A DNA stretch of 64,000 nt from an uncultured bacterium (GCA_964422145.1 CAYQZV010000001.1:193750-257749), one strand, 5' to 3'; positions 1 through 64,000 are shown, numbered from the stretch's first letter. Program-made: numbers and translations. Notes: a model not told the origin generated them from the letters alone.

Positions 1-1558
1 CAAACCCGACATCTCCGCAGACCAAACGATCCATTGGGCGATTGGTTTCCATGTCGGATGTCACACTTGATATAGCCTTGTCCTGGTCAAGGGTTTCTTC
101 GTAGGGAAAAGATTCAGCGATCGAACGATAGATGAAATCGTTTTTTTCATAAAGAAAACCGCGTGACGAATTACGAGATTGATAGAGGCGAACCAAAGAC
201 CGAACAACATCAGTTGCCGCATCAACAACACGTTTTTTCTCATTCTTCCATTTGGGTGAACCCAATGTAGACAGAACAACAGACTGTTTTTCTTTTCCGA
301 CATATCGATGAACCCGGTCAAATTTGTCCAAAGGGACATGAACCGCCGCACCGTTGCCATACTCAATTTTAATACATTCTTGAAGCCCGGCTTTTGAGCG
401 GAGTACAGACAAACCTTGATACCTGCCGATTCCGTATTCCCGGTGGACCAAATAGTCACCCTCCGCCAAGGAAAGCAGTGATGAAAGAGGTTGTTGCACA
501 ACATAATCTGTTTCCCACCTAAGCCGCGAAGAGGGGGTTTGCTTGAGGAAGTCATTGGCGGATAAAAACAAGACAGAGCAAAGCTGAAACGATTGTTGCA
601 GCACACCGGAAACAAAAAGAACATTTTGAGACAACTTTTTTTTAATGATTTGTATTTGAGACTCATTCTCTAAAAACACAATCATATCATCGGTGGGGAG
701 ATCCCCCGCAAAATCAACGATGGGACTTGAAGAAATGTCTGCTGTCTCTGAGTTTGTCTCACGGTTCTCCAGTATGGTAACCCAGCTGTTGTTTTTTCGA
801 CTAATTGAAATGACCAGTGTGTTTTTTGGAAGAGCCTCGGTAAGTGTGGTGTGTTGTGCTTTGTCATGATAATAATCAGATGGCGGAAACACCTCAATTT
901 GTTTTATGTCTGAAACTCGCCGCTGCGATACTGGATTGTATGCGCGCAACGAATCAATCGTTGAACCAAAAAGTTCAATACGGAGAGGATGTCTGGATTC
1001 ACGTAAGAAAACATCAACGATTCCTCCGCGAACAGAAAATGTATTTGGTGACATCGTTTTATCTACACGGGTATATCCCCACACCGAGAGATTATCAATC
1101 AAACGCTGAACATCAACAGCCCCACCCTGAATAAGCAGATGTGAGTCTTCGTTTTTTATGATAGGAACACAAGGCTCTATAGAGGATTCTTTTGATGAAA
1201 AAAACAACCCAAAAGAACAAGTCTTTACTGCACGCAATGCCTCCTCTCTGTAGCGCTTATGTTCAGAAACAAAACCTGGAACACTCGCAGGGAAAACATG
1301 ATCATCGGGGAAATAAAATGTTGACACAGGACCAAATAAATAAGCCGCTCGGTATAGAACTTCTGCTTCATCAGCGTCAGGACAAACAACAAGACACGGG
1401 TTTTGAGAAGAGAGATATTTTAACCACAGGGTTAATACAGACAGTGAATCAAAAGACAGGCGATTAAAAAAGCCGTCAGGAAAAGCTGCGCCAAAGAAAG
1501 AAGACCTTTTTTGAAAAAAAGACCGCAGCGACAAAACCCCTGTTTCACGTGAAACCAT
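1..1558 (-). CDS. mfd: Transcription-repair coupling factor Mfd, N-terminal ~519 aa (partial; continues past the left window edge)
   Basis: Manual translation of the minus strand from ATG at 1558-1556 gives one open frame to position 1. It reads ...PCLVVCPDADEAEVLY..., ...GDYLVHREYGIGRYQGL... (the Mfd/CarD-type motif) and ends ...DRLVCGDVGF (start of helicase motif I, GDVGFGKT). It is absent from the ORF track because it has no stop in the window. The track ORFs at 61-1467 are out-of-frame or antisense artefacts. Confidence 0.85.
   Translation of the reverse strand, partial: MVSRETGVLSLRSFFQKRSSFFGAAFPDGFFNRLSFDSLSVLTLWLKYLSSQNPCLVVCPDADEAEVLYRAAYLFGPVSTFYFPDDHVFPASVPGFVSEHKRYREEALRAVKTCSFGLFFSSKESSIEPCVPIIKNEDSHLLIQGGAVDVQRLIDNLSVWGYTRVDKTMSPNTFSVRGGIVDVFLRESRHPLRIELFGSTIDSLRAYNPVSQRRVSDIKQIEVFPPSDYYHDKAQHTTLTEALPKNTLVISISRKNNSWVTILENRETNSETADISSSPIVDFAGDLPTDDMIVFLENESQIQIIKKKLSQNVLFVSGVLQQSFQLCSVLFLSANDFLKQTPSSRLRWETDYVVQQPLSSLLSLAEGDYLVHREYGIGRYQGLSVLRSKAGLQECIKIEYGNGAAVHVPLDKFDRVHRYVGKEKQSVVLSTLGSPKWKNEKKRVVDAATDVVRSLVRLYQSRNSSRGFLYEKNDFIYRSIAESFPYEETLDQDKAISSVTSDMETNRPMDRLVCGDVGF
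1541..1555. promoter_or_regulatory. Copy 1 of the 15-bp motif TGTTTCACGTGAAAC (contains the perfect 14-bp palindrome GTTTCACGTGAAAC). It lies immediately 3' of the mfd ATG, covering codons 2-6.
   Basis: Read directly from the sequence. An identical 15-mer is found at 3436-3450. Confidence 0.5.
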
Positions 1559-1565
1559 AAAATAC

Positions 1566-3443
1566 CTATTTCACCAAATAGACGGCCAACACTGAAATGT
1601 CCGCCGGTGACACGCCGGAAATTCGCATAGCCTGCCCCAGCGTCTCGGGACGCACAAACAAAAGCTTCTCCCTTCCCTCATTTGATAAGCTTGGAATAGC
1701 ATGATAATCAAGGCCATCAGGAATAACAAAACTTTCCTGTTTTTTTAATTGAGCCACCTGTTGGTTTTGCCGATCAATATAACCAGAGTATTTAATCGTT
1801 GCTTCCACCTCTGAAACAATTTCTTCTTTTATTCCCTTTTCATAGCCGGAAGATTCGATTGATTTAAAATAGCGCTCTGGAAAAGACTTAATTGAGACAC
1901 CGGGGCGCTTTAGCACGCGCGTCGCAGGCATCTGTTGAATAAGCGTTGGCTGGTCCAGCTGCTGCAGAGCGGGGTTTATTTCATCCGGCGAAACGCTGGC
2001 TTCAAACTCGGATAAGAGTTGATCTGTTTGGTAAAGTTTGTTTTCTAGAAAACTGCAATAATCTTCAGAAAGAAGCCCAATGCGCTTAGCGTGGTGAAGC
2101 AAACGGCGATCAGTATTTGAATAGCGAAGGAGCAAACGAAACTCTGCGCGAGAGGTGAACATCCGATAAGGCTCCATGGTATCTTTTGTGATCAGGTCAT
2201 CAACCAAAACACCGATATATGCTTCGTTTCTGGCTAACGTTAGACTATCCTTGCCTTTCACATTCATTGATGCATTAATACCAGCGAGAAGCCCCTGCGC
2301 CGCCGCCTCTTCATAACCGGACGTCCCGTTAATTTGTCCAGCAAAAAACAGGCCGGAGATATTTTTAGATTCAAGTGTGGCATGCAATTGCGCGGGAGGA
2401 AAGAAGTCATACTCAATGGCATAACCGGGACGGAAGAATTGAACATTTTCAAAACCGGAAATGCATCGAAGAGATTCAAGCTGAACGTCTTCCGGCAAAC
2501 TTGTTGAAAACCCGTTCAGATAAATCTGGCTTGATCTGTTCCATTCCGGCTCAAGAAAAAGCAAGTGTGAATCATGGTGAGCAAAGCGATGAATTTTGTC
2601 TTCAATAGACGGGCAATATCGTGGGCCGACGCCAAAAACATCTCCGGAAAACATCGGTGAACGCTTAATGTTTTTTTGAATCACATCATGAGTTTTTGTC
2701 GTCGTTTTAATGTAATGACATGGGATGTTCGGCGGCTGAAAATCTTTTGTAGAAAAAGAAAACGGTGACGGGTGTTTGTCTCCAAACGAGGGTGTTGTTT
2801 TAGACCAATCAATTGAGCCCGCATCAAGCCGAGGCGGCGTACCGGTTTTTAGTCGCCCGGAAATAAATCCTCTTGAAACCAAACTTTCTGTAATGCCCTC
2901 AGACGTGGGCTCCCCCATTCTTCCTGCGGAAATTTTCCGTTCACCGACATGAACCAAGCCATTAAGAAAGGTTCCAAAAGTTAAAATCAGCTGGTCACAG
3001 TAAATCCGCTCACCGTTACGAAAGACAACACCGGAAACATGCCCAGCTTCTTCGATGAGATCAACAACCTCAACCTCAATTATATCAAGGTGGTTTTGCA
3101 TAGAAAGTTCAAAAAGAATTTTCTTTTCATAAAGACGCTTGTCGATTTGCGCTCTTGGAGACCAAACAGAACGGCCCTTAGATCGATTTAACATTTTGAA
3201 TTGAATACCGGACTGATCAGCAACTCGAGGCATAACCCCGCCCAGGATGTCAATCTCGCGAACAATTTGCCCCTTAGCCAACCCCCCGATAGCCGGATTA
3301 CAGGACATGCGCGCAACAGCATTTTTATCGAGGGTAATTAAGGCAGTATTACATCCCAATGATGAAGCAATATAAGCGGCTTCAACTCCGGCATGTCCCC
3401 CGCCGGCGACAATTACATCATAACGGCCTGAAGGGTGTTTCAC
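1566..3443 (-). CDS. mnmG: tRNA uridine-5-carboxymethylaminomethyl(34) synthesis enzyme MnmG (GidA)
   Basis: 625 aa. N-terminal FAD motif YDVIVAGGGHAGVEAA, with full-length GidA-like sequence. GTG start lies inside the palindrome at 3437-3450. Confidence 0.97.
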   Translation of the reverse strand: MKHPSGRYDVIVAGGGHAGVEAAYIASSLGCNTALITLDKNAVARMSCNPAIGGLAKGQIVREIDILGGVMPRVADQSGIQFKMLNRSKGRSVWSPRAQIDKRLYEKKILFELSMQNHLDIIEVEVVDLIEEAGHVSGVVFRNGERIYCDQLILTFGTFLNGLVHVGERKISAGRMGEPTSEGITESLVSRGFISGRLKTGTPPRLDAGSIDWSKTTPSFGDKHPSPFSFSTKDFQPPNIPCHYIKTTTKTHDVIQKNIKRSPMFSGDVFGVGPRYCPSIEDKIHRFAHHDSHLLFLEPEWNRSSQIYLNGFSTSLPEDVQLESLRCISGFENVQFFRPGYAIEYDFFPPAQLHATLESKNISGLFFAGQINGTSGYEEAAAQGLLAGINASMNVKGKDSLTLARNEAYIGVLVDDLITKDTMEPYRMFTSRAEFRLLLRYSNTDRRLLHHAKRIGLLSEDYCSFLENKLYQTDQLLSEFEASVSPDEINPALQQLDQPTLIQQMPATRVLKRPGVSIKSFPERYFKSIESSGYEKGIKEEIVSEVEATIKYSGYIDRQNQQVAQLKKQESFVIPDGLDYHAIPSLSNEGREKLLFVRPETLGQAMRISGVSPADISVLAVYLVK

Positions 3444-3450
3444 GTGAAAC
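3436..3450. promoter_or_regulatory. Copy 2 of TGTTTCACGTGAAAC. It spans the mnmE stop codon (TAG, 3450-3452) and the mnmG GTG start (3441-3443).
   Basis: Read directly from the sequence; identical to 1541-1555. Confidence 0.5.
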
Positions 3451-4775
3451 TACTTCCCTACGCAAAATTGACCAAAAATATTATTAAGGATGTCGTCCGG
3501 GGTGGTTTTTCCCAATACGATATCAAGAGAGGAGATCGCATTCCTGAGCTCGAACGCAACAAGCTCTGACTCGAATGAAGTCATTGATATATGACGCTGT
3601 GCAGACCGTATAAAACCCAAACAATCTTTAACGGCACGGTGTTGTCTGGCTGTCGTCAGGGCAATATGTTTTGTTTTTACAGAGGTTGAAACCAAGCGAT
3701 TTATAATCTGCGCTTTCAAAGATGAAACACCTTTTCCAGACAGAGCGGAGACAGGATAAAGCTCTTCGTTGTCCGGTGGTGACTGTAAATCGGTTTTATT
3801 GTGTAAAATAATGAAAGGTGACGTTAGGCTCTCAATAATATCTGGACTGATTTCGACGTTAGGCGCAACAATGTACAAAACAAGATCGGCATGAGAAATA
3901 GCGTCATCTGTTCGGCGTATTCCCTCCTGTTCGATTTGGTCATTTGATGTTCTTAATCCGGCTGTATCAACAAGCCGAACCGGAATTCCTCCCAAGTTTA
4001 ATTGAACATCAACACTGTCTCGCGTAGTGCCGGGGGTCGGGCTTGTAATTGCCCGGTCTGAATCTGAAAGAGCATTTAATAATGTGGACTTACCAACGTT
4101 AGGCTCTCCAATTAGAACAACATTGGCACCCTCAGTTAATAGCCTCCCGGAATTATATGATTGAAGAAGGTTTTCCAGCTCGTCTTTCAAGGGAGGAAAA
4201 ACATTAAAGATGTTTTGAATATCGTTCTCATGCAATTCATCTTCGGAAACATCGATAAAATATTCAACTGAAGACACAAGGTTTAGCAGTCGCTTTTTTA
4301 TTTGATGAAATGTCTTAGAAAGCTGTCCTTGAAGAATATGATAATTCAAATAAGCCGCCTCTGTTGTTTGGCTGTGGATAAGTCCGGAAACGGACTCTGC
4401 CTGAATAAGATCCATTTTTCCGTTTGCAAACGCACGCAGTGTAAACTCACCCGGGTCGGAAATCCTTGCTCCATGCGAAATACAAAGATCAACAATTTTT
4501 TGGACAAGAAGCGGGTTTCCGTGACAGGATATTTCTACAACATCTTCGCCGGTATAAGAATTAGGAGCTTGAAAATTAGTAACAACAGCTTGATCAAAAG
4601 CATGACCATTCTCGTCATGTAAAACAGAAAAAACAGCGAGATTTGGCTGAAGCAAGTCTTGTCTAGAAAGAGCTGTTGCGATCTGTTTTGAGACAGACCC
4701 GCTTAAACGAATAACAGAAATTCCCCCGACACCAAAAGGCGATGCGGGGGCGACTATCGTATCGTTTGAAATCAT
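3450..4775 (-). CDS. mnmE: tRNA modification GTPase MnmE (TrmE)
   Basis: 441 aa. G1 motif GEPNVGKSTLLNAL, G3 DTAGLR, G4 NKTDL, C-terminal CVGK motif. ATGA overlap with the yidC stop. Confidence 0.97.
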   Translation of the reverse strand: MISNDTIVAPASPFGVGGISVIRLSGSVSKQIATALSRQDLLQPNLAVFSVLHDENGHAFDQAVVTNFQAPNSYTGEDVVEISCHGNPLLVQKIVDLCISHGARISDPGEFTLRAFANGKMDLIQAESVSGLIHSQTTEAAYLNYHILQGQLSKTFHQIKKRLLNLVSSVEYFIDVSEDELHENDIQNIFNVFPPLKDELENLLQSYNSGRLLTEGANVVLIGEPNVGKSTLLNALSDSDRAITSPTPGTTRDSVDVQLNLGGIPVRLVDTAGLRTSNDQIEQEGIRRTDDAISHADLVLYIVAPNVEISPDIIESLTSPFIILHNKTDLQSPPDNEELYPVSALSGKGVSSLKAQIINRLVSTSVKTKHIALTTARQHRAVKDCLGFIRSAQRHISMTSFESELVAFELRNAISSLDIVLGKTTPDDILNNIFGQFCVGK

Positions 4776-6427
4776 TTTTTCTGTTTAACAGCGGGGGCGG
4801 TCGGTGTGTGTGGTGTAAGATATTTTTGCTGTAAAATCGTGAGCAGGTTAAACAGAGTATAGTAAAGATTCAGTCCTGACGGGAAACGATAGAAAATGAA
4901 AAGGAAAAAGATGTTCATCATATACATCATACTTTTTTGCTGCCCCGGTTGCGTAGGTGTCATTTGCTGTTGAACCAACATAGTTATCGTCATTAGAAGC
5001 GGTAAAATATTGATTGGGAAACTAGCAATATGAAACAGCGTGTCAGGTGCGGATAAATCTTGAATCCAAAGGAAAAAGGGTGCCCCGCGCAATTCAATTG
5101 TAGAACGGAACACTTGAAAAAGAGCAAATAAAAGCGGCATTTGAATTAGAACAGGAAGACACCCTCCCATCGGGTTCACACCCATTTCTTTGTAGAGCTC
5201 CATCGTCGCTTTATTCAGCTGCTGTGAGTTATTTTTATGCTTTTCTTTTAAGGCTGCAATCAGCGGCTGAACCTCTTGCATTTTTCGTGTAGACTGATAA
5301 CTTTTCTTCGTTAATGGGTAAACAATGATTTTGATGATGATTGAGAAAAGAACCAACACAACACCATAATTGGGGATAATATCATACAAAGCAACCAAAA
5401 CGTAAAGAACACCTTTTGCGATATGTCGAATAAAGGACCATCCGAAATTCATGATTTTTTCAAGGGAAACACCGAGTTCTTTTATTCTATCATACTGTAA
5501 AGGACCAAGATATAATGATGTTTCCTTACCGTCTAAAACACTTTGATGAACACTGACATTATATCGCGGTGTTGTTCCGTCGTGATCGCCGGAAACCTCT
5601 GCAGCGCTTCCCTTTTCTTTCGGGATTAATGCCGACGTGAAATACTTTGACCGAACAGCGACCCAATCAGTAACGCCAGTATATTTTTTGTTTAGCGTGG
5701 TGTTCTTTTTTAATCCGGGCGTGTAAAGCTCTTCACCCTGGTATACATAACCCTTAAAGTAGGTGAGATCGTCATCTACCCGTTTTTCAGTTACAGGCAT
5801 TCCCCCCATCCATGAAAGAGAATATGAATCCTGAGCTAACTGAGATAAAACAGGGACAAGATTAACCGAAACATCTATTTTATAGGATTGTGGATAAAAT
5901 GTTAATACTTTTTCAACAGGCTCATTAAACAGTGAAGTTTTGAATGTTAATGACACAGGATTGTCGTAGACATCAAACGAAGTTACATCGGATGAAAAAG
6001 CCCAGTTCTGATTTAATTCAACTGGCTCACCATCAATAGATTGTGTTCTTACAAGCAGATTGTTTTTATTATAGGAGTTGATAAGCTGAACGGGGAGCGA
6101 GTCTGCCATAGAATAATCTTTTAACGTGAAAGACAGTAAAGACCCGCCATTCTTGGAACTGACGACGGCGTTGTATAGATCGGTGTTTAAATACACTAAA
6201 GTTTCTTCTTGGTCATTGACGTCAAACGATGTTTGTTCTGCTCTGGTTTTTACAGGCGTTTTTAAAGGAGCTGGCTGTAATGCGGGCGGCGTAATATCCC
6301 TTTCGGAAGCTTGTTCGACGGTAGATGTTTCATCCGGAGCGGGCGGAGAAACGATACCCATGTAAAAGGGTGTTAAAATAAGAACAATAGCAATGAGGAA
6401 AAACGCAAAAAGGGTGTTTCTATCCAT
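4772..6427 (-). CDS. yidC: Membrane protein insertase YidC
   Basis: 551 aa. N-terminal TM segment, large periplasmic domain, and a conserved C-terminal core (...PLTKKSYQSTRKMQEVQP...GVNPMGGCLPVLIQMPLLFALF...). Confidence 0.95.
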   Translation of the reverse strand: MDRNTLFAFFLIAIVLILTPFYMGIVSPPAPDETSTVEQASERDITPPALQPAPLKTPVKTRAEQTSFDVNDQEETLVYLNTDLYNAVVSSKNGGSLLSFTLKDYSMADSLPVQLINSYNKNNLLVRTQSIDGEPVELNQNWAFSSDVTSFDVYDNPVSLTFKTSLFNEPVEKVLTFYPQSYKIDVSVNLVPVLSQLAQDSYSLSWMGGMPVTEKRVDDDLTYFKGYVYQGEELYTPGLKKNTTLNKKYTGVTDWVAVRSKYFTSALIPKEKGSAAEVSGDHDGTTPRYNVSVHQSVLDGKETSLYLGPLQYDRIKELGVSLEKIMNFGWSFIRHIAKGVLYVLVALYDIIPNYGVVLVLFSIIIKIIVYPLTKKSYQSTRKMQEVQPLIAALKEKHKNNSQQLNKATMELYKEMGVNPMGGCLPVLIQMPLLFALFQVFRSTIELRGAPFFLWIQDLSAPDTLFHIASFPINILPLLMTITMLVQQQMTPTQPGQQKSMMYMMNIFFLFIFYRFPSGLNLYYTLFNLLTILQQKYLTPHTPTAPAVKQKK

Positions 6428-6429
6428 AA

Positions 6430-6696
6430 TTATTTGACCGGATCATAACCTCCCGGATGGTAGGGGTGACATTTTGAAATACGCTTTCCAATAAGGAAGA
6501 AAGCATGGTGAAAAGATTTAGTTTTTAATGCGTCCAGCGCATAGCTAGAACAGGTGGGCTGAAAGCGGCACGAACTGCCGAAAAAATGCGAAAGCGTCAG
6601 TTGGTAAAGACGTACGATATAAATAAAAACTTTACGAAAGAAGCGGTCAATAAACGAGTAGATTGAACGATCTTCACAGCAAAGAAGCTTTCGCAC
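6430..6696 (-). CDS. yidD: Membrane protein insertion efficiency factor YidD
   Basis: 88 aa with the YidD signature ...CRFQPTCSSYALDAL...CHPYHPGGYDPV. The GTG start overlaps the rpmH stop by 1 nt (TAGTG). Confidence 0.9.
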   Translation of the reverse strand: MRKLLCCEDRSIYSFIDRFFRKVFIYIVRLYQLTLSHFFGSSCRFQPTCSSYALDALKTKSFHHAFFLIGKRISKCHPYHPGGYDPVK

Positions 6697-6830
6697 TAGG
6701 CAGAAAGAACCTTCCGTCCTTTTTTACGACGACGAGCTAGTACAGCACGGCCACCGACGGTAGACATTCTTTCTCTGAATCCGTGTTTATTCTTGCGCTT
6801 GCGATTACTTGGTTGAAATGTACGTTTCAT
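6696..6830 (-). CDS. rpmH: 50S ribosomal protein L34
   Basis: [47 protein letters not shown] at 6830 is preceded by AGGAGA (reverse complement of 6834-6840). The track ORF start at 6911 is an upstream extension. Confidence 0.93.
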
Positions 6831-6911
6831 TTTCTCTCCTATTTTAGCCGAGAAATTTACCACACTATGTAAATAGAAACAAAATAAAAACATTTGAGCA
6901 ACAAGACGCAA

Positions 6912-7075
6912 ATTTTAATATATATTAAATTCAAAAAAGGCAAACAGAGGCCAAGCAAACGATGTGATATATAAAAACCGTTTAATAAAAAAAAACTCAA
7001 AGAAACTCAAACAAAGTATTGTTTCACATTAGCAGAAACGAATAATTTTTATAAAAACAAACCTGTGGATAACCT
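6912..7075. promoter_or_regulatory. AT-rich rpmH/dnaA divergent control region. Candidate dnaA promoter and possible oriC unwinding region.
   Basis: The stretch is very AT-rich. AAACTCAAA is directly repeated at 6993-7001 and 7003-7011. A sigma70-like TTGTTT (7019-7024) - 16 nt - AATAAT (7041-7046) is present. An inverted repeat GTTTC-N9-GAAAC (7021-7039) sits in the promoter spacer. Gene strand polarity switches here. Confidence 0.4.
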
Positions 7076-7083
7076 GTGGATAA
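7064..7083 (+). promoter_or_regulatory. Two tandem perfect DnaA boxes, TGTGGATAA (7064-7072 and 7075-7083). The second contains the dnaA GTG start codon.
   Basis: Both are exact matches to the reverse complement of the consensus TTATCCACA. A 1-mismatch box, TGTGGACAA, lies at 7107-7115 inside dnaA. Confidence 0.75.
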
Positions 7084-8437
7084 CATTATTTTAAACCAAG
7101 ATTCCTTGTGGACAAAGACAAAAGAGTTCTTACGAGCATCGCTGCCGGATCACGCATTCAATACATGGTTTGACCCGATCAATTTCATTACCATGCATGG
7201 CAATGAGATGGTTTTAGAGGTTCCAAACCAGTTTTTTTATGAGTGGATTGAAAGTCATTATAAAAACACGATTGAGTCTACCATCTTTTCAAACCTCAAT
7301 CAAAAAGTCACGATAAAATATACAATTGCCCCGGAAGGTCAGCAAAAAACAGAAACAACACCTCAAAATTTAATTAATGAACAAAAAAAGAAAGAGGTAA
7401 GCAAACCCAAACTAAATGAGAAGTATATATTTTCATCGTTCATTGAAGGAAGCAATAACCAGTTCGCTAAAGCTGCATCAATGAGCGTAGCTGAAGAACC
7501 CGGGCAAAAATCATTTAATCCCCTTGTGATATACGGCGGGGTCGGATTAGGGAAAACACACCTTTTACATGCAATTGGAAATCACATATTATTTAAATCA
7601 CCGGAGAAAAACATCGTTTGTGCTTCAAGCGAAAAGTTTACACACGATTTTATTTCTAGTATTCAAAAGAACAGAACCGTTGAGTTTTCAAAATTTTATC
7701 GAAATGCGGATGTGTTACTGATTGACGATATCCAATTCTTTCAGGGGAAAGAACAAACACAGGAACAATTTTTTCACACATTTAACGAACTGTATCAATC
7801 CGGGAAACAAATTGTAATGACAGCTGATCGTTATCCGGGAGAAATGGTAAAACTACAAGACCGCCTTCTGTCACGCTTTACTTCAGGGGTGTCTGTGGAC
7901 ATTCAGCCGCCGGATTATGAAACACGGGTGGCAATCCTGATGGAAAAAGCGGAAACGAACAACCTGTCGTTATCTTACGAAATCATCGAATTTATTGCAA
8001 CACACATCACGAAAAACATCCGAGAATTAGAAAGCTCCGTGATCCAGCTGTTGGCACGATCTTCATTATTCAACAAAGAGATAGATATGAACCTTGTCCG
8101 TGACGCCATAAAAGAGCGGGTCGGGAATCGCATCAAAACAGATATTTCAATTGAAGACATTGTCAGAAGCGTCTCTCAAAAAACGAACATTTCCGAGAGA
8201 GAGATTGTCGGGACTGGACGAAAAAAACATGTAGCAGAAACAAGACAGATAGCCATGTATTTAACGCGCGAGATCATGAGTGCGTCATTAAACACAGTAG
8301 GCCTCTACTTTGGCGGCAGAGACCACACAACGGTTTTACACGCTTGCAGAACCATTGAAGAAAAGTTGAAAACCGACCAAAGAACAAAAGCGGTTGTTCA
8401 CAAAGTAAAGAGTGAATTCAAGAGTGTTTTTGACTAA
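7076..8437 (+). CDS. dnaA: Chromosomal replication initiator protein DnaA
   Basis: 453 aa. Walker A GGVGLGKTHLLHAIGN, Walker B LLIDDIQF, C-terminal DNA-binding domain (...GGRDHTTVLHACRTIE...). Confidence 0.97.
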   Translation: MDNIILNQDSLWTKTKEFLRASLPDHAFNTWFDPINFITMHGNEMVLEVPNQFFYEWIESHYKNTIESTIFSNLNQKVTIKYTIAPEGQQKTETTPQNLINEQKKKEVSKPKLNEKYIFSSFIEGSNNQFAKAASMSVAEEPGQKSFNPLVIYGGVGLGKTHLLHAIGNHILFKSPEKNIVCASSEKFTHDFISSIQKNRTVEFSKFYRNADVLLIDDIQFFQGKEQTQEQFFHTFNELYQSGKQIVMTADRYPGEMVKLQDRLLSRFTSGVSVDIQPPDYETRVAILMEKAETNNLSLSYEIIEFIATHITKNIRELESSVIQLLARSSLFNKEIDMNLVRDAIKERVGNRIKTDISIEDIVRSVSQKTNISEREIVGTGRKKHVAETRQIAMYLTREIMSASLNTVGLYFGGRDHTTVLHACRTIEEKLKTDQRTKAVVHKVKSEFKSVFD

Positions 8438-8846
8438 AAAATGAAAAAACAGACTCACGAGTCGGTTGAAAAACAGTAAAAATTATGAGAAATATGTAAA
8501 AATATTGTGATATGGCGCACAAATTCAAATTAAAATCTTGAAATTAATTGATGGTCGCCCTATTTTATCGCTCCTTGTATCGAGGGTGCTTATAGAATTA
8601 TGAGCAATTTTGATATCCAAGCGAAAAGAAATAGGTTGACGTAAGACAACCAAAACACACAACAGGAGGTAGACAATAAAAGGAATCGCTAAAACGATTG
8701 TTTCCGACACCCAAAGACAAAAAACAAAAAACTATCTTTGCGTTCGGCCCTGCCTCACCTACCTTAAAAAGATGGAAATACGGGTTTTAACAGCTCGACT
8801 GAATCCATCAAAACAAACCCAACAGTAACAAACTAAGGAGTAGATA

Positions 8847-11800
8847 ATGAGACTACTTAAACAAACGATTGTTTTTACGCTATTAGCGACGCTTGTTTTG
8901 TCATTCGGATTTGCATCCAATGTCCAAGATAGCGAGAAGCGAGTAAGAACAAAAGATAACCACCCGGCTTTTGTCACGCCTGAACATTATGATGTCGGCA
9001 GGACAGAAGACTTCACGCTTGTCTTAACAGACTCGTGGGGCGACGGCTGGGATGGAGCCAATATGGACGTCTTTCAAAACGGAACTCTGCTTTTAGACGA
9101 TATCACCATTGACGATGGCAGCGAAGCTGTTTTTACCTTTGCTGTCGACAATGGAGACCTAATTGAAACCGTTTACACGTCCGGAAGTTATGAAAGCGAA
9201 CATAGTTATGCGTTCTATGATCAGAACGGTAACTTTATTGTAGGTGACGGGCCCAGCCCCGGGGCAGGAGTAAGCTTTACCGTAGAAATATCATATGATA
9301 TTCCTGGATGTATGAATGTCGATGCCTGTAACTACAACCCCGATGCAACCATTGATGACGGAAGCTGCTGTATAACAAACTGCTTAACGGTAAATTTGAT
9401 GGATTCTTTGGGCGACGGCTGGAACGGCAACGTATTAACAATAGGTGAGAATGTATATGAACTGCCATCTGGTTCAAGTCTTTTGATTGATGACTGTTTA
9501 GATGACGGCACATACGTCGTTACCTGTGGCGGCGGATCCTATCAGAGCGAAGTGTCTTGGGAAATCCTTGATGGTGCAGGAGCCGTATTGCTAAGCGGCG
9601 GCGCTCCATTTGAGGGCGTTCTCCTTCTTGGAGAATCAACCGACATTCTCGGTTGTACAGACTCTACCGCGGTTAATTATGATCCTGATGCAACAGTTGA
9701 CGATGGTTCATGTGTATATGAAGGCGATGAGTGTCTTTATGCGCTTGATGGCGGTGTTGTAAATGGTGCTCCCACATATGGCGCAACCACAGAAGCTTAC
9801 GACGTGGACTGGTACAGCTTTGTTGTGGACGCAGATTATGACAACGTTATTGTATCTCTCTGCGGATCCGGCTATGATACAAAACTTGAAGTTTGGGGAG
9901 CGTGCGAAGACGCAGACTACCTTGGTTATAATGATGATGCACCTTGCGGAAACTTCAATTCACAAGTTGATTTAACAAACATTGTTGCCGGAACCTATTA
10001 CGCAAAAGTTTATGGATATGGATCAAGCTTTGGTGACTATGTTCTGACACTGACCGCATTTAATAACCCAACCTCCCCGACATTAACCGCAACCGGTATC
10101 GGCAGCGGCGTTTCTCTTGAGTGGGAAGGCGTGGTTGTTGATGAGCCAGCGGCTACTCAAATGCCGACGATTAACCCGGTGAACAAAGCACTGGACGTTA
10201 AACCTTACGACACATTTACTGCCGATTTAACGGTTTATAATTCCCGTGCCCTCTATGCGCTGACAGTTGGCGGCGGATCTTGGGACTCAGAAATCAGCTG
10301 GGAAATCACTGATACCGGCGCAAACATTCTTTACAGTGGTGGCGCAGGCGTCTTTGATATTGATCTTGCTGATGGGTCATATGTCTTTAATGGTTATGAT
10401 TCATATGGTGATGGTTGGAACGGCGGAACAGCCTTGTTAGTTGATGAGAATGGCGGCTATCAGTTCTTTTATGGGCTGCTGGACGGTGATTTCTTTACTG
10501 AAACATTTGATCTGCCGACATCCGACATTTGGGGCTGTACAGATCCTGCGGCCACAAACTATAATCCAGATGCAACAATGGACGACGGATCTTGTGATTA
10601 TACAGTACCATCAAATGATGAGTGTACATCACCAGAATTCGTTGAGGGACCATATCCCACTACAGTGACGGGCTCAAACCTTGGCGCAACTGTTGATTGT
10701 GAAGGCCTTCTTGATTGGAATGCAGTATGGTATGAAATTGACTTACCCTATGCTGCAAACAATGTAACGGTCACGCTTTGTGGAAATGATGCAGCAATTT
10801 CAAACGCAGGGATTATCTTAATGGATGACTGTGCATGTGATGATTACTTTGTTGCCTCATATTCCTGGACGGAAGAAGGGTGTATTGAGTTAAGTTTTGC
10901 TGAAATCGCAGGCCCTGGAACAATTTTATATCCTGCCTATATTGAACCGCAGCAGAACTTCACGGTCACAGTAGATGTTGAAGAGGTTTATGTACCAACG
11001 TTCAATATTTATAAAGATGGAGATTCTCTTGACGTCGGAGTTGATGGAAACTCGTACGTGGATTCAGACGTAGTACTTGGAACCGAATACTGCTATACCG
11101 TTGAACAGGTTTTACCTGGCGGTGATTTATCGGGCATGTCAAACGAGGCGTGTGCATCACCACTTGAAGGTGCAACAGGCACAAGCTGTGAGGATGCAAT
11201 CCCCGCGGTTCTTGGACAAAATGATGCAGAGCTAATGCCGTTGTGGTATTCATACACAGCACAAACAGATTGTGAGCTGGAAATCACGTCACAAAACGCA
11301 ACCGGAGACGCTGCATGGGACACATACTTATATGTATATGGATCTTGCCAAACTGACGGAGACGGAAACCTTATTGATCTGATAGGGTCTAACGATGATT
11401 GCTGCGGCTATTGGGGACCATCAACGGTCTCTATTATTGTTGCGGCCGGCGATGAAGTAAAAATCTTTTGGGATGACGCATGGGATTCTCAACCGTTTAC
11501 ATTCTTTGTTAATGAGAGCGCAATACCAACATGCGAAGACGATGAGTTTGAAGATGACGACAACAAAGACATTGCTGTAAACCACGGCGCAGAAGGAACC
11601 TTTACATACGCACTCTGTATGTATGACAACGAAGGCGGAATCATGCAGCCAAGTGGTGTGGCAGCTGTTGACTGGAGTGTTGTAACAGTTGAACCATATC
11701 ACATTCTAACAGCGGCAACACACGGCACTGGAGACCCCGGAAACGATATAGATCTATTCTTTGAAGATTATGCGGGTGACGGCGTCTGTGCATGGGGAGG

Positions 11801-14800
11801 CGGAGACGATCTTGCCGGAAGCGGAAACATGGACTGTGAAGAAGAGGCTTCATGGATAAATGAAACGCTTGAGCCTGTGAATGTCTATGTCGGTGTAATC
11901 TACTATGCCGGTGAAGATCCCATCCCCTATGAGCTGACAATCTCGCTTGTAGCACCGGAATGCCCGGATGCACCTCAAAACGTTGTTGCTGAACTCTCCG
12001 GAGATCAAACATCGATTGGTGTAACATGGGACGCCCCTCTTGTCATGCCGGGAACCGCACTTGCTGAAAACCGGAAAGAACAAAGAATGAGTTTGGAGCA
12101 AGCTGATAATCAGCCCACGAGAGCAAAACTGCACTCAACCAAACAGACTGCTAGACCAACAGCAACAACCAAAGGCCCCAGATACACAGCCGACTTAACC
12201 ATCCATGAAATCAGAGCCATGTATGCCTTAACGGTTGGCGGAGGCTCATGGGATAGTGAAATCTCTTGGAACATTACAGACACAGGCGCGAACGAACTTT
12301 ACAGCGGCGCTGCTGGCGTCTTCGATGTTGATCTTGCAGATGGAACCTATATCTTTAACGGATTTGATGCTTATGGTGACGGGTGGAACGGCGGAACAGC
12401 AACCCTTGTTGATGCCGATGGAGCCGTCCAGTTTACTGCAGGATTAGAAGACGGAGAATCTTTCTCTCTTGAGTTCACTGTACCAAACGCAGAAGTATAC
12501 GGCTGTACCGACCCTGAAGCGATAAACTACAATCCTGATGCAACGGTTGATGACGGTTCATGTTATTATGCCGGTGACACATGTCTAGAGCCGCTGACAG
12601 CTACTTATGGTGAAAATGCAGCAGACGGTGTCGGCCCTCAGTATTTCTCATATGTCGCAACGATGGATGCCCTTCTCACTGTAACATCACAAAATGCAAC
12701 CGGAGACGCTGTTTGGGATACATACCTTGGCGTTTTGGGTTCCTGTGATGTAGACGAGGATGGATATTATCTTGATGTCCTAGGTGCGAATGATGATTGC
12801 TGCGACTATTGGGGACCATCCACAGTAACTACTCAGGTTACAACAGGCCAAGAAGTGATCATTTACTGGACCGGTGCTTACTCACCGGGTCCGTTTACCT
12901 TCTGGGTAACAGAAGAAGAAATGGACTGTGTTGACGATGATTTTGAAGACAATGATTCTTCATCAAGCCCGGCAGCCATTACTGAAGGAACCTATGAACT
13001 TCAGCTTTGTGCAATTGACCCGGATTGGTTTGAAATCACAGTTGATAATGGATTTGAACTACATCTAACCGTAACAGATCATTCTGAAACCGGTATGGTT
13101 GATGTGGGGATTTGGGTATTTGAACTTGATGATACATATACACAGGTTTATAGCCCGAATGAAAACGTCCATAATGTTGTGTGGGCAAACAACTCCGACC
13201 ACCCAATGGTAGCTGATTTTGCCGTTGGTGATTTCTGGGACGGCGTTCCGGAAACGGCTTACACGCTGACCGTTGCACTTGTTCCGTTTGATCAGGTTAC
13301 CTACACGGTATATCGCTCAGACAATGGTGCTGAAGAGCAAATTCAAGCTTCAGGTCTTTTAAACATGGAATACACAGACACTGCTATTTCACAGGGAAAC
13401 CAATACTGCTATACAGTTACGGCAAACCTGCCTGAATACGAAAGCATCCATTCTTGTAATGATGCCTGTGTCACCATTGTTGAGCCCCCTGCAGCTCCGA
13501 CGAACGTTCAAGCTGAAGGAACCTGGTTTGAAGACTATGCTTCCATTGTATGGTCTTGGGACTATGAAGGTTACGTTGAGCCGGCTCGAGCTGACCAACA
13601 AGCAATTAATCTGCAAGACATTCTTGACGGAACGTATCAAAACACGACGCGTGATGTTGTTGGATTTATACTTGCGTTTGAATTCGGCGGAACAGTGTAT
13701 GAATTTGCAACAGAATATCTAAGCATCCTGATCTACGGATTTGCCGATGGTGATTATGTTTGCGGATGGGTTTATGCTGTTGATGATAACGGTGTGTTAT
13801 CTCTGCCTTCAGACACAGCATGTGCTGAAGCAGGCGGCGAAACAGGCTGTGAAGTTGTCGCTGACAACCTTGAAGGCTGGAACCTAATCAGTCTTGCTGT
13901 TGGTGTTGAAGACGCATCTGTTTCTGCTCTCTATCCGGGATCAATTGAAGGAACCTGTTATGGATATCCATATGGTGAACCTGTGAATACACTAGTAAAC
14001 GGTGATGGATACTGGTTAAGATTCACCGCAGCTGGAACAAACACCTTTGCAGGCGACTGCACAGATGATGTGGCTGTCTCCTTAGCTGAAGGCTGGAACT
14101 TGATTGGTAGTGTTTCTGCTTCTGCTGGACTAGCTGATCCGAGTGGTGTTATCATAGAGGGAACCCTGTATGATTATCCATATGGTGAACCCGCAACATC
14201 TGTTGAGCCAGGTAAAGGATACTGGGTACGCGCAAGCGCAGCCGGAGACGTAACGGTTTCTACCTCTGCTCTCGGCGGCTTAGCAAGAATCAGCGAACCG
14301 GAAGCCAATGTTCTTACGATCAACGGAATGAAACTGTACTTCGGTATGGATATGAATGAAAAAGATGCGCTGAGCTTCAGTATGCCTCCGAAACCGCCAG
14401 CAGGTGCATTTGATGTGCGTTTTGCCGGTGACATGAGAGCTATTGAGACATCAGGCATGATCCAAACCCAGGGAACAGATAATCTGTCCATCGAGTGGAA
14501 CGTGACCAAAGAAGCCGGTGACCACATGTTCTGGACAATCACAACCACGGATGGTCAAGTGATTGAAATGAATGGTTTTGGCAGTGTTGAATTATCTGGA
14601 AATATCAACAGCATTATGCTGGGTAAAACCAGAGAAATTCCTGAGCAGTTTATGCTTGCTCAAAACTTCCCGAACCCGTTCAACCCGGTAACCAGCATTG
14701 ATTATGCTCTTCCGGAAGAAGGCTTTGTAACGATCAGCGTTTACAATATCATGGGACAAAAAGTCACCGAACTTGTAAACAGCGTGAAACAAGGCGGATA

Positions 14801-14921
14801 CCATACGGTTGTTTGGAACGGAACCAATTCTCTTGGCGAACCAGTTTCTACCGGTGTATATATGTACGCGATTGAAGCTGAAGGCTTTACGGCTGTCAAG
14901 AAAATGATCTTGATGAAATAA
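8847..14921 (+). CDS. Giant modular secreted protein (2024 aa), a T9SS cargo. It has GDGW(N/D)G modules, Cys-bracketed NY(N/D)PDATxDDGSC linkers, PPC-like (pre-peptidase C-terminal-like) domains and Fn3-like mini-domains. No catalytic domain was recognised.
   Basis: AAGGAG SD 7 nt upstream of the ATG. Signal peptide MRLLKQTIVFTLLATLVLSFGFA. The frame stays open for 6 kb. The C-terminal tail NFPNPFNPVTSIDY...GVYMYAIEAEGFTAVKKMILMK is typical of the T9SS type-A sorting domain. Confidence 0.85.
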   Translation: MRLLKQTIVFTLLATLVLSFGFASNVQDSEKRVRTKDNHPAFVTPEHYDVGRTEDFTLVLTDSWGDGWDGANMDVFQNGTLLLDDITIDDGSEAVFTFAVDNGDLIETVYTSGSYESEHSYAFYDQNGNFIVGDGPSPGAGVSFTVEISYDIPGCMNVDACNYNPDATIDDGSCCITNCLTVNLMDSLGDGWNGNVLTIGENVYELPSGSSLLIDDCLDDGTYVVTCGGGSYQSEVSWEILDGAGAVLLSGGAPFEGVLLLGESTDILGCTDSTAVNYDPDATVDDGSCVYEGDECLYALDGGVVNGAPTYGATTEAYDVDWYSFVVDADYDNVIVSLCGSGYDTKLEVWGACEDADYLGYNDDAPCGNFNSQVDLTNIVAGTYYAKVYGYGSSFGDYVLTLTAFNNPTSPTLTATGIGSGVSLEWEGVVVDEPAATQMPTINPVNKALDVKPYDTFTADLTVYNSRALYALTVGGGSWDSEISWEITDTGANILYSGGAGVFDIDLADGSYVFNGYDSYGDGWNGGTALLVDENGGYQFFYGLLDGDFFTETFDLPTSDIWGCTDPAATNYNPDATMDDGSCDYTVPSNDECTSPEFVEGPYPTTVTGSNLGATVDCEGLLDWNAVWYEIDLPYAANNVTVTLCGNDAAISNAGIILMDDCACDDYFVASYSWTEEGCIELSFAEIAGPGTILYPAYIEPQQNFTVTVDVEEVYVPTFNIYKDGDSLDVGVDGNSYVDSDVVLGTEYCYTVEQVLPGGDLSGMSNEACASPLEGATGTSCEDAIPAVLGQNDAELMPLWYSYTAQTDCELEITSQNATGDAAWDTYLYVYGSCQTDGDGNLIDLIGSNDDCCGYWGPSTVSIIVAAGDEVKIFWDDAWDSQPFTFFVNESAIPTCEDDEFEDDDNKDIAVNHGAEGTFTYALCMYDNEGGIMQPSGVAAVDWSVVTVEPYHILTAATHGTGDPGNDIDLFFEDYAGDGVCAWGGGDDLAGSGNMDCEEEASWINETLEPVNVYVGVIYYAGEDPIPYELTISLVAPECPDAPQNVVAELSGDQTSIGVTWDAPLVMPGTALAENRKEQRMSLEQADNQPTRAKLHSTKQTARPTATTKGPRYTADLTIHEIRAMYALTVGGGSWDSEISWNITDTGANELYSGAAGVFDVDLADGTYIFNGFDAYGDGWNGGTATLVDADGAVQFTAGLEDGESFSLEFTVPNAEVYGCTDPEAINYNPDATVDDGSCYYAGDTCLEPLTATYGENAADGVGPQYFSYVATMDALLTVTSQNATGDAVWDTYLGVLGSCDVDEDGYYLDVLGANDDCCDYWGPSTVTTQVTTGQEVIIYWTGAYSPGPFTFWVTEEEMDCVDDDFEDNDSSSSPAAITEGTYELQLCAIDPDWFEITVDNGFELHLTVTDHSETGMVDVGIWVFELDDTYTQVYSPNENVHNVVWANNSDHPMVADFAVGDFWDGVPETAYTLTVALVPFDQVTYTVYRSDNGAEEQIQASGLLNMEYTDTAISQGNQYCYTVTANLPEYESIHSCNDACVTIVEPPAAPTNVQAEGTWFEDYASIVWSWDYEGYVEPARADQQAINLQDILDGTYQNTTRDVVGFILAFEFGGTVYEFATEYLSILIYGFADGDYVCGWVYAVDDNGVLSLPSDTACAEAGGETGCEVVADNLEGWNLISLAVGVEDASVSALYPGSIEGTCYGYPYGEPVNTLVNGDGYWLRFTAAGTNTFAGDCTDDVAVSLAEGWNLIGSVSASAGLADPSGVIIEGTLYDYPYGEPATSVEPGKGYWVRASAAGDVTVSTSALGGLARISEPEANVLTINGMKLYFGMDMNEKDALSFSMPPKPPAGAFDVRFAGDMRAIETSGMIQTQGTDNLSIEWNVTKEAGDHMFWTITTTDGQVIEMNGFGSVELSGNINSIMLGKTREIPEQFMLAQNFPNPFNPVTSIDYALPEEGFVTISVYNIMGQKVTELVNSVKQGGYHTVVWNGTNSLGEPVSTGVYMYAIEAEGFTAVKKMILMK
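10221..11950 (+). repeat. Intragenic super-module A of the 2024-aa protein. Order: GGGSWDSEISW/GDGWNG module, Cys linker, an extra PPC-like plus Fn3-like insert (10601-11183), the TSQNATGD PPC-like domain, then the CEDDEFEDDD PPC-like domain.
   Basis: The protein and DNA are paralogous to 12189-13290. For example, LYALTVGGGSWDSEISWEITDTGANILYSGGAGVFDIDLADGSYVFNGYDSYGDGWNGGTALLVD aligns with MYALTVGGGSWDSEISWNITDTGANELYSGAAGVFDVDLADGTYIFNGFDAYGDGWNGGTATLVD. Confidence 0.8.
12189..13290 (+). repeat. Intragenic super-module B, paralogous to A but lacking the 10601-11183 insert
   Basis: Same domain order and high residue identity. For example, TSQNATGDAVWDTYLGVLGSC...NDDCCDYWGPSTV aligns with TSQNATGDAAWDTYLYVYGSC...NDDCCGYWGPSTV. 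Confidence 0.8.
13866..14258 (+). repeat. Tandem ~65-aa repeat (2 copies) with the pattern L-EGWNLI(S/G)...Y-YPYGEP...G-GYW(L/V)R..AAG
   Basis: NLEGWNLISLAVG...CYGYPYGEPVNTLVNGDGYWLRFTAAG is followed by LAEGWNLIGSVSA...LYDYPYGEPATSVEPGKGYWVRASAAG. Confidence 0.7.
14649..14918 (+). other. T9SS C-terminal sorting domain (Por secretion tail) of the 2024-aa protein
   Basis: Motif series NFPNPFNP...I.Y.L......ISVYNIMGQKV..L......G.H.V.W.G.N..G..V..GVY.Y......F...KKM.L.K. Confidence 0.85.
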
Positions 14922-14933
14922 AATAACGAATAT

Positions 14934-14963
14934 AGATACGTGCCGCTTTTGCGGCACGTATCT
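14934..14963 (+). terminator. Perfect 13-bp stem hairpin (AGATACGTGCCGC-TTTT-GCGGCACGTATCT) 13 nt after the stop codon
   Basis: Read directly. There is no U-tract after the stem, so it is either an atypical terminator or an RNA-stability element. Confidence 0.55.
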
Positions 14964-15185
14964 AATATGTCGAAACAAACATAAAGATTAAGTACGTCCT
15001 CTTGGAGAGAAGTTGTTCTTTTCTCCGGGAGGATGTGGGTTATGAAGGAAAGCACCTGAACACCCTTTGATAAAACAGAGACTTTTATAAATAGAAAAAG
15101 ATTTTAACACAGTTATGTGAAAAGACAGATGCGGTTATACCCATTTGTACAAATATGAAGAACAATAAACGTTGGAGGAAATACA

Positions 15186-18100
15186 ATGTTTAAAACAATC
15201 AAATGCTTAAGCCTTGTGCTTGTTCTGTTTGCAGGACTAAGCGCCCAGGGCTTATTCTTCTCTGAATATATTGAGGGAAGTTCAAATAATAAGGCGTTGG
15301 AAATTTATAATCCGACAGATACAGATATCGATCTGTCCGGCTATGCGTTTCCGAATGTTTCAAATGCGCCGACCACTCCTGGTGAATACGAATATTGGAA
15401 CACATTCGACACAGGAGCGATTGTTCCGGCTGGTGGCGTATATGTGATCGCTCACCCGGATGCTGACCCGACCATTTTGGCAGTAGCCAACCAAACCTTC
15501 ACATATTTAAGCAATGGTGATGATGGATTTTCTTTAGTACAGGGAACCGAGACTGACTTTGTAGCCATTGATTGGATTGGTGATTGGAATGGTGATCCGG
15601 GCTCCGGTTGGGATGTCTGTGGACAGGCCGCTGCGACACAAAACCATACGCTTGTAAGAGCAATCGGTGTAAACAGCGGAAACGACTGGGCCGTCTCGTC
15701 TGCCTCTGAAACCTGCGAATGGGATGTTTATGACCAAAACACCTTTACATTTTTAGGATCTCACACGGCAGAAGCGCCGACGACTGTATTTGTCACGTTC
15801 CAAGTAGATGTCTCAGAACTTGATCTTGAAGGCTATGTTGATAACAACGGTGAACCATTTTACGGTGTATATGCTACAGGTAGTTTTGATGGATGGGCAG
15901 GTTGGGGAACCCAACTGACAGATGACGATGCTGATGGTATTTACGTAGGCACTGCGGAAATACCGGAAGGCACATATGAATATTTATTTACCATAAATGG
16001 ATGGAATGGTCTTGCCGGAAATCCGCCGCTTGGATCAGAATGTGATTGGAACCCCGCAGACGAATTTGCTAATTATGGAATGGTCGTTGGTCCGGAAGAC
16101 TTCACGTTAGATGTTGTTTGTTGGCAGAGCTGTATGGAATGTATCGATGCAGTTACTATCTATGATATTCAAGGACAGGCTGATGCATCACCTTATGCTG
16201 GTCAAGTTGTTGAAACATCGGGTGTGGTTACCGCGACAAACGGCAGCAACAAACACTTTATTCAGGATGGTACAGGCGCTTGGAACGGCATATATATATA
16301 TGATAGTGGAAACACTTATACTGTAGGTGACAACATTACACTGGTAGCTGAAGTAACAGAGTATTACGACCTAACTGAATTGATGAATGTCGCCAGCGTT
16401 ACAGTTAATTCTTCAGGTAATGCGCTTCCCGAACCGGTTGTACTTACAACGGCAGAGGTTAGCACGGAAGATTATGAGGGTGTTCTGGTTACGACAATCG
16501 GTCTTTGTGATAATGAAGCCAACAACTACGGTGAATGGTCTGTAGACGACGGTAGCGGTACCGCTTGGGCTGACGATCAATACTTTACTTTCGCACCGGT
16601 GCTTGGCACAGGATACGCGGTAACAGGACCGTTAAACTATTCGTATGGTGCCTACAAAATTCTCCCGCGTGATGCAGGAGATATTGTTGAGCAGGTTGTT
16701 GTTCCTGAATTTACATTTACCTTCAATGTTGCCGGCGCAGCAGACGATCGCAGTCTAACGGTTGGATTCTCAGCAGGCGCAACTGACGGTTATGATGCAG
16801 GTTTAGATACATACGCTCCTCCGGCGCCCCCAGCTCCGTCGTTTGACGTTGCCCTTGGATGGGAAAACGATCGCTACTTCACCCAAATCTTAAATGGGGC
16901 TGAAGCAGATTGGGGTGTTGAACATACATACGAAGTGCTCTTACAGTTTGATGAATCAAGCGCAATTACCTTTACTTGGGACAATACAGGACTGAGTGAA
17001 TTAGGTACATTTGTACTTGAAGATGCATTTGGTGGAAACATTGTCAATGTTGACATGAACGCAGAAACATCATTGTCTGTAGACAATCCGGCTTTGACTA
17101 TGTTAAAGCTAAGAGTAACTCCCGGTGATTATGTACCCCCTGTGGACGTACCGAACTTTGTGGGTTCAGTTAACTTTGCTGGCGCAAGCGAGAACCGTAG
17201 TTTAACTTTCGGTTTTTCTCCGGAAGCAACAGATGGATACGATGCAGGTTTAGACGCATATGCTCCTCCGGCACCTCCAGCTCCGTCGTTTGATGTTGCG
17301 CTAGGATGGGAAAACGATCGCTACTTCACCCAAATCTTAAATGGGGCTGAAGAAGATTGGGAAGTTGAACATGTTTATACACTCCAACTCCAATACGACG
17401 AATCAGGAGCCATTGCTCTTACATGGGACAACACCATGTGGGAATATTACGGTAATGTGACCCTGAGAGACGGTTGGGGCGGCGTTTTATTTAATGATGT
17501 TGACATGGTCGCTGTAAACAGTTTTGTTTTTGATAACCCCGCGTTTACAACAGCCGAGCTGTCTGTTAAACCGGGCGAATACATTCCGCTGCCACCGCCA
17601 CCGCCACCGGCACCGGAATTAACCGCAACGGCAGGTCCGGGATCCATTACACTTAGCTGGACAGCCATTGAAGAAGACACACCTCAAAACGGTGTTAACT
17701 TCACGCTTCCGATTACCGTTGACGCCGGCGGAGAAACGTCCTATACATTAACAACAGGATTTTCTTCTGATGCAACAGACGGCTATGATGAAGGAATCGA
17801 TCTTTATGCACCTCCGGCACCTCCACCCCCGTCTTTTGATGCAGCGCTCAACTGGCAGTCTGATCGGTATTACACCCAGATCTTAAATGGTGCAGACGGT
17901 ATCTATGATGAGCATGTCTATGATATCCAGCTTCAGTTTGATTCAAACAATCTGATCAACCTGACTTGGGAAAACGCAGGTTTAGCTGACCTTGGAACCT
18001 TTATTCTACAAGATGCATTTGGCGGAATGATCATTAATGTTGATATGACAGAAGTGGGCTCTGTTGTGGTTGATAACGTAGCACTTAACTTGCTGAAAGT

Positions 18101-19313
18101 ATTCATTACTCCGGTAGAGTCAAACTACTTGACCACGTTCGATTTATATCGCGATGGTGAATTGTTAGTACCCGGACTAGAAGGAACAACATACACAGAT
18201 ACAGGCTTACCACCACAAGAGTTTTGTTATACCATTACTCAAAATATGGTTGATGGATCAGTATCTGATCACTCAAACGAAGCCTGTGCAACGCCTGAAG
18301 TTTCCTCACCGCAAAACTTAACAGCGGTATTTGATGACGTTGAAGAAAACATCGATTTAAGCTGGGATGCAATGGAACAAGATATTCCAAGCAGCGATTT
18401 CGATTTCATACTTCCGATCACGGTTGATGCCGGTGGAGACGTTTCTTATACGTTAACCACAGGGTTTTCACCTCTTGCAACGGACGGCTATGATGAAGGA
18501 ATCGATCAGTATGCACCTCCGGCACCCCCACCTCCGTCCTTTGACGCAGCGCTCAGCTGGCAGTCAGATCGATACTATACGCAGATCTTAAACGGCGCAG
18601 ATGGTGTTTCTGAGGATCATATCTATGATATCCAGCTTCAGTTTGATTCAAATTATCTGATCAATCTGACGTGGGATAATACAGGGTTAGCTGATCTTGG
18701 AACCTTTATTCTCCAGGACGCTTTTGGTGGTATGATTATCGATGTTGATATGACGGAAGTTGGTTCAGTTACCGTTGATAATCCAGCCCTCAACCTGTTG
18801 AAAGTTATCATTACTCCAACATCGTTTGAATATACTCCGACGTTCAATATTTATAGGAACGGAGGATTGTATGTATCAGGAATTGAAGGAACTACCTACA
18901 CAGACGTAGACTTTGGACTGGGAACATTTTGTTATACAGTAACACAGATTTTGATAGATGACTCTGAATCAGGTCACTCAAATGAAGCTTGTGTAACAAT
19001 AGAAGATGGCGCGATTGATAATGATCTTCTCCCGGTAAGTTTTGCCTTACATCAAAACTACCCGAACCCATTCAATCCCATCACAACAATTACCTATGAT
19101 ATTGCTGAAGAAACCTTCGTCAATGTCAGTATTTACAATTTGATGGGACAAAAAGTTCGGACGCTGGTTTCTGCAAAACAAATACAAGGACAGTACTTTG
19201 TTCAGTGGGACGCAAGAAACGACCACGGCGGAGCATTGCCCACCGGTGTATATATCTATCGAATTGATGCCGGCAGTTTCACAGATGTGAGAAAACTGGT
19301 CTTAATGAAATAA
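15186..19313 (+). CDS. Giant modular secreted protein (1375 aa), a T9SS cargo. Order: lamin-tail-domain head, CBM-like beta-sandwich, ExeM/NucH-like OB-fold region without a nuclease domain, four copies of an unnamed ~140-aa PPAPPxPSFD module, two Fn3-like mini-domains, T9SS tail.
   Basis: GGAGG SD 8 nt upstream. Signal peptide MFKTIKCLSLVLVLFAGLSAQ. LTD signature LFFSEYIEGSSNNKALEIYNPTDTDIDLSGY. OB-like region IYDIQGQADASPYAGQVVETSGVVTA...YYDLTEL. C-terminal tail NYPNPFNPITTITY...GVYIYRIDAGSFTDVRKLVLMK. Confidence 0.85.
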   Translation: MFKTIKCLSLVLVLFAGLSAQGLFFSEYIEGSSNNKALEIYNPTDTDIDLSGYAFPNVSNAPTTPGEYEYWNTFDTGAIVPAGGVYVIAHPDADPTILAVANQTFTYLSNGDDGFSLVQGTETDFVAIDWIGDWNGDPGSGWDVCGQAAATQNHTLVRAIGVNSGNDWAVSSASETCEWDVYDQNTFTFLGSHTAEAPTTVFVTFQVDVSELDLEGYVDNNGEPFYGVYATGSFDGWAGWGTQLTDDDADGIYVGTAEIPEGTYEYLFTINGWNGLAGNPPLGSECDWNPADEFANYGMVVGPEDFTLDVVCWQSCMECIDAVTIYDIQGQADASPYAGQVVETSGVVTATNGSNKHFIQDGTGAWNGIYIYDSGNTYTVGDNITLVAEVTEYYDLTELMNVASVTVNSSGNALPEPVVLTTAEVSTEDYEGVLVTTIGLCDNEANNYGEWSVDDGSGTAWADDQYFTFAPVLGTGYAVTGPLNYSYGAYKILPRDAGDIVEQVVVPEFTFTFNVAGAADDRSLTVGFSAGATDGYDAGLDTYAPPAPPAPSFDVALGWENDRYFTQILNGAEADWGVEHTYEVLLQFDESSAITFTWDNTGLSELGTFVLEDAFGGNIVNVDMNAETSLSVDNPALTMLKLRVTPGDYVPPVDVPNFVGSVNFAGASENRSLTFGFSPEATDGYDAGLDAYAPPAPPAPSFDVALGWENDRYFTQILNGAEEDWEVEHVYTLQLQYDESGAIALTWDNTMWEYYGNVTLRDGWGGVLFNDVDMVAVNSFVFDNPAFTTAELSVKPGEYIPLPPPPPPAPELTATAGPGSITLSWTAIEEDTPQNGVNFTLPITVDAGGETSYTLTTGFSSDATDGYDEGIDLYAPPAPPPPSFDAALNWQSDRYYTQILNGADGIYDEHVYDIQLQFDSNNLINLTWENAGLADLGTFILQDAFGGMIINVDMTEVGSVVVDNVALNLLKVFITPVESNYLTTFDLYRDGELLVPGLEGTTYTDTGLPPQEFCYTITQNMVDGSVSDHSNEACATPEVSSPQNLTAVFDDVEENIDLSWDAMEQDIPSSDFDFILPITVDAGGDVSYTLTTGFSPLATDGYDEGIDQYAPPAPPPPSFDAALSWQSDRYYTQILNGADGVSEDHIYDIQLQFDSNYLINLTWDNTGLADLGTFILQDAFGGMIIDVDMTEVGSVTVDNPALNLLKVIITPTSFEYTPTFNIYRNGGLYVSGIEGTTYTDVDFGLGTFCYTVTQILIDDSESGHSNEACVTIEDGAIDNDLLPVSFALHQNYPNPFNPITTITYDIAEETFVNVSIYNLMGQKVRTLVSAKQIQGQYFVQWDARNDHGGALPTGVYIYRIDAGSFTDVRKLVLMK
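15249..15689 (+). other. Lamin tail domain (LTD)-like N-terminal domain
   Basis: SEYIEGSSNNKALEIYNPT...DLSGY...G.YVIAH......LSNGDDGFSLV...DWIG...NHTLVR. This is the same head seen in ExeM/NucH-type extracellular nucleases and other LTD proteins. Confidence 0.7.
16152..16684 (+). other. ExeM/NucH-like OB-fold (putative nucleic-acid or polymer binding) region. No endonuclease/exonuclease/phosphatase domain follows it.
   Basis: VTIYDIQGQADASPYAGQVVETSGVVTATNG..HFIQDGTGAWNGIYIYD...VTEYYDLTEL...YGEWSVDDGSG...YKILPRDAGDI. Confidence 0.55.
16707..17132 (+). repeat. PPAPPxPSFD module, copy R1
   Basis: ...SLTVGFSAGATDGYDAGLDTYAPPAPPAPSFDVALGWENDRYFTQILNGAEADW...FTWDNTGLSELGTFVLEDAFGG.IVNVDM...LKLRVTPGDY. 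Confidence 0.85.
17157..17582 (+). repeat. PPAPPxPSFD module, copy R2
   Basis: Paralogous to R1. A 49-nt run at 17304-17352 is identical to 16857-16905, although flanking synonymous sites differ. Confidence 0.85.
17691..18113 (+). repeat. PPAPPxPSFD module, copy R3
   Basis: ...PITVDAGGETSYTLTTGFSSDATDGYDEGIDLYAPPAPPPPSFDAALNWQSDRYYTQILNGADG...LQFDSNNLINLTWENAGLADLGTFILQDAFGGMIINVDMTEVGSV.VDN.ALNLLKVFITP. Confidence 0.85.
18393..18818 (+). repeat. PPAPPxPSFD module, copy R4
   Basis: Near-identical to R3 at the protein level (...PITVDAGGDVSYTLTTGFSPLATDGYDEGIDQYAPPAPPPPSFDAALSWQSDRYYTQILNGADG...). Confidence 0.85.
19041..19310 (+). other. T9SS C-terminal sorting domain of the 1375-aa protein
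   Basis: FALHQNYPNPFNPITTITYDI...VSIYNLMGQKVRTLV...GVYIYRIDAGSFTDVRKLVLMK. Confidence 0.85.
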
Positions 19314-19336
19314 TATTACGAATAAAAACGATAAAG

Positions 19337-19368
19337 AAAAGGGACCTGATGGGTCCCTTTTCTTTTAT
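19337..19368 (+). terminator. Rho-independent terminator (AAAAGGGACC-TGATG-GGTCCCTTTT followed by a T-tract)
   Basis: Read directly. GC-rich stem followed by CTTTTAT. Confidence 0.8.
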
Positions 19369-19400
19369 ATATAAAAATTAACATGGTTCAGAAAAAAGAC

Positions 19401-19430
19401 TTGATAAAAATTGCAAATCACACTTACAAT
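19401..19430 (+). promoter_or_regulatory. Candidate sigma70-type promoter for ssb: TTGATA (19401-19406) - 18 nt - TACAAT (19425-19430)
   Basis: Hexamer matches read directly, about 50 nt upstream of the ssb ATG. Confidence 0.4.
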
Positions 19431-19478
19431 CAAGCAGCACAAAACAATAGTTTATAACGAACACATGAGAGGTATAAC

Positions 19479-19877
19479 ATGCAAAAAGGAAGTATCAATA
19501 AAGTAATGTTAGTGGGCCATCTCGGCGGAGATGCCGAAAGCCGTTTCACACCAAACGGAAGCGCTGTTGCTACATTTAATATCGCAACCAACGAATCCAG
19601 AAGAAACGCTGAAGGTGGCTACGACGATAAAACGGAATGGCACCGCTGCGTTGTCTTTGGAAAAATGGCTGAAACAGCAGGAGAATACCTTAAAAAAGGA
19701 CAGTTGATTTATTTTGAAGGAAGGTTACAAACACGCTCTTGGGATGACAAAGACGGTGTCAAAAGATACACCACAGAAGTGATTGGGGACCGTTGGACAA
19801 TGCTTGGAAGACGAAATGACGATGGCGCTCAACAAGCCAAGGTAACCGATCCCGGCGATGACGACCTTCCCTTTTAA
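19479..19877 (+). CDS. ssb: Single-stranded DNA-binding protein
   Basis: 132 aa. OB-fold N-terminus NKVMLVGHLGGDAESRFTPNGSAVATFNIATNE and the acidic C-terminal tip DDDLPF. Confidence 0.97.
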   Translation: MQKGSINKVMLVGHLGGDAESRFTPNGSAVATFNIATNESRRNAEGGYDDKTEWHRCVVFGKMAETAGEYLKKGQLIYFEGRLQTRSWDDKDGVKRYTTEVIGDRWTMLGRRNDDGAQQAKVTDPGDDDLPF

Positions 19878-19900
19878 TTAAACAAACAAAACTCTGTAAC

Positions 19901-19934
19901 AAAAAGGGGCGTTTTGTCGCCCCTTTTTATTTTA
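19901..19934 (+). terminator. Rho-independent terminator (AAAAAGGGGCG-TTTTGT-CGCCCCTTTTT followed by ATTTT)
   Basis: Read directly. Confidence 0.85.
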
Positions 19935-19969
19935 GGATGAAGCATAAATTCCTGTAAATTCCCGTCGTC

Positions 19970-20698
19970 ATGAGCGCACGAACCAAGCTGGACCTATACT
20001 CTCCCCGGTCGAAATACATACAATATGTTGCCGGGTATTTGGCAATGTTTATCAGCTCGGTGATCGGTCGGTCTTCTATCTCAGGTAAAAAGCATATCCC
20101 AAAGGAAGCCCCGTTTATCGTTGCCAGTAACCACTTTAGCTATATTGATCCCGCCTTTGTGATAAGCGCGATACTACGCCCCATCAATTTTTTGGCGGCC
20201 AGTGAACAAAAAATCGACTGGTACTTTATGTGGGCGCCATGGCTCTATGGATTCATCCCCACCAACAGAAAAAAAATAGCTCCCTCAACAATAAAAACAT
20301 CACTTAACGTTTTAAAAAATGGGAAGATTTTAGGTATCTTTCCAGAGGGCTCGTCTACTGATACAACATTAAGAAAAGCGAAAAACGGCACGGTATATCT
20401 TTCAACGGTCACAGGAGTGCCGATCGTCCCGGTTGGAATATCCGGACTGGAAACCGCATGGAACGATCTATTCAGAGGAATCAGACCGCGCGTCAAAATA
20501 AACATCGGGAAATCGTTTGGACCGTTTTTTATGCCAAAAGAAAAAGAGAATAAAGAACCATTCCTTGATGAAATCGGCGTTGAAGTCATGTGCCGGATTG
20601 CCGCACTGCTCCCCGAAAAACAACATGGAATATTTAAAGGACGAAAAAGAATTAAAGATTTTCAGGCTGAAAACGACCTGAAGAAGACCGAACAGTAA
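19970..20698 (+). CDS. plsC: 1-acyl-sn-glycerol-3-phosphate acyltransferase family protein
   Basis: 242 aa. Acyltransferase HX4D motif (SNHFSYIDP) and a FPEGS block. Confidence 0.8.
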   Translation: MSARTKLDLYSPRSKYIQYVAGYLAMFISSVIGRSSISGKKHIPKEAPFIVASNHFSYIDPAFVISAILRPINFLAASEQKIDWYFMWAPWLYGFIPTNRKKIAPSTIKTSLNVLKNGKILGIFPEGSSTDTTLRKAKNGTVYLSTVTGVPIVPVGISGLETAWNDLFRGIRPRVKINIGKSFGPFFMPKEKENKEPFLDEIGVEVMCRIAALLPEKQHGIFKGRKRIKDFQAENDLKKTEQ

Positions 20699-21545
20699 TC
20701 AAAAACACACCGGTTAACGTGAATATCCCGCCGATCATCGTTTGTACTGGAACCGTCTCTGCAAAAAGCATCCAGGCTAAAACAGATGCTAAAACAGGTT
20801 CTCCCAGCGGAACCGAAGCAACAATTGTCGCTGATGACACGTATTTCATGGTATAACTGAAAACCGTGTGACCAAAAACCGTTGGGATAAGACCGAGAGC
20901 AATGAACCACGGAATATCTCTCGCTGAAAATTCAAACACAGATTGACCCAACACAGCCGCAAAGACAAACAATAAAACCGCAGCAACCATATACAGCGAT
21001 CGTCCGAAAACCACGGTCTTCGTTGATTGGCGAATAGCGCTGGTAAGCAGCCAGACAAACGCCAACCACAACGATCCTAATAATGCCAGCAGAATCCCCT
21101 GGGTGTGCTGGTCTGAAAGCTCAAAGTGTCCGCCGTGGATGATCACTCCTCCTGTCGCAGCTAAAATAAGTCCGAATACAACTTTTCGCTGAAGATCTTG
21201 TTTGTAGTAAATTTTCTCGATCAGAACTGTAAAAAATGGAGCTGTTGTTCCAAAAAGAGTGGCGTTAGCAACTGAGGTTAATTTTAGTGCACCAAAAAAA
21301 CAGGCGAAATGAAGCCCGAGGAAAACACCTGCAATAAGAATTTTTACGTAGAGAGACTTCTGAACAACACCCTGAGGTTTTATGGCACTATATGACCACA
21401 GAAAACAACTCGCTGTTGCCATTCGCCAGAAGGCAATCACCACCGCGGGGATGATGGGAAGCAGCCGAACAAAAATAGAAGATGTGCTGACAGAAACCAG
21501 CGCTAGGCAGAGCAATAAAACAACACGAATAGATGGCTGGGACAT
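20652..21545 (-). CDS. EamA/DMT family transporter
   Basis: 297 aa, about 10 predicted TM helices, duplicated EamA-like halves. The 3' end overlaps plsC convergently by 47 nt. Confidence 0.75.
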   Translation of the reverse strand: MSQPSIRVVLLLCLALVSVSTSSIFVRLLPIIPAVVIAFWRMATASCFLWSYSAIKPQGVVQKSLYVKILIAGVFLGLHFACFFGALKLTSVANATLFGTTAPFFTVLIEKIYYKQDLQRKVVFGLILAATGGVIIHGGHFELSDQHTQGILLALLGSLWLAFVWLLTSAIRQSTKTVVFGRSLYMVAAVLLFVFAAVLGQSVFEFSARDIPWFIALGLIPTVFGHTVFSYTMKYVSSATIVASVPLGEPVLASVLAWMLFAETVPVQTMIGGIFTLTGVFLITVRSSSGRFQPENL

Positions 21546-21550
21546 GTTGT

Positions 21551-22507
21551 TTAGTAGAGTGATTTAACCCAATCCGTGTCCGTAAGTGAAAGCGGGGCAC
21601 CGAGGTTTGATGCGGCATTGACTTGATCAACGTCTCTCATACCGAGAAGCACACACCCGGTGGGCGAATCTGTAAGCAGCGCATCTATGAGGCCACGCAT
21701 TACTGGCTGAGGATGATCTGAAAATCGCTCCAGAAGCAGCTCGCGGTTTTCCCGCATTTTATCGATAATACTTTGATCGTTAAAATCAGGAATGTTTAGT
21801 CGATAATCACCTTTAGGGAATGTCGTTGTTTTTGTGTATTTGCCAGTCAGTAAACCGTGTTTGATCGGAGAAAAGAAACAAACACCGATATTGTTTTCTT
21901 CGGCATATTGCCTGAGCCCGCTGGATTCAAATGTATCATCCATGACGTTTCGGTACGGCTGAACAACATCAGGATTAACCCGATCGATAAACCGCATCAT
22001 TTTATTTAAATCCCAGTCGGATAAACCAAGAAATCGCGTCTTCCCTTCTTCTTGCATCCGATGAAGCATTTCGTTGGCATCATCAAAATACTCTTCATTG
22101 TCACCAAAATTACAGTGATGTAAATAAAGAAGATCGACGGTTTCTACCTTGAGGTTTTTCAGTGAACGCTCGAATTGATTCCGCATATGCGTCGGATGGT
22201 ATAAATAAGGGTAGGGGCCCAGGCTCCATCCAAATTTTGTTGCAAGGAAAATATCATCTCTTGGCACGGTGTTCCACATGGATCCAATCACGGCTTCCGA
22301 TCGACCTTCACCATAAACATCAGCGGTATCCCAGTGGGATATACCGAGTTCCCAGGCGCGTATCATCGCGCTACAGGAATTTTTATCGGTTTGTCCTGCC
22401 CAGCCGACGGACATATCTCCGGAGATATTCTCTCCGCCGTAAGACCATGTACCGAGACTTACGCGCGGAACGGTGACGCCGGTCTTCCCTAAAATGACCG
22501 TTTCCAT
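21551..22507 (-). CDS. Aldo/keto reductase family oxidoreductase
   Basis: 318 aa. ...LGTWSYGG...HWDTADVYGEGRSE...LYLHH... is the typical AKR pattern. Confidence 0.85.
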   Translation of the reverse strand: METVILGKTGVTVPRVSLGTWSYGGENISGDMSVGWAGQTDKNSCSAMIRAWELGISHWDTADVYGEGRSEAVIGSMWNTVPRDDIFLATKFGWSLGPYPYLYHPTHMRNQFERSLKNLKVETVDLLYLHHCNFGDNEEYFDDANEMLHRMQEEGKTRFLGLSDWDLNKMMRFIDRVNPDVVQPYRNVMDDTFESSGLRQYAEENNIGVCFFSPIKHGLLTGKYTKTTTFPKGDYRLNIPDFNDQSIIDKMRENRELLLERFSDHPQPVMRGLIDALLTDSPTGCVLLGMRDVDQVNAASNLGAPLSLTDTDWVKSLY

Positions 22508-22561
22508 ACGGACTCCTTTCGAGTAAAGGTTATAATATTATGAACGGGTCTGGCGGTAAAG

Positions 22562-24517
22562 TTAAGCCAGCATCTCCGGTTTTACAACAGGTCCGTATTG
22601 GTCTTTTAAGTTCAGTAGATTAGATTTTTGCTTTTTGTAAATGTCAAAAAGCAAATCAGGAATATTTTCTTCTTTCTGATAGGCTTCAGTTTGGAGGTCA
22701 ATCCTTTGGATAATATTATCGACATACAGAGAGAATTGCATCATATACAGTTCTTTACTGTATTCTTTTCCAATGGAATCGAAGAGTGTTTTCAGATCAT
22801 CATAAAACGGGATATATCCGACAGGAGTTTCGATGGCCTTAACATCACCATGAACAAACAGCTCTAACCACCCCAGCCAGACTTTTACATCTCGTTTTTC
22901 TCCCAGCAAATTGGAGCCGCTTCCGCCGCGGTTTTCATGTGTGAGGAAGTAGTTCAATCCAGCCATTACCGGTTTTGCCCCGGAAGCAAATTTATCAGAA
23001 TTGAAAAAACCAAATTGTGCATTCATATAATCGGCTAAAGCGCCCGGAATGAACGGGGCGTTTGCCCAAGGTTGTCTTCTGACGCCGGTAGCACCGATTT
23101 CTGTAGCGGTTGCTTTAGAAACAATTGAGGCACCGATGACCACACCTTCTTCATTATTTTTGGCAACCCAAACAGGCGGCATGGTATCCGCATCACGGCC
23201 GGAGTAAGTGATGACTTTAATTTGTACGCCATTTGGATCTTCAGCGGCAGGGGTATTATGATTATTGATCGCTGAGGCTAAGAGGGTACAGCGGGAGTTT
23301 TTGTGCGACATCGGAACAGGCTTTCCGTTTGCATCTGTTTTTCCTTCGTACCAGTCACCTTGGAAGTTTGTACCGTTTTTAGGCGCAGTTTCACCGTTAC
23401 CGACCCAGTGCGGCTTACCAGCATCATCGACCAGCACATTAGACCAGATCACTTCTGTTCCGTCACCGCGCAGACAATCCATTAAGTAAGGATCACCCTC
23501 TGCGTTCACATCTTCCACAATACCGAAAATCCCTTTTTCAGGATTAATTCCGCGGCATGTACCGTCTTCTGCAATCCAAAGCTGGGCAAGATCGTCACCG
23601 ATAAAATCAGTTCCAACCATCGCCGTTGTGGTTTTACCACATCCTGAAGGAGCAGCACCGGCAAAATAAGTTGTGCGTCCGCCGGGTCCGGTCATCCCTG
23701 TAATAAACATATGCTCTGAAAGTTCTTCGTTCGTCTTGAAATAAGTGGCATAATCAACCGTGAAGCGGTGATTCCCCTTTTTCAATAAGAGTGTGTTTCC
23801 CGCATAAGTACAGAAGGTTGAGAAAGTTGTAAACCAACTGCGGTCCATTAAAATCCTTGCGTTGGGCACATCTTCAGGGCGATTCAACCCTTCAGAATGA
23901 AGGTTGGTGTAGAAAACACCTTTTCGTTCGACTTCGGTATCGAATTCATTATAACAGTTACGATATAATAATTCACCGGAATGGAACACATAACCGGAAG
24001 ATGAAATTTCAATGGCAGGAATCGAAGCGCGGGCACCAACAGGTCCTCTGCTAAAGAATCCGACAATCATTGTTTTGTCTTTCATAATGCCGCTTAAATA
24101 AGTCTGAAGATATTCAATCGCCTCATCTCGAATTACATATTTTGCAAGCGAGCTGATTTTTTCGTCTTTGTTGATAATATAAAATGTTTGATTGACTAAC
24201 CGCGCCTGATCTTCAGGAAGGTCAAAATGGATCGTATGTCCGGGTTTTGCCAAAGGCTTTTCCTCGCCTTTTTCGAGTGAATATTCTCTAATCCACTGGA
24301 TGTCTTCCGGTGTCCCGGAATTAATGAAGACATGATCAGGAGTGCATATTTCAATAGCGTTTGCAATTTTGATCAGGGTTTCTTCATTTTTGATGTGGGC
24401 AAGCTTTAATCTGTTTTCAGCATCAATATGTGCGTCAAACACATTGGTTGCTTCTTTTATCGTATTAATTTTGCCAAGAAACGGCAGGATATCAATTCCT
24501 TTTTTTAGCTCTAACAT
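22562..24517 (-). CDS. pckG: Phosphoenolpyruvate carboxykinase, GTP-type (divergent)
   Basis: 651 aa. ...YAGNTLLLKKGNH..., kinase-1a-like AAPSGCGKTT (canonical is PSACGKTN), ...IGDDLAQL...GINPEKGIFGIV..., ...NSRCT.... Confidence 0.7.
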   Translation of the reverse strand: MLELKKGIDILPFLGKINTIKEATNVFDAHIDAENRLKLAHIKNEETLIKIANAIEICTPDHVFINSGTPEDIQWIREYSLEKGEEKPLAKPGHTIHFDLPEDQARLVNQTFYIINKDEKISSLAKYVIRDEAIEYLQTYLSGIMKDKTMIVGFFSRGPVGARASIPAIEISSSGYVFHSGELLYRNCYNEFDTEVERKGVFYTNLHSEGLNRPEDVPNARILMDRSWFTTFSTFCTYAGNTLLLKKGNHRFTVDYATYFKTNEELSEHMFITGMTGPGGRTTYFAGAAPSGCGKTTTAMVGTDFIGDDLAQLWIAEDGTCRGINPEKGIFGIVEDVNAEGDPYLMDCLRGDGTEVIWSNVLVDDAGKPHWVGNGETAPKNGTNFQGDWYEGKTDANGKPVPMSHKNSRCTLLASAINNHNTPAAEDPNGVQIKVITYSGRDADTMPPVWVAKNNEEGVVIGASIVSKATATEIGATGVRRQPWANAPFIPGALADYMNAQFGFFNSDKFASGAKPVMAGLNYFLTHENRGGSGSNLLGEKRDVKVWLGWLELFVHGDVKAIETPVGYIPFYDDLKTLFDSIGKEYSKELYMMQFSLYVDNIIQRIDLQTEAYQKEENIPDLLFDIYKKQKSNLLNLKDQYGPVVKPEMLA

Positions 24518-24698
24518 TATTCCTCCAAAGAATTAAATATTTATACATCCTCAATAGACATATTTTGAGTGCGAATCAATACAGAAAATTAAGACAAGTA
24601 AATCTAAAATACCACAGCACCAAAGCAAAAAAGACAAAAATATCCGATTTTATAAAAATAGTCATTCCTCCTGTTTTTAGAATGTTTTACATTTGGTT

Positions 24699-25514
24699 AT
24701 GCCATTTTTAAAAACAAGCGACGATAGTTTCATTCATTATCGAATCAAAGGCAAAGGCTCTCCAGTTGTTTTTCTCCATGGATTGGGATCCTGCACGGAC
24801 GATTGGAACCTTCAGGTAAATTATTTTCGATCAACACATCTACGGATTACGGTTGATCTTAGAGGTCATGGTAAATCAGACAAACCTCATCCTTATCGAA
24901 AAGAATATTCGATAAGCCGCATGGCAAAGGATGTGTCAGAAGTCATAAACCACCTAAAGATTAAAAAAGCACATTTTGTCGGTTTGTCAATGGGCGGATG
25001 TACAGCGCTACAGGTTGCATTGGATTTTCCGGAAAGGGTTCAATCACTTATTTTAATCAACACACCGGTTTACGGCGGTGGGCGGCGGACTATCTTTCAA
25101 ATGCAGCTGGCTTTTCGATTATTTATTGTCCGAAATTTCGGCGTGAAGCCAATGGCGGCGATTATAGCCAATCGCTTGTTTCCAAGAAAAGATCAAGAGG
25201 AGCTTCGTCGCTTGGCTCGAAAAAGAATTAGTGAGAACCCGCAATGGTCTTATTATGGTTCAATATTGGCCATCGCAAAATTGAGGGTTGAGAAAAGATT
25301 GGGTGATCTAAAAAAACCAACGCTTATTTTAATCGGAGAAAAAGATAAAATTGTACACAACTTTTTGAATCAAACCTTAGCTAGACGATTAAAAAACGTA
25401 TCTGAATTACAGATAGTAAAAAACGCAGGACACGCCCTTCCTTTGGATTCTCCCGAGGTGTTTAATGAAATTCTATCGAACTGGTTGAAGAGAAAAGGTT
25501 TAATAAAGGGTTAA
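24699..25514 (+). CDS. Alpha/beta hydrolase fold protein
   Basis: HGLGS oxyanion region, nucleophile elbow GLSMGG, C-terminal GH. ATG at 24699; the track start at 24693 is TTG. Confidence 0.8.
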   Translation: MPFLKTSDDSFIHYRIKGKGSPVVFLHGLGSCTDDWNLQVNYFRSTHLRITVDLRGHGKSDKPHPYRKEYSISRMAKDVSEVINHLKIKKAHFVGLSMGGCTALQVALDFPERVQSLILINTPVYGGGRRTIFQMQLAFRLFIVRNFGVKPMAAIIANRLFPRKDQEELRRLARKRISENPQWSYYGSILAIAKLRVEKRLGDLKKPTLILIGEKDKIVHNFLNQTLARRLKNVSELQIVKNAGHALPLDSPEVFNEILSNWLKRKGLIKG

Positions 25515-25651
25515 TCCTGTAATTTTCTCTGATAAAATCATTTCCCATTTCGAATATTGAAAAACCACTAAATTCGCGGGCATTATTCACGAATGTTTTA
25601 TTTCAAAACGGAACATTCCTAATGACAATCATTAGAAGATTATAGATTAAT

Positions 25652-25942
25652 ATGATGACAGAAAAAAAATTAACCGAAGACCAACTGTTCGACCAACTGA
25701 TTGCATCGGTTGTACACAGCGCATGGGTTGCCCTTGGAAAGATCAAAAGCCCCGTAAGCGGAAAGACAGAAAAAGACCTTTTTCAAGCCTCCGTTCACAT
25801 TGATATGTTGGATATGATCTATAAACGCATGGACGGAAATTTATCCGAGAATGAAGAAACATATATCAGCCACCTGCTTCACGAATTAAAAATGAGTTTT
25901 ATCGAAGCAAAAGAAGAAAAAAATAAAAAAGAAAAGGAATGA
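25652..25942 (+). CDS. DUF1844-like small protein
   Basis: 96 aa. Pattern ...SAWVALGKIKSPVSGKTEKDLFQASVHIDMLDMIYKRMDGNLSENEETYISHLLHELKMSFIEA..., as I recall for the DUF1844 family. Confidence 0.55.
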   Translation: MMTEKKLTEDQLFDQLIASVVHSAWVALGKIKSPVSGKTEKDLFQASVHIDMLDMIYKRMDGNLSENEETYISHLLHELKMSFIEAKEEKNKKEKE

Positions 25943-25946
25943 ACCT

Positions 25947-28895
25947 GTGATTTCAAAATCATATATCCGCCTAAATCAGATTTTAGCAGGGATCACATTT
26001 TTACTGTCATTAATTGTATATTTGTTTACGGTTGCACCGACCGTATCCTTTTGGGACTGTGGTGAGTTTATTGCGACGTCGTACACGCTTGGAGTGCCGC
26101 ATCCCCCGGGAAGCCCGCTGTTTTTAATCATTGGAAGGATTTTCTCGATGCTTCCGATCGGGTCGGACATCGCCTATCGAATCAATCTTATTTCACCGCT
26201 TGTCAGTGCGGCTGCAGTTCTTTTGCTGTATTTGATCATCGTGAAAGTTGTAGCACATTGGCGTGGGGAGATCCGCACAAAAGCAGATGCAATTATTGCA
26301 TTTGGCGGCGCTTTTATCGGCGCAATGGTTTTTGCATTTTCTGACAGCCATTGGTTTAATGCTGTAGAGGCAGAGGTGTATTCTATCAGCACATTTTTTA
26401 CAGCCATTGTTGTTTGGCTGATTTTACATTGGTCCGAGCGGGCTGAAAAACCCGGGAATGAACGCTATATTTTGATCATTGCATATATGATGGGATTGGC
26501 GATCGGCGTTCACTTATTGAACCTGCTTGCTCTGCCGTTTATTGCGCTGATAGTTTATTTTAAAAAGCAAGACTTTGAATGGAAATCCTTTCTCGCGCTG
26601 ATGGGAATTACCGGACTTATCTTTTTTGTCATCCACAACGGAATCATAAAAGGCCTACCAAGATTAGCCGGGATGATCGGTGTTTGGGGTGTTGTTGGGG
26701 TTGTCATTCTGATTTTTGGTGCGCTGGTTTGGTCCGTGATCGAAAAACGGAAACTTCTTTCACTGGTGCTTACGTCAGTTGTTCTTATCCTTGTCGGATA
26801 CTCAAGCTACTCCATTATTTTTATTAGGTCTAATCAAAACCCAACCATTGATGAAAACAATCCAGAAACGGTTGCTGCAGCAATTTCATACCTCGAAAGA
26901 GAACAGTACGGTCAGGTTGGGCAATTCCCAAGAAGATATAACGACCTACCCGCAAAATATGTAGTAGTGGGACCTCCAAATGAAAACAACGAGTACTCTT
27001 CTACTCAAAATCGTCGCTACATGCTCTATAACCCCAAAGAACAGTGGTCGTATTTTATCAATTATCAGATGAAAAAAATGTATTGGCGATACTTCCTGTG
27101 GCAGTTTGCAGGACGAGGACCCTCCATTGAATCTGGCGTTACCACCTTTGGAGCAAACCAGAAAGAAGACGGCGTAGACTGGAGTCAGTTCGGGTTGCCC
27201 CTTGCATTTATTCTTGGGTTTGGCGGGATGTTTTATCATTATAGCCGGGATAAAAAAGAAGCCTTTTCTGTCTTCACACTTTTTTTCTTTACCGGCTTGG
27301 CCATTGTGCTTTATTTAAATCAGGACAACCCGCAGCCAAGGGAAAGAGATTATTCCTATGTCGGAAGCTTTTTAGCCTTCAGCATATGGGTTGGGATTGG
27401 TGCGTCTGCAATCTTTGAAACGGTTTACCAAAAAATTAAAGAGAAACAGCTGGCGCATCGATTAAACCTGATCACATTTTTAATTTTGGTTATTACTGTT
27501 CCTGCGGTGATGCTTCAGGCAAATTACCACGAGCACAATAGGTCAGGAAACTATGTTGCATGGGACATGAGTTATAATATGCTACAGTCCTGTGAACCGA
27601 ATGCGATCATTTTCACAAACGGAGATAACGACACGTTCCCGCTTTGGTACCTACAGGAGGTTGAAGGAATCCGCAAGGATGTCACCGTGGCAAACCTCAG
27701 TTTGTTGAATACACCGTGGTACATCAAACAATTACGAGATTCCCGACCAAAGGAAACTAGATTTATCCACATGGACGACGATCAAATAAATCAATATACC
27801 TCCGGGTTGATGCCGTGGGAAACACGGACGGTTCGCATTCCAGTTGCGAATGACCCGCTGAACACAAAAGGGTATATTGAATGGACGGTAAAACCAACGT
27901 ATGGCGGCGCGGCGTTAAAAGTTCAGGACATGATGATTTTAAAAATCCTAAACGACACAAGATGGAAACACCCGATTTATTTTGCCGTGACTGTCTCTCC
28001 CGCAAATAAGTTGGGGCTGGATGAACACATGGCGATGGAAGGACTCACGTTTCGAGTACACAGTCACAAGGTTGATATGATTGATCCTGAAAAAATGGAT
28101 TTATACTTGATGACCGAACTACAAGACGAAACATGGTCAGATGAGTTCACACCAGAATCCACGATATCTACCGAAAAAGATATCGAAAAAACATTTTGGT
28201 CTAAAAACTATCAGCCGGGCTATCTTTTCAGAAACCTTGGTAACGATGATATCTACTTCAACTCGCAAATTATTCGATTGCTTCAAAACTACCGCAGCGC
28301 ATATTGGCAATTAGCCGTTCACTATTTCTTGGAATTTCAGCGAGAAGGACGAAAAGCAAATCCGGATCAAACGTATAAAGAAGAGATGCAAACAAAAGCT
28401 CTTGAAACCTTAGATCAAATGTCCAAAAACATCCCTGAAAAAACAATACATCTTGAATCTCGAGAACTTTATTATCAAATCGGAATGTTGTACGGCCAGC
28501 TTGGAAACACAGCGCGATTCGAAGAGGTATTAGATGAAATTTCATCTAGAAAAAATCTTTCCGTGGACGAATTATTACGATATGGTCAAACCTACGTCCA
28601 AGAAGTGGGGAATTATGAAAAGGCTAAAAACATTTTCGAAACACTTTATTATTCATATTTACGGCAGGAAGAATCTGTAAAGGAAAAAGGCTTAAGCCGA
28701 TCTGGGTTAACACAAAGGTCATGGAACACATGGAAAAAAAGTTTTACAGAGATTGTTTCATCCCTGGTGTTGATCTACAAAGAATTGGGGCTGGATGAGC
28801 AATACAAGAAGGTTTTGACAGAGTGGGTTAAGCGTAACCCAACAGACACTAAAGCAAAACAAATGCTTTCAGAATCAGACGGCGAACAAAACTAA
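25947..28895 (+). CDS. DUF2723 (TMEM260-like) GT-C-fold membrane glycosyltransferase candidate with a C-terminal helical/TPR-like domain
   Basis: 982 aa, more than 10 TM helices. N-terminal signature APTVSFWDCGEFIATSYTLGVPHPPGSPLF. The soluble C-terminal ~450 aa is helical-repeat-like. GTG start 4 nt after the DUF1844 stop. Confidence 0.7.
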   Translation: MISKSYIRLNQILAGITFLLSLIVYLFTVAPTVSFWDCGEFIATSYTLGVPHPPGSPLFLIIGRIFSMLPIGSDIAYRINLISPLVSAAAVLLLYLIIVKVVAHWRGEIRTKADAIIAFGGAFIGAMVFAFSDSHWFNAVEAEVYSISTFFTAIVVWLILHWSERAEKPGNERYILIIAYMMGLAIGVHLLNLLALPFIALIVYFKKQDFEWKSFLALMGITGLIFFVIHNGIIKGLPRLAGMIGVWGVVGVVILIFGALVWSVIEKRKLLSLVLTSVVLILVGYSSYSIIFIRSNQNPTIDENNPETVAAAISYLEREQYGQVGQFPRRYNDLPAKYVVVGPPNENNEYSSTQNRRYMLYNPKEQWSYFINYQMKKMYWRYFLWQFAGRGPSIESGVTTFGANQKEDGVDWSQFGLPLAFILGFGGMFYHYSRDKKEAFSVFTLFFFTGLAIVLYLNQDNPQPRERDYSYVGSFLAFSIWVGIGASAIFETVYQKIKEKQLAHRLNLITFLILVITVPAVMLQANYHEHNRSGNYVAWDMSYNMLQSCEPNAIIFTNGDNDTFPLWYLQEVEGIRKDVTVANLSLLNTPWYIKQLRDSRPKETRFIHMDDDQINQYTSGLMPWETRTVRIPVANDPLNTKGYIEWTVKPTYGGAALKVQDMMILKILNDTRWKHPIYFAVTVSPANKLGLDEHMAMEGLTFRVHSHKVDMIDPEKMDLYLMTELQDETWSDEFTPESTISTEKDIEKTFWSKNYQPGYLFRNLGNDDIYFNSQIIRLLQNYRSAYWQLAVHYFLEFQREGRKANPDQTYKEEMQTKALETLDQMSKNIPEKTIHLESRELYYQIGMLYGQLGNTARFEEVLDEISSRKNLSVDELLRYGQTYVQEVGNYEKAKNIFETLYYSYLRQEESVKEKGLSRSGLTQRSWNTWKKSFTEIVSSLVLIYKELGLDEQYKKVLTEWVKRNPTDTKAKQMLSESDGEQN

Positions 28896-28917
28896 AACAA
28901 ACATCCAGAAAAACATA

Positions 28918-29964
28918 GTGAGCACAACACCAATGGTTTCAATTATTATTCCGCACTGGAATGGAATTGAAATACTTTCTGAATGTATTGAATCGTTAAA
29001 ATTATCGACCTACCCAAATATTGAGATTGTGGTTGTTGATAATTTATCAACGGACGGCAGCCAAAACTGGATCAAAAACAACCATCCTGACATTATCTTA
29101 ATTGAGAATGACAAAAATTACGGGTATGCGGGTGGATGCAATCGCGGTGTGAATGCCTGCCTGGGAGAATATATTATTTTTTTAAACAATGATACTGTCC
29201 AAACACCCGGTTGGATTGAGTATCTTGTTAACATCATGGCAGCAGAACCACAGATTGCAGCGGCACAACCCACGATAAGAAATTATTATCAAAAAAAACG
29301 TTTTGATTATGCGGGCGGTGCAGGCGGTGCAATGGATATTTTTGGATTTCCGTTTGCAAAAGGACGGATATTTTCCACACAGGAAAATGATACAGCACAA
29401 TACGCAGCTCCGGATGATATATTTTGGGCATCCGGGACAGCAATGATAGTACGAAAAGATCGGTTTATTGAGGCGGGCGGGTTTGATGAAACCTTTTTCG
29501 CACATATGGAAGAAATTGATCTGTGTTGGCGATTCCACCTGATGGGATTTAACATTCGATCAGCCCCAAAATCAATTGTATATCATAAAAATGCCGCTAC
29601 CCTGCCGCAGTATACAGTTCAAAAATATTATTTAAATCATCGAAATTCATTATTAATGATTCTCTCGAATTATACCCTTCTGCTGACCCTTTATTTGCTT
29701 CCAATTCGCCTTGCGCTTGAAGGCGTTGCGTTTATCTATGCTGCCATGATGTTAGATTGGAGACACGCCGTAGCGATTATTAAAGCCGTCGCATGGGTTG
29801 CATTTCATCCATTGGTGATATTTAGAAAAAGACGAAAAACAAAAAAGGTGAGAAAAGTAAAAGACAGAAATATTTTAGAAAAATTATATTGCGGAAGTAT
29901 CGTCTTAGACTATTATTTGTTAAGGAAAAAGACTTATCGGGAAATTGTATCTAAACCCGCCTGA
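28918..29964 (+). CDS. Family 2 glycosyltransferase
   Basis: 348 aa. VSIIIPHWNG..., DNLSTDGS, FLNNDT (DXD-like). C-terminal TM segments. Confidence 0.85.
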   Translation: MSTTPMVSIIIPHWNGIEILSECIESLKLSTYPNIEIVVVDNLSTDGSQNWIKNNHPDIILIENDKNYGYAGGCNRGVNACLGEYIIFLNNDTVQTPGWIEYLVNIMAAEPQIAAAQPTIRNYYQKKRFDYAGGAGGAMDIFGFPFAKGRIFSTQENDTAQYAAPDDIFWASGTAMIVRKDRFIEAGGFDETFFAHMEEIDLCWRFHLMGFNIRSAPKSIVYHKNAATLPQYTVQKYYLNHRNSLLMILSNYTLLLTLYLLPIRLALEGVAFIYAAMMLDWRHAVAIIKAVAWVAFHPLVIFRKRRKTKKVRKVKDRNILEKLYCGSIVLDYYLLRKKTYREIVSKPA

Positions 29965-30824
29965 TAAATATCTTCATTGTCCGAATCGAAATAAATCAAA
30001 TCCAGCAGCATATCTTCCTGCCGAAGGACAGATAAAACCCGTGTTAATGTTTCAGCATGCGTTTTTAGAAAATAGAGAGTATTTTGTTCCCTGGGGGTGA
30101 CTTGGTTTACTTCTTCAAGTCCGGCGAGCATCAACTTAAATTCTTTTAGGGCTTCCTCAATATTTCCATTATTAAAAAGATCGAGAGCATAGTAAAGAGA
30201 AAAACGCGCTTTTCTCAACCCAAAGTTTGAACTGAGATCATTCACGAGCGTTACCCGGTCACTCCAGCCTCGTTGATAATCTGAAGAACTGCCCCGAAGC
30301 GCAATGTTTCTACAGACTTCATACACCCGAGTTCCGCCGTTGGGTTCATAGGTATCCATTTCTCCGGCAAGGATTAGATTTCCGTAATAAGCAAGAAAAC
30401 TCGGGAGTGGCTCAAAAATCACCGGATCAAAATGAATTGCGCTACCTGGATTGTAGAAAAACTGAACTCCGTTGGCAAAATATCTCTGATCACCTCCGTT
30501 TGAAAAAAGCGCTTGAGCTAAAAATGTTTTAACAGATCCTTTGGTTGATGTTCCTTCAAAAATGATTTGAACATGAAGCGGAATCATCAAATCTTTATAT
30601 TCGTCATCCCAAATGATATTTTGATAGAAATACCCAATTTCCTCTTTTAGCGAAAACACTTCCTGCCGTTCATTTCCCCTCAGAAGGCGATCGTCAATCG
30701 TCACATGAATCTCTCCAAATTGGGCGACAGCGGGCTGAAAGAGGAAAAGAATAATAAAACAAAACCGTAAAATGCTTTTTCTAAACAAAGAGAAGGCGCG
30801 AGGAGATATATCTTTTGAAGCCAC
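29934..30824 (-). CDS. DUF4835-like secreted protein (family linked to the T9SS in Bacteroidota annotation)
   Basis: 296 aa with a signal/TM segment. Overall pattern similarity to DUF4835 as I remember it (...QEVF.L...I..F....W....., ...LPSFLAYYGNLILAGEMD..., ...GW.DR..LVNDL...). This is memory-based, with no search. Confidence 0.45.
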   Translation of the reverse strand: MASKDISPRAFSLFRKSILRFCFIILFLFQPAVAQFGEIHVTIDDRLLRGNERQEVFSLKEEIGYFYQNIIWDDEYKDLMIPLHVQIIFEGTSTKGSVKTFLAQALFSNGGDQRYFANGVQFFYNPGSAIHFDPVIFEPLPSFLAYYGNLILAGEMDTYEPNGGTRVYEVCRNIALRGSSSDYQRGWSDRVTLVNDLSSNFGLRKARFSLYYALDLFNNGNIEEALKEFKLMLAGLEEVNQVTPREQNTLYFLKTHAETLTRVLSVLRQEDMLLDLIYFDSDNEDIYQAGLDTISR

Positions 30825-30832
30825 GGTGTAAT

Positions 30833-31324
30833 TTATGAATCTATTTGTTCAAATATCCCGGTTTTTTTATTTTTTTCAACATTATCATGCTCAAAACATC
30901 TTCCATTCATGACGACATAGACTCCGCCTGGAAGGGTTTGGGCAAACGCCAATGCACTTCCAAGATTAAATAAACCATCCGAACTCCCGAATTTATAGGG
31001 GATCATTGCTCCGGTAAGCACAATAGTTTTATCTATGTTTGCTTCAGCAATCACTCTGGCTGTAACGGTCATCGTATCCGTACCGTGGGTGATTACAAGA
31101 TGTTTTTCTTTCGCATTGCGGCAATTTTCTACAATGATCTGCCGTTCTTGCTCAGTCATTTCGAGGCTGTCTTCCATCATCAGCGTCAGAATAGAAACGT
31201 TCACCCGGTTTCTCCCCAGACTCAGCATTTCCCTGACATGAGATTCTTTAAAGAACAGCGCTCCGCTTATTTCATCATACTCTTTATCAAAGGTTCCGCC
31301 GGTAACTAATATTTTGACTTTCAT
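30833..31324 (-). CDS. Single-domain asparaginase-family protein (N-terminal asparaginase domain only)
   Basis: 163 aa. ILVTGGTFDKEY (TGGT catalytic-Thr motif) and ITHGTDTM. Confidence 0.7.
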   Translation of the reverse strand: MKVKILVTGGTFDKEYDEISGALFFKESHVREMLSLGRNRVNVSILTLMMEDSLEMTEQERQIIVENCRNAKEKHLVITHGTDTMTVTARVIAEANIDKTIVLTGAMIPYKFGSSDGLFNLGSALAFAQTLPGGVYVVMNGRCFEHDNVEKNKKTGIFEQIDS

Positions 31325-31665
31325 AACACAGTATCAATATTGCCTGTAGGTCGTCCAACGACAGCTTTATCCCCATTGATGACAATCGGGCGCTCGATCA
31401 GCTTCGGATAAGAAGCCATTGCTGAGATTAATGCAGAATCGTCATCCAACTTTTCTTTTAGAGACAGCGTTTTAAAATCTTGTTCTTTCAGTCGGATAAA
31501 ATCTTTGGGCTTGAGATTCAGTTTTTCTGAGAGAGTAAAAAGTTCTTCTTCGGATAAGGGGTTTTTAAGATACTCAACCAACTCAAATTCGAGGTTTTTA
31601 TCTTTTAAGTATTGCAATCCTTCACGGCTTTTACTGCAGCGCGGATTATGAAGTATTTGTATCAT
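31321..31665 (-). CDS. ArsC/Spx/YffB family (arsenate reductase-like thioredoxin fold) protein
   Basis: 114 aa. IQILHNPRCSKSREGLQYL... with an N-terminal Cys. ATGA overlap with the asparaginase-like gene. Confidence 0.75.
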   Translation of the reverse strand: MIQILHNPRCSKSREGLQYLKDKNLEFELVEYLKNPLSEEELFTLSEKLNLKPKDFIRLKEQDFKTLSLKEKLDDDSALISAMASYPKLIERPIVINGDKAVVGRPTGNIDTVL

Positions 31666-31734
31666 GATTACAGACCTGTCTCTATAGAAGTTTTAGATGA
31701 TAATTTCATATCAAATTTAAAACCGCAAAGAGAT

Positions 31735-32349
31735 TTAATCCTTGCTGAAACTTAATGTTCTCGTTATTTCTGTTGATGCTGGGAGACAAAGACTTTCAAT
31801 CGGTTCAGTCGAACTGTTGACAATAATTGACGTAATCAACAGCGTGTCAAGGGGCTCGTAAGAGGTGTAAGAGATATCGACCGTTTGCTGGTCTTCATTA
31901 AATGAAAAACCTCCTTGAATATCCAATTGGTCGTAATCCAAATTGAGTTGAAACTCACCTGTCTCTACATCAGCGCTCCAACTCCCGTCTGAAGCAACTG
32001 AACTAAAAACGACAATCGGGTTGCAATTGGTTCCAATATTTACAGGAAGGGTGCCCGCCAATGAAGCGGCATAGTCCTCTTCTAACACAACTTGGCCGCC
32101 AATACCATCATTAGTATCATACATAATAGATCCACTGAACACTAACTGTCCGGAGTTGATAGGAAGTATTGTTCCGCCTAGCGCCACAGAAACCGTATCG
32201 ATATTTGAATAGGCGGTTGTTTCCGTTAAGAGCTGTGTTAACGACCAAGTTCCGACAAGAGGATGTAAATCTTCTTCAGATGGGGGAATCTGACATCCTA
32301 TGTAAAAACATAAAACAACAAAGAAAACAGGGAAGAGTTTGGTTTTCAT
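31735..32349 (-). CDS. Hypothetical lipoprotein
   Basis: 204 aa. Signal peptide with lipobox (FYIGC). LVGTWSL lipocalin-like opening motif. Confidence 0.6.
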   Translation of the reverse strand: MKTKLFPVFFVVLCFYIGCQIPPSEEDLHPLVGTWSLTQLLTETTAYSNIDTVSVALGGTILPINSGQLVFSGSIMYDTNDGIGGQVVLEEDYAASLAGTLPVNIGTNCNPIVVFSSVASDGSWSADVETGEFQLNLDYDQLDIQGGFSFNEDQQTVDISYTSYEPLDTLLITSIIVNSSTEPIESLCLPASTEITRTLSFSKD

Positions 32350-32382
32350 AAGGTAAGTCCTTTCTTGAAGTTAAATTTAGTA

Positions 32383-32862
32383 TTAACGGTTATCAAATTG
32401 AATCGAACTCCAGTAAGAGAAAGTTGTTATCTCCTTCTTTTTAATAATAACTGGATGAAGTAAAACATTTCCTATTGCATCAAGCTCAAAGAAAGAAAGC
32501 GGAAGCGAATCCGGATTCGCTAAAAATGAGTCAAGTTTTGTAATGAAAAACGATGGCTCAACGGTTATCCCGACGCTTGCCAAATAATAAGCACCCCTGT
32601 CAAGTTGAATGAAATAATTAAGCAATGTGTCTCCACGCACAACCGGATTACCATAAGACACAAGATAATCCGCAGGGTGTTCAGGGTCGGAAGTTATATC
32701 GCTGTCAAGCGCAAGAACGGTTATTCCGTAAATAGAATCGGGCCAACCACCTTCGATATGTAAAGAGCCTTCAACTCCGGAGACAGATGTTAAACCATTA
32801 TCATAACAGCCGACAAACAACAAGAACAGAGCCCCGAGAACGATATGTGTTTTATTGCTCAT
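32383..32862 (-). CDS. Hypothetical lipoprotein
   Basis: Likely start at ATG 32862 (MSNKTHIVLGALFLLFVGC, lipobox). The track start 32895 adds 11 aa. Confidence 0.55.
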   Translation of the reverse strand: MSNKTHIVLGALFLLFVGCYDNGLTSVSGVEGSLHIEGGWPDSIYGITVLALDSDITSDPEHPADYLVSYGNPVVRGDTLLNYFIQLDRGAYYLASVGITVEPSFFITKLDSFLANPDSLPLSFFELDAIGNVLLHPVIIKKKEITTFSYWSSIQFDNR

Positions 32863-32920
32863 TCTGGAAGAATGTAACAGATACCGGCAAAACACATCAA
32901 GTAAAATAATAAGTTAAAAG

Positions 32921-32948
32921 AAAAGGGCTGCAGAAACAGCCCTTTTCA
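32921..32948 (-). terminator. Hairpin AAAAGGGCTG-CAGAAA-CAGCCCTTTT between the FadL-like gene and the downstream lipoprotein genes
   Basis: Read directly. A/T tracts flank it on both sides. Confidence 0.65.
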
Positions 32949-32974
32949 TCATTTTATTTTCTTTTACGAAGAAA

Positions 32975-34648
32975 TTAGAATGCGTAGCAGAGTCCAACAG
33001 CAAAGTCTAGCGCTGTTTTCATGTATGTTTCATCAGCTGTTATTGTAAGTTCGTCGGTCAGCACAACATCTTTTGTTTCCGTACCTTCTTCATAAAATGT
33101 GTTGGAAATGCCAAAAGACAGTCCCATTTTTGAGTTCAGTTTGTATTTTCCGCCAAACCCAACTGTGTTGGATACAAGGCTATTGCTCATATCAGAATTA
33201 TAGCCCTTCAGAACATTTCCATCTGCAAATAACCAACCGCCACTTAAGGTTAAAGCCTCTGAAAGCGCAAATTCGGCACCCAGACCATACTCAAAACCAT
33301 TTTCAGTATAGGCTTCTTTACCGCCCCAGTCTACATCTTCGTTGAAGTAGAGATTGTAACTTCCTTCGAGCCTTAGAGACGGAAGCACTTTGAAGGATAG
33401 CCCAGTTGCCAGCACGGCAGGCATATCGGAATATGTTTTACCTCCGTTTGGAAAAAGACCTGAGCCGTCAACTTCTGTATCGTTAACCAGCGTCATTTCA
33501 GCTTTTCCTTCGTAGCGGAGAGAAAGAGCTAAACGGTCATTTGGAGTATAATAGAGTCCGAGAACAGGAGCAAAAGCAGATCCGTTTTGAGTGGCATCAA
33601 CTTCTATATCAGCTGTTTTGGCGGCGAAACCGGCATTTGTGGCTGCATCATTTGCGTATTGTTCAGACAAGGCAGCGTATGTTGTAGCAACAGCAAAGAA
33701 AGCTGGCTGAGTATTATTTGGTGTATTGATAGAACCGTCAAACGGAATTCCCAACTGTTCGGCACCACCCGCAAGAGTAGCATATGTCGCTTCATCGATA
33801 ATTCCATACGTTAAAAGATCGTCAAAAGTTAAATTCCCAGCATTCTCATCGTCTACAAGCGGCTGGAGACTCTCTCCTGCTCCCTGAGCTGCTTCTGCTG
33901 CATATCCTAATTGCTCAGCACCAATGGATAAAACATTAGACAGGTTTGTGAAAAACCCGGTCGCGGATGCCAATGTTGTTCCATCGTAGTTTGCTAAAGA
34001 CGCATCAATGTCGCTCGCATCTGGGTTGATTTGAATGTCTTTTAAATGTCCAATGTAAGTGTTTTTTGCCTGCACATAACGTCCGCCGACAGACACGGAC
34101 AACAGATCACTTACTTTGTATGACACATTTGCTTGGACACCCAGATAAACAGATGAACCCTCAAATGCCATGTCTAAGCCATAAGCAGTTGTTGGGATCT
34201 CGCTAGCAGTGAGAAGTGTAGGAATTATTGCAACATCATATTCAAAAGAAGGTAAACCTTCTTCAAAGTTAGCGCTACCACCGCCACCGATTGGCATAAG
34301 CCCAAGAGAAAACGCAAAGTCTCCGCGTTTATCTACATAATAAACATTGGGGAAAACAGGAGCAAAGGTTGATCCAAGGTACTTTTTTTCCTCACCGAAA
34401 AGTGAAAAAGAAGACTTTACTTCACGATCTTGCATAATGGTTTGATTGCTGAAGTAAAAATATTTACCATCGTCCAGGCTGGTTAAACCAGCGGGATTGA
34501 AGTAAACAGCATCAAGTCCGGTAGAGGCATTGCGATTCATGGTGCGGATAAAATCAGCACTGTGATTTGTGTTGTGTACTAAGTTGCCCCCCAAGACTAG
34601 ACCGGTGGTCAAAATAAACAGGAGAACAACAGAAACAGTTTTTTTCAT
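32975..34648 (-). CDS. FadL/TodX (OMPP1) family outer-membrane transport protein with an enlarged Ala/Gly-rich extracellular insertion
   Basis: 557 aa with a signal peptide. N-terminal hatch motif AVYFNPAGLTSL. Alternating beta-strand pattern. C-terminal ...GLCYAF (terminal Phe). Confidence 0.7.
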   Translation of the reverse strand: MKKTVSVVLLFILTTGLVLGGNLVHNTNHSADFIRTMNRNASTGLDAVYFNPAGLTSLDDGKYFYFSNQTIMQDREVKSSFSLFGEEKKYLGSTFAPVFPNVYYVDKRGDFAFSLGLMPIGGGGSANFEEGLPSFEYDVAIIPTLLTASEIPTTAYGLDMAFEGSSVYLGVQANVSYKVSDLLSVSVGGRYVQAKNTYIGHLKDIQINPDASDIDASLANYDGTTLASATGFFTNLSNVLSIGAEQLGYAAEAAQGAGESLQPLVDDENAGNLTFDDLLTYGIIDEATYATLAGGAEQLGIPFDGSINTPNNTQPAFFAVATTYAALSEQYANDAATNAGFAAKTADIEVDATQNGSAFAPVLGLYYTPNDRLALSLRYEGKAEMTLVNDTEVDGSGLFPNGGKTYSDMPAVLATGLSFKVLPSLRLEGSYNLYFNEDVDWGGKEAYTENGFEYGLGAEFALSEALTLSGGWLFADGNVLKGYNSDMSNSLVSNTVGFGGKYKLNSKMGLSFGISNTFYEEGTETKDVVLTDELTITADETYMKTALDFAVGLCYAF

Positions 34649-34961
34649 TTATGATTCCTCATTTTTTTGTTTTGTGGACACCCTGTTGTCTTTCAAATGA
34701 AACGATGAAACCTTATCACCTGCTTCAGTTGTTAGGACATCCAAGCTGCAGAATCTACCGTCGATTATTTTTATAAGTCAAATGAAAAAAACAACGCATT
34801 ATTTCAGAGTTTTTTGTCGATTTTTCGGAATAAAATTAATAATTGTACTCTGAAAACTTTCGTGATAAATTCTGCGACATTATATCGAACCCCGCTTGGG
34901 TTTCAATATGATACGATCTTTTCGTAAAAGAAAATTCACAGAATAACCAAGGAGAACATAG

Positions 34962-37900
34962 ATGAGAAAACGAAATCTGTCGGTCTTTACCGTCTTGATG
35001 TTGTTTGGATACCTGTTTGCACAGGGCGTCACAACATCCGGGCTTAGTGGACTGGTTTCAAACCAAGAAAACAAGCCTTTGGTTGGTGCAAACGTTGTGG
35101 TGACCCACGAACCCAGCGGCACCCAATATGGAACCATGGTGCGTGACGGCGGTGTCTACACGATTTTGAATATGCGTGTTGGCGGACCGTACACAGTTGT
35201 TGTTTCATATATTGGGTATAAAACACAAGTAGAGGAAAACGTATTTTTGAGTCTCGGCTCTGCGACGAATGCAAACTTCCAGCTCGTTCAGGAAACGATC
35301 GAAATGGAGGGTGTTGACGTTACAGCAGTTCAAGATGACCTCATGAATGCAAATCGCACGGGTGCAGCTACGTTTGTCGGTGGAGATCTCTTAGCTCAAA
35401 TGCCAACCATTAAACGAAGCACGCGAGACTTAACTCGTCTCGACCCTCGAAGTGATGGGAACTTTAGTTTTGGCGGACGGAACTGGCTGTATAATAATAT
35501 TTCACTGGATGGTTCATACTTTAACAATCCATTTGGATTAGATGATCCTGCTCCGGGCGGACAAGCCAATGCCGAACCTGTGCCGTTTGATGCGGTAGAA
35601 CAGGTTCAGGTTTCTGTTGCTCCCTTTGACGTTCGTGAAGGTGGATTCACAGGTGCCGGTATTAACACTGTGACTAAAAGCGGAACAAACACATTCGGCG
35701 GATCTGTCTACAATTTCAGCCATAGCGAAGCACTTCAAGGTAACTCCGTTGCCGGCTCAGATGTGGTCGCAGACCCATCACTGAACTACAATCAGTCTGG
35801 GTTTACTTTAAGCGGACCGTTTATTTATGACAAAGCATTCTTTTTTGTAAACTATGAAAGAGAGCGCAGAACAGACCCGGGTTCAAACTTTGTTGCTGAT
35901 GAAGACGGTAATATTGAATTTGGAGAATCTCGAGTCAGTGCTGATGTAATGGATGCAATTCGTGACCGTATGATGGATGTCTATGGATATGATACCGGTG
36001 ATTATCAAGGCTACAACCATGAAACAAACAATGACAAATTACTGGTCAAGCTGGACTTCAACTTGAGCGCAAATCACAATGCTGTATTTAGATACAATAT
36101 GTTGGATGCTTCAAGAGACCTTGGTCCGCACGGATTTGTACTAAGTTACAACGGGACAGGTCGCGGACCGAACAGCTCAAGCCTTCCGTTTGAAAACTCA
36201 GGGTATACGATTAATAACAAACTACATTCCTTTGCAGGAGAATTAAACAGCACATTCGGAGGGAATATCTCAAACCGGTTCTTCTTCAGTTACAATATGT
36301 TCCGTGATTGGAGAACCCCAAAAAGCGTTGACTTCCCGACAGTTGAAATTGGTGAAAATGGTTTGACATACACAACGATCGGTCACGAACCGTTCTCGAT
36401 CCATAATATTTTAGATCAGGACGTTCTGCAGATCACGAATAACACATCATACTTTATGGGAAAACATACACTGACAGCCGGGGTGAACTATGAACAGTTT
36501 AAGTTCTTTAACTCCTTCAATATTTTCCGCCATGGATTATTTATGCTGCCAGGAGATTTAGACTTGCTATACCCCGGAGCTGGATATTTGGATTTCTTAG
36601 GTGCCACAACATATTCATCTTTAGATAATTTCTTTATCCGTACGGACAACTCACCCGAAAACACTGATTTTGTTGATTTTAACAGCATGGTTGGTTCGGG
36701 ACCATTTAAAGGCGAACTTATTGATGTTGCTCAGCTTGCCTTTTATGCGCAGGACGAGTTTATGGTCAATGAAAAGCTGAATGTTACAGCCGGGCTTCGT
36801 GTAGACATTCCGATCTATAATACAGAACCGGTTGCAAACCCATTTTCAACTGACTCGCTAAGCTTATTAGATGAAAATGACAACCCCGAAATTGTAGACC
36901 AAGCAAAGCTCCCGGATGCAAAACCACTATATTCACCACGAGTTGGTTTTAACTATGATGTGAAGGGTGACCGCTCCATGCAGCTTCGCGGTGGAACCGG
37001 TATCTTTACCGGCAGACTTCCGTTTGTATGGATTGGTAACGTGATTTCGAACCCAGGAAATAATCCGAATATTCCTGGAGACGGAAGCAACCCAGATCAC
37101 GAAACAGACAGCGGCGAAGGCAGAGAACAAGGCGAAGACGTTGCTTCTGTATTACAGCAATCCTTTGACTTAAATGCAATGGTAGACGATTTTGAATGGC
37201 CGCAAGTTTGGACAACCAACTTAGCCTTAGACCTTGAATTGCCAAGCCAAATGCTGGGTACGTTTGAAATGGTTTATGGAAAAGATTTGAATGCCATTTA
37301 TATGCGGAATGCTGATCTAGTAGTTCCAGTCGATTCTCTTGCAGATGGCCGTCCTTACTTTGGTGGGGTTGGTGCAAACGAGCTGAACTCATTCTACCCG
37401 GGATCGGGTGAAGGAGCATACGTCATTGACAATACGGACGAAGGCTATAATCTGACATTAACCGGACAACTAAGAAAAGTTCACAATTGGGGATTAGTAT
37501 CAAGCATAGCTTATACCTACACACAATCCATGAATAATCTTAAGTCTACTGAAATTGCTTCAGTGCTATTCCAAAGTCAGCCGGTTCAGGGCGACCCGAA
37601 CAAGCCGACTCTTGCACCGTCTGAATTTGGTATTCGTCATCGCTTTATCGGAACAGCTAATTACACACACGACTGGTCTGCAACACAAAGCACAAACGTT
37701 GGGCTCTTCTATGAATTAGCTGAAGGAAATCAGTATGTTTACTCCGGCGGAAACCGTTACTCACACACCTATGCAGGCGATGTGAATGGCGATGGATTCT
37801 CAAACGATCTGATCTACATTCCTGAAAATGCAGACGATATCGTTTTAGCCGATACAACACAATGGGATGCGCTAAATGCATTCATTGAACAGGATCCTTA

Positions 37901-38234
37901 CTTAAGCGAAAACCGCGGCAAGATTGCCGAACGGCATGGACTGGTTAACCCATGGTTCAGCAACATAGATTTGAAAGTCCTTCATGACTATAGCACAGCC
38001 TATGGAAAATTCCAGTTCAGTATGGACATTTTGAATCTTGCTAACTTGTTGAATGACGAGTGGGGCGTACGTAAAGTTGCTAATCCAATGGCGCTTGCTC
38101 CGCTTGGTTTAACAGGCTGGGATGAAAACGGTGAGCCGATTCTTTCATTCAACGATGTCGAAGAAACCTTTATCGATGATCCGGGTCTCTTCTCACGCTG
38201 GCGTATGCAGTTTGGAATCCGTTACATCTTCTAA
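34962..38234 (+). CDS. TonB-dependent receptor, Oar-like (N-terminal carboxypeptidase-regulatory-like domain)
   Basis: 1090 aa. AAGGAG SD and a signal peptide. CarboxypepD_reg-like region GLVSNQENKPLVGANVVVTHEPSGTQYGT...YTVVVSYIGYKT. Plug region followed by a long barrel. C-terminal ...FGIRYIF. Confidence 0.85.
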   Translation: MRKRNLSVFTVLMLFGYLFAQGVTTSGLSGLVSNQENKPLVGANVVVTHEPSGTQYGTMVRDGGVYTILNMRVGGPYTVVVSYIGYKTQVEENVFLSLGSATNANFQLVQETIEMEGVDVTAVQDDLMNANRTGAATFVGGDLLAQMPTIKRSTRDLTRLDPRSDGNFSFGGRNWLYNNISLDGSYFNNPFGLDDPAPGGQANAEPVPFDAVEQVQVSVAPFDVREGGFTGAGINTVTKSGTNTFGGSVYNFSHSEALQGNSVAGSDVVADPSLNYNQSGFTLSGPFIYDKAFFFVNYERERRTDPGSNFVADEDGNIEFGESRVSADVMDAIRDRMMDVYGYDTGDYQGYNHETNNDKLLVKLDFNLSANHNAVFRYNMLDASRDLGPHGFVLSYNGTGRGPNSSSLPFENSGYTINNKLHSFAGELNSTFGGNISNRFFFSYNMFRDWRTPKSVDFPTVEIGENGLTYTTIGHEPFSIHNILDQDVLQITNNTSYFMGKHTLTAGVNYEQFKFFNSFNIFRHGLFMLPGDLDLLYPGAGYLDFLGATTYSSLDNFFIRTDNSPENTDFVDFNSMVGSGPFKGELIDVAQLAFYAQDEFMVNEKLNVTAGLRVDIPIYNTEPVANPFSTDSLSLLDENDNPEIVDQAKLPDAKPLYSPRVGFNYDVKGDRSMQLRGGTGIFTGRLPFVWIGNVISNPGNNPNIPGDGSNPDHETDSGEGREQGEDVASVLQQSFDLNAMVDDFEWPQVWTTNLALDLELPSQMLGTFEMVYGKDLNAIYMRNADLVVPVDSLADGRPYFGGVGANELNSFYPGSGEGAYVIDNTDEGYNLTLTGQLRKVHNWGLVSSIAYTYTQSMNNLKSTEIASVLFQSQPVQGDPNKPTLAPSEFGIRHRFIGTANYTHDWSATQSTNVGLFYELAEGNQYVYSGGNRYSHTYAGDVNGDGFSNDLIYIPENADDIVLADTTQWDALNAFIEQDPYLSENRGKIAERHGLVNPWFSNIDLKVLHDYSTAYGKFQFSMDILNLANLLNDEWGVRKVANPMALAPLGLTGWDENGEPILSFNDVEETFIDDPGLFSRWRMQFGIRYIF

Positions 38235-38266
38235 GATGTGATTTGATTTTCAAATAAAATGAAAAT

Positions 38267-38294
38267 AGAAAAGCCGGCGATTGCCGGCTTTTCT
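38267..38294. terminator. Bidirectional terminator (AGAAAAGCCGGC-GATT-GCCGGCTTTTCT) between the TonB-dependent receptor and nupC
   Basis: Read directly. Confidence 0.8.
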
Positions 38295-38317
38295 ATTATG
38301 GAAAATGAAGAAACTTT

Positions 38318-39535
38318 TTAGATTAATAATCCTGCCAGCGTTGCGGTCAGCCATGAAGCCAAAGCGCCGCCGATCATAGCTTTTAATCCCAACTTTGAAA
38401 GGTGTTTTCGTCGATTGGGAGCAATTCCGCCGATTCCGCCCAATTGAATACCAATCGATGCGAAGTTTGCAAATCCGCAAAGAGCATAACTTGCAATAAT
38501 CGCGGTGCGATCAGAAATCGCACCGGCCGAACGCAGCTCTACTAAATCACCATAGGCGATCAGTTCAGTTAAAACAAGTTTTTCTCCCATAAGCGTACCC
38601 ATTGTTCCAGCTTCTGCCCAGGGGATACCCATTGTCCATGCGAGCGGCATGAATACCCAGCCGAATATTTCCTGGAGGGAAAAACCGAACAAACCAAGAA
38701 GATAGTTTATCATTGCGATAAGCGCAACAAAGGCAACAAGCATAGCTCCCACATTTGCAGCAAGCTTCAACCCGTCAGAAGCCCCTCGCGCAGTGGCTTC
38801 CATCATGTTATCATCTAATTTTTCAACATGAATGTTAACACTTCCTGAGGTTTCAGAGATTTCTGTTTCAGGGTAAATGATTTTTGCAATGACAAGCGCA
38901 GCGGGAGCGCTCATAATCGACGCAGCCATAAGATGTCCCGCGATATTCGGAACATCCTGAAGCATTTTTACGTAAATAGCCAGAACACCGCCAGCCACTG
39001 TGGCAAAACCGCCGACCATAACGGCCATTAACTCAGACTGTGTCATTTTTTCGACAAAAGGACGAACCATTAACGGAGCTTCTGTTTGACCGACAAAGAT
39101 GTTTGCAGACACGCTCAATGTTTCGCTACCAGACGTTTTAAGCGTTTTCTGCATGGCTTTTGCAATCCATTTGATGATAAACTGCATGACTCCAAGGTGG
39201 TACATCACCGCCATCAAAGACGAAAAGAAAATGATGGTCGGCAGAACGCGGAATGCGAAGTTCATCAACGGTCCCTCAACCACACCCGCCCCAAAGGACT
39301 TGAATAAAAAATCACTTCCTGCGTCTGAAAAACTCAGCAGTTTCTTTACAACCGTATCCACACCGGCAAAGAACGGTTGCCCAATCGGTGTTTTTAAAAT
39401 GAATAATGCAAATACAAGCTGGAGAGCTAATCCAAAAATAATGAGTCGTTTGTTAATAGCAGATCGATTGTTAGACATTGCGAATGCAATTCCTAACAAA
39501 ACAAAAATTCCGAGAACACCTGTAAATTCTGACAT
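38318..39535 (-). CDS. nupC: NupC/NupG (CNT) family nucleoside transporter
   Basis: 405 aa. The N-terminus and overall sequence are typical of concentrative nucleoside transporters (...FILKTPIGQPFF..., ...NIFVGQTEAPL..., ...GFANFASIGIQLGG...). Confidence 0.9.
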   Translation of the reverse strand: MSEFTGVLGIFVLLGIAFAMSNNRSAINKRLIIFGLALQLVFALFILKTPIGQPFFAGVDTVVKKLLSFSDAGSDFLFKSFGAGVVEGPLMNFAFRVLPTIIFFSSLMAVMYHLGVMQFIIKWIAKAMQKTLKTSGSETLSVSANIFVGQTEAPLMVRPFVEKMTQSELMAVMVGGFATVAGGVLAIYVKMLQDVPNIAGHLMAASIMSAPAALVIAKIIYPETEISETSGSVNIHVEKLDDNMMEATARGASDGLKLAANVGAMLVAFVALIAMINYLLGLFGFSLQEIFGWVFMPLAWTMGIPWAEAGTMGTLMGEKLVLTELIAYGDLVELRSAGAISDRTAIIASYALCGFANFASIGIQLGGIGGIAPNRRKHLSKLGLKAMIGGALASWLTATLAGLLI

Positions 39536-39695
39536 GAATCAAACCTCCGTTAATTAAAGAAACTATACAACAATGGCTGTATAACTGGGCAGTAAAGTTA
39601 AGAGAAATATTGCGATGAGACACAAGGTATTTCACATGAGAAACTATTGGTAGTCTGCAATCAGTTAATGTAATTTTTATTAAACAAATTATCCC

Positions 39696-40727
39696 ATGAA
39701 AATAAACGGCAAAGATTATCGAACCGTCTGGATGGACGGACAAACCATAAAAACCATTGAACAAAACAAACTTCCTGAATCGTTTGAGATTGTTCAAATC
39801 AACGACATTGATGCAGTGATTTCTGCAATTCAAACGATGGTGATTCGCGGCGCACCTGCAATCGGAGCAATGGGAGCCTACGGTTTGGCACAGGCAATCT
39901 CCTTATCTGAAAACCCCGGACAAGACGAGATGAATGCTTTCCGAAATAAACTGATTACCGCAAGACCGACCGCCTATGATTTAGAACACGGATTAAACTG
40001 GGTGTTGGCTGAGGCAAATAAAGGCAAAACACCGAAAGAGGTGAAGACAAAAGCACTCGACGCTGCAAAGCAATATGCCAATATTTCTGCGGCGGCCTGT
40101 AAAAAAATCGGAGAGTTTGGCAATAAGCTGATACATGATAACGCTAAAATATTAACCCATTGTAATGCAGGCGCATTGGCTACAGTTGATTATGGAACAG
40201 CTCTGTCACCTATTCGTGCGGCACATGACGAAGGGAAATCCGTATTTGTCTTCGTGGATGAAACCCGCCCTCGGCTCCAAGGTGCAAAACTCACGGCCTT
40301 TGAGTTGTACCAAGAAGGAATTGAACACGCAGTGATCGCAGACAATGCCGCCGGTTACTTTATGGCAAACGGAGAAATTGATTTAGTGATCACGGGAACG
40401 GACCGCGTTGCAGCCAATGGTGATATTGCCAATAAAATCGGAACCTATGAAAAAGCAGTTGTGGCAAAAGAACACAATATTCCAGTGTATATTGCAGCAC
40501 CCACTTCTACCATTGATTTTACTTGTCCGACAGGTAAGGACATCCCGATTGAAGAAAGAGACCCGAATGAAGTTCTTTGTGTAAATGATATCCGGGTTAC
40601 CTCAAAAGGAAGCTCTGCGCGAAACCCGGCTTTTGATATTACCCCGGCTAAATTCATTGCAGGTATCATAACCGAATTTGGAATTATTAAACCGAATGAA
40701 TTGGATAAACTGGACAAAAATGGCTGA
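39696..40727 (+). CDS. mtnA: S-methyl-5-thioribose-1-phosphate isomerase (MtnA / eIF-2B-like family)
   Basis: 343 aa. ...MVIRGAPAIGA..., THCNAGALAT, VDETRPRLQG, GTDRVAANGDIANKIGTY. Confidence 0.9.
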   Translation: MKINGKDYRTVWMDGQTIKTIEQNKLPESFEIVQINDIDAVISAIQTMVIRGAPAIGAMGAYGLAQAISLSENPGQDEMNAFRNKLITARPTAYDLEHGLNWVLAEANKGKTPKEVKTKALDAAKQYANISAAACKKIGEFGNKLIHDNAKILTHCNAGALATVDYGTALSPIRAAHDEGKSVFVFVDETRPRLQGAKLTAFELYQEGIEHAVIADNAAGYFMANGEIDLVITGTDRVAANGDIANKIGTYEKAVVAKEHNIPVYIAAPTSTIDFTCPTGKDIPIEERDPNEVLCVNDIRVTSKGSSARNPAFDITPAKFIAGIITEFGIIKPNELDKLDKNG

Positions 40728-41310
40728 GATATACACCGGCACTAAATTCACATCCATTCGATTGTCAAACAGCGTTTTAAGTTCTTCAAAAACCCAATTA
40801 TTAATATCTTGGGGTGTTCAATTTGGAATGAAAGGGCTTGCTCCGAAAACCGAATCCGGTCACGCCGGCAATCTCAGTGTTCGTACAAAGAACGGGTTTT
40901 TGATTACGGGCGCAGGTCAGTCTTTAGAAGGTTTGGATCAAAACGCTGTTTCGGAAGTGGTTTCATTTTTTATCAATACAAAAAAAGTTTTATTTCATGG
41001 AATTCCTGAACCCAGCTCAGAAGCTTTCATGCACGGACTCATCTATCAAGACCGTCCGGATGTGAATGCAATATTTCACGGTCACAACGACACATTAACA
41101 AGATTTGCTTCGCGGCTAGGATATCCTGAAACACAAAAAGAAGTACCCTATGGTACGATTGAAGGAGCAGAGATGGTTAGGGATATTTTAAGATCAGAAG
41201 AGTTTTGTATTATAAAAAAGCACGGATTTGTTTCACTGGGCGCAACAGCAGATTTTGCCGGCGAAGCCGTACTAGAGGTGTTGGCGAAATTAAAAACAGT
41301 AACGCCTTAG
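40720..41310 (+). CDS. Class II aldolase/adducin-domain protein (MtnB-type dehydratase or Ald2-type MTRu-1-P / 5-deoxyribulose-1-P aldolase)
   Basis: ATG at 40720 overlaps the mtnA stop (ATGGCTGA). Motifs AGNLSVRT, EPSSEAFMHGLIY, AIFHGHN, KKHGFVSLG. Confidence 0.75.
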   Translation: MAEIYTGTKFTSIRLSNSVLSSSKTQLLISWGVQFGMKGLAPKTESGHAGNLSVRTKNGFLITGAGQSLEGLDQNAVSEVVSFFINTKKVLFHGIPEPSSEAFMHGLIYQDRPDVNAIFHGHNDTLTRFASRLGYPETQKEVPYGTIEGAEMVRDILRSEEFCIIKKHGFVSLGATADFAGEAVLEVLAKLKTVTP

Positions 41311-42557
41311 AAAAGCTCTCGCAAAACACGGCGAACTTTTTCCCTCATGATATCTTCTTCTGAAACCACTCTGTTTTCCATTAGGATTTTCCCTCGGCAA
41401 ATCGTTGTCTGAATACATTCGCTCTGTGCGGAGTAAACAAGGTTTGACACGAGGTTGTGATTTGGAATAAGGTGCGAATCATTTAAATCAATTAAAAGCA
41501 AATTTGCCAACATTCCTTCTTTTATTTCACCAGCCGGCAAACCTAACAAAGAAGCCCCGCCTTTTGTTGCAGTAGAAAACACCTCTTCGGCCGTCATTAA
41601 AGACGGATCAGCTGTATGAGATTTTTGGAGAAGAGCCGCGATTTTCATTTCCTCCATCATGTTTAGGTTATTGTTGGCTGCGCAACCATCTGTGCCCAAG
41701 CCGACACGCAGTTTAGCAGATTGAATACGCTGATAAGGAAACACACCCGAGCTGAGCTTCATATTTGAGACAGGACAATGAACCACACCGACACCATGAT
41801 CAGCCAGGATAGAAATCTCATGGTCAGACAACCAATTTGTATGAACCGCAATAAGATGCGGACCTAAAAAATTAATACTGTGTAAATACTCCACGGGTCG
41901 CATGCCTGTGTTTTCAACCCATTCGTCCACCTCGGTTTGTGTTTCTGATAAATGCATGTGTAAAAGCAAGCCGTTTTCACGCGCAAAATCCCTTGCCCAT
42001 AGTAAGCCGGGTTTTGAAACGGTATAAAGAGCGTGTACTCCGACAGTATATGTAACATTAGGGGAATGTTCATTGCGGTTGTGATATAAATTGATCTGTT
42101 CTTCAATTTGTTTTCTGGACTGTTCAGAATCGCCCAGATCTAGAAAAGCGCTTGAAAGATGAGCGAAAAGTCCGGAATCCTTCACAGCCTGCGCTGTTCC
42201 GTTGTAATGCCAATACATATCATTGAAGTGAGTTGTTCCGGTTTTTATCATTTCAAGGGCGGCAAGTCTTGCACCCCAGTAGACATGTTCCTCGGTCAAT
42301 TTAGACTCAATAGGCCAAATCTTTGTTGTCAGCCAATCATGCAGTTTCATATCGTCTGCATATCCGCGTAAAAGTGTCATCGCAGAATGGGTATGCGCGT
42401 TCACAAACGACGGGATAATAGCCAGCCCTTCTCCGGAAATGATTTTTTTCGCATGGAGATTTAAAGACTTTCCGATGATTTTAATCGTTTCACCTTCTAT
42501 AAAAACATCTGTTTTGCATCCATCGAGCAGTACATTTTTAATTAGGATAGTATTCAT
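41307..42557 (-). CDS. mtaD: 5'-methylthioadenosine / S-adenosylhomocysteine (5'-deoxyadenosine) deaminase, amidohydrolase superfamily
   Basis: 416 aa. SFVNAHTHSAMTLLRGYADDMKLHDWL, ...HLSET..., ...GTDG.... Confidence 0.85.
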   Translation of the reverse strand: MNTILIKNVLLDGCKTDVFIEGETIKIIGKSLNLHAKKIISGEGLAIIPSFVNAHTHSAMTLLRGYADDMKLHDWLTTKIWPIESKLTEEHVYWGARLAALEMIKTGTTHFNDMYWHYNGTAQAVKDSGLFAHLSSAFLDLGDSEQSRKQIEEQINLYHNRNEHSPNVTYTVGVHALYTVSKPGLLWARDFARENGLLLHMHLSETQTEVDEWVENTGMRPVEYLHSINFLGPHLIAVHTNWLSDHEISILADHGVGVVHCPVSNMKLSSGVFPYQRIQSAKLRVGLGTDGCAANNNLNMMEEMKIAALLQKSHTADPSLMTAEEVFSTATKGGASLLGLPAGEIKEGMLANLLLIDLNDSHLIPNHNLVSNLVYSAQSECIQTTICRGKILMENRVVSEEDIMREKVRRVLRELF

Positions 42558-42746
42558 ATGATTCTATTTAAGCCTCTTCAAAAATCGGGTATAATCTAAT
42601 CTGCTTAGGATACTCATTACTTGAGTTTTTTATGAAATTATTTTCTCAAAGAGAAATTAGATACTTACATATAATGGCGTCTTCGGTGTAATCTTTCCTG
42701 TCTTTTTCACAAGATTTATTCTAGACTACAAAAAGAGGTTTATACT

Positions 42747-44042
42747 TTGAAAGCAGATCAAGATAAAATAATGATCATTGTCGGAGCCCAGTGGGGCGAT
42801 GAAGGAAAAGGTAAAATAACAGATTTCTTTGCAGGAGAATCTTCTTACGTTGTGCGCTTTCAAGGAGGAAACAATGCGGGGCATACGATTATCACAGGAG
42901 GTGAAACGTACAAATTGCATTTGATTCCATCTGGTGTCATATATAATAAACCGGCAAACATTATCGGAAACGGCGTCGTGGTTGACCCGAAAACACTTTT
43001 GGATGAAATTCAGATGCTGAAAGACCGGGGAATTGATCCAAAGGTGCTTGTTAGTGATCGTGCCCATGTGATTTTTCCTTATCACATTTCATTGGATGAA
43101 GCCCTAACAAAACACCAGGGCGGGTTAGCGGCAGGCAGTACAAAACGCGGAATTGCCCCCGCATATGCAGATAAAATGTTTCGAAACGGCATTCGGATCG
43201 TTGACCTGCTCAATAAAGAGATATTTAGAGAAAAGCTCCAAAAAGCATATTCGTTTTCAAAAGTGTTAGTAGAAGATGCTTTAGGCGGAAAACTGGAATT
43301 CGATTTTGAGACAGTCTTTCAAAGCTATGTGGAATACGGTGAGCAGTTGAAACCATATATTAAAGATATTTCTGTTCTTTTATATGAAGCATATAAAAAT
43401 GGGGAAAGAATTTTATTTGAAGGCGCCCAAGGGATGAGCCTGGACGTGGATCACGGCATCTTTCCACATACGACCAGCAGCAATACAATTGCTGGAAATA
43501 TTTCCAACGGATGCGGTGTAACCTTTCGCAAGATCGACCGGATCATCGGTATCACAAAAGCCTATGTCAGTCGGGTGGGGCAAAGCCCGTTTCCAACTGA
43601 GTTGGGTGAGGATGAGGCGGAGACACTTCGCACAAAAGGAGGAGAATTTGGAACAACAACCGGCAGGCCCCGTCGCGTTGGATGGCTCGATTTAGTACAG
43701 TTAAAACAAGCCGTTCGCGTAAACGGACTTACAGAAATTGCTCTGACCAAACTGGATATTTTAACCGGATATAAACAGCTATCAGTCTGTGTTGCCTATA
43801 AAGCAGATGGAAAAACCATCCATGAAATGCCGGCAGACCTTGCCTTGTATCGCAAGGCGACACCGGTTTATACAACATTGCCCGGCTGGGAGACGCTCGA
43901 TGAATCATCGATTGAAAAAGGATACTCAAGCCTTCCGAAAGAACTCCGAGACTATGTCCGATTTATTGAAGAAGAAGTCGAATGTCCGGTGAGTATTATA
44001 TCGGTAGGACCGCAGCGGCACGAAACCATTATAAGACCATGA
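42747..44042 (+). CDS. purA: Adenylosuccinate synthase
   Basis: 431 aa. GAQWGDEGKGK, GGNNAGHT. TTG start at 42747 with AAGAGG 7 nt upstream; the alternative ATG at 42771 lacks an SD. Confidence 0.95.
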   Translation: MKADQDKIMIIVGAQWGDEGKGKITDFFAGESSYVVRFQGGNNAGHTIITGGETYKLHLIPSGVIYNKPANIIGNGVVVDPKTLLDEIQMLKDRGIDPKVLVSDRAHVIFPYHISLDEALTKHQGGLAAGSTKRGIAPAYADKMFRNGIRIVDLLNKEIFREKLQKAYSFSKVLVEDALGGKLEFDFETVFQSYVEYGEQLKPYIKDISVLLYEAYKNGERILFEGAQGMSLDVDHGIFPHTTSSNTIAGNISNGCGVTFRKIDRIIGITKAYVSRVGQSPFPTELGEDEAETLRTKGGEFGTTTGRPRRVGWLDLVQLKQAVRVNGLTEIALTKLDILTGYKQLSVCVAYKADGKTIHEMPADLALYRKATPVYTTLPGWETLDESSIEKGYSSLPKELRDYVRFIEEEVECPVSIISVGPQRHETIIRP

Positions 44043-44593
44043 GCAATAAAATGAGAACACACACAGATGTCGAAAAAATCTTGATCGACGAAAAAAATAT
44101 TCTAAACAGAATTGATGAACTTGCGGAACAAATTGAAAAGGATTATGCCGATGTGGATAACATCATGATCATCTCGATTCTCAAAGGATCGTTTATGTTC
44201 ACCTCGGACCTGGTGAAACGCCTATCCATTCCGCATATCGTGGACTTTATGGCGTTAAGTACCTACGGGGCTGAGTCCAAAGCAAGCGGTGAGGTTCGGG
44301 TGTTGATGGACCTTCGGCATCCGGTGCAAAACCAGCATGTCTTGGTCGTTGAAGATATTATTGACAGCGGATTAACCCTGCAGTTTCTTGAACGCATTCT
44401 GATGTCGCGCAATGTTGCATCGCTTAAAACCTGCGTGCTAACCCAAAAAGAAGGGAAAGACCATAACATAAAAACGGATTATCTCGGGTTTACGATTCCG
44501 GATGTTTGGGTGGTTGGCTACGGACTTGATTTCGCAGATAAACACCGCACGCTGCCGTATATTGCGGAGCTAAAACCGGAAGTGTATCAATAG
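44039..44593 (+). CDS. hpt: Hypoxanthine phosphoribosyltransferase
   Basis: ATG at 44039 overlaps the purA stop (ATGA). PRPP motif VLVVEDIIDSGLTL. Confidence 0.92.
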   Translation: MSNKMRTHTDVEKILIDEKNILNRIDELAEQIEKDYADVDNIMIISILKGSFMFTSDLVKRLSIPHIVDFMALSTYGAESKASGEVRVLMDLRHPVQNQHVLVVEDIIDSGLTLQFLERILMSRNVASLKTCVLTQKEGKDHNIKTDYLGFTIPDVWVVGYGLDFADKHRTLPYIAELKPEVYQ

Positions 44594-44604
44594 ATTGGAT
44601 AACC

Positions 44605-45954
44605 ATGTCTGAACCTTTATTACAATTATCTCCGCTGGATGGCCGATATGAAAACCTAACTAAACCGCTGGCGGAATGTTTTTCTGAAAAAGCGCTGATG
44701 ATCCAGCGCATCAAGGTCGAAATTGAATATCTGATTGCACTCGGCGATGCCCCTACGGTTGAAGAACGACCGCGTTTCTCTGATTCCGAAAAAAACAATT
44801 TGAGACATATTTATCAACATTTCACAACAGAAGATGCTGCCGCTGTCAAAGCTATTGAAGCAGAGACGAATCATGACATCAAAGCTATTGAATATTTTCT
44901 TCGTACAAAAACCGACAAAAATATCCACCCGTGGATTCATTTTGCACTTACATCTGAAGACATCAATAATTTAGCGTACACATTAATGTGGAAAGACGGT
45001 GTTGAAAAAGTTTTCTTACCTGAGCTGAAAAAAACAAAGAGTGCATTAAACGAATTAGCAGACAAATATGCCGGTTTGCCGATGCTTGCAATGACACACG
45101 GGCAGCCCGCCGTTACAACAACATTCGGGAAAGAACTAGCAGTGTTTTCAACGCGGCTTGAACGGCAAATAGCCCAACTGACGTCCCAAGTCTTGTGCGG
45201 AAAACTTAATGGTGCCGTCGGGACGTGGGCAGCGCATTCAATCGCCTGTCCCGAAACAGACTGGATACAGTTCTCACAGAACTTTGTAAAAACCCTTGGG
45301 TTGGAACCAAATTTGATCACGACACAGATCGAACCTCATGATTCATTGATTGAAAGCGCACATCAAGTTGTTCGTATCAACTCTATCCTTATTGATTTAT
45401 GCCGTGATTTTTGGATGTACATCAGCAGGGGAATTTTAACACAGAAAAACGTGGCTTCTGAGGTCGGATCATCAACCATGCCTCAAAAAATAAATCCGAT
45501 TCAATTTGAAAATGCAGAAGGAAACCTCGGTATTTCAAACGCGATGTTTAATCACTTTGCTGAAAAACTTCCCATATCCAGAATGCAGAGAGATTTGTCC
45601 GACAGCACTGTTCAAAGGAATCTCGGCGCTGCGATGGGGTATGCATTTATTGCACTAAAAAACATAGGTCGCGGATTGGCAAAAATTGATGTTGACACGA
45701 AACAGATGGAGAATGAAGTATCATCCCGCTGGGAAGTGTTGGGTGAAGCCGTCCAAACGTTGTTGAGAAAAGCAGGACGTGCAGATGCATATGAAATTCT
45801 GAAAGAAAAAACGCGCGGAAAGCAATTGGACAAAGAAAATTATTTAGCACTAATCGACGAATTGCCTTTATCGAAATCGGACAAACAGCGGCTAAAAAAA
45901 TTGACGCCTAACGACTATACAGGACAGGCAGAGAAGCTCGTTAAACGTTTATGA
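44605..45954 (+). CDS. purB: Adenylosuccinate lyase
   Basis: 449 aa. Fumarate-lyase signature SSTMPQKINP. Confidence 0.95.
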   Translation: MSEPLLQLSPLDGRYENLTKPLAECFSEKALMIQRIKVEIEYLIALGDAPTVEERPRFSDSEKNNLRHIYQHFTTEDAAAVKAIEAETNHDIKAIEYFLRTKTDKNIHPWIHFALTSEDINNLAYTLMWKDGVEKVFLPELKKTKSALNELADKYAGLPMLAMTHGQPAVTTTFGKELAVFSTRLERQIAQLTSQVLCGKLNGAVGTWAAHSIACPETDWIQFSQNFVKTLGLEPNLITTQIEPHDSLIESAHQVVRINSILIDLCRDFWMYISRGILTQKNVASEVGSSTMPQKINPIQFENAEGNLGISNAMFNHFAEKLPISRMQRDLSDSTVQRNLGAAMGYAFIALKNIGRGLAKIDVDTKQMENEVSSRWEVLGEAVQTLLRKAGRADAYEILKEKTRGKQLDKENYLALIDELPLSKSDKQRLKKLTPNDYTGQAEKLVKRL

Positions 45955-46749
45955 TATAAATCGGGGATAGTCGGTAATGATCCCCGATACACCCTGATCT
46001 ACAAGCCGGTCAACCGCAGGCTTAGTATTGACCGTCCAAACATTCAAAGCCAATCCCTTTTTCTTTGCGAATGCGATGAGTTTTTCATCAACAAACTCCG
46101 CCGTTGGATGAAGGCAGTCAGGATGCACCCAATACATACACCATTTTAAATGCATGTTTTCACTGTCAATAATGTATCCGGTCGGGATATCTTTTTGTAG
46201 AAACTTTACGATCCAAACAATAATCGGATTGAAGCTGGAAACAATCACCTTTTGTTTTATTTTTCCCGCCTGAATCAAACGAACCACTGCACGAGCGGTT
46301 CGGGGATCAAATATTTTATGTGTTTTGATCTCAATGTTAATTCTAAGGTTTTCGGGAAGTGCTTTAGACACATCTTCTAGCAGATAGAGCCGATCCGTTT
46401 TATTTGGATGAGACCGAACACCCGCATGAACAAAAGACAAATCCTCCCAATCTGAATCTGGAATAAACCCGGAACCATCTGTTTCCCGCTCGAGATCAAT
46501 ATTGTGCGAGCAAACCACTTTACCGTCCCGCGTACCGATGACATCAATCTCGATTCCCTTGAAGCCGGCATCCATTGCAGCAACATATGAGGACAAGGTG
46601 TTTTCAGGAGCATCGTGCAAAGAACCTCGGTGCCCGATGTACATCGGTGTATCGGTGTAGAAATCCTTTGGGAACACGGGTTTCCACGAAAACAGTACCC
46701 ACAATATAACGATAAGGATCCCGACACAAAGTATAAGGAAAATATTCAT
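45949..46749 (-). CDS. Glycerophosphodiester phosphodiesterase family protein (membrane-anchored)
   Basis: HRGS...APENTL motif with an N-terminal TM helix. ATG at 46749 is preferred; the track start at 46767 is TTG and would overlap the upstream gene. Confidence 0.85.
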   Translation of the reverse strand: MNIFLILCVGILIVILWVLFSWKPVFPKDFYTDTPMYIGHRGSLHDAPENTLSSYVAAMDAGFKGIEIDVIGTRDGKVVCSHNIDLERETDGSGFIPDSDWEDLSFVHAGVRSHPNKTDRLYLLEDVSKALPENLRINIEIKTHKIFDPRTARAVVRLIQAGKIKQKVIVSSFNPIIVWIVKFLQKDIPTGYIIDSENMHLKWCMYWVHPDCLHPTAEFVDEKLIAFAKKKGLALNVWTVNTKPAVDRLVDQGVSGIITDYPRFIS

Positions 46750-46753
46750 AGCA

Positions 46754-49165
46754 CTATTTTGGAACAACCATCAGATATCTGAACTCATCACTGTTTCGGA
46801 TAAAAGATTCATCGAACCAGGTGGTTCGATATTCTCCGGCATTATACATAAGCGCTTGGTCATCATAGTGCGGAGAGTTGTGAAGACCCGATTGTCCCGT
46901 TGGGAGGATGAATTGTGTCTCATTAAGATTGTTAAAATCAACGATCCTTCTCATCGATGCTCCCGCCGTTTGTTTATAGGGTTTGGTATAACTGTATCCG
47001 CCGGCACGAACCGTTCTTGAAGATCCGCCCGATTCAAAAGGTCCCACATTAAAATTAAACAGCCAATCAAGTATTTTAACTTTTCCCATGGAATGAGGAT
47101 GAGTCATGGAATGCAGCTTACCCCAAGCCCAAACAGAAGGGTCGTTACCCAGTTTATCTTCAAGCTCTGAAACAGCATCGTTCAAAGACTTTAACAGGAT
47201 CATATCACGAGTTTCAACAATATCTTTGGTCTCAATATTGTCGAACCAGGTTGCTGTTTCTTCCACCAGCATTTTTCTCAGCGTGCGCATATTTAAATAC
47301 CGGACACCAATAAAGGCATCGAGGAAAGACGGCCCCAGCAGGGAAAGTTCATCACCAAAGATATTTCGAACGACATGCAGAGTAAAGGATTGAAATATCA
47401 TAGCTTCAGCTGAGTTGGCTTCTTCATTTCCGTTCCAGTCGGCCAACATCGAAAACACTTTTTTCATGTTCCCGGTTTCAGTTCCAGTTTTCAAAGAAAG
47501 AACTAACGGAAGCATGGTTTGGTTGAATGGAGAAACCAAGTCCAGCTGTATAGATTTCATATCCTCAACCGTTGCTTTGTCGATTTCAGACAGGCGTTGA
47601 TTAATCCGTTGAATGCGACTCGGATCGGCCCAAAGATTTGAAATATAATAAGGAAATTCATCCCCAACCGTTTTGTTGTTTGCTGTTGCAATTACGCCGG
47701 ACTTCGGATTGTATAAGTATGGCATTTCTTCAAAGGGAACCCAACTTTTCCAATCATAATCAGGATCGTGGCCGGGTCTTGGAATAAGCATTTTACCGTT
47801 TTTACGGATGGGAATATGAACAGCGGGACGCCAACCGATATTTCCATCTGTGTCGGCATAAACCATATTTTGTCCGGGCGCACAAAATTCGGAGATTGCG
47901 TTGGAAAAATCATCCCAATTCTCAATCAAATTCAAATGAATAATGGATTCAATGTCTTTTGAAGGTTTATGCCCGGTCCAGCTCATAGAAAGAACATTTT
48001 CGGAATTTTTCAGCAAAGAATGAATGTCGCTGATTACAGGACCGTGAACCGTCTTTCGAACAGTGATTGTTGTATCTCTTCCGCCCTTTAGTGGAATCGT
48101 CTCCGATATTATTTCCATCTCTTTCCAATCGTCTCCATGTAAATATAAATTGGGGTTTTCAGGATGTATCTTTTCTGTAAAAAAGTCAATATCGTCTGTC
48201 ATCACATTTGTAAAACCCCATGCGCAGTGTTCATTTTGGCCAATGACGGGGAGTGGAATTCCGGCAAGATAAACTCCGCTTACATTAAATCGCCCGCCCT
48301 TTAAATGCATTTCATACCACTTGGCAGGCTGTGTGAATTCAAGGTGGGGATCGTTTGCCAAAATAGGCTTTCCGGAATAGGTTCTGTTGCCGGATAAAAC
48401 CCAATTGTTTGAACCGAAGTCCGGGCTGCTGTTTCCTAACAGGTTTCGAATAGCCATCTCTTCATTCCACACGGCGGAAAAAACTTTTTGATAAAAATCA
48501 TCGCGACTTGTTCCCACAATTGTTGGAAGATAATCATGATCATCCGGAAGCAGCTCCAGAAGTTTTTTCTCACCAAAATATTCCAAAATGGCTCCATAAA
48601 CAATTTCCGGCTTCCATGAAGACTCTAACTCGTGTGCCATCAAGCGTTCATATCCAGCGACGTCTTGAGGCCGCCAACGAATGGGTCGAACTCCAAGGAT
48701 TTTGAACTCGATGGGAAGATCAGAACCCAACTCGTCAATACAGGCATTGATCCCATCACAGAAAGAGATCAGAATTTGTTTATCTTCGGGCGATAATACA
48801 GCATACATTTTTTCTGCCATTTCAGGAATACGCCAAGTTCGGAGATAGATATCGCTTTTCAAGAGGTCGTCGCCGAATAAGAGGGCAAGCTCACCCCGAA
48901 CGGCAGCAGCGGCAGATGTCATTTGAAACAGCCGCTCGCGGGCGGCGACATATCCGGCGGTAAAAAACAGATCATGTTCATTGTTGGCAAAAATATGCGG
49001 AGTTCCATAAGAATCGGTAAAAATTTCGACATTTTCCTCTATTCCATCTAATACGATGGTACCCTCATAAACAGGAAGAGCATGGTGGAAAAACAGCTTT
49101 CCTATAAAAAATGAAAGAACAACAACAAAAAGGACTATCGCTAAAAACAAATTCTTTTTTTTCAT
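46754..49165 (-). CDS. Penicillin acylase / acyl-homoserine-lactone acylase family (Ntn hydrolase, S45)
   Basis: 803 aa with an N-terminal signal/anchor. Autoprocessing site ...DFGSNNWVLSG (nucleophile Ser). Confidence 0.85.
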   Translation of the reverse strand: MKKKNLFLAIVLFVVVLSFFIGKLFFHHALPVYEGTIVLDGIEENVEIFTDSYGTPHIFANNEHDLFFTAGYVAARERLFQMTSAAAAVRGELALLFGDDLLKSDIYLRTWRIPEMAEKMYAVLSPEDKQILISFCDGINACIDELGSDLPIEFKILGVRPIRWRPQDVAGYERLMAHELESSWKPEIVYGAILEYFGEKKLLELLPDDHDYLPTIVGTSRDDFYQKVFSAVWNEEMAIRNLLGNSSPDFGSNNWVLSGNRTYSGKPILANDPHLEFTQPAKWYEMHLKGGRFNVSGVYLAGIPLPVIGQNEHCAWGFTNVMTDDIDFFTEKIHPENPNLYLHGDDWKEMEIISETIPLKGGRDTTITVRKTVHGPVISDIHSLLKNSENVLSMSWTGHKPSKDIESIIHLNLIENWDDFSNAISEFCAPGQNMVYADTDGNIGWRPAVHIPIRKNGKMLIPRPGHDPDYDWKSWVPFEEMPYLYNPKSGVIATANNKTVGDEFPYYISNLWADPSRIQRINQRLSEIDKATVEDMKSIQLDLVSPFNQTMLPLVLSLKTGTETGNMKKVFSMLADWNGNEEANSAEAMIFQSFTLHVVRNIFGDELSLLGPSFLDAFIGVRYLNMRTLRKMLVEETATWFDNIETKDIVETRDMILLKSLNDAVSELEDKLGNDPSVWAWGKLHSMTHPHSMGKVKILDWLFNFNVGPFESGGSSRTVRAGGYSYTKPYKQTAGASMRRIVDFNNLNETQFILPTGQSGLHNSPHYDDQALMYNAGEYRTTWFDESFIRNSDEFRYLMVVPK

Positions 49166-49253
49166 GACATGCTCCTTGGACGAAAAGAGTTTTTCGAATT
49201 AATTTTCCGGCCATTATTAAACAACTGCTTTTAAATAACAGCAATCAATCTGA

Positions 49254-50066
49254 ATGAATAAACCGAATACGCTTAGAACTAAGTTAGGAAAGTTTCCAAC
49301 CCCAAAGCAACATGGGGCTTGGGCCATGTTTATTATTCCATCTTTGTTGGTAATGGGGGTCGTTCAAAACATAGATTTTGTTTCTGTTGGGGTCTTTCTT
49401 GGATATATTGTTGTGTTTCTATCCTATCAACCGGCAACGGATTTTGTTCGTTATTTTCGAAAAAACGCACAGATAGATTTTCCATTATTATTCTGGATAT
49501 TTATTTTGGGTGGAACAGGTTCCGCCTTGGTCATAGCGCCCATTGTGTATTATTCAAAGTGGCAAGCTTTGTTCTTTGGCGGGGTTGTGGTTTTTGCATT
49601 AAATATTCACCTGTGGCTGACATTGAAAAAAGAACACATGTCGGTTTTTGGAGAACTTTTCGGAATAGCAGGATTGACAGCATCAGCGCCGCTAATGTTC
49701 ATCTATTTACAAGGAAATTTAGATACAACAGGTTGGCTGCTGTGGTATGTATCGTATTTGTATTTTGGCGGGAGCGTATTCTATGTTAAGCTGGCTGTTT
49801 ACCCCAAAAAAGAAAGTGATCAACGAACAAAATTAGAAAACAAATTACTTTTGTATAATGGAATTATCCTTGTTTCTCTATGCGGGTTGATCTTTTTTAC
49901 AGGATTGTCGATATGGATACTATCTGCGTTTATTCCATTTATAATAAAATCGATTAACTCTGTTTATACGAAAAATCCCATCAAGCAGAAACCAAGAAGA
50001 ATTGGAATTAAAGAGTTGATTCACGCAACGTATTTCTTGGTAGCGTCCATTCTGTCTTTTTCTTGA
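49254..50066 (+). CDS. YwiC-like family membrane protein
   Basis: 270 aa, about 8 TM helices. N-terminal PKQHGAWAMF motif. Confidence 0.6.
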   Translation: MNKPNTLRTKLGKFPTPKQHGAWAMFIIPSLLVMGVVQNIDFVSVGVFLGYIVVFLSYQPATDFVRYFRKNAQIDFPLLFWIFILGGTGSALVIAPIVYYSKWQALFFGGVVVFALNIHLWLTLKKEHMSVFGELFGIAGLTASAPLMFIYLQGNLDTTGWLLWYVSYLYFGGSVFYVKLAVYPKKESDQRTKLENKLLLYNGIILVSLCGLIFFTGLSIWILSAFIPFIIKSINSVYTKNPIKQKPRRIGIKELIHATYFLVASILSFS

Positions 50067-50131
50067 GCCGCAATAAGTCAGTAGTGAATAAGTAATTTAT
50101 TACAGTTTGAACTAAGAGGCTGTGATGAATA

Positions 50132-50578
50132 TCACGGTTTTACCGAATATTGATATTGAAAAACCCCTCGTTTTGGATTCACTTCAACTTTATCAATAAA
50201 TTCAACCGATAATTCATTTTTCAATTCGCCAAATAATTTGATTCCGCGGCCGAAAACAAGCGGATGAATCGTCAAATACATATGTGTGAGGTATGGCGCA
50301 AATTTCTCATTGGTTTTTCCCCCGCCGATCACAAAACATTTGTCAGCGGCAATATTTGATAAAACTACTTTGGGATCATCGTCCCGATGAACGACAATCA
50401 TCTCCCTGTTTTCTAGGGTAGACGGCAACGTATTAAATGTGTTAGATCCCATAATTACTGGATACCCCAGCGTTTGTTTTTTAAACAAGGGTAGGTCTTC
50501 TGACCAATCAATGACTTCATTGGAATGACGGGCAACGTAGCCATCAAGCGTAACAGCAGCGATTAGGATTACATTCAA
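50132..50578 (-). CDS. Dihydrofolate reductase family protein (RibD C-terminal-like)
   Basis: 148 aa. MNVILIAAVTLDGYVAR...VIMGSNTF.... Confidence 0.65.
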   Translation of the reverse strand: MNVILIAAVTLDGYVARHSNEVIDWSEDLPLFKKQTLGYPVIMGSNTFNTLPSTLENREMIVVHRDDDPKVVLSNIAADKCFVIGGGKTNEKFAPYLTHMYLTIHPLVFGRGIKLFGELKNELSVEFIDKVEVNPKRGVFQYQYSVKP

Positions 50579-50600
50579 TTTAACGGTGGTTTATTCGATG

Positions 50601-53171
50601 TTAACGAGAATCTTTGCTCAGGGCGGATGTGATCAAATAACCCAGGTACTCTCGATGAGCACGAGTGTTTTGATCTTTAGACGGTCGTTTAAGCACTTGT
50701 TTTTTTACCCGGCTTAATTGATCAAATACATGTGTTTTTGATAAATTGTCATATCGGGAATGTTCATCAAGCACATCAATTAACTGTTGAATGTATTCTG
50801 TTTGCAGATTTCTGCGATACGTATTGACGGACAGTTTAATATCTTTATCAAACACAGCCGATGTCAGATCGTCCAGCATCTTGGGCAACAGATAGTCGTT
50901 TCCGTAACGCTCAGTGTCTGATATTCGTTTCATCACCGCAGGATGCAGCAGATGGCGAAGAACTGATCGCTGAATGGACAACACCCTGTCGTGAATTTTT
51001 GGGTCTTCAGTGGAGTAATTCCATCCGCGGCGCTGTCTTTGTAAAAACGAAAAAACATATTCAGGGTCGGTAAAAGCATCCGGAGAAAACACCAGTGATT
51101 CAAGCAGAGACATCGCCTGTTCTTGTGTTTCGAGATCAACAGGTGTATAGGGTAAATGAGCTCCGGCTTGACCTGCGAAAGACCGATCCACATAAACACC
51201 CCCGATGTATCGCGAAATAACCCGCGCACAATTTCGATATTCCCGATCCAAGATATAAAACGCATCTTTTAATGGATGGTAGGACATTTCATCTTCAGAA
51301 TATTTTTCGATCAATTGGTCATACATTCCACGGATGAGCTCCATTCGTTTTTCAGCATACTGAATAGGATCAGAACTCATATCATCAACCATTACTCTTG
51401 GATCAACTCCGCCACCGACCCAACTCATTGCATCCGCATCGTGTCCAAACAAAAGGACATGCTCAACCGAGCGGGATAGAATAGTGTTCAGCAAATCTTT
51501 TTCAGATTGATCAGAGCCGACAGGTGTGTATCCGTATTCGATTGCCCAGTCATCATACGGGCCGGTACAAGTTGAGTAATATTCGCCTTGCTTTTCAGGG
51601 TCCGGAGATAAGTTAACCGTAACATAATCCATTACCGAACTGGTCAAGCCGACTTTTTGGGTAAGTTCTTTATTGTGAACATTCTCGATTGAATGCAAAT
51701 GACTGGATTTAAAATTATGTGCCAAACCAAATGTATGCCCGAGCTCATGCAAAATCAAGCGAACGATCGATTCTTCCACTAAATCATCCTTAAATGTTTC
51801 ATCATTTTCAAGAAAATTCATGGCGGTTGTTCCGAATAGATTCCCCTGGTGGACATGATCGCCCACCGAGCAATAATGTGAATTATCTTCGGTAGAATAC
51901 AACGCACTGTAACGAACCCGATTCGTAAAATAAACATACTCAAGCATAATATCTGCCCCAAGGATTTCACCCGTTCGCGGATTGACAAAACTGGGACCGT
52001 ATCCACCGAATGGCGGGTTGGGAGAGGATGTCCAACGAAGAACATTATATCGGATATCACCGGCATCCCAATCGGCATCATCGGGCTGAATTTTTACTTG
52101 AATGGCGTTTTTAAACCCCGCTTTTTCAAAGGACTTGTTCCACCCTAAAACACCCTTTTTTATAGCATCGCGAAATTCCAACGGAGTTGTATTCTCTATC
52201 CACCAAACGATCGGTTTTATCGGCTCTGAAAGTTCAGCGTCGGGATGTTTTTTTTGTAAATCCCATCGATGGATCATGTCCTTCCACGGCGTGTGGGAGG
52301 CAGACGTCATATCCTCAACCCAAGTTGTGAAATATCCGACACGCGGATCATCCCTTCGCGGTGTGTAATCATTGTTCGGCATGGAAATCAAGCTGTGCTG
52401 AAGGACAAGCGTGACGTACCGGGCATCGGTAACGCCCCAGCTTCCGCCACGGCTCGGCGAAGGGTTATCATATACATATTCGACGACGATGTCGGAGTTC
52501 ATTGGATAATTATTAATAGCCTGATATTTCGTTTTACTAGAGCTTAGACTGCCCAATGTGAATCGGTCGGATGATGAAATGCCGTGGCGGGCAGACGGTT
52601 TGATCTGATACAGATCTTCAGAAAGAAAAACATTGTTTGCGTTGATCAAATATTTTGTATTGGTAGTGTCTGTGGCGACGATCTTTTCAGACACCATCAC
52701 CGCTGGGCTTATGTTTGCATCGGCGGCACGGCTTAACGGATTTTCTGGATCGAAATAAAAAGTGGTATTTTGGGTTTCAAACTCGATACGGTCAAAATAT
52801 TTTTTAAGCGTAAAAACTTTGCTTTGGCGATAGGAGCCGCGGTTTAACCCAACGTCAACAATTCCGTCTTTCGCATGCAGAAAATGGATATATTCATTGT
52901 TCAGCTGGTTTGTGGTGATCACCATAAACAATTCACCATTTGTTGTGTCCTGATAAAACGTGAACAAACCGTCAAAACAATTCATATCTTTTATTTTATC
53001 TTCAAACGTTTCTGTTTTTTTTGTTTCAGGGATGCTCACAGAATCAACGGGGGCGGATGTTTTTTCAGCCACAACTTCAACCGTCGGCATCGTTTGTCCG
53101 AATGCAAAACAGAGAAGTGAAAGACTAAGCACTAAAGATTGGTTCAGTAAATTCATGTTGGTCTCTTTCAT
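50601..53171 (-). CDS. Secreted zinc-dependent metalloprotease (HExxH; DUF4953/DUF5117-type architecture)
   Basis: 856 aa with a signal peptide. Zincin motif LHELGHTFGLAHNF. ATGA overlap with the upstream methyltransferase gene. Confidence 0.75.
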   Translation of the reverse strand: MKETNMNLLNQSLVLSLSLLCFAFGQTMPTVEVVAEKTSAPVDSVSIPETKKTETFEDKIKDMNCFDGLFTFYQDTTNGELFMVITTNQLNNEYIHFLHAKDGIVDVGLNRGSYRQSKVFTLKKYFDRIEFETQNTTFYFDPENPLSRAADANISPAVMVSEKIVATDTTNTKYLINANNVFLSEDLYQIKPSARHGISSSDRFTLGSLSSSKTKYQAINNYPMNSDIVVEYVYDNPSPSRGGSWGVTDARYVTLVLQHSLISMPNNDYTPRRDDPRVGYFTTWVEDMTSASHTPWKDMIHRWDLQKKHPDAELSEPIKPIVWWIENTTPLEFRDAIKKGVLGWNKSFEKAGFKNAIQVKIQPDDADWDAGDIRYNVLRWTSSPNPPFGGYGPSFVNPRTGEILGADIMLEYVYFTNRVRYSALYSTEDNSHYCSVGDHVHQGNLFGTTAMNFLENDETFKDDLVEESIVRLILHELGHTFGLAHNFKSSHLHSIENVHNKELTQKVGLTSSVMDYVTVNLSPDPEKQGEYYSTCTGPYDDWAIEYGYTPVGSDQSEKDLLNTILSRSVEHVLLFGHDADAMSWVGGGVDPRVMVDDMSSDPIQYAEKRMELIRGMYDQLIEKYSEDEMSYHPLKDAFYILDREYRNCARVISRYIGGVYVDRSFAGQAGAHLPYTPVDLETQEQAMSLLESLVFSPDAFTDPEYVFSFLQRQRRGWNYSTEDPKIHDRVLSIQRSVLRHLLHPAVMKRISDTERYGNDYLLPKMLDDLTSAVFDKDIKLSVNTYRRNLQTEYIQQLIDVLDEHSRYDNLSKTHVFDQLSRVKKQVLKRPSKDQNTRAHREYLGYLITSALSKDSR

Positions 53172-53677
53172 GATTTATCAGATGATTTAAATTCTTTTTT
53201 TAAAAAAGTGTATGAAGGAAAAAATTGTCCGGTTCGTTGCATGTATTCATGATATTGATCTTCGAAACGATCAAGAATATACTGTTCTTCTTTTGTTACA
53301 ATCCATGACCAGAAAAACGTCAACGGGACCACAGACAACAGCAACATCCAGGAGTAAAAGTAAAGAGCAAGCAAGCCGGTTGCAGAGTAGATCAATGCAC
53401 TGTAAAACGGGTGTCGTATATATTGATAGGGGCCATGCGTCACGAGTCTTTTCCCCCATCCGTTTTTGAGCAAGGTGATCATTCCGCCACCATAGAGATA
53501 GGCGGCATCTGCCCCCAGAACAATCAGCAACAGTATGCGGAAGGTGTCGTCAATTTTTATTGCTGGAATTCCCAATAGTTTTTCTATCGAGAAGAAAACG
53601 ATCCAAACAACAATGGTTACAATCAGACCAACAGGGCCGACACCAAAAATTCGTTTATAATGAGATGAAAGACGCAT
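53168..53677 (-). CDS. Isoprenylcysteine carboxyl methyltransferase (ICMT)/phospholipid methyltransferase family membrane protein
   Basis: 169 aa, 4-5 TM helices. ...LVTHGPYQYIRHPFYSALIY.... Confidence 0.75.
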   Translation of the reverse strand: MRLSSHYKRIFGVGPVGLIVTIVVWIVFFSIEKLLGIPAIKIDDTFRILLLIVLGADAAYLYGGGMITLLKNGWGKRLVTHGPYQYIRHPFYSALIYSATGLLALYFYSWMLLLSVVPLTFFWSWIVTKEEQYILDRFEDQYHEYMQRTGQFFPSYTFLKKEFKSSDKS

Positions 53678-53778
53678 ATTGAATTTTATTTTAATGTGTA
53701 AAGTTACAGTATTTAATCAATGATAGTATGATTGGATATTTAGCTGTAATATTTCAGCAATTAGAAAGAGGCCTTTTT

Positions 53779-53982
53779 ATGGAAAAATTAGCATATATCA
53801 TTCTAGGTTCCGTCGCAATCGCTTGGATCAGCGCAGTTATCTATGGAATGGTCGCAGCATTTCCGTACGGATTAATTGGATTAATCACCATTTTTGCTGT
53901 CGGAATGCTTTTTGTAAAAATTCTAAAAGAACGGCTGGAAAGCAAGGAAGATGACTATTACGATAAACATATAGATCAGTAA
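53779..53982 (+). CDS. Small two-TM membrane protein (67 aa), hypothetical
   Basis: ATG at 53779 is preceded by AAGAGG. Two hydrophobic helices followed by a charged tail. Confidence 0.5.
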   Translation: MEKLAYIILGSVAIAWISAVIYGMVAAFPYGLIGLITIFAVGMLFVKILKERLESKEDDYYDKHIDQ

Positions 53983-54265
53983 TATCATTCAGATGAACCA
54001 ATCAACTCAAATCAATGCGTTAAATGTTTGGAGACAGATTTCCAAAACCTTGGACACCTTCAATTGCTTTAAAAGGGTTTTTGACAATAGAATGATCGCT
54101 GAAGAAAGCATTGTCTATCAGCGAAAGGTTTTCTTCGCGATTAAACAAAAAGCGCTGTTAAGCGGGTTGTCTTTTTCATCGTGGTATAAACTATGGCGAA
54201 AGACTGTTTCTGTTCGGCATTAACATGACTTTAATAGCGTACAAAAAAATATCAGGAGTTATCAA

Positions 54266-54586
54266 ATGAAAATCACAACACAAGACCAATTCTCAGATTA
54301 TGAAATCATCGAAACGCTAGGTGTGGTAAAAGGAAACACAATCAGAGCCAGACATGTCGGAAAAGATATTATGGCCGGATTAAGAACTATTGTCGGCGGT
54401 GAAATTACAGAGTACACAAAAATGCTTGCCGAGTCTCGGGAACAGGCGCTTGATCGTTTGATCAATTCTGCTGAAAACCTGAATGCTGACGGCGTTGTGT
54501 GTTTGCGGTTCACCACATCCGCCGTGATGACCGGTTCGGCAGAATTGCTGGCCTACGGTACCGCTGTAAAACTGAGAAAAAAATAA
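54266..54586 (+). CDS. YbjQ family (UPF0145) protein
   Basis: 106 aa. ...YEIIETLGVVKGNTIRARHVGKDIMAGLR.IVGGEI.EYTKML.ESREQALDRL...A..LNADGVV.LRF... Confidence 0.85.
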   Translation: MKITTQDQFSDYEIIETLGVVKGNTIRARHVGKDIMAGLRTIVGGEITEYTKMLAESREQALDRLINSAENLNADGVVCLRFTTSAVMTGSAELLAYGTAVKLRKK

Positions 54587-54610
54587 TCGAATACCCGATC
54601 TGAAACTGAA

Positions 54611-54630
54611 CCTGTGATCAAAATCACAGG
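54611..54630 (+). terminator. Hairpin CCTGTGAT-CAAA-ATCACAGG after ybjQ
   Basis: Read directly. The downstream T-tract is weak or delayed. Confidence 0.5.
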
Positions 54631-54761
54631 GTGAAAAAAACTGTTTTATATATATCTCTTGTAATATTATATTTCTAACAGATATAACGATTATAACAGT
54701 AATAATAGTTATAATAGAATCTGGGATTCGCGTGTATATCAAAAAATCGAATGGAGCCACA

Positions 54762-56003
54762 ATGAAGAGAATTACCATATTCATATTAACATTAGCCGTG
54801 TTCATCTCTGCACAATATCCCGTCAATCTTGATGTTACTCTCACTCCGTATGTAACATATTATATTTCCTCGGTTGATTTAAATACAGGAAGCTCAAGTG
54901 TTCCGATTTTTCAAGCAAGACTTTCAAACAATACTTCAGACAGCGTGTCGGTGATCATGGATTTTGAAGTCATTATCGACTCAGACTTTTTGGGTTTGGA
55001 CAGTGAAACCATCATCAAAGCGAAAACGAACCCCTTCTTTTTTGAAAACGATATCTTTATTTCAAATATGGACATGACAGTTGACACAAGAGGCATTTAC
55101 GATGTTGAAGGAAATCAAGTAGAGATTTCAGTCGTCATAGAAGAAAAAATCGACATGGATATGTCAACAGCTGAAGACTTATTTAACGCTGTTGTGCAAT
55201 CCGGGAAACTGCCTGATGGGAATTACAGCTATCGGGTAAATTTATATAACGGTGAGGATGAAACGGAAGTTTGGGGCGAGTTTGAAGAAACACTCAGCGT
55301 TACCTCTCCAACCTATTTACAGCTGATCTCTCCCGGCGGACAGCTTGCGGATACGACATCGAATGAAATATTCACGAATTATCCCGTGCTTCAGTGGGAA
55401 TCAGATCCATGCAACTACATTGACCCCGAAACCGGAGATTACGGTTGTCAATATTTTCTGCGGGTAGCGGAGTTTAATCCAGAAATTCATTCTTCAGTTG
55501 ATGAAGCCATTGAATCCACAACCCGATTACCGCTGAACCAAGCTGAGGATTGGGAATTGGTCGGAACCGGCGTGACATCATTTCAGTATCCTGCAATCGA
55601 CGTTGGAGAATTAGAGCAGGGAAAAGTATACGTCTGGCAATGTTTAAAACGGATAAAAACCACGGATGGTTTCGACGAAGTATTTAGTGACATTATGGTG
55701 TTTAAAGTCAAGGATTTTACCGAAACCGCAGAGGAAGAAGCGGAACCGGCATCCAGCGGTGAAGATGCACCGGCGTCAGCTGCACTCCAGTCCATCATTG
55801 GAGGGGATCAATTTGAAGCCCTGTTTGGTGAAGGAGGTTCAGCCTATGGATATTTACCAACGGGAAACATTCTGCATAACAATACCGTTGTCGACCTTTC
55901 GTTTGTCCAATCCTTGTTGTCAGGCGGGATAGAAGAAACCGATTCGGAGGGAAACACCTCCTACCGCCCGATCTCCATCATCTCAGTTGAGGTGTCCGAA
56001 TGA
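54762..56003 (+). CDS. Hypothetical secreted protein (413 aa) with an acidic C-terminal region. First gene of a three-gene envelope operon.
   Basis: ATG at 54762 with GGAG 5 nt upstream. Signal peptide MKRITIFILTLAVFISA. I recognise no family. The stop overlaps the next gene's start (ATGA). Confidence 0.65.
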   Translation: MKRITIFILTLAVFISAQYPVNLDVTLTPYVTYYISSVDLNTGSSSVPIFQARLSNNTSDSVSVIMDFEVIIDSDFLGLDSETIIKAKTNPFFFENDIFISNMDMTVDTRGIYDVEGNQVEISVVIEEKIDMDMSTAEDLFNAVVQSGKLPDGNYSYRVNLYNGEDETEVWGEFEETLSVTSPTYLQLISPGGQLADTTSNEIFTNYPVLQWESDPCNYIDPETGDYGCQYFLRVAEFNPEIHSSVDEAIESTTRLPLNQAEDWELVGTGVTSFQYPAIDVGELEQGKVYVWQCLKRIKTTDGFDEVFSDIMVFKVKDFTETAEEEAEPASSGEDAPASAALQSIIGGDQFEALFGEGGSAYGYLPTGNILHNNTVVDLSFVQSLLSGGIEETDSEGNTSYRPISIISVEVSE

Positions 56004-56671
56004 AACAAATAATCATATCAGTCATGTTTCTCACCATGTTGTTCGGTGAGAGAAAAATTGCCATTGCTGTTAAATCAAAAGGCACCGTAAATCATGTATT
56101 TGCAGGTCAGGAAACAACAGCGCCATTGAAACTCGGAGCCGGATTGGCCAATGAAGACAGAATTCAAACAGACGAAGACGGATTTGCGGTGGTGATGTAT
56201 TTGGATGACAAAACCACAATGAAAATTCGTGAAGACTCTGATTTTCTGGTTGGAGGACAGAGATCGGAAAGCGGGATTAATAAACGTGTTTTTCTCAATT
56301 ATGGACAATTGAAAGTCTCGGTCACAAAACAAAAAGGAAAAGAATTTATTATTGCGACAACAACATCAGTTGCCTCAGTAAAAGGAACGGAAATCATTGT
56401 TGTTTCAGACCCGTTGTTGGGGGATTTGTTCTCCACATTAACCGGATCAATTGTTGTTACAAATAATATCACCGGAGATTCAACGGCTGTCAATGTAGGA
56501 GAGACGGCAAGTTCTACTCCAGATGGCGAACTAGATCTTACTGAAACGAATGAGGAATTGCTTCCTGAATTTGAAACAGAAGAAGAAACCGGCGAAGAAA
56601 TTAATGAATTAAAGTTCGAAATCGAAGATGCAAACGGAAACATAAAGGAAGTAATTATTCGGTATCAATAA
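56000..56671 (+). CDS. FecR-domain protein with an acidic C-terminal tail
   Basis: 223 aa with an N-terminal hydrophobic segment. FecR-like beta-rich core (...KLGAGLANEDRIQTDEDGFAVVMYLDDKTTMKIREDSDFLV...TTTSVASVKGTEIIVV...). Tail rich in E/T. Confidence 0.6.
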   Translation: MKQIIISVMFLTMLFGERKIAIAVKSKGTVNHVFAGQETTAPLKLGAGLANEDRIQTDEDGFAVVMYLDDKTTMKIREDSDFLVGGQRSESGINKRVFLNYGQLKVSVTKQKGKEFIIATTTSVASVKGTEIIVVSDPLLGDLFSTLTGSIVVTNNITGDSTAVNVGETASSTPDGELDLTETNEELLPEFETEEETGEEINELKFEIEDANGNIKEVIIRYQ

Positions 56672-56701
56672 TGTTTTTCTAAAACAAGAAACAGGCTCAT
56701 T

Positions 56702-59035
56702 ATGAAAAAAAGAATAATTAAAATACTGTTTATGATTGGAATAACATCACAATGTTTTGCTGATGATATTCTAATTTTTAGTCCGATGCCGGATGAAACG
56801 GTATTCGGAACTGATGTGTTGATCGCCGCATCGTTTTATTCTTTGGGTGGTGTATCAACCGATCGAATCCAAGTGTTTTTAAATGATATTGAGATCACCA
56901 ATCAGGCGGAAGTAGAACCGGAAATGGTCAGCTATGCGCCTTCAATACTAAACTCAGGTAAACATATCGTATTGATCAGAATTTTTCGGGACAACATGGA
57001 CCCGCTTGAACAGACCTGGGGTTTTACGGTTACCGGAGAGAAAAAATGGACAGATGAAATTGATTGGGGTGGAAAAATAACATCTGATTACCGATTGGAA
57101 CAAGCGGGAGAAGAAGAGCTGTCCCTTGGAAATGTCGGTGTATACTTTAACGGTTCAGCCTATGAATGGTTTAAACTAAAAACCAGCATCAAACTTGCAT
57201 CAGATGAAGACCCGCTTCTTCAGCCTAGAAACCGCTTTACATTGCAGGCATCTTTAGGTAAATATTTTGATCTAGGTTTTGGTGATACAAATCCAAGAAT
57301 GACGCGATTCACGTTAGACGGGAAACGGGTCCGCGGGTTTAATGCCCATCTGAAACTAAAGTATTTAAAAGTTCATTTTATCACCGGAGAACTCGTCCGT
57401 GCGATCGATGGAAACTTAAATGAAAACGAACCGAACTCGGCTTATGTTATTTTTCACCAAGGGTTTCAGGACTCACTTGCCACATTTAGGTTGAACCGGC
57501 AAGGATACACGTTCAAACAAAAGATTTTAGCCGGCCGACTCAGCTTTGGCCGAGGAAAGAATTTTCAGTTGGGCTTGAATTTTTTGAAGGTAAAAGACGA
57601 TATAAATAGTGTTAATCCTGTTATAGAAAAGGCCAACATTGTTGTTGACAATGAAGACTGGGCATTGGCATCGGGTGTCTATACATTTGATGAAATTACT
57701 AGATTAAACGGAGCCCCGACAGGAAACGGATATTATTATCAAATACTTCAAGACGAAGAAAGCGATTGGGGTGGAGCAACTCCGAAAGATAATCTTGTTA
57801 TCAGTTCCGATATCGGAATGTATTTTGACAATAAAAAGATACTATTAGAAGGTGAAGCCGCTTTAAGCTTATACAATAAAGATATTTGGAACGGCGCGAT
57901 GTCCATTGCAGAGATGGACACACTCATGGATGACAGTCTCGACAATTCGCTGGCGGGATCATTTGACCTTTCAACACTCCCTTTTGACCCACAGGATATT
58001 GAAGATATTTTTGTGATTGGTTTTAATATGGTTCCGCTAGCACCGATCGACATTTCAATTTTTACCGATTCATCTAAAACAAGCATAACAGACGCAATCT
58101 TAAATATGCCCTCTTTATCTTATAGGGGAAGAGCAAAGCTAAATTATTTTGGTCATTATTTCACGGCAGAATATTCCCGGATCGGCCCTGAATACAGGTC
58201 ATTGGCAAACCCTTATTTATTGGCGGGATTTAATCAGGTAACAATTAGTGACAGAATCCAATTATTTAAAAACAGGGTTCTTTTAACCTTAGAATATCGA
58301 CATCAAAACGATGATGTTCTCACCGCAGAAACAAATGTAACGACCGAAAATCGAATCCTGACAAACATGACTTTGATTCCAGGGCCGGGATTACCAACCT
58401 TCACAGTTGGGTTTAGAAACACGAATCGAGAAAATGGAATTACTGATATCGAAGAGTTTATCAATCAGACGACAGATAGCACGACGTACAAGGATAACCG
58501 TGAAAACACAAATACAATAAGCTTTACGTCATCAGCGACTTATGTATTCAATCTTTTTGACTCACGGCATACGGTATTTGGCACATTTGTCTCGTATAAT
58601 AAAGCCGATCAGATAACCGATGATCGTGAACTGGACCCGGCATATGTTGATCCTAAACTTGTTTCAAATGTGTTTAATTTTGCTTTGACATCGCGATATG
58701 GTTTTATCCCGTTAAAAACAACACTGAGTTTTACAATGAACACCAGTGAGTTCAGTATTGCCCCCGGAGAAGTTGCCGACCAGCAATTCATGTCCGGAAA
58801 ACTGAGCGTTGAGTATGGATTCATTGATAATAAACTCGCCGTGTTGGGAGGACTTGATTTTATGACCGGAGAGGGGATCCAAGATGTTTCAAAATTTGGG
58901 ATGAACGGCGGCGTTCGGTTTAAACTGATTGACGGACTGATGGCACAAGCCACACTCAATGTCAGACAAAAATCTGTAGCCGGAGAGTCTTCATCTGAAG
59001 TGATAGGCGTTGCGACGCTTTCGTATCTTTTCTAG
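56702..59035 (+). CDS. Hypothetical outer-membrane beta-barrel protein (777 aa) with an N-terminal Ig-like domain
   Basis: Signal peptide MKKRIIKILFMIGITSQCFA. Long run of alternating amphipathic strands. C-terminal ...ATLSYLF (aromatic terminus). Confidence 0.6.
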   Translation: MKKRIIKILFMIGITSQCFADDILIFSPMPDETVFGTDVLIAASFYSLGGVSTDRIQVFLNDIEITNQAEVEPEMVSYAPSILNSGKHIVLIRIFRDNMDPLEQTWGFTVTGEKKWTDEIDWGGKITSDYRLEQAGEEELSLGNVGVYFNGSAYEWFKLKTSIKLASDEDPLLQPRNRFTLQASLGKYFDLGFGDTNPRMTRFTLDGKRVRGFNAHLKLKYLKVHFITGELVRAIDGNLNENEPNSAYVIFHQGFQDSLATFRLNRQGYTFKQKILAGRLSFGRGKNFQLGLNFLKVKDDINSVNPVIEKANIVVDNEDWALASGVYTFDEITRLNGAPTGNGYYYQILQDEESDWGGATPKDNLVISSDIGMYFDNKKILLEGEAALSLYNKDIWNGAMSIAEMDTLMDDSLDNSLAGSFDLSTLPFDPQDIEDIFVIGFNMVPLAPIDISIFTDSSKTSITDAILNMPSLSYRGRAKLNYFGHYFTAEYSRIGPEYRSLANPYLLAGFNQVTISDRIQLFKNRVLLTLEYRHQNDDVLTAETNVTTENRILTNMTLIPGPGLPTFTVGFRNTNRENGITDIEEFINQTTDSTTYKDNRENTNTISFTSSATYVFNLFDSRHTVFGTFVSYNKADQITDDRELDPAYVDPKLVSNVFNFALTSRYGFIPLKTTLSFTMNTSEFSIAPGEVADQQFMSGKLSVEYGFIDNKLAVLGGLDFMTGEGIQDVSKFGMNGGVRFKLIDGLMAQATLNVRQKSVAGESSSEVIGVATLSYLF

Positions 59036-59054
59036 TCCGCTTGGTTGGATGTGA

Positions 59055-59090
59055 ATAAAAAAACCACGATAATGTTATCGTGGTTTTTTT
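59055..59090. terminator. Bidirectional terminator (A-tract, CCACGATA-ATGT-TATCGTGG, T-tract) between the beta-barrel gene and nifJ
   Basis: Read directly. Confidence 0.85.
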
Positions 59091-59129
59091 ATTTAATCAT
59101 GATTGTCCTACACCGGACAACCAAATGAG

Positions 59130-62100
59130 TTATTCTTCTGTTTCATTTACCCAGCTTGAACGTCTGACGAAACTCGCGTAGTTTGCTTCGACTTGCTTTT
59201 CAGCTTCTTTGAGTAATTCCTCAGCGCGTTCCGGCATGCTTTTTGTCAGCATTTTAAACCGGTTTTCGTGATAAAGAAAGTCTTTCAGGTTTCCTTTGGG
59301 TTTCTTTGAATCCAGTTTCAACGGGTTTTTCCCCTCGAGAGCATTCTCAGGATTGTAACGGTACAGTGTCCAGTATCCGCTGTCTACAGCAGCTTTTTGC
59401 TGTTTCAATCCGTCTTCCATACCGTATCCATGAGCGATACAATGACTGTATGCAATGATGATTGATGGTCCTGGATAAGCTTCTGCCTCAATGAACGCTC
59501 GAATGGTTTGAGTGTCGTTTGCACCCATTGCCACGGATGCAACATAGACATTACCGTAGCTCATGGCTATCGCACCAAGGTCTTTCTTGCCCATACTTTT
59601 TCCTGAGGCGGCAAATTTTGCAATTGCAGCCATTGGTGTAGCTTTAGATGCCTGACCACCTGTGTTGGAATAGACCTCAGTATCCAAGACAAGAATGTTG
59701 ACGTTTTCACCGGAAGCGATCACATGATCTAAGCCGCCGAAACCGATGTCATAAGCCCATCCGTCTCCGCCCATGATCCAGACACTTTTCTTTACTAAGT
59801 TATCTGAGATTGAGAGAAGCTGTTTGGCGCGAGGATTGTCTAAGCCTTCTAAAGCAGATTCAAGCTGTTCTACACGTTTACGTTGTTCAAAGATGCCCGG
59901 TTCAGTGGTTTGGTCTGCATTCAGAATTGCATCAACCAATTCATTTTGACCGATCTTTAGACGAAGTTCTTCAAGCAGTTCTTGCGCATGTTCTTGGTGT
60001 TTATTGATTGTCATTCTAAATCCAAGTCCGAATTCGGCATTATCTTCAAACAGAGAGTTGTTCCAGGTTGGGCCGCGGCCTTCTGCATTCTTTGCCCACG
60101 GTGTTGTCGGGAGATTTCCACCGTAGATGGATGAACATCCAGTGGCATTCGCAACGACCATTCTATCGCCGAAAAGCTGAGAAGCCAATTTCACGTAAGG
60201 TGTTTCACCGCACCCGGCACACGCACCGGAGAACTCAAATAACGGCTGTAGAAGCTGACTGCCGCGAGGCGTGACATGATTCACTTTTTCACGGTCAACT
60301 TCAGGGATGTTTAAAAAGAAATCCCAGTTCTCAACTTCTTTCTCTTTGATCGGGAGCCAATCTTCCATATTGATGGCTTTGTGATCCGGGTTGGTTTTAT
60401 CTGAAATCGGACAAACATCTACACACAGAGTACATCCGGTACAATCTTCGCCGGCAACCTGAAGTGTGTAAACTTCATTTTCATTCCACTCCTTACCTTT
60501 GGCTTTTACGTGCTTGAAGGTTTCAGGTGCATCTGAAAGCAAGGCGTTATCATAGATTTTTGGACGGATCACAGCATGCGGACAAACCATCACACATTTG
60601 TTACACTGGATACAAATATCTGGATCCCAAACCGGAACTTCATCAGAGATATTCCGTTTTTCAAATTGCGTGGTTGCCGTCGGCCAGGTTCCGTCTGTAG
60701 GCATAGCGCTGACAGGAAGAGCATCTCCTTCGCCGGCAATGATCTTTGATGTCACATTTTTATAAAACTCAGGCGCTTTATCGCTGAGTTCAACACCTTT
60801 TGCTTCAACCCCAGTTTCAATATTCGGCACATCAATCTGATGCAGGTTAGCCAGCGTTTTATCAACAGCTTCATAGTTTTTCTCAACCACCGCATCGCCT
60901 TTGATCCCGTAGGTCTTTTTAATTGCCTGTTTGATTTTGGCGATGGCTTCTTCCTGTGAAAGGATACCGGAGATCGCAAAGAAACACGTCTGCATGATCG
61001 TATTGATACGGGTCCCCATTCCGGTTTCTTTTGCAACCGCACGCGCGTTGATATTATAAAACGCTAGTTTTTTATCAATGATGTGTTTTTGAACATTCCG
61101 TGGGAGCTCGTTCCAAACCTCATCGGACGAATAAGGACTGTTTAATAAGAAGATTCCACCGGGGACAGCATTTCCTAAGACATCTTGTGTCATCAATAAT
61201 TCAAATTTATGAACCGCAATGAAATTCGCATGCTGGATCAAATAAGTTGATTGAATTTGTTTCTTGCCGAAACGAAGGTGAGATACGGTCGTACTGCCGG
61301 ATTTTTTTGAATCATACACAAAATATCCCTGGGCAAAATTGTCTGTTTCTTCACCAATGATCTTGATCGAGTTTTTGTTTGCACCCACGGTACCGTCTGA
61401 ACCCAACCCGTAGAACATCCCTCTGAAAACGCCGTCTTCATTGAGAAGGAACTCATCCTTGACGTCTAAACTGGTGTTCGTCACGTCGTCGATAATACCT
61501 ACAGTGAAGTGATTTTTGGGTGCATCCTGATCGAGATTATCAAAGATGGCTTTGATCATCGACGGTGTAAATTCTTTCGAAGACAGTCCGTAACGCCCGC
61601 CGTAGATTTTCGGGGTTTCACTAAATGGAAAATCATCAGTGTTCGATGCTTCAGCGATTGCCGCAACAACATCACCGTATAGCGGCTCGCCCACAGCGCC
61701 CGGTTCTTTCGTCCGGTCAAGCACAGCAAGTTGTTTAACAGTTGAAGGAAGCGCTTTGATAAAATGTTCAATAGAGAACGGTCTGTAGAGCCGGACTTTC
61801 AACACACCGACTTTTTGGCCGTCTTTATTCATTGCATTGACGGTTTCATGCACAGATTCTGCACCCGACCCCATGATAATGATAACTTTTTCAGCATCTT
61901 CTGCACCGTAATAATCAAAAAGACGATAGGATCTGCCGGTCAATTCAGCGAACTTGTCCATTGTCTTTTGCACAACGCCCGGAACAGCATCATAATATGG
62001 ATTAATGGTTTCACGAGTTTGGAAGTAAGTATCCGGATTGTGAGCGGTTCCGCGCAGCACAGGACTGTTCGGGTTCATGGCTCGTTTACGATTTGCGATG

Positions 62101-62699
62101 ACCAGATCGTTGTCGATCATTGTTTTAATGTCATCGTCATCCAGTTGTTCAATTTTAATCACTTCGTGTGAAGTTCTAAATCCGTCAAAGAAGTGCAGGA
62201 AGGGCAAACGAACTTCCAGTGTGGCAGCTTGAGCAATTAAGGCAAAATCCTGAACTTCTTGAACGCTTCCCGATGCCAGCATAGACCATCCGGCTTGACG
62301 AACGGCCATGACATCGGAATGGTCACCAAAGATTGAAAGTGCATGTGTTGCGATCGTTCTTGCGGAGACATGGAAGACCGTCGGCGTCATTTCTGCCGCG
62401 ATCTTATACATATTCGGGATCATAAGCAGTAATCCCTGCGACGCTGTAAACGTTGTGGTTAACGCTCCGGTTTGGAGCGCGCCGTGAACAGCCCCGGCTG
62501 CACCGCCTTCACTTTGCATTTCTACAACGGATGGTGTGGTTCCCCAAATATTTTTTCTGTCTTCGGACGACCATGCGTCGGCATGCTCTCCCATTGCAGA
62601 TGATGGGGTGATGGGATAAATAGCAATAACTTCATTCGTTTTATGGGCGATATAAGCGGCGGCTTCGTTGCCGTCAATAGTTACCATTTTTCTGGACAT
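59130..62699 (-). CDS. nifJ: Pyruvate:ferredoxin (flavodoxin) oxidoreductase, single-polypeptide type
   Basis: 1189 aa. Two ferredoxin-type clusters (CIQCNKCVMVCP, CTGCTLCVDVCP). TPP-binding region GGDGWAYDIGFGGLDHV. Confidence 0.95.
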   Translation of the reverse strand: MSRKMVTIDGNEAAAYIAHKTNEVIAIYPITPSSAMGEHADAWSSEDRKNIWGTTPSVVEMQSEGGAAGAVHGALQTGALTTTFTASQGLLLMIPNMYKIAAEMTPTVFHVSARTIATHALSIFGDHSDVMAVRQAGWSMLASGSVQEVQDFALIAQAATLEVRLPFLHFFDGFRTSHEVIKIEQLDDDDIKTMIDNDLVIANRKRAMNPNSPVLRGTAHNPDTYFQTRETINPYYDAVPGVVQKTMDKFAELTGRSYRLFDYYGAEDAEKVIIIMGSGAESVHETVNAMNKDGQKVGVLKVRLYRPFSIEHFIKALPSTVKQLAVLDRTKEPGAVGEPLYGDVVAAIAEASNTDDFPFSETPKIYGGRYGLSSKEFTPSMIKAIFDNLDQDAPKNHFTVGIIDDVTNTSLDVKDEFLLNEDGVFRGMFYGLGSDGTVGANKNSIKIIGEETDNFAQGYFVYDSKKSGSTTVSHLRFGKKQIQSTYLIQHANFIAVHKFELLMTQDVLGNAVPGGIFLLNSPYSSDEVWNELPRNVQKHIIDKKLAFYNINARAVAKETGMGTRINTIMQTCFFAISGILSQEEAIAKIKQAIKKTYGIKGDAVVEKNYEAVDKTLANLHQIDVPNIETGVEAKGVELSDKAPEFYKNVTSKIIAGEGDALPVSAMPTDGTWPTATTQFEKRNISDEVPVWDPDICIQCNKCVMVCPHAVIRPKIYDNALLSDAPETFKHVKAKGKEWNENEVYTLQVAGEDCTGCTLCVDVCPISDKTNPDHKAINMEDWLPIKEKEVENWDFFLNIPEVDREKVNHVTPRGSQLLQPLFEFSGACAGCGETPYVKLASQLFGDRMVVANATGCSSIYGGNLPTTPWAKNAEGRGPTWNNSLFEDNAEFGLGFRMTINKHQEHAQELLEELRLKIGQNELVDAILNADQTTEPGIFEQRKRVEQLESALEGLDNPRAKQLLSISDNLVKKSVWIMGGDGWAYDIGFGGLDHVIASGENVNILVLDTEVYSNTGGQASKATPMAAIAKFAASGKSMGKKDLGAIAMSYGNVYVASVAMGANDTQTIRAFIEAEAYPGPSIIIAYSHCIAHGYGMEDGLKQQKAAVDSGYWTLYRYNPENALEGKNPLKLDSKKPKGNLKDFLYHENRFKMLTKSMPERAEELLKEAEKQVEANYASFVRRSSWVNETEE

Positions 62700-62825
62700 C
62701 TTCTTTTCCTTATGGTTTTTTAATGAAAAAACTGTGCTGACCTCTAAGATCAGCGCGAAATTTACAAACTTTTTTAATTTCGCAACTACGACAAAAGAGA
62801 AAAGATAATGGATATATAAATGAGT

Positions 62826-63152
62826 TTATTCTTCCCAGATATTATAGATCACACCGAACGGATCTCGAATATAACAATCTTGTCCTTTTCCTCTCCACCG
62901 AAGGACTTTACACCCGTTTTTGACGAGGTGGTCACGGGCTTCTTTGAGATCGGACACAAATAACTCCAGCACCGGCCCGCTGAACTCATCGTCCTCTAAA
63001 ACATAAAGAGTGATCGGATCCGCATCAAATTCAGCTAAATCCGGATCGGAAGAACGATTTTTAAACCCGATTACATTTGAGTAGAAATCAACAGCTTCTG
63101 AAAAATTTTTATGTCGAACAGCGATATTTGAGCTCATTTTGAATTTGATCAT
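62826..63152 (-). CDS. VOC (glyoxalase/bleomycin-resistance) family protein
   Basis: 108 aa with a single betaalphabetabetabeta module pattern (...AVDFYSNVIGF...DPFGVIYNIWE). Confidence 0.6.
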   Translation of the reverse strand: MIKFKMSSNIAVRHKNFSEAVDFYSNVIGFKNRSSDPDLAEFDADPITLYVLEDDEFSGPVLELFVSDLKEARDHLVKNGCKVLRWRGKGQDCYIRDPFGVIYNIWEE

Positions 63153-63163
63153 GGTCTCACTCC

Positions 63164-63616
63164 TTAATGATTATCATTTGGTGTAAAGGTAAGGGTTAAA
63201 ACATCCGGTAAAAGTAAGTCGTGGATAAAATCTCCTTTTTGTCGCGTCCATGCGGCTTTTACATTAATGATAGTTTTACCATCGTAAACACCGCTCCACT
63301 CAATCGTTTCTCCGTTTCCGATTGGAGCTTTTGCATAAAACTTTATACCGCCATCCACCGACTCCCATGAATATTCAATTTTATCGTGAGAACCTTTTGC
63401 AGACCAAATCAGGAAACCATCTTCGAATGAAAGTGTCCCCTTGACACCGATCAATCCATAAATTCCATCGGCTTTGATTTTTCCATGGAATGTTTTTCCG
63501 CCCAAAGCGGAAGATGGTTTTTCATCAGACGCGCATAAACTATTTACAGACAAAAACAGACCAATCGTCAAACAGACATCAAAACAGTTTCTCAACACAC
63601 TCCTTTTTCTATACAT
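63164..63616 (-). CDS. Hypothetical small secreted protein
   Basis: Probable ATG at 63616 (MYRKRSVLRNCFDVCLTIGLFLSVNSLCA signal peptide). The track start 63667 would overlap the MATE gene. Confidence 0.5.
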   Translation of the reverse strand: MYRKRSVLRNCFDVCLTIGLFLSVNSLCASDEKPSSALGGKTFHGKIKADGIYGLIGVKGTLSFEDGFLIWSAKGSHDKIEYSWESVDGGIKFYAKAPIGNGETIEWSGVYDGKTIINVKAAWTRQKGDFIHDLLLPDVLTLTFTPNDNH

Positions 63617-64000
63617 CGATATGCTTCCAATCACCTTTGTTGATTTTCCACACCATTGCCGCTGCAAAAATCACGATATATACAATAAAGATTGCCCACG
63701 GACCCATAAATCCGGTATGAAAATATTTGACAGCGATATAACTAGCGGGGAGAAAAAACCCCCAAACCACCAATGCTTCCACGGTGGCCGGGAAAATCGT
63801 ATTTCCCGCGCCGGAGAGGGCAAACCAGAGCGTTAATCCAAAGGCATCAACAAACTGAACCAATGCAGCCAGCCGAAGAGCATTGATCCCGATTTCTAAA
63901 ACCTGAGGGTCATTCGTAAAAATGGGAATGATATATTGCGGGAGAAAGAGGAACATAATTCCTACAGCCCCCATGACTAAAAAAGACCAGCGCACACTTT
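63609..64000 (-). CDS. MATE family efflux transporter, C-terminal ~130 aa (partial; continues past the right window edge)
   Basis: The frame stays open to position 64000. ...NALRLAALVQFVDAFGLTLWFALSGAGNT... is typical of the last MATE TM helices. Confidence 0.7.
   Translation of the reverse strand, partial: SVRWSFLVMGAVGIMFLFLPQYIIPIFTNDPQVLEIGINALRLAALVQFVDAFGLTLWFALSGAGNTIFPATVEALVVWGFFLPASYIAVKYFHTGFMGPWAIFIVYIVIFAAAMVWKINKGDWKHIDV

Follow-up and report, generated by a model that had tools for sequence, protein, structure and literature searches.

A conserved envelope gene trio encoding a FecR-domain protein and a large predicted outer-membrane barrel, a candidate input arm for trans-envelope signalling

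Analysis of a 64,000-nucleotide stretch of DNA from an uncultured bacterium (hereafter "the window") identified three co-oriented genes on the plus strand, g1, g2 and g3, lying between two hairpins. Signal peptides are predicted on all three products. The features of the locus are as follows.

54611..54630, plus strand: 5′ hairpin, 3′ of a ybjQ-like gene (8-bp stem, z -3.3)
54631..54761, plus strand: AT-rich intergenic stretch with promoter-like hexamers and a GGAG ribosome-binding site (54753-54756)
54762..56003, plus strand: g1, secreted protein of 413 aa from ATG (ORF, signal peptide, AlphaFold2)
56000..56671, plus strand: g2, secreted FecR-domain protein of 223 aa (ORF, Pfam PF04773)
56384..56389, plus strand: codons for g2 Gly129-Thr130, within the invariant SVASVKGT motif (alignment)
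56702..59035, plus strand: g3, outer-membrane protein of 777 aa, signal peptide aa 1-20 (AlphaFold2 pLDDT 89, pTM 0.74)
56771..57034, plus strand: g3 N-terminal Ig-like domain, aa 24-111 (AlphaFold2)
57059..59032, plus strand: g3 beta-barrel of about 28 strands, aa 120-777, beta-signal ...ATLSYLF (AlphaFold2, DSSP strand count)
57602..58114, plus strand: two long inter-strand inserts of g3, aa 301-362 and 393-471 (AlphaFold2, motif conservation)
59058..59091, both strands: bidirectional intrinsic terminator, common to the operon and a convergent PFOR gene (dG and z)

The initial annotation had placed the three genes between two terminators. The genes themselves and the 3′ terminator are borne out, the latter being a strong hairpin on either strand (dG -22.6 and -20.8 kcal/mol; z -8.3 and -9.7), whereas the 5′ hairpin, though real and marking the 5′ boundary of the operon, is a weak terminator with a poor T tract on the plus strand. 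The promoter in the intergenic stretch is a candidate, its hexamers and the GGAG element being consensus matches only. The position of GGAG led us to prefer the ATG at 54762 over an upstream GTG at 54732 as the start of g1. The end of g1 and the start of g2 share an ATGA (56000-56003), and a 30-nt spacer separates g2 from g3; both features, described previously, are read directly in the sequence. The 4-nt overlap recurs in 30 of 35 loci. The genes of the trio are translationally coupled and inherited as a unit. Since the 90% collection holds 93 matches to g3 and 368 to g1, the three are real genes under selection.

In the AlphaFold2 model of g1 (pLDDT 80), obtained with an alignment of database matches from which locus-derived sequences were left out, the signal peptide (aa 1-17) is followed by two beta-sandwiches (approximately aa 20-180 and 186-316). 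A disordered acidic linker (aa 319-336) then leads into a conserved small alpha/beta C-terminal domain (aa 337-413) ending in ...SVEVSE. The earlier picture of a signal-peptide protein of no recognised family with Ig-like segments is thus upheld, no Pfam or NCBIfam family being matched, but what had been taken for an acidic C-terminal region is a linker preceding a folded domain. The fold is similar to that of adhesin and matrix proteins with tandem FN3/Ig domains, for example RbmA and SiiE. The possibility that g1 is a type IX secretion system (T9SS) cargo was considered and rejected: Pfam does not find the cargo sorting domain Por_Secre_tail in g1, and the C-terminal domain is small alpha/beta rather than a beta-sandwich CTD. 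The protein contains three Cys residues and no CXXCH; g2 has no Cys.

Residues 53-134 of g2, a soluble protein, match the FecR domain (PF04773; E 4.7e-9, 37 bits against a gathering cutoff of 24), in agreement with the core proposed initially. The N-terminus was read at that time as an anchor, but homologues have canonical A-x-A type sites, so that a cleavable signal peptide (aa 1-16) is more probable. Likewise, the supposed poly-acidic tail is an acidic linker (aa 182-203) in front of a conserved, folded C-terminal hairpin (aa 204-223). Both g1 and g2 terminate in conserved beta-strands. Gly129-Thr130 of g2 is invariant (100% of 77 homologous sequences) and, in the sequence alignment, coincides with Gly181-Thr182 of E. 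coli FecR (ALGTEF), where that protein cleaves itself (PMC12036975). The nearest named NCBIfam models for g2 are LipL45, Lsa33 and Lsa19 (E 4e-7 to 9e-3), with scores far under the family cutoffs (29 versus 420 bits). Against PDB sequences, g2 gave no matches alone and weak ones only as a profile.

The signal peptide, predicted barrel and aromatic beta-signal of g3 identify it as a BAM-type (BAM-dependent) outer-membrane protein. The AlphaFold2 model agrees with the initial annotation on the barrel, the Ig-like N-terminal domain and the ...SYLF end; a C-terminal F is found in 81 of 85 homologues. From general outer-membrane protein topology, the Ig-like domain would be periplasmic. Conservation in the family peaks in the two long inserts and their flanks, at the motifs PKDNLV, AFSLLNxDIW, PFDP and MPSLAY; the inserts would be extracellular loops or a lumen plug. 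The barrel family comprises 964 clusters at 50% identity (E<=1e-30), and g3 has no Pfam match at E<=1 and no NCBIfam family. Its best PDB structure match is the 26-strand barrel MtrB (6r2q_B; E 9.5e-11, TM 0.44-0.52, identity 8%); ushers FimD and PapC match more weakly (TM 0.24-0.34) and TonB-dependent transporters poorly (TM 0.17-0.33, Foldseek). The sole yield of a search against PDB sequences, CDC25, was dismissed as noise. As anticipated, Pfam, NCBIfam, PDB and Foldseek produced no match to a characterised usher, Bam/Lpt or TonB system.

These data bear on two readings of the locus. One is a chaperone-usher-like or adhesin assembly system, which would account for the Ig-like domains that make up g1 and for the presence of FimD and PapC among the weaker structural matches (TM 0.26-0.34 as counted for this reading). 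We consider it very improbable: there is no match to the Usher or PapD-like chaperone families, g1 and g2 match no pilin or chaperone family, and the usher structures fit g3 no better than other large barrels do. The other is classical Fec-type cell-surface signalling by a TonB-dependent transducer, a FecR anti-sigma protein and an ECF sigma factor, suggested by a FecR domain scoring above the Pfam threshold, the conserved Gly-Thr motif and a barrel with an N-terminal, presumably periplasmic, domain. Against it, g2 (223 aa with its signal peptide) has neither a cytoplasmic N-terminal anti-sigma domain nor a transmembrane helix, only the signal peptide preceding the FecR domain; g3 lacks a TonB box and any Plug, TonB_dep_Rec or STN match in Pfam. 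Moreover, neither an ECF sigma factor nor a TonB transducer bearing an STN domain turned up within 10 kb or among the larger window ORFs scanned. We regard the Fec-type system as refuted by these domain tests and by the absence of a nearby sigma factor or transducer.

Synteny in other genomes had been set beforehand as a test of the trio, along with a barrel prediction for g3 and the lack of a match to any characterised system; the core of the initial interpretation withstands all three. The gene order is kept in 86 non-redundant loci, which represent three or more named phyla (Marinimicrobia/Fidelibacterota, KSB1 and Ignavibacteria, besides unnamed lineages), and the trio is complete in every locus without contig truncation; Calditrichota gave barrel matches only. 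The g1, g2 and g3 of the window are homologous to those of a KSB1 trio (E 7e-25, 5e-25 and 1e-76, respectively). A search for related loci with a narrow barrel alignment returned 80 loci, skewed to Marinimicrobia; the four g3 motifs named above served as search patterns.

In 43 of the 86 loci, a gene for a protein with a CHASE2 domain and a class III nucleotide cyclase lies directly 3′ of the barrel gene, at a distance of -4 to +499 nt; it is absent from the other 43. Pfam recognises CHASE2 and Guanylate_cyc on the cyclases of KSB1, Ignavibacteria and Marinimicrobia. CHASE2 is a widespread bacterial sensor domain; we know of no ligand for it, nor of any mechanism proposed for the pairing of FecR-domain and CHASE2 genes. 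The next gene after the cyclase is porX in 25 of 36 cyclase-bearing loci, PorX being a T9SS response regulator. The lack of the usual FecR partners had been remarked upon at the outset. This is correct as far as ECF sigma factors and TonB transducers are concerned, but CHASE2 sensors constitute a second class of partner, FecR-domain genes having already been noted beside them (PMC5192318, PMC9239204). In the literature searched on FecR with CHASE2, CHASE2 with the outer membrane, MtxA and LipL45, the module is not described.

The window belongs to the cyclase-less half. No CHASE2 or cyclase sequence was found in its 64 kb by tblastn with two CHASE2 cyclases or by scanning its ORFs with an HMM built from five such cyclases, and no other signalling genes were seen among the neighbours and larger window ORFs scanned. 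The window copy falls in a Marinimicrobia subclade without cyclase (bootstrap 50/50). Cyclase-less loci group together in 39 of 50 bootstrap replicates of the barrel tree, a monophyly that the g1 and g2 trees do not support. At least 10 MAGs contain both versions, with and without cyclase, and the conserved residues of g2 are identical in the two. A second cyclase-less locus (L094) lies outside the clade of the window; therefore, the trio may function without the cyclase. Weak cyclase matches near two cyclase-less loci turned out to be unrelated soluble Fer2-cyclase-Rieske proteins. Similarly, what looked like a neighbour conserved among the cyclase-less loci resolved into heterogeneous T9SS cargo and housekeeping genes.

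The size of the barrel and the conserved long loops, which could gate a pore, would suit a channel that takes up a large solute or polymer independently of TonB and in which g1 and g2 serve as binding partners, in the periplasm or at the surface; T9SS-secreted peptidases adjoining the trio in some relatives point the same way. However, no transporter, binding-protein or catabolic genes are conserved beside the trio in the 86-locus census, g3 has no Plug or TonB box, and FecR domains and CHASE2 cyclases are parts for signalling rather than transport. This makes the uptake reading quite improbable.

Alternatively, the trio could form an autonomous plug-and-barrel complex at the surface, comparable to MtrCAB or LptDE: the barrel would enclose part of g1 or g2 and the Ig-like protein would be exposed for adhesion or display, while the cyclase of the four-gene clusters would only monitor or regulate it. 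A barrel of about 28 strands requires a plug, the conserved terminal beta-strands of g1 and g2 could dock, and the best PDB match (TMt 0.52) is itself a sheath round a partner protein. Other elements consistent with such a complex are the likeness of g1 to the FN3/Ig proteins and the survival of the trio without cyclase in two lineages. The resemblance to MtrB is limited, however, by the low identity and TM-score and by the lack of haem motifs, and the FecR domain has no known secretion role. The tight cyclase linkage in half of the loci, which come from three or more named phyla, speaks for signalling as the ancestral role. We consider an autonomous complex unlikely.

We favour the interpretation, to which we assign a probability of about 0.5, that g1, g2 and g3 together form the input side of a signalling system spanning the envelope and operate in its outer membrane and periplasm. 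A cue from the surface or the envelope would be detected by the barrel, alone or with g1, and passed by the FecR-domain protein across the periplasm to the CHASE2 sensor domain, in the way that FecR passes on a signal from FecA; the relay may need self-cleavage at Gly129-Thr130. In complete clusters, the inner-membrane cyclase, often encoded beside the T9SS regulator, would then alter cAMP or cGMP levels. Several points weigh against this reading: the search of the window gave no CHASE2 or cyclase gene, and the neighbours and larger ORFs scanned gave no other signalling gene; the closest structural analogue of the barrel, MtrB, sheathes a protein, which fits a display or transport role equally well; L094 suggests that the trio may work without a cyclase; SMc02177 of Sinorhizobium meliloti proved dispensable for signal perception (PMC5498481); and the cyclase-less loci are supported as monophyletic by the barrel tree only. 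The initial annotation had left the choice between secretion, anchoring and sensing; the presence of the cyclase directly 3′ of the barrel in half of the loci favours sensing over the other two. Being a cyclase-less paralog, the window copy derives from a cluster of four or five genes and is not a free-standing novelty. It would represent a duplicate specific to Marinimicrobia from which the cyclase gene was lost, and would most likely feed a cyclase encoded at another site in the genome as its second input, or else have lost its output while the envelope complex was kept.

The trio is thus a widely conserved, unstudied cell-envelope module that most likely senses at the cell surface and signals inward. 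It adds a defined outer-membrane partner to the FecR-CHASE2 pairing and yields a model open to testing, in which a signal runs from the barrel through the FecR-domain protein and the CHASE2 sensor to a cyclic nucleotide, for Marinimicrobia/SAR406, KSB1, Calditrichota and Ignavibacteriota, lineages in which, to our knowledge, signalling is almost unstudied. More speculatively, the input device so far missing for CHASE2 may be this trio, a barrel and a self-cleaving FecR shuttle turning a surface event into cAMP/cGMP in many FCB-group bacteria, with a link to PorX; Marinimicrobia would have duplicated the input arm, so as to give one cyclase two surface inputs. This fuller version is tentative and, in our estimate, somewhat doubtful. 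The frequent PorX adjacency suggests that cyclic-nucleotide signalling and type IX secretion may be connected, a link as yet unexplored. Describing the g1 and barrel families, neither of which has a Pfam model, would annotate thousands of "hypothetical" envelope proteins.

Several known systems invite comparison. MtrCAB is likewise a three-part assembly of a large barrel and two soluble partners and includes the best structural match of g3, but CXXCH haem motifs are absent from g1 and g2, and g3 has no MtrB_PioB Pfam match. Leptospira LipL45, Lsa33 and Lsa19 are also stand-alone envelope FecR-domain proteins without sigma factors; unlike g2, which has no lipobox, they are lipoproteins, and descriptions of them mention neither a barrel nor a g1 partner. 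With E. coli FecA-FecR-FecI the trio shares a barrel with an extra N-terminal, presumably periplasmic, domain, a co-encoded periplasmic FecR-domain (PF04773) protein and a Gly-Thr at the position of FecR self-cleavage (PMC12036975). It differs in having no ECF sigma factor, anti-sigma domain or g2 transmembrane helix, in a barrel that has about 28 strands, as against 22, and is devoid of Plug, TonB box and STN, in the additional Ig-like protein, and in the output of the homologous clusters, a CHASE2 nucleotide cyclase.

Closer parallels are the FecR and CHASE2 clusters, namely, the Burkholderia BiofilmReg LysM-FecR protein with a CHASE2 histidine kinase and the Campylobacterota CHASE2 adenylate cyclase with FecR, TPR and phosphodiesterase (PMC5192318, PMC9239204). 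As in these, a secreted FecR-domain protein gene adjoins an inner-membrane CHASE2 sensor gene in 43 homologous loci, although not in the window, which has no CHASE2 gene. The FCB-group clusters have no LysM domain, TPR protein or histidine kinase; they add the large barrel and g1, which are not described in those two papers. Sinorhizobium meliloti also has a FecR-domain protein, SMc02177, which acts as a downstream target and is dispensable for signal perception (PMC5498481). As summarised in a further report, the S. meliloti CHASE2 cyclases CyaD1, CyaD2 and CyaK need the outer-membrane beta-barrel NsrA to perceive the external signal (PMC13001267). While the trio does not have the operon structure of that system, the two appear alike, by description rather than by NsrA sequence, in that an outer-membrane barrel would feed CHASE2 cyclases.

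The initial annotation of the three ORFs is confirmed:

54762-56003, + strand: g1, Ig-like protein, 413 aa counted from the ATG
56000-56671, + strand: g2, FecR-domain protein, 223 aa
56702-59035, + strand: g3, outer-membrane barrel protein, 777 aa

A GGAG sequence at 54753-54756 favors the ATG at 54762 over a GTG at 54732 as the g1 start. Direct reading of the sequence bears out the earlier claim that g1 and g2 overlap by ATGA and that 30 nt separate g2 from g3. As to the two terminators thought to flank the operon, the downstream hairpin (59058-59091; dG -22.6 kcal/mol, z -8.3) is a strong bidirectional terminator, common to the operon and a convergent PFOR gene; the upstream one (54611-54630) is real but weak.

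AlphaFold2 modeling of g3 on a 66-sequence alignment (pLDDT 89, pTM 0.74) bore out the proposed barrel with a signal peptide and an N-terminal Ig-like domain (residues 24-111). The predicted barrel runs from residue 120 to the C-terminus, with about 28 strands counted in the DSSP string of the model, and carries two long inserts (residues 301-362 and 393-471). The most strongly conserved family motifs (PKDNLV, AFSLLNxDIW, PFDP, MPSLAY) fall within or next to these inserts; the C-terminal residue is Phe in 81 of 85 sequences. No Pfam or NCBIfam model matched g3, and Foldseek searches of the PDB returned only generic large barrels. The top match, at 8% identity, was MtrB (E 9.5e-11, TM 0.44/0.52), whose 26 strands form the sheath of the Mtr complex, followed by SlpA, TonB-dependent transporters and ushers (TM 0.17-0.34). 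The MtrB match speaks for the main rival explanation, an autonomous plug-and-barrel display complex resembling MtrCAB or LptDE, as does the existence of trios without a cyclase gene (see below); we regard this explanation as doubtful. That the trio acts as an uptake channel is unlikely, and a part in chaperone-usher assembly very unlikely.

Searched with a g3 profile, a set of 1.84 billion cluster representatives yielded 964 matches with E<=1e-30, rising to 3410 with E<=1e-10; none of ten sampled members contained a Pfam family above threshold. Named homologues belong to Marinimicrobia/Fidelibacterota, Calditrichota, KSB1, Ignavibacteria and "Hatepunaea", the majority of matches carrying no taxon name. 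Most barrel homologues possess an extra N-terminal Ig-like segment, missing from the g3 of the window, that matches 18-20 tandem repeats in two giant proteins from this search (P0297, 3051 aa; P0307, 4022 aa).

The absence of a recognizable family for g1 was upheld, as neither Pfam nor NCBIfam gave a match. Its AlphaFold2 model (pLDDT 80, pTM 0.52) comprises two beta-sandwich domains, which resemble generic tandem Ig/FN3 folds in the PDB, a disordered acidic linker (pLDDT <50 over residues 323-334) and, at the C-terminus, a small alpha/beta domain that is conserved; homologues share a C-terminal strand ending in SVEVxE. The C-termini of g2 homologues read IIIx[FY]Q. The acidic stretches previously placed at the C-terminal ends of g1 and g2 are linkers preceding conserved C-terminal elements.

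The FecR core attributed to g2 is matched by Pfam PF04773 (residues 53-134, E 4.7e-9), the sole Pfam or NCBIfam recognition in the trio. Below the NCBIfam threshold, g2 resembles the Leptospira FecR-domain lipoproteins Lsa33 and LipL45. Homologues of g1, g2 and g3 alike bear SPI-type signal peptides, and a lipobox is very rare among them; the N-terminal segment of g2, initially considered an anchor, is therefore more likely to be a signal peptide that is cleaved off. The g2 motif SVASVKGT does not vary, and Gly129-Thr130 occurs in 77 of 77 homologues. In a profile alignment, this dipeptide falls on ALG181-T182EF of E. coli FecR, where G181-T182 is an experimentally mapped self-cleavage site common to FoxR (PMC12036975). 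We infer that g2 may undergo self-cleavage at Gly129-Thr130. Loci with and without the cyclase gene described below conserve the same g2 residues, which suggests that g2 has kept its biochemical role in the window's paralog. Over g2 residues 21-91 (window 56060-56272), the g2 profile has weak matches to an N-terminal segment of PDB 5ix9, a protein labeled "Antifreeze protein" (E 0.002), and to MtxA (4z29; E 1.2); related FecR proteins match Pfam MtxA_N/DUF7354.

The trio is syntenic in other genomes, the order g1, FecR-domain gene, barrel gene being constant in every locus examined. A trio from the KSB1 phylum matches the window proteins at E 7e-25 (g1), 5e-25 (g2) and 1e-76 (g3). An HMM-based census identified 86 non-redundant loci, window included, with the trio intact except where a contig ends within it. 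In 43 of these, the barrel gene is followed, at a spacing of -4 to +499 nt, by a gene for a CHASE2 plus class III nucleotide cyclase protein, an architecture confirmed by Pfam. The remaining 43, the window among them, are cyclase-less; in 33 of them, the sequence continues for 3 kb or more downstream. The cyclase-less loci share no further conserved neighbor, and the 4-nt g1/g2 overlap occurs in 30 of 35 of them. No CHASE2 cyclase was found in the 64-kb window by tblastn with two such cyclases as queries, nor did any window ORF match an HMM built from five of them.

In 25 of 36 cyclase-linked loci, KSB1 and Marinimicrobia both being represented, the cyclase gene is followed after 13-1812 nt by a PorX equivalog (NCBIfam NF052313; 695-726 bits, cutoff 300), as in:

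L001:8890-10452: PorX equivalog after the CHASE2 cyclase gene
L090:12529-14094: PorX equivalog after the CHASE2 cyclase gene

PorX is the response regulator of type IX secretion (T9SS) and has a PglZ phosphodiesterase domain. Its adjacency in complete clusters, unexpected and part of the significance of the module, suggests that the module, cyclic-nucleotide signaling and type IX secretion are connected. Elsewhere in the window, two giant secreted proteins are encoded at 8847-14921 (2024 aa, with a FlgD_ig match at the C-terminus only) and 15186-19313 (1375 aa, with Por_Secre_tail T9SS sorting, FlgD_ig and lamin-tail domains); the source organism therefore possesses T9SS cargo. Two cyclase-less trios each have, at a distance of a few kb, a gene for a soluble protein of unusual architecture, combining 2Fe-2S ferredoxin, class III cyclase and Rieske domains (L037:11856-13196 and L032:9484-10821); these proteins may be redox-sensing cyclases.

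Neighbor-joining trees of g1, g2 and g3 (50 bootstrap replicates each) place the window in a robust cyclase-less subclade ("short"; support 50/50 for g3, 50/50 for g1, 36/50 for g2). A second robust cyclase-less subclade ("long") has FecR proteins of 525-700 aa. In the barrel tree, the two are joined (39/50) and nested, with moderate support, within the cyclase-linked diversity of Marinimicrobia; their placement is left unresolved by the trees of g1 and g2. Ten assemblies contain both cluster types, among them JBHHUC01 (L015 and L083) and SCKK01 (L072 and L054). The simplest reading is that the four-gene cluster was duplicated within the phylum and the cyclase gene then lost once or twice. A cyclase-less trio outside the window's clade (L094:3908-8697, contig ERZ21862645:ctg38566l, 5.4 Mb), followed by an alpha/beta hydrolase gene in place of the cyclase gene, is a second, independent cyclase-less lineage. 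The window (25947-40727) and locus L007 have in common a block encoding a TMEM260-like O-mannosyltransferase, GT2, a CarboxypepD_reg outer-membrane barrel, a nucleoside transporter and IF-2B. The trio lies inside this block in L007 and about 17 kb further on in the window; thus, it relocates as one unit.

Gene structure, envelope targeting signals, predicted folds, conservation and linkage to CHASE2 cyclases are established. We favor, at a probability of roughly one half, a sensing arm relaying to the CHASE2 cyclase: the barrel, with or without g1, would detect a surface or envelope cue, g2 would pass it on to the CHASE2 domain and the cyclase would then alter cNMP levels. The window's paralog would either feed into a cyclase encoded elsewhere or have lost its output.

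Further upstream, window 1566-8437 carries mnmG, mnmE and yidC (- strand) and dnaA (+ strand), the gene set of a replication origin; the probable position of the chromosomal origin is around 6.4-7.1 kb. At L005:16908-18328, a region extending in part beyond the 3' end of the window, the gene for a MatE efflux protein is split into two neighboring ORF calls (305 and 161 aa) and may be frameshifted or a pseudogene.

The closest working likeness is to Fec-type cell-surface signaling, where a periplasmic FecR-domain protein is paired with an outer-membrane barrel whose N-terminal domain is periplasmic. Unlike Fec regulators, g2 lacks an anti-sigma domain and a transmembrane helix and, unlike Fec transducers, g3 lacks Plug and STN domains and a TonB box. 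As initially noted, neither an ECF sigma factor nor an STN-bearing TonB-dependent transducer was found near the operon or in the scanned ORFs, the sigma factor search covering the operon neighbors and the larger window ORFs. Membership in the Fec family is ruled out on these features, and classical Fec signaling is extremely unlikely. Neither this family of barrels nor g1 nor the four-gene cluster is described in the literature searchable here. FecR-domain genes adjoin CHASE2 sensors in Burkholderia (PMC5192318) and Campylobacterota (PMC9239204), and in S. meliloti CHASE2 cyclases require the outer-membrane barrel NsrA to perceive a plant signal (PMC13001267). The module, which bears on what CHASE2 domains sense, is real, conserved and uncharacterized, and we assign it to a known general kind, trans-envelope signaling through a FecR domain.
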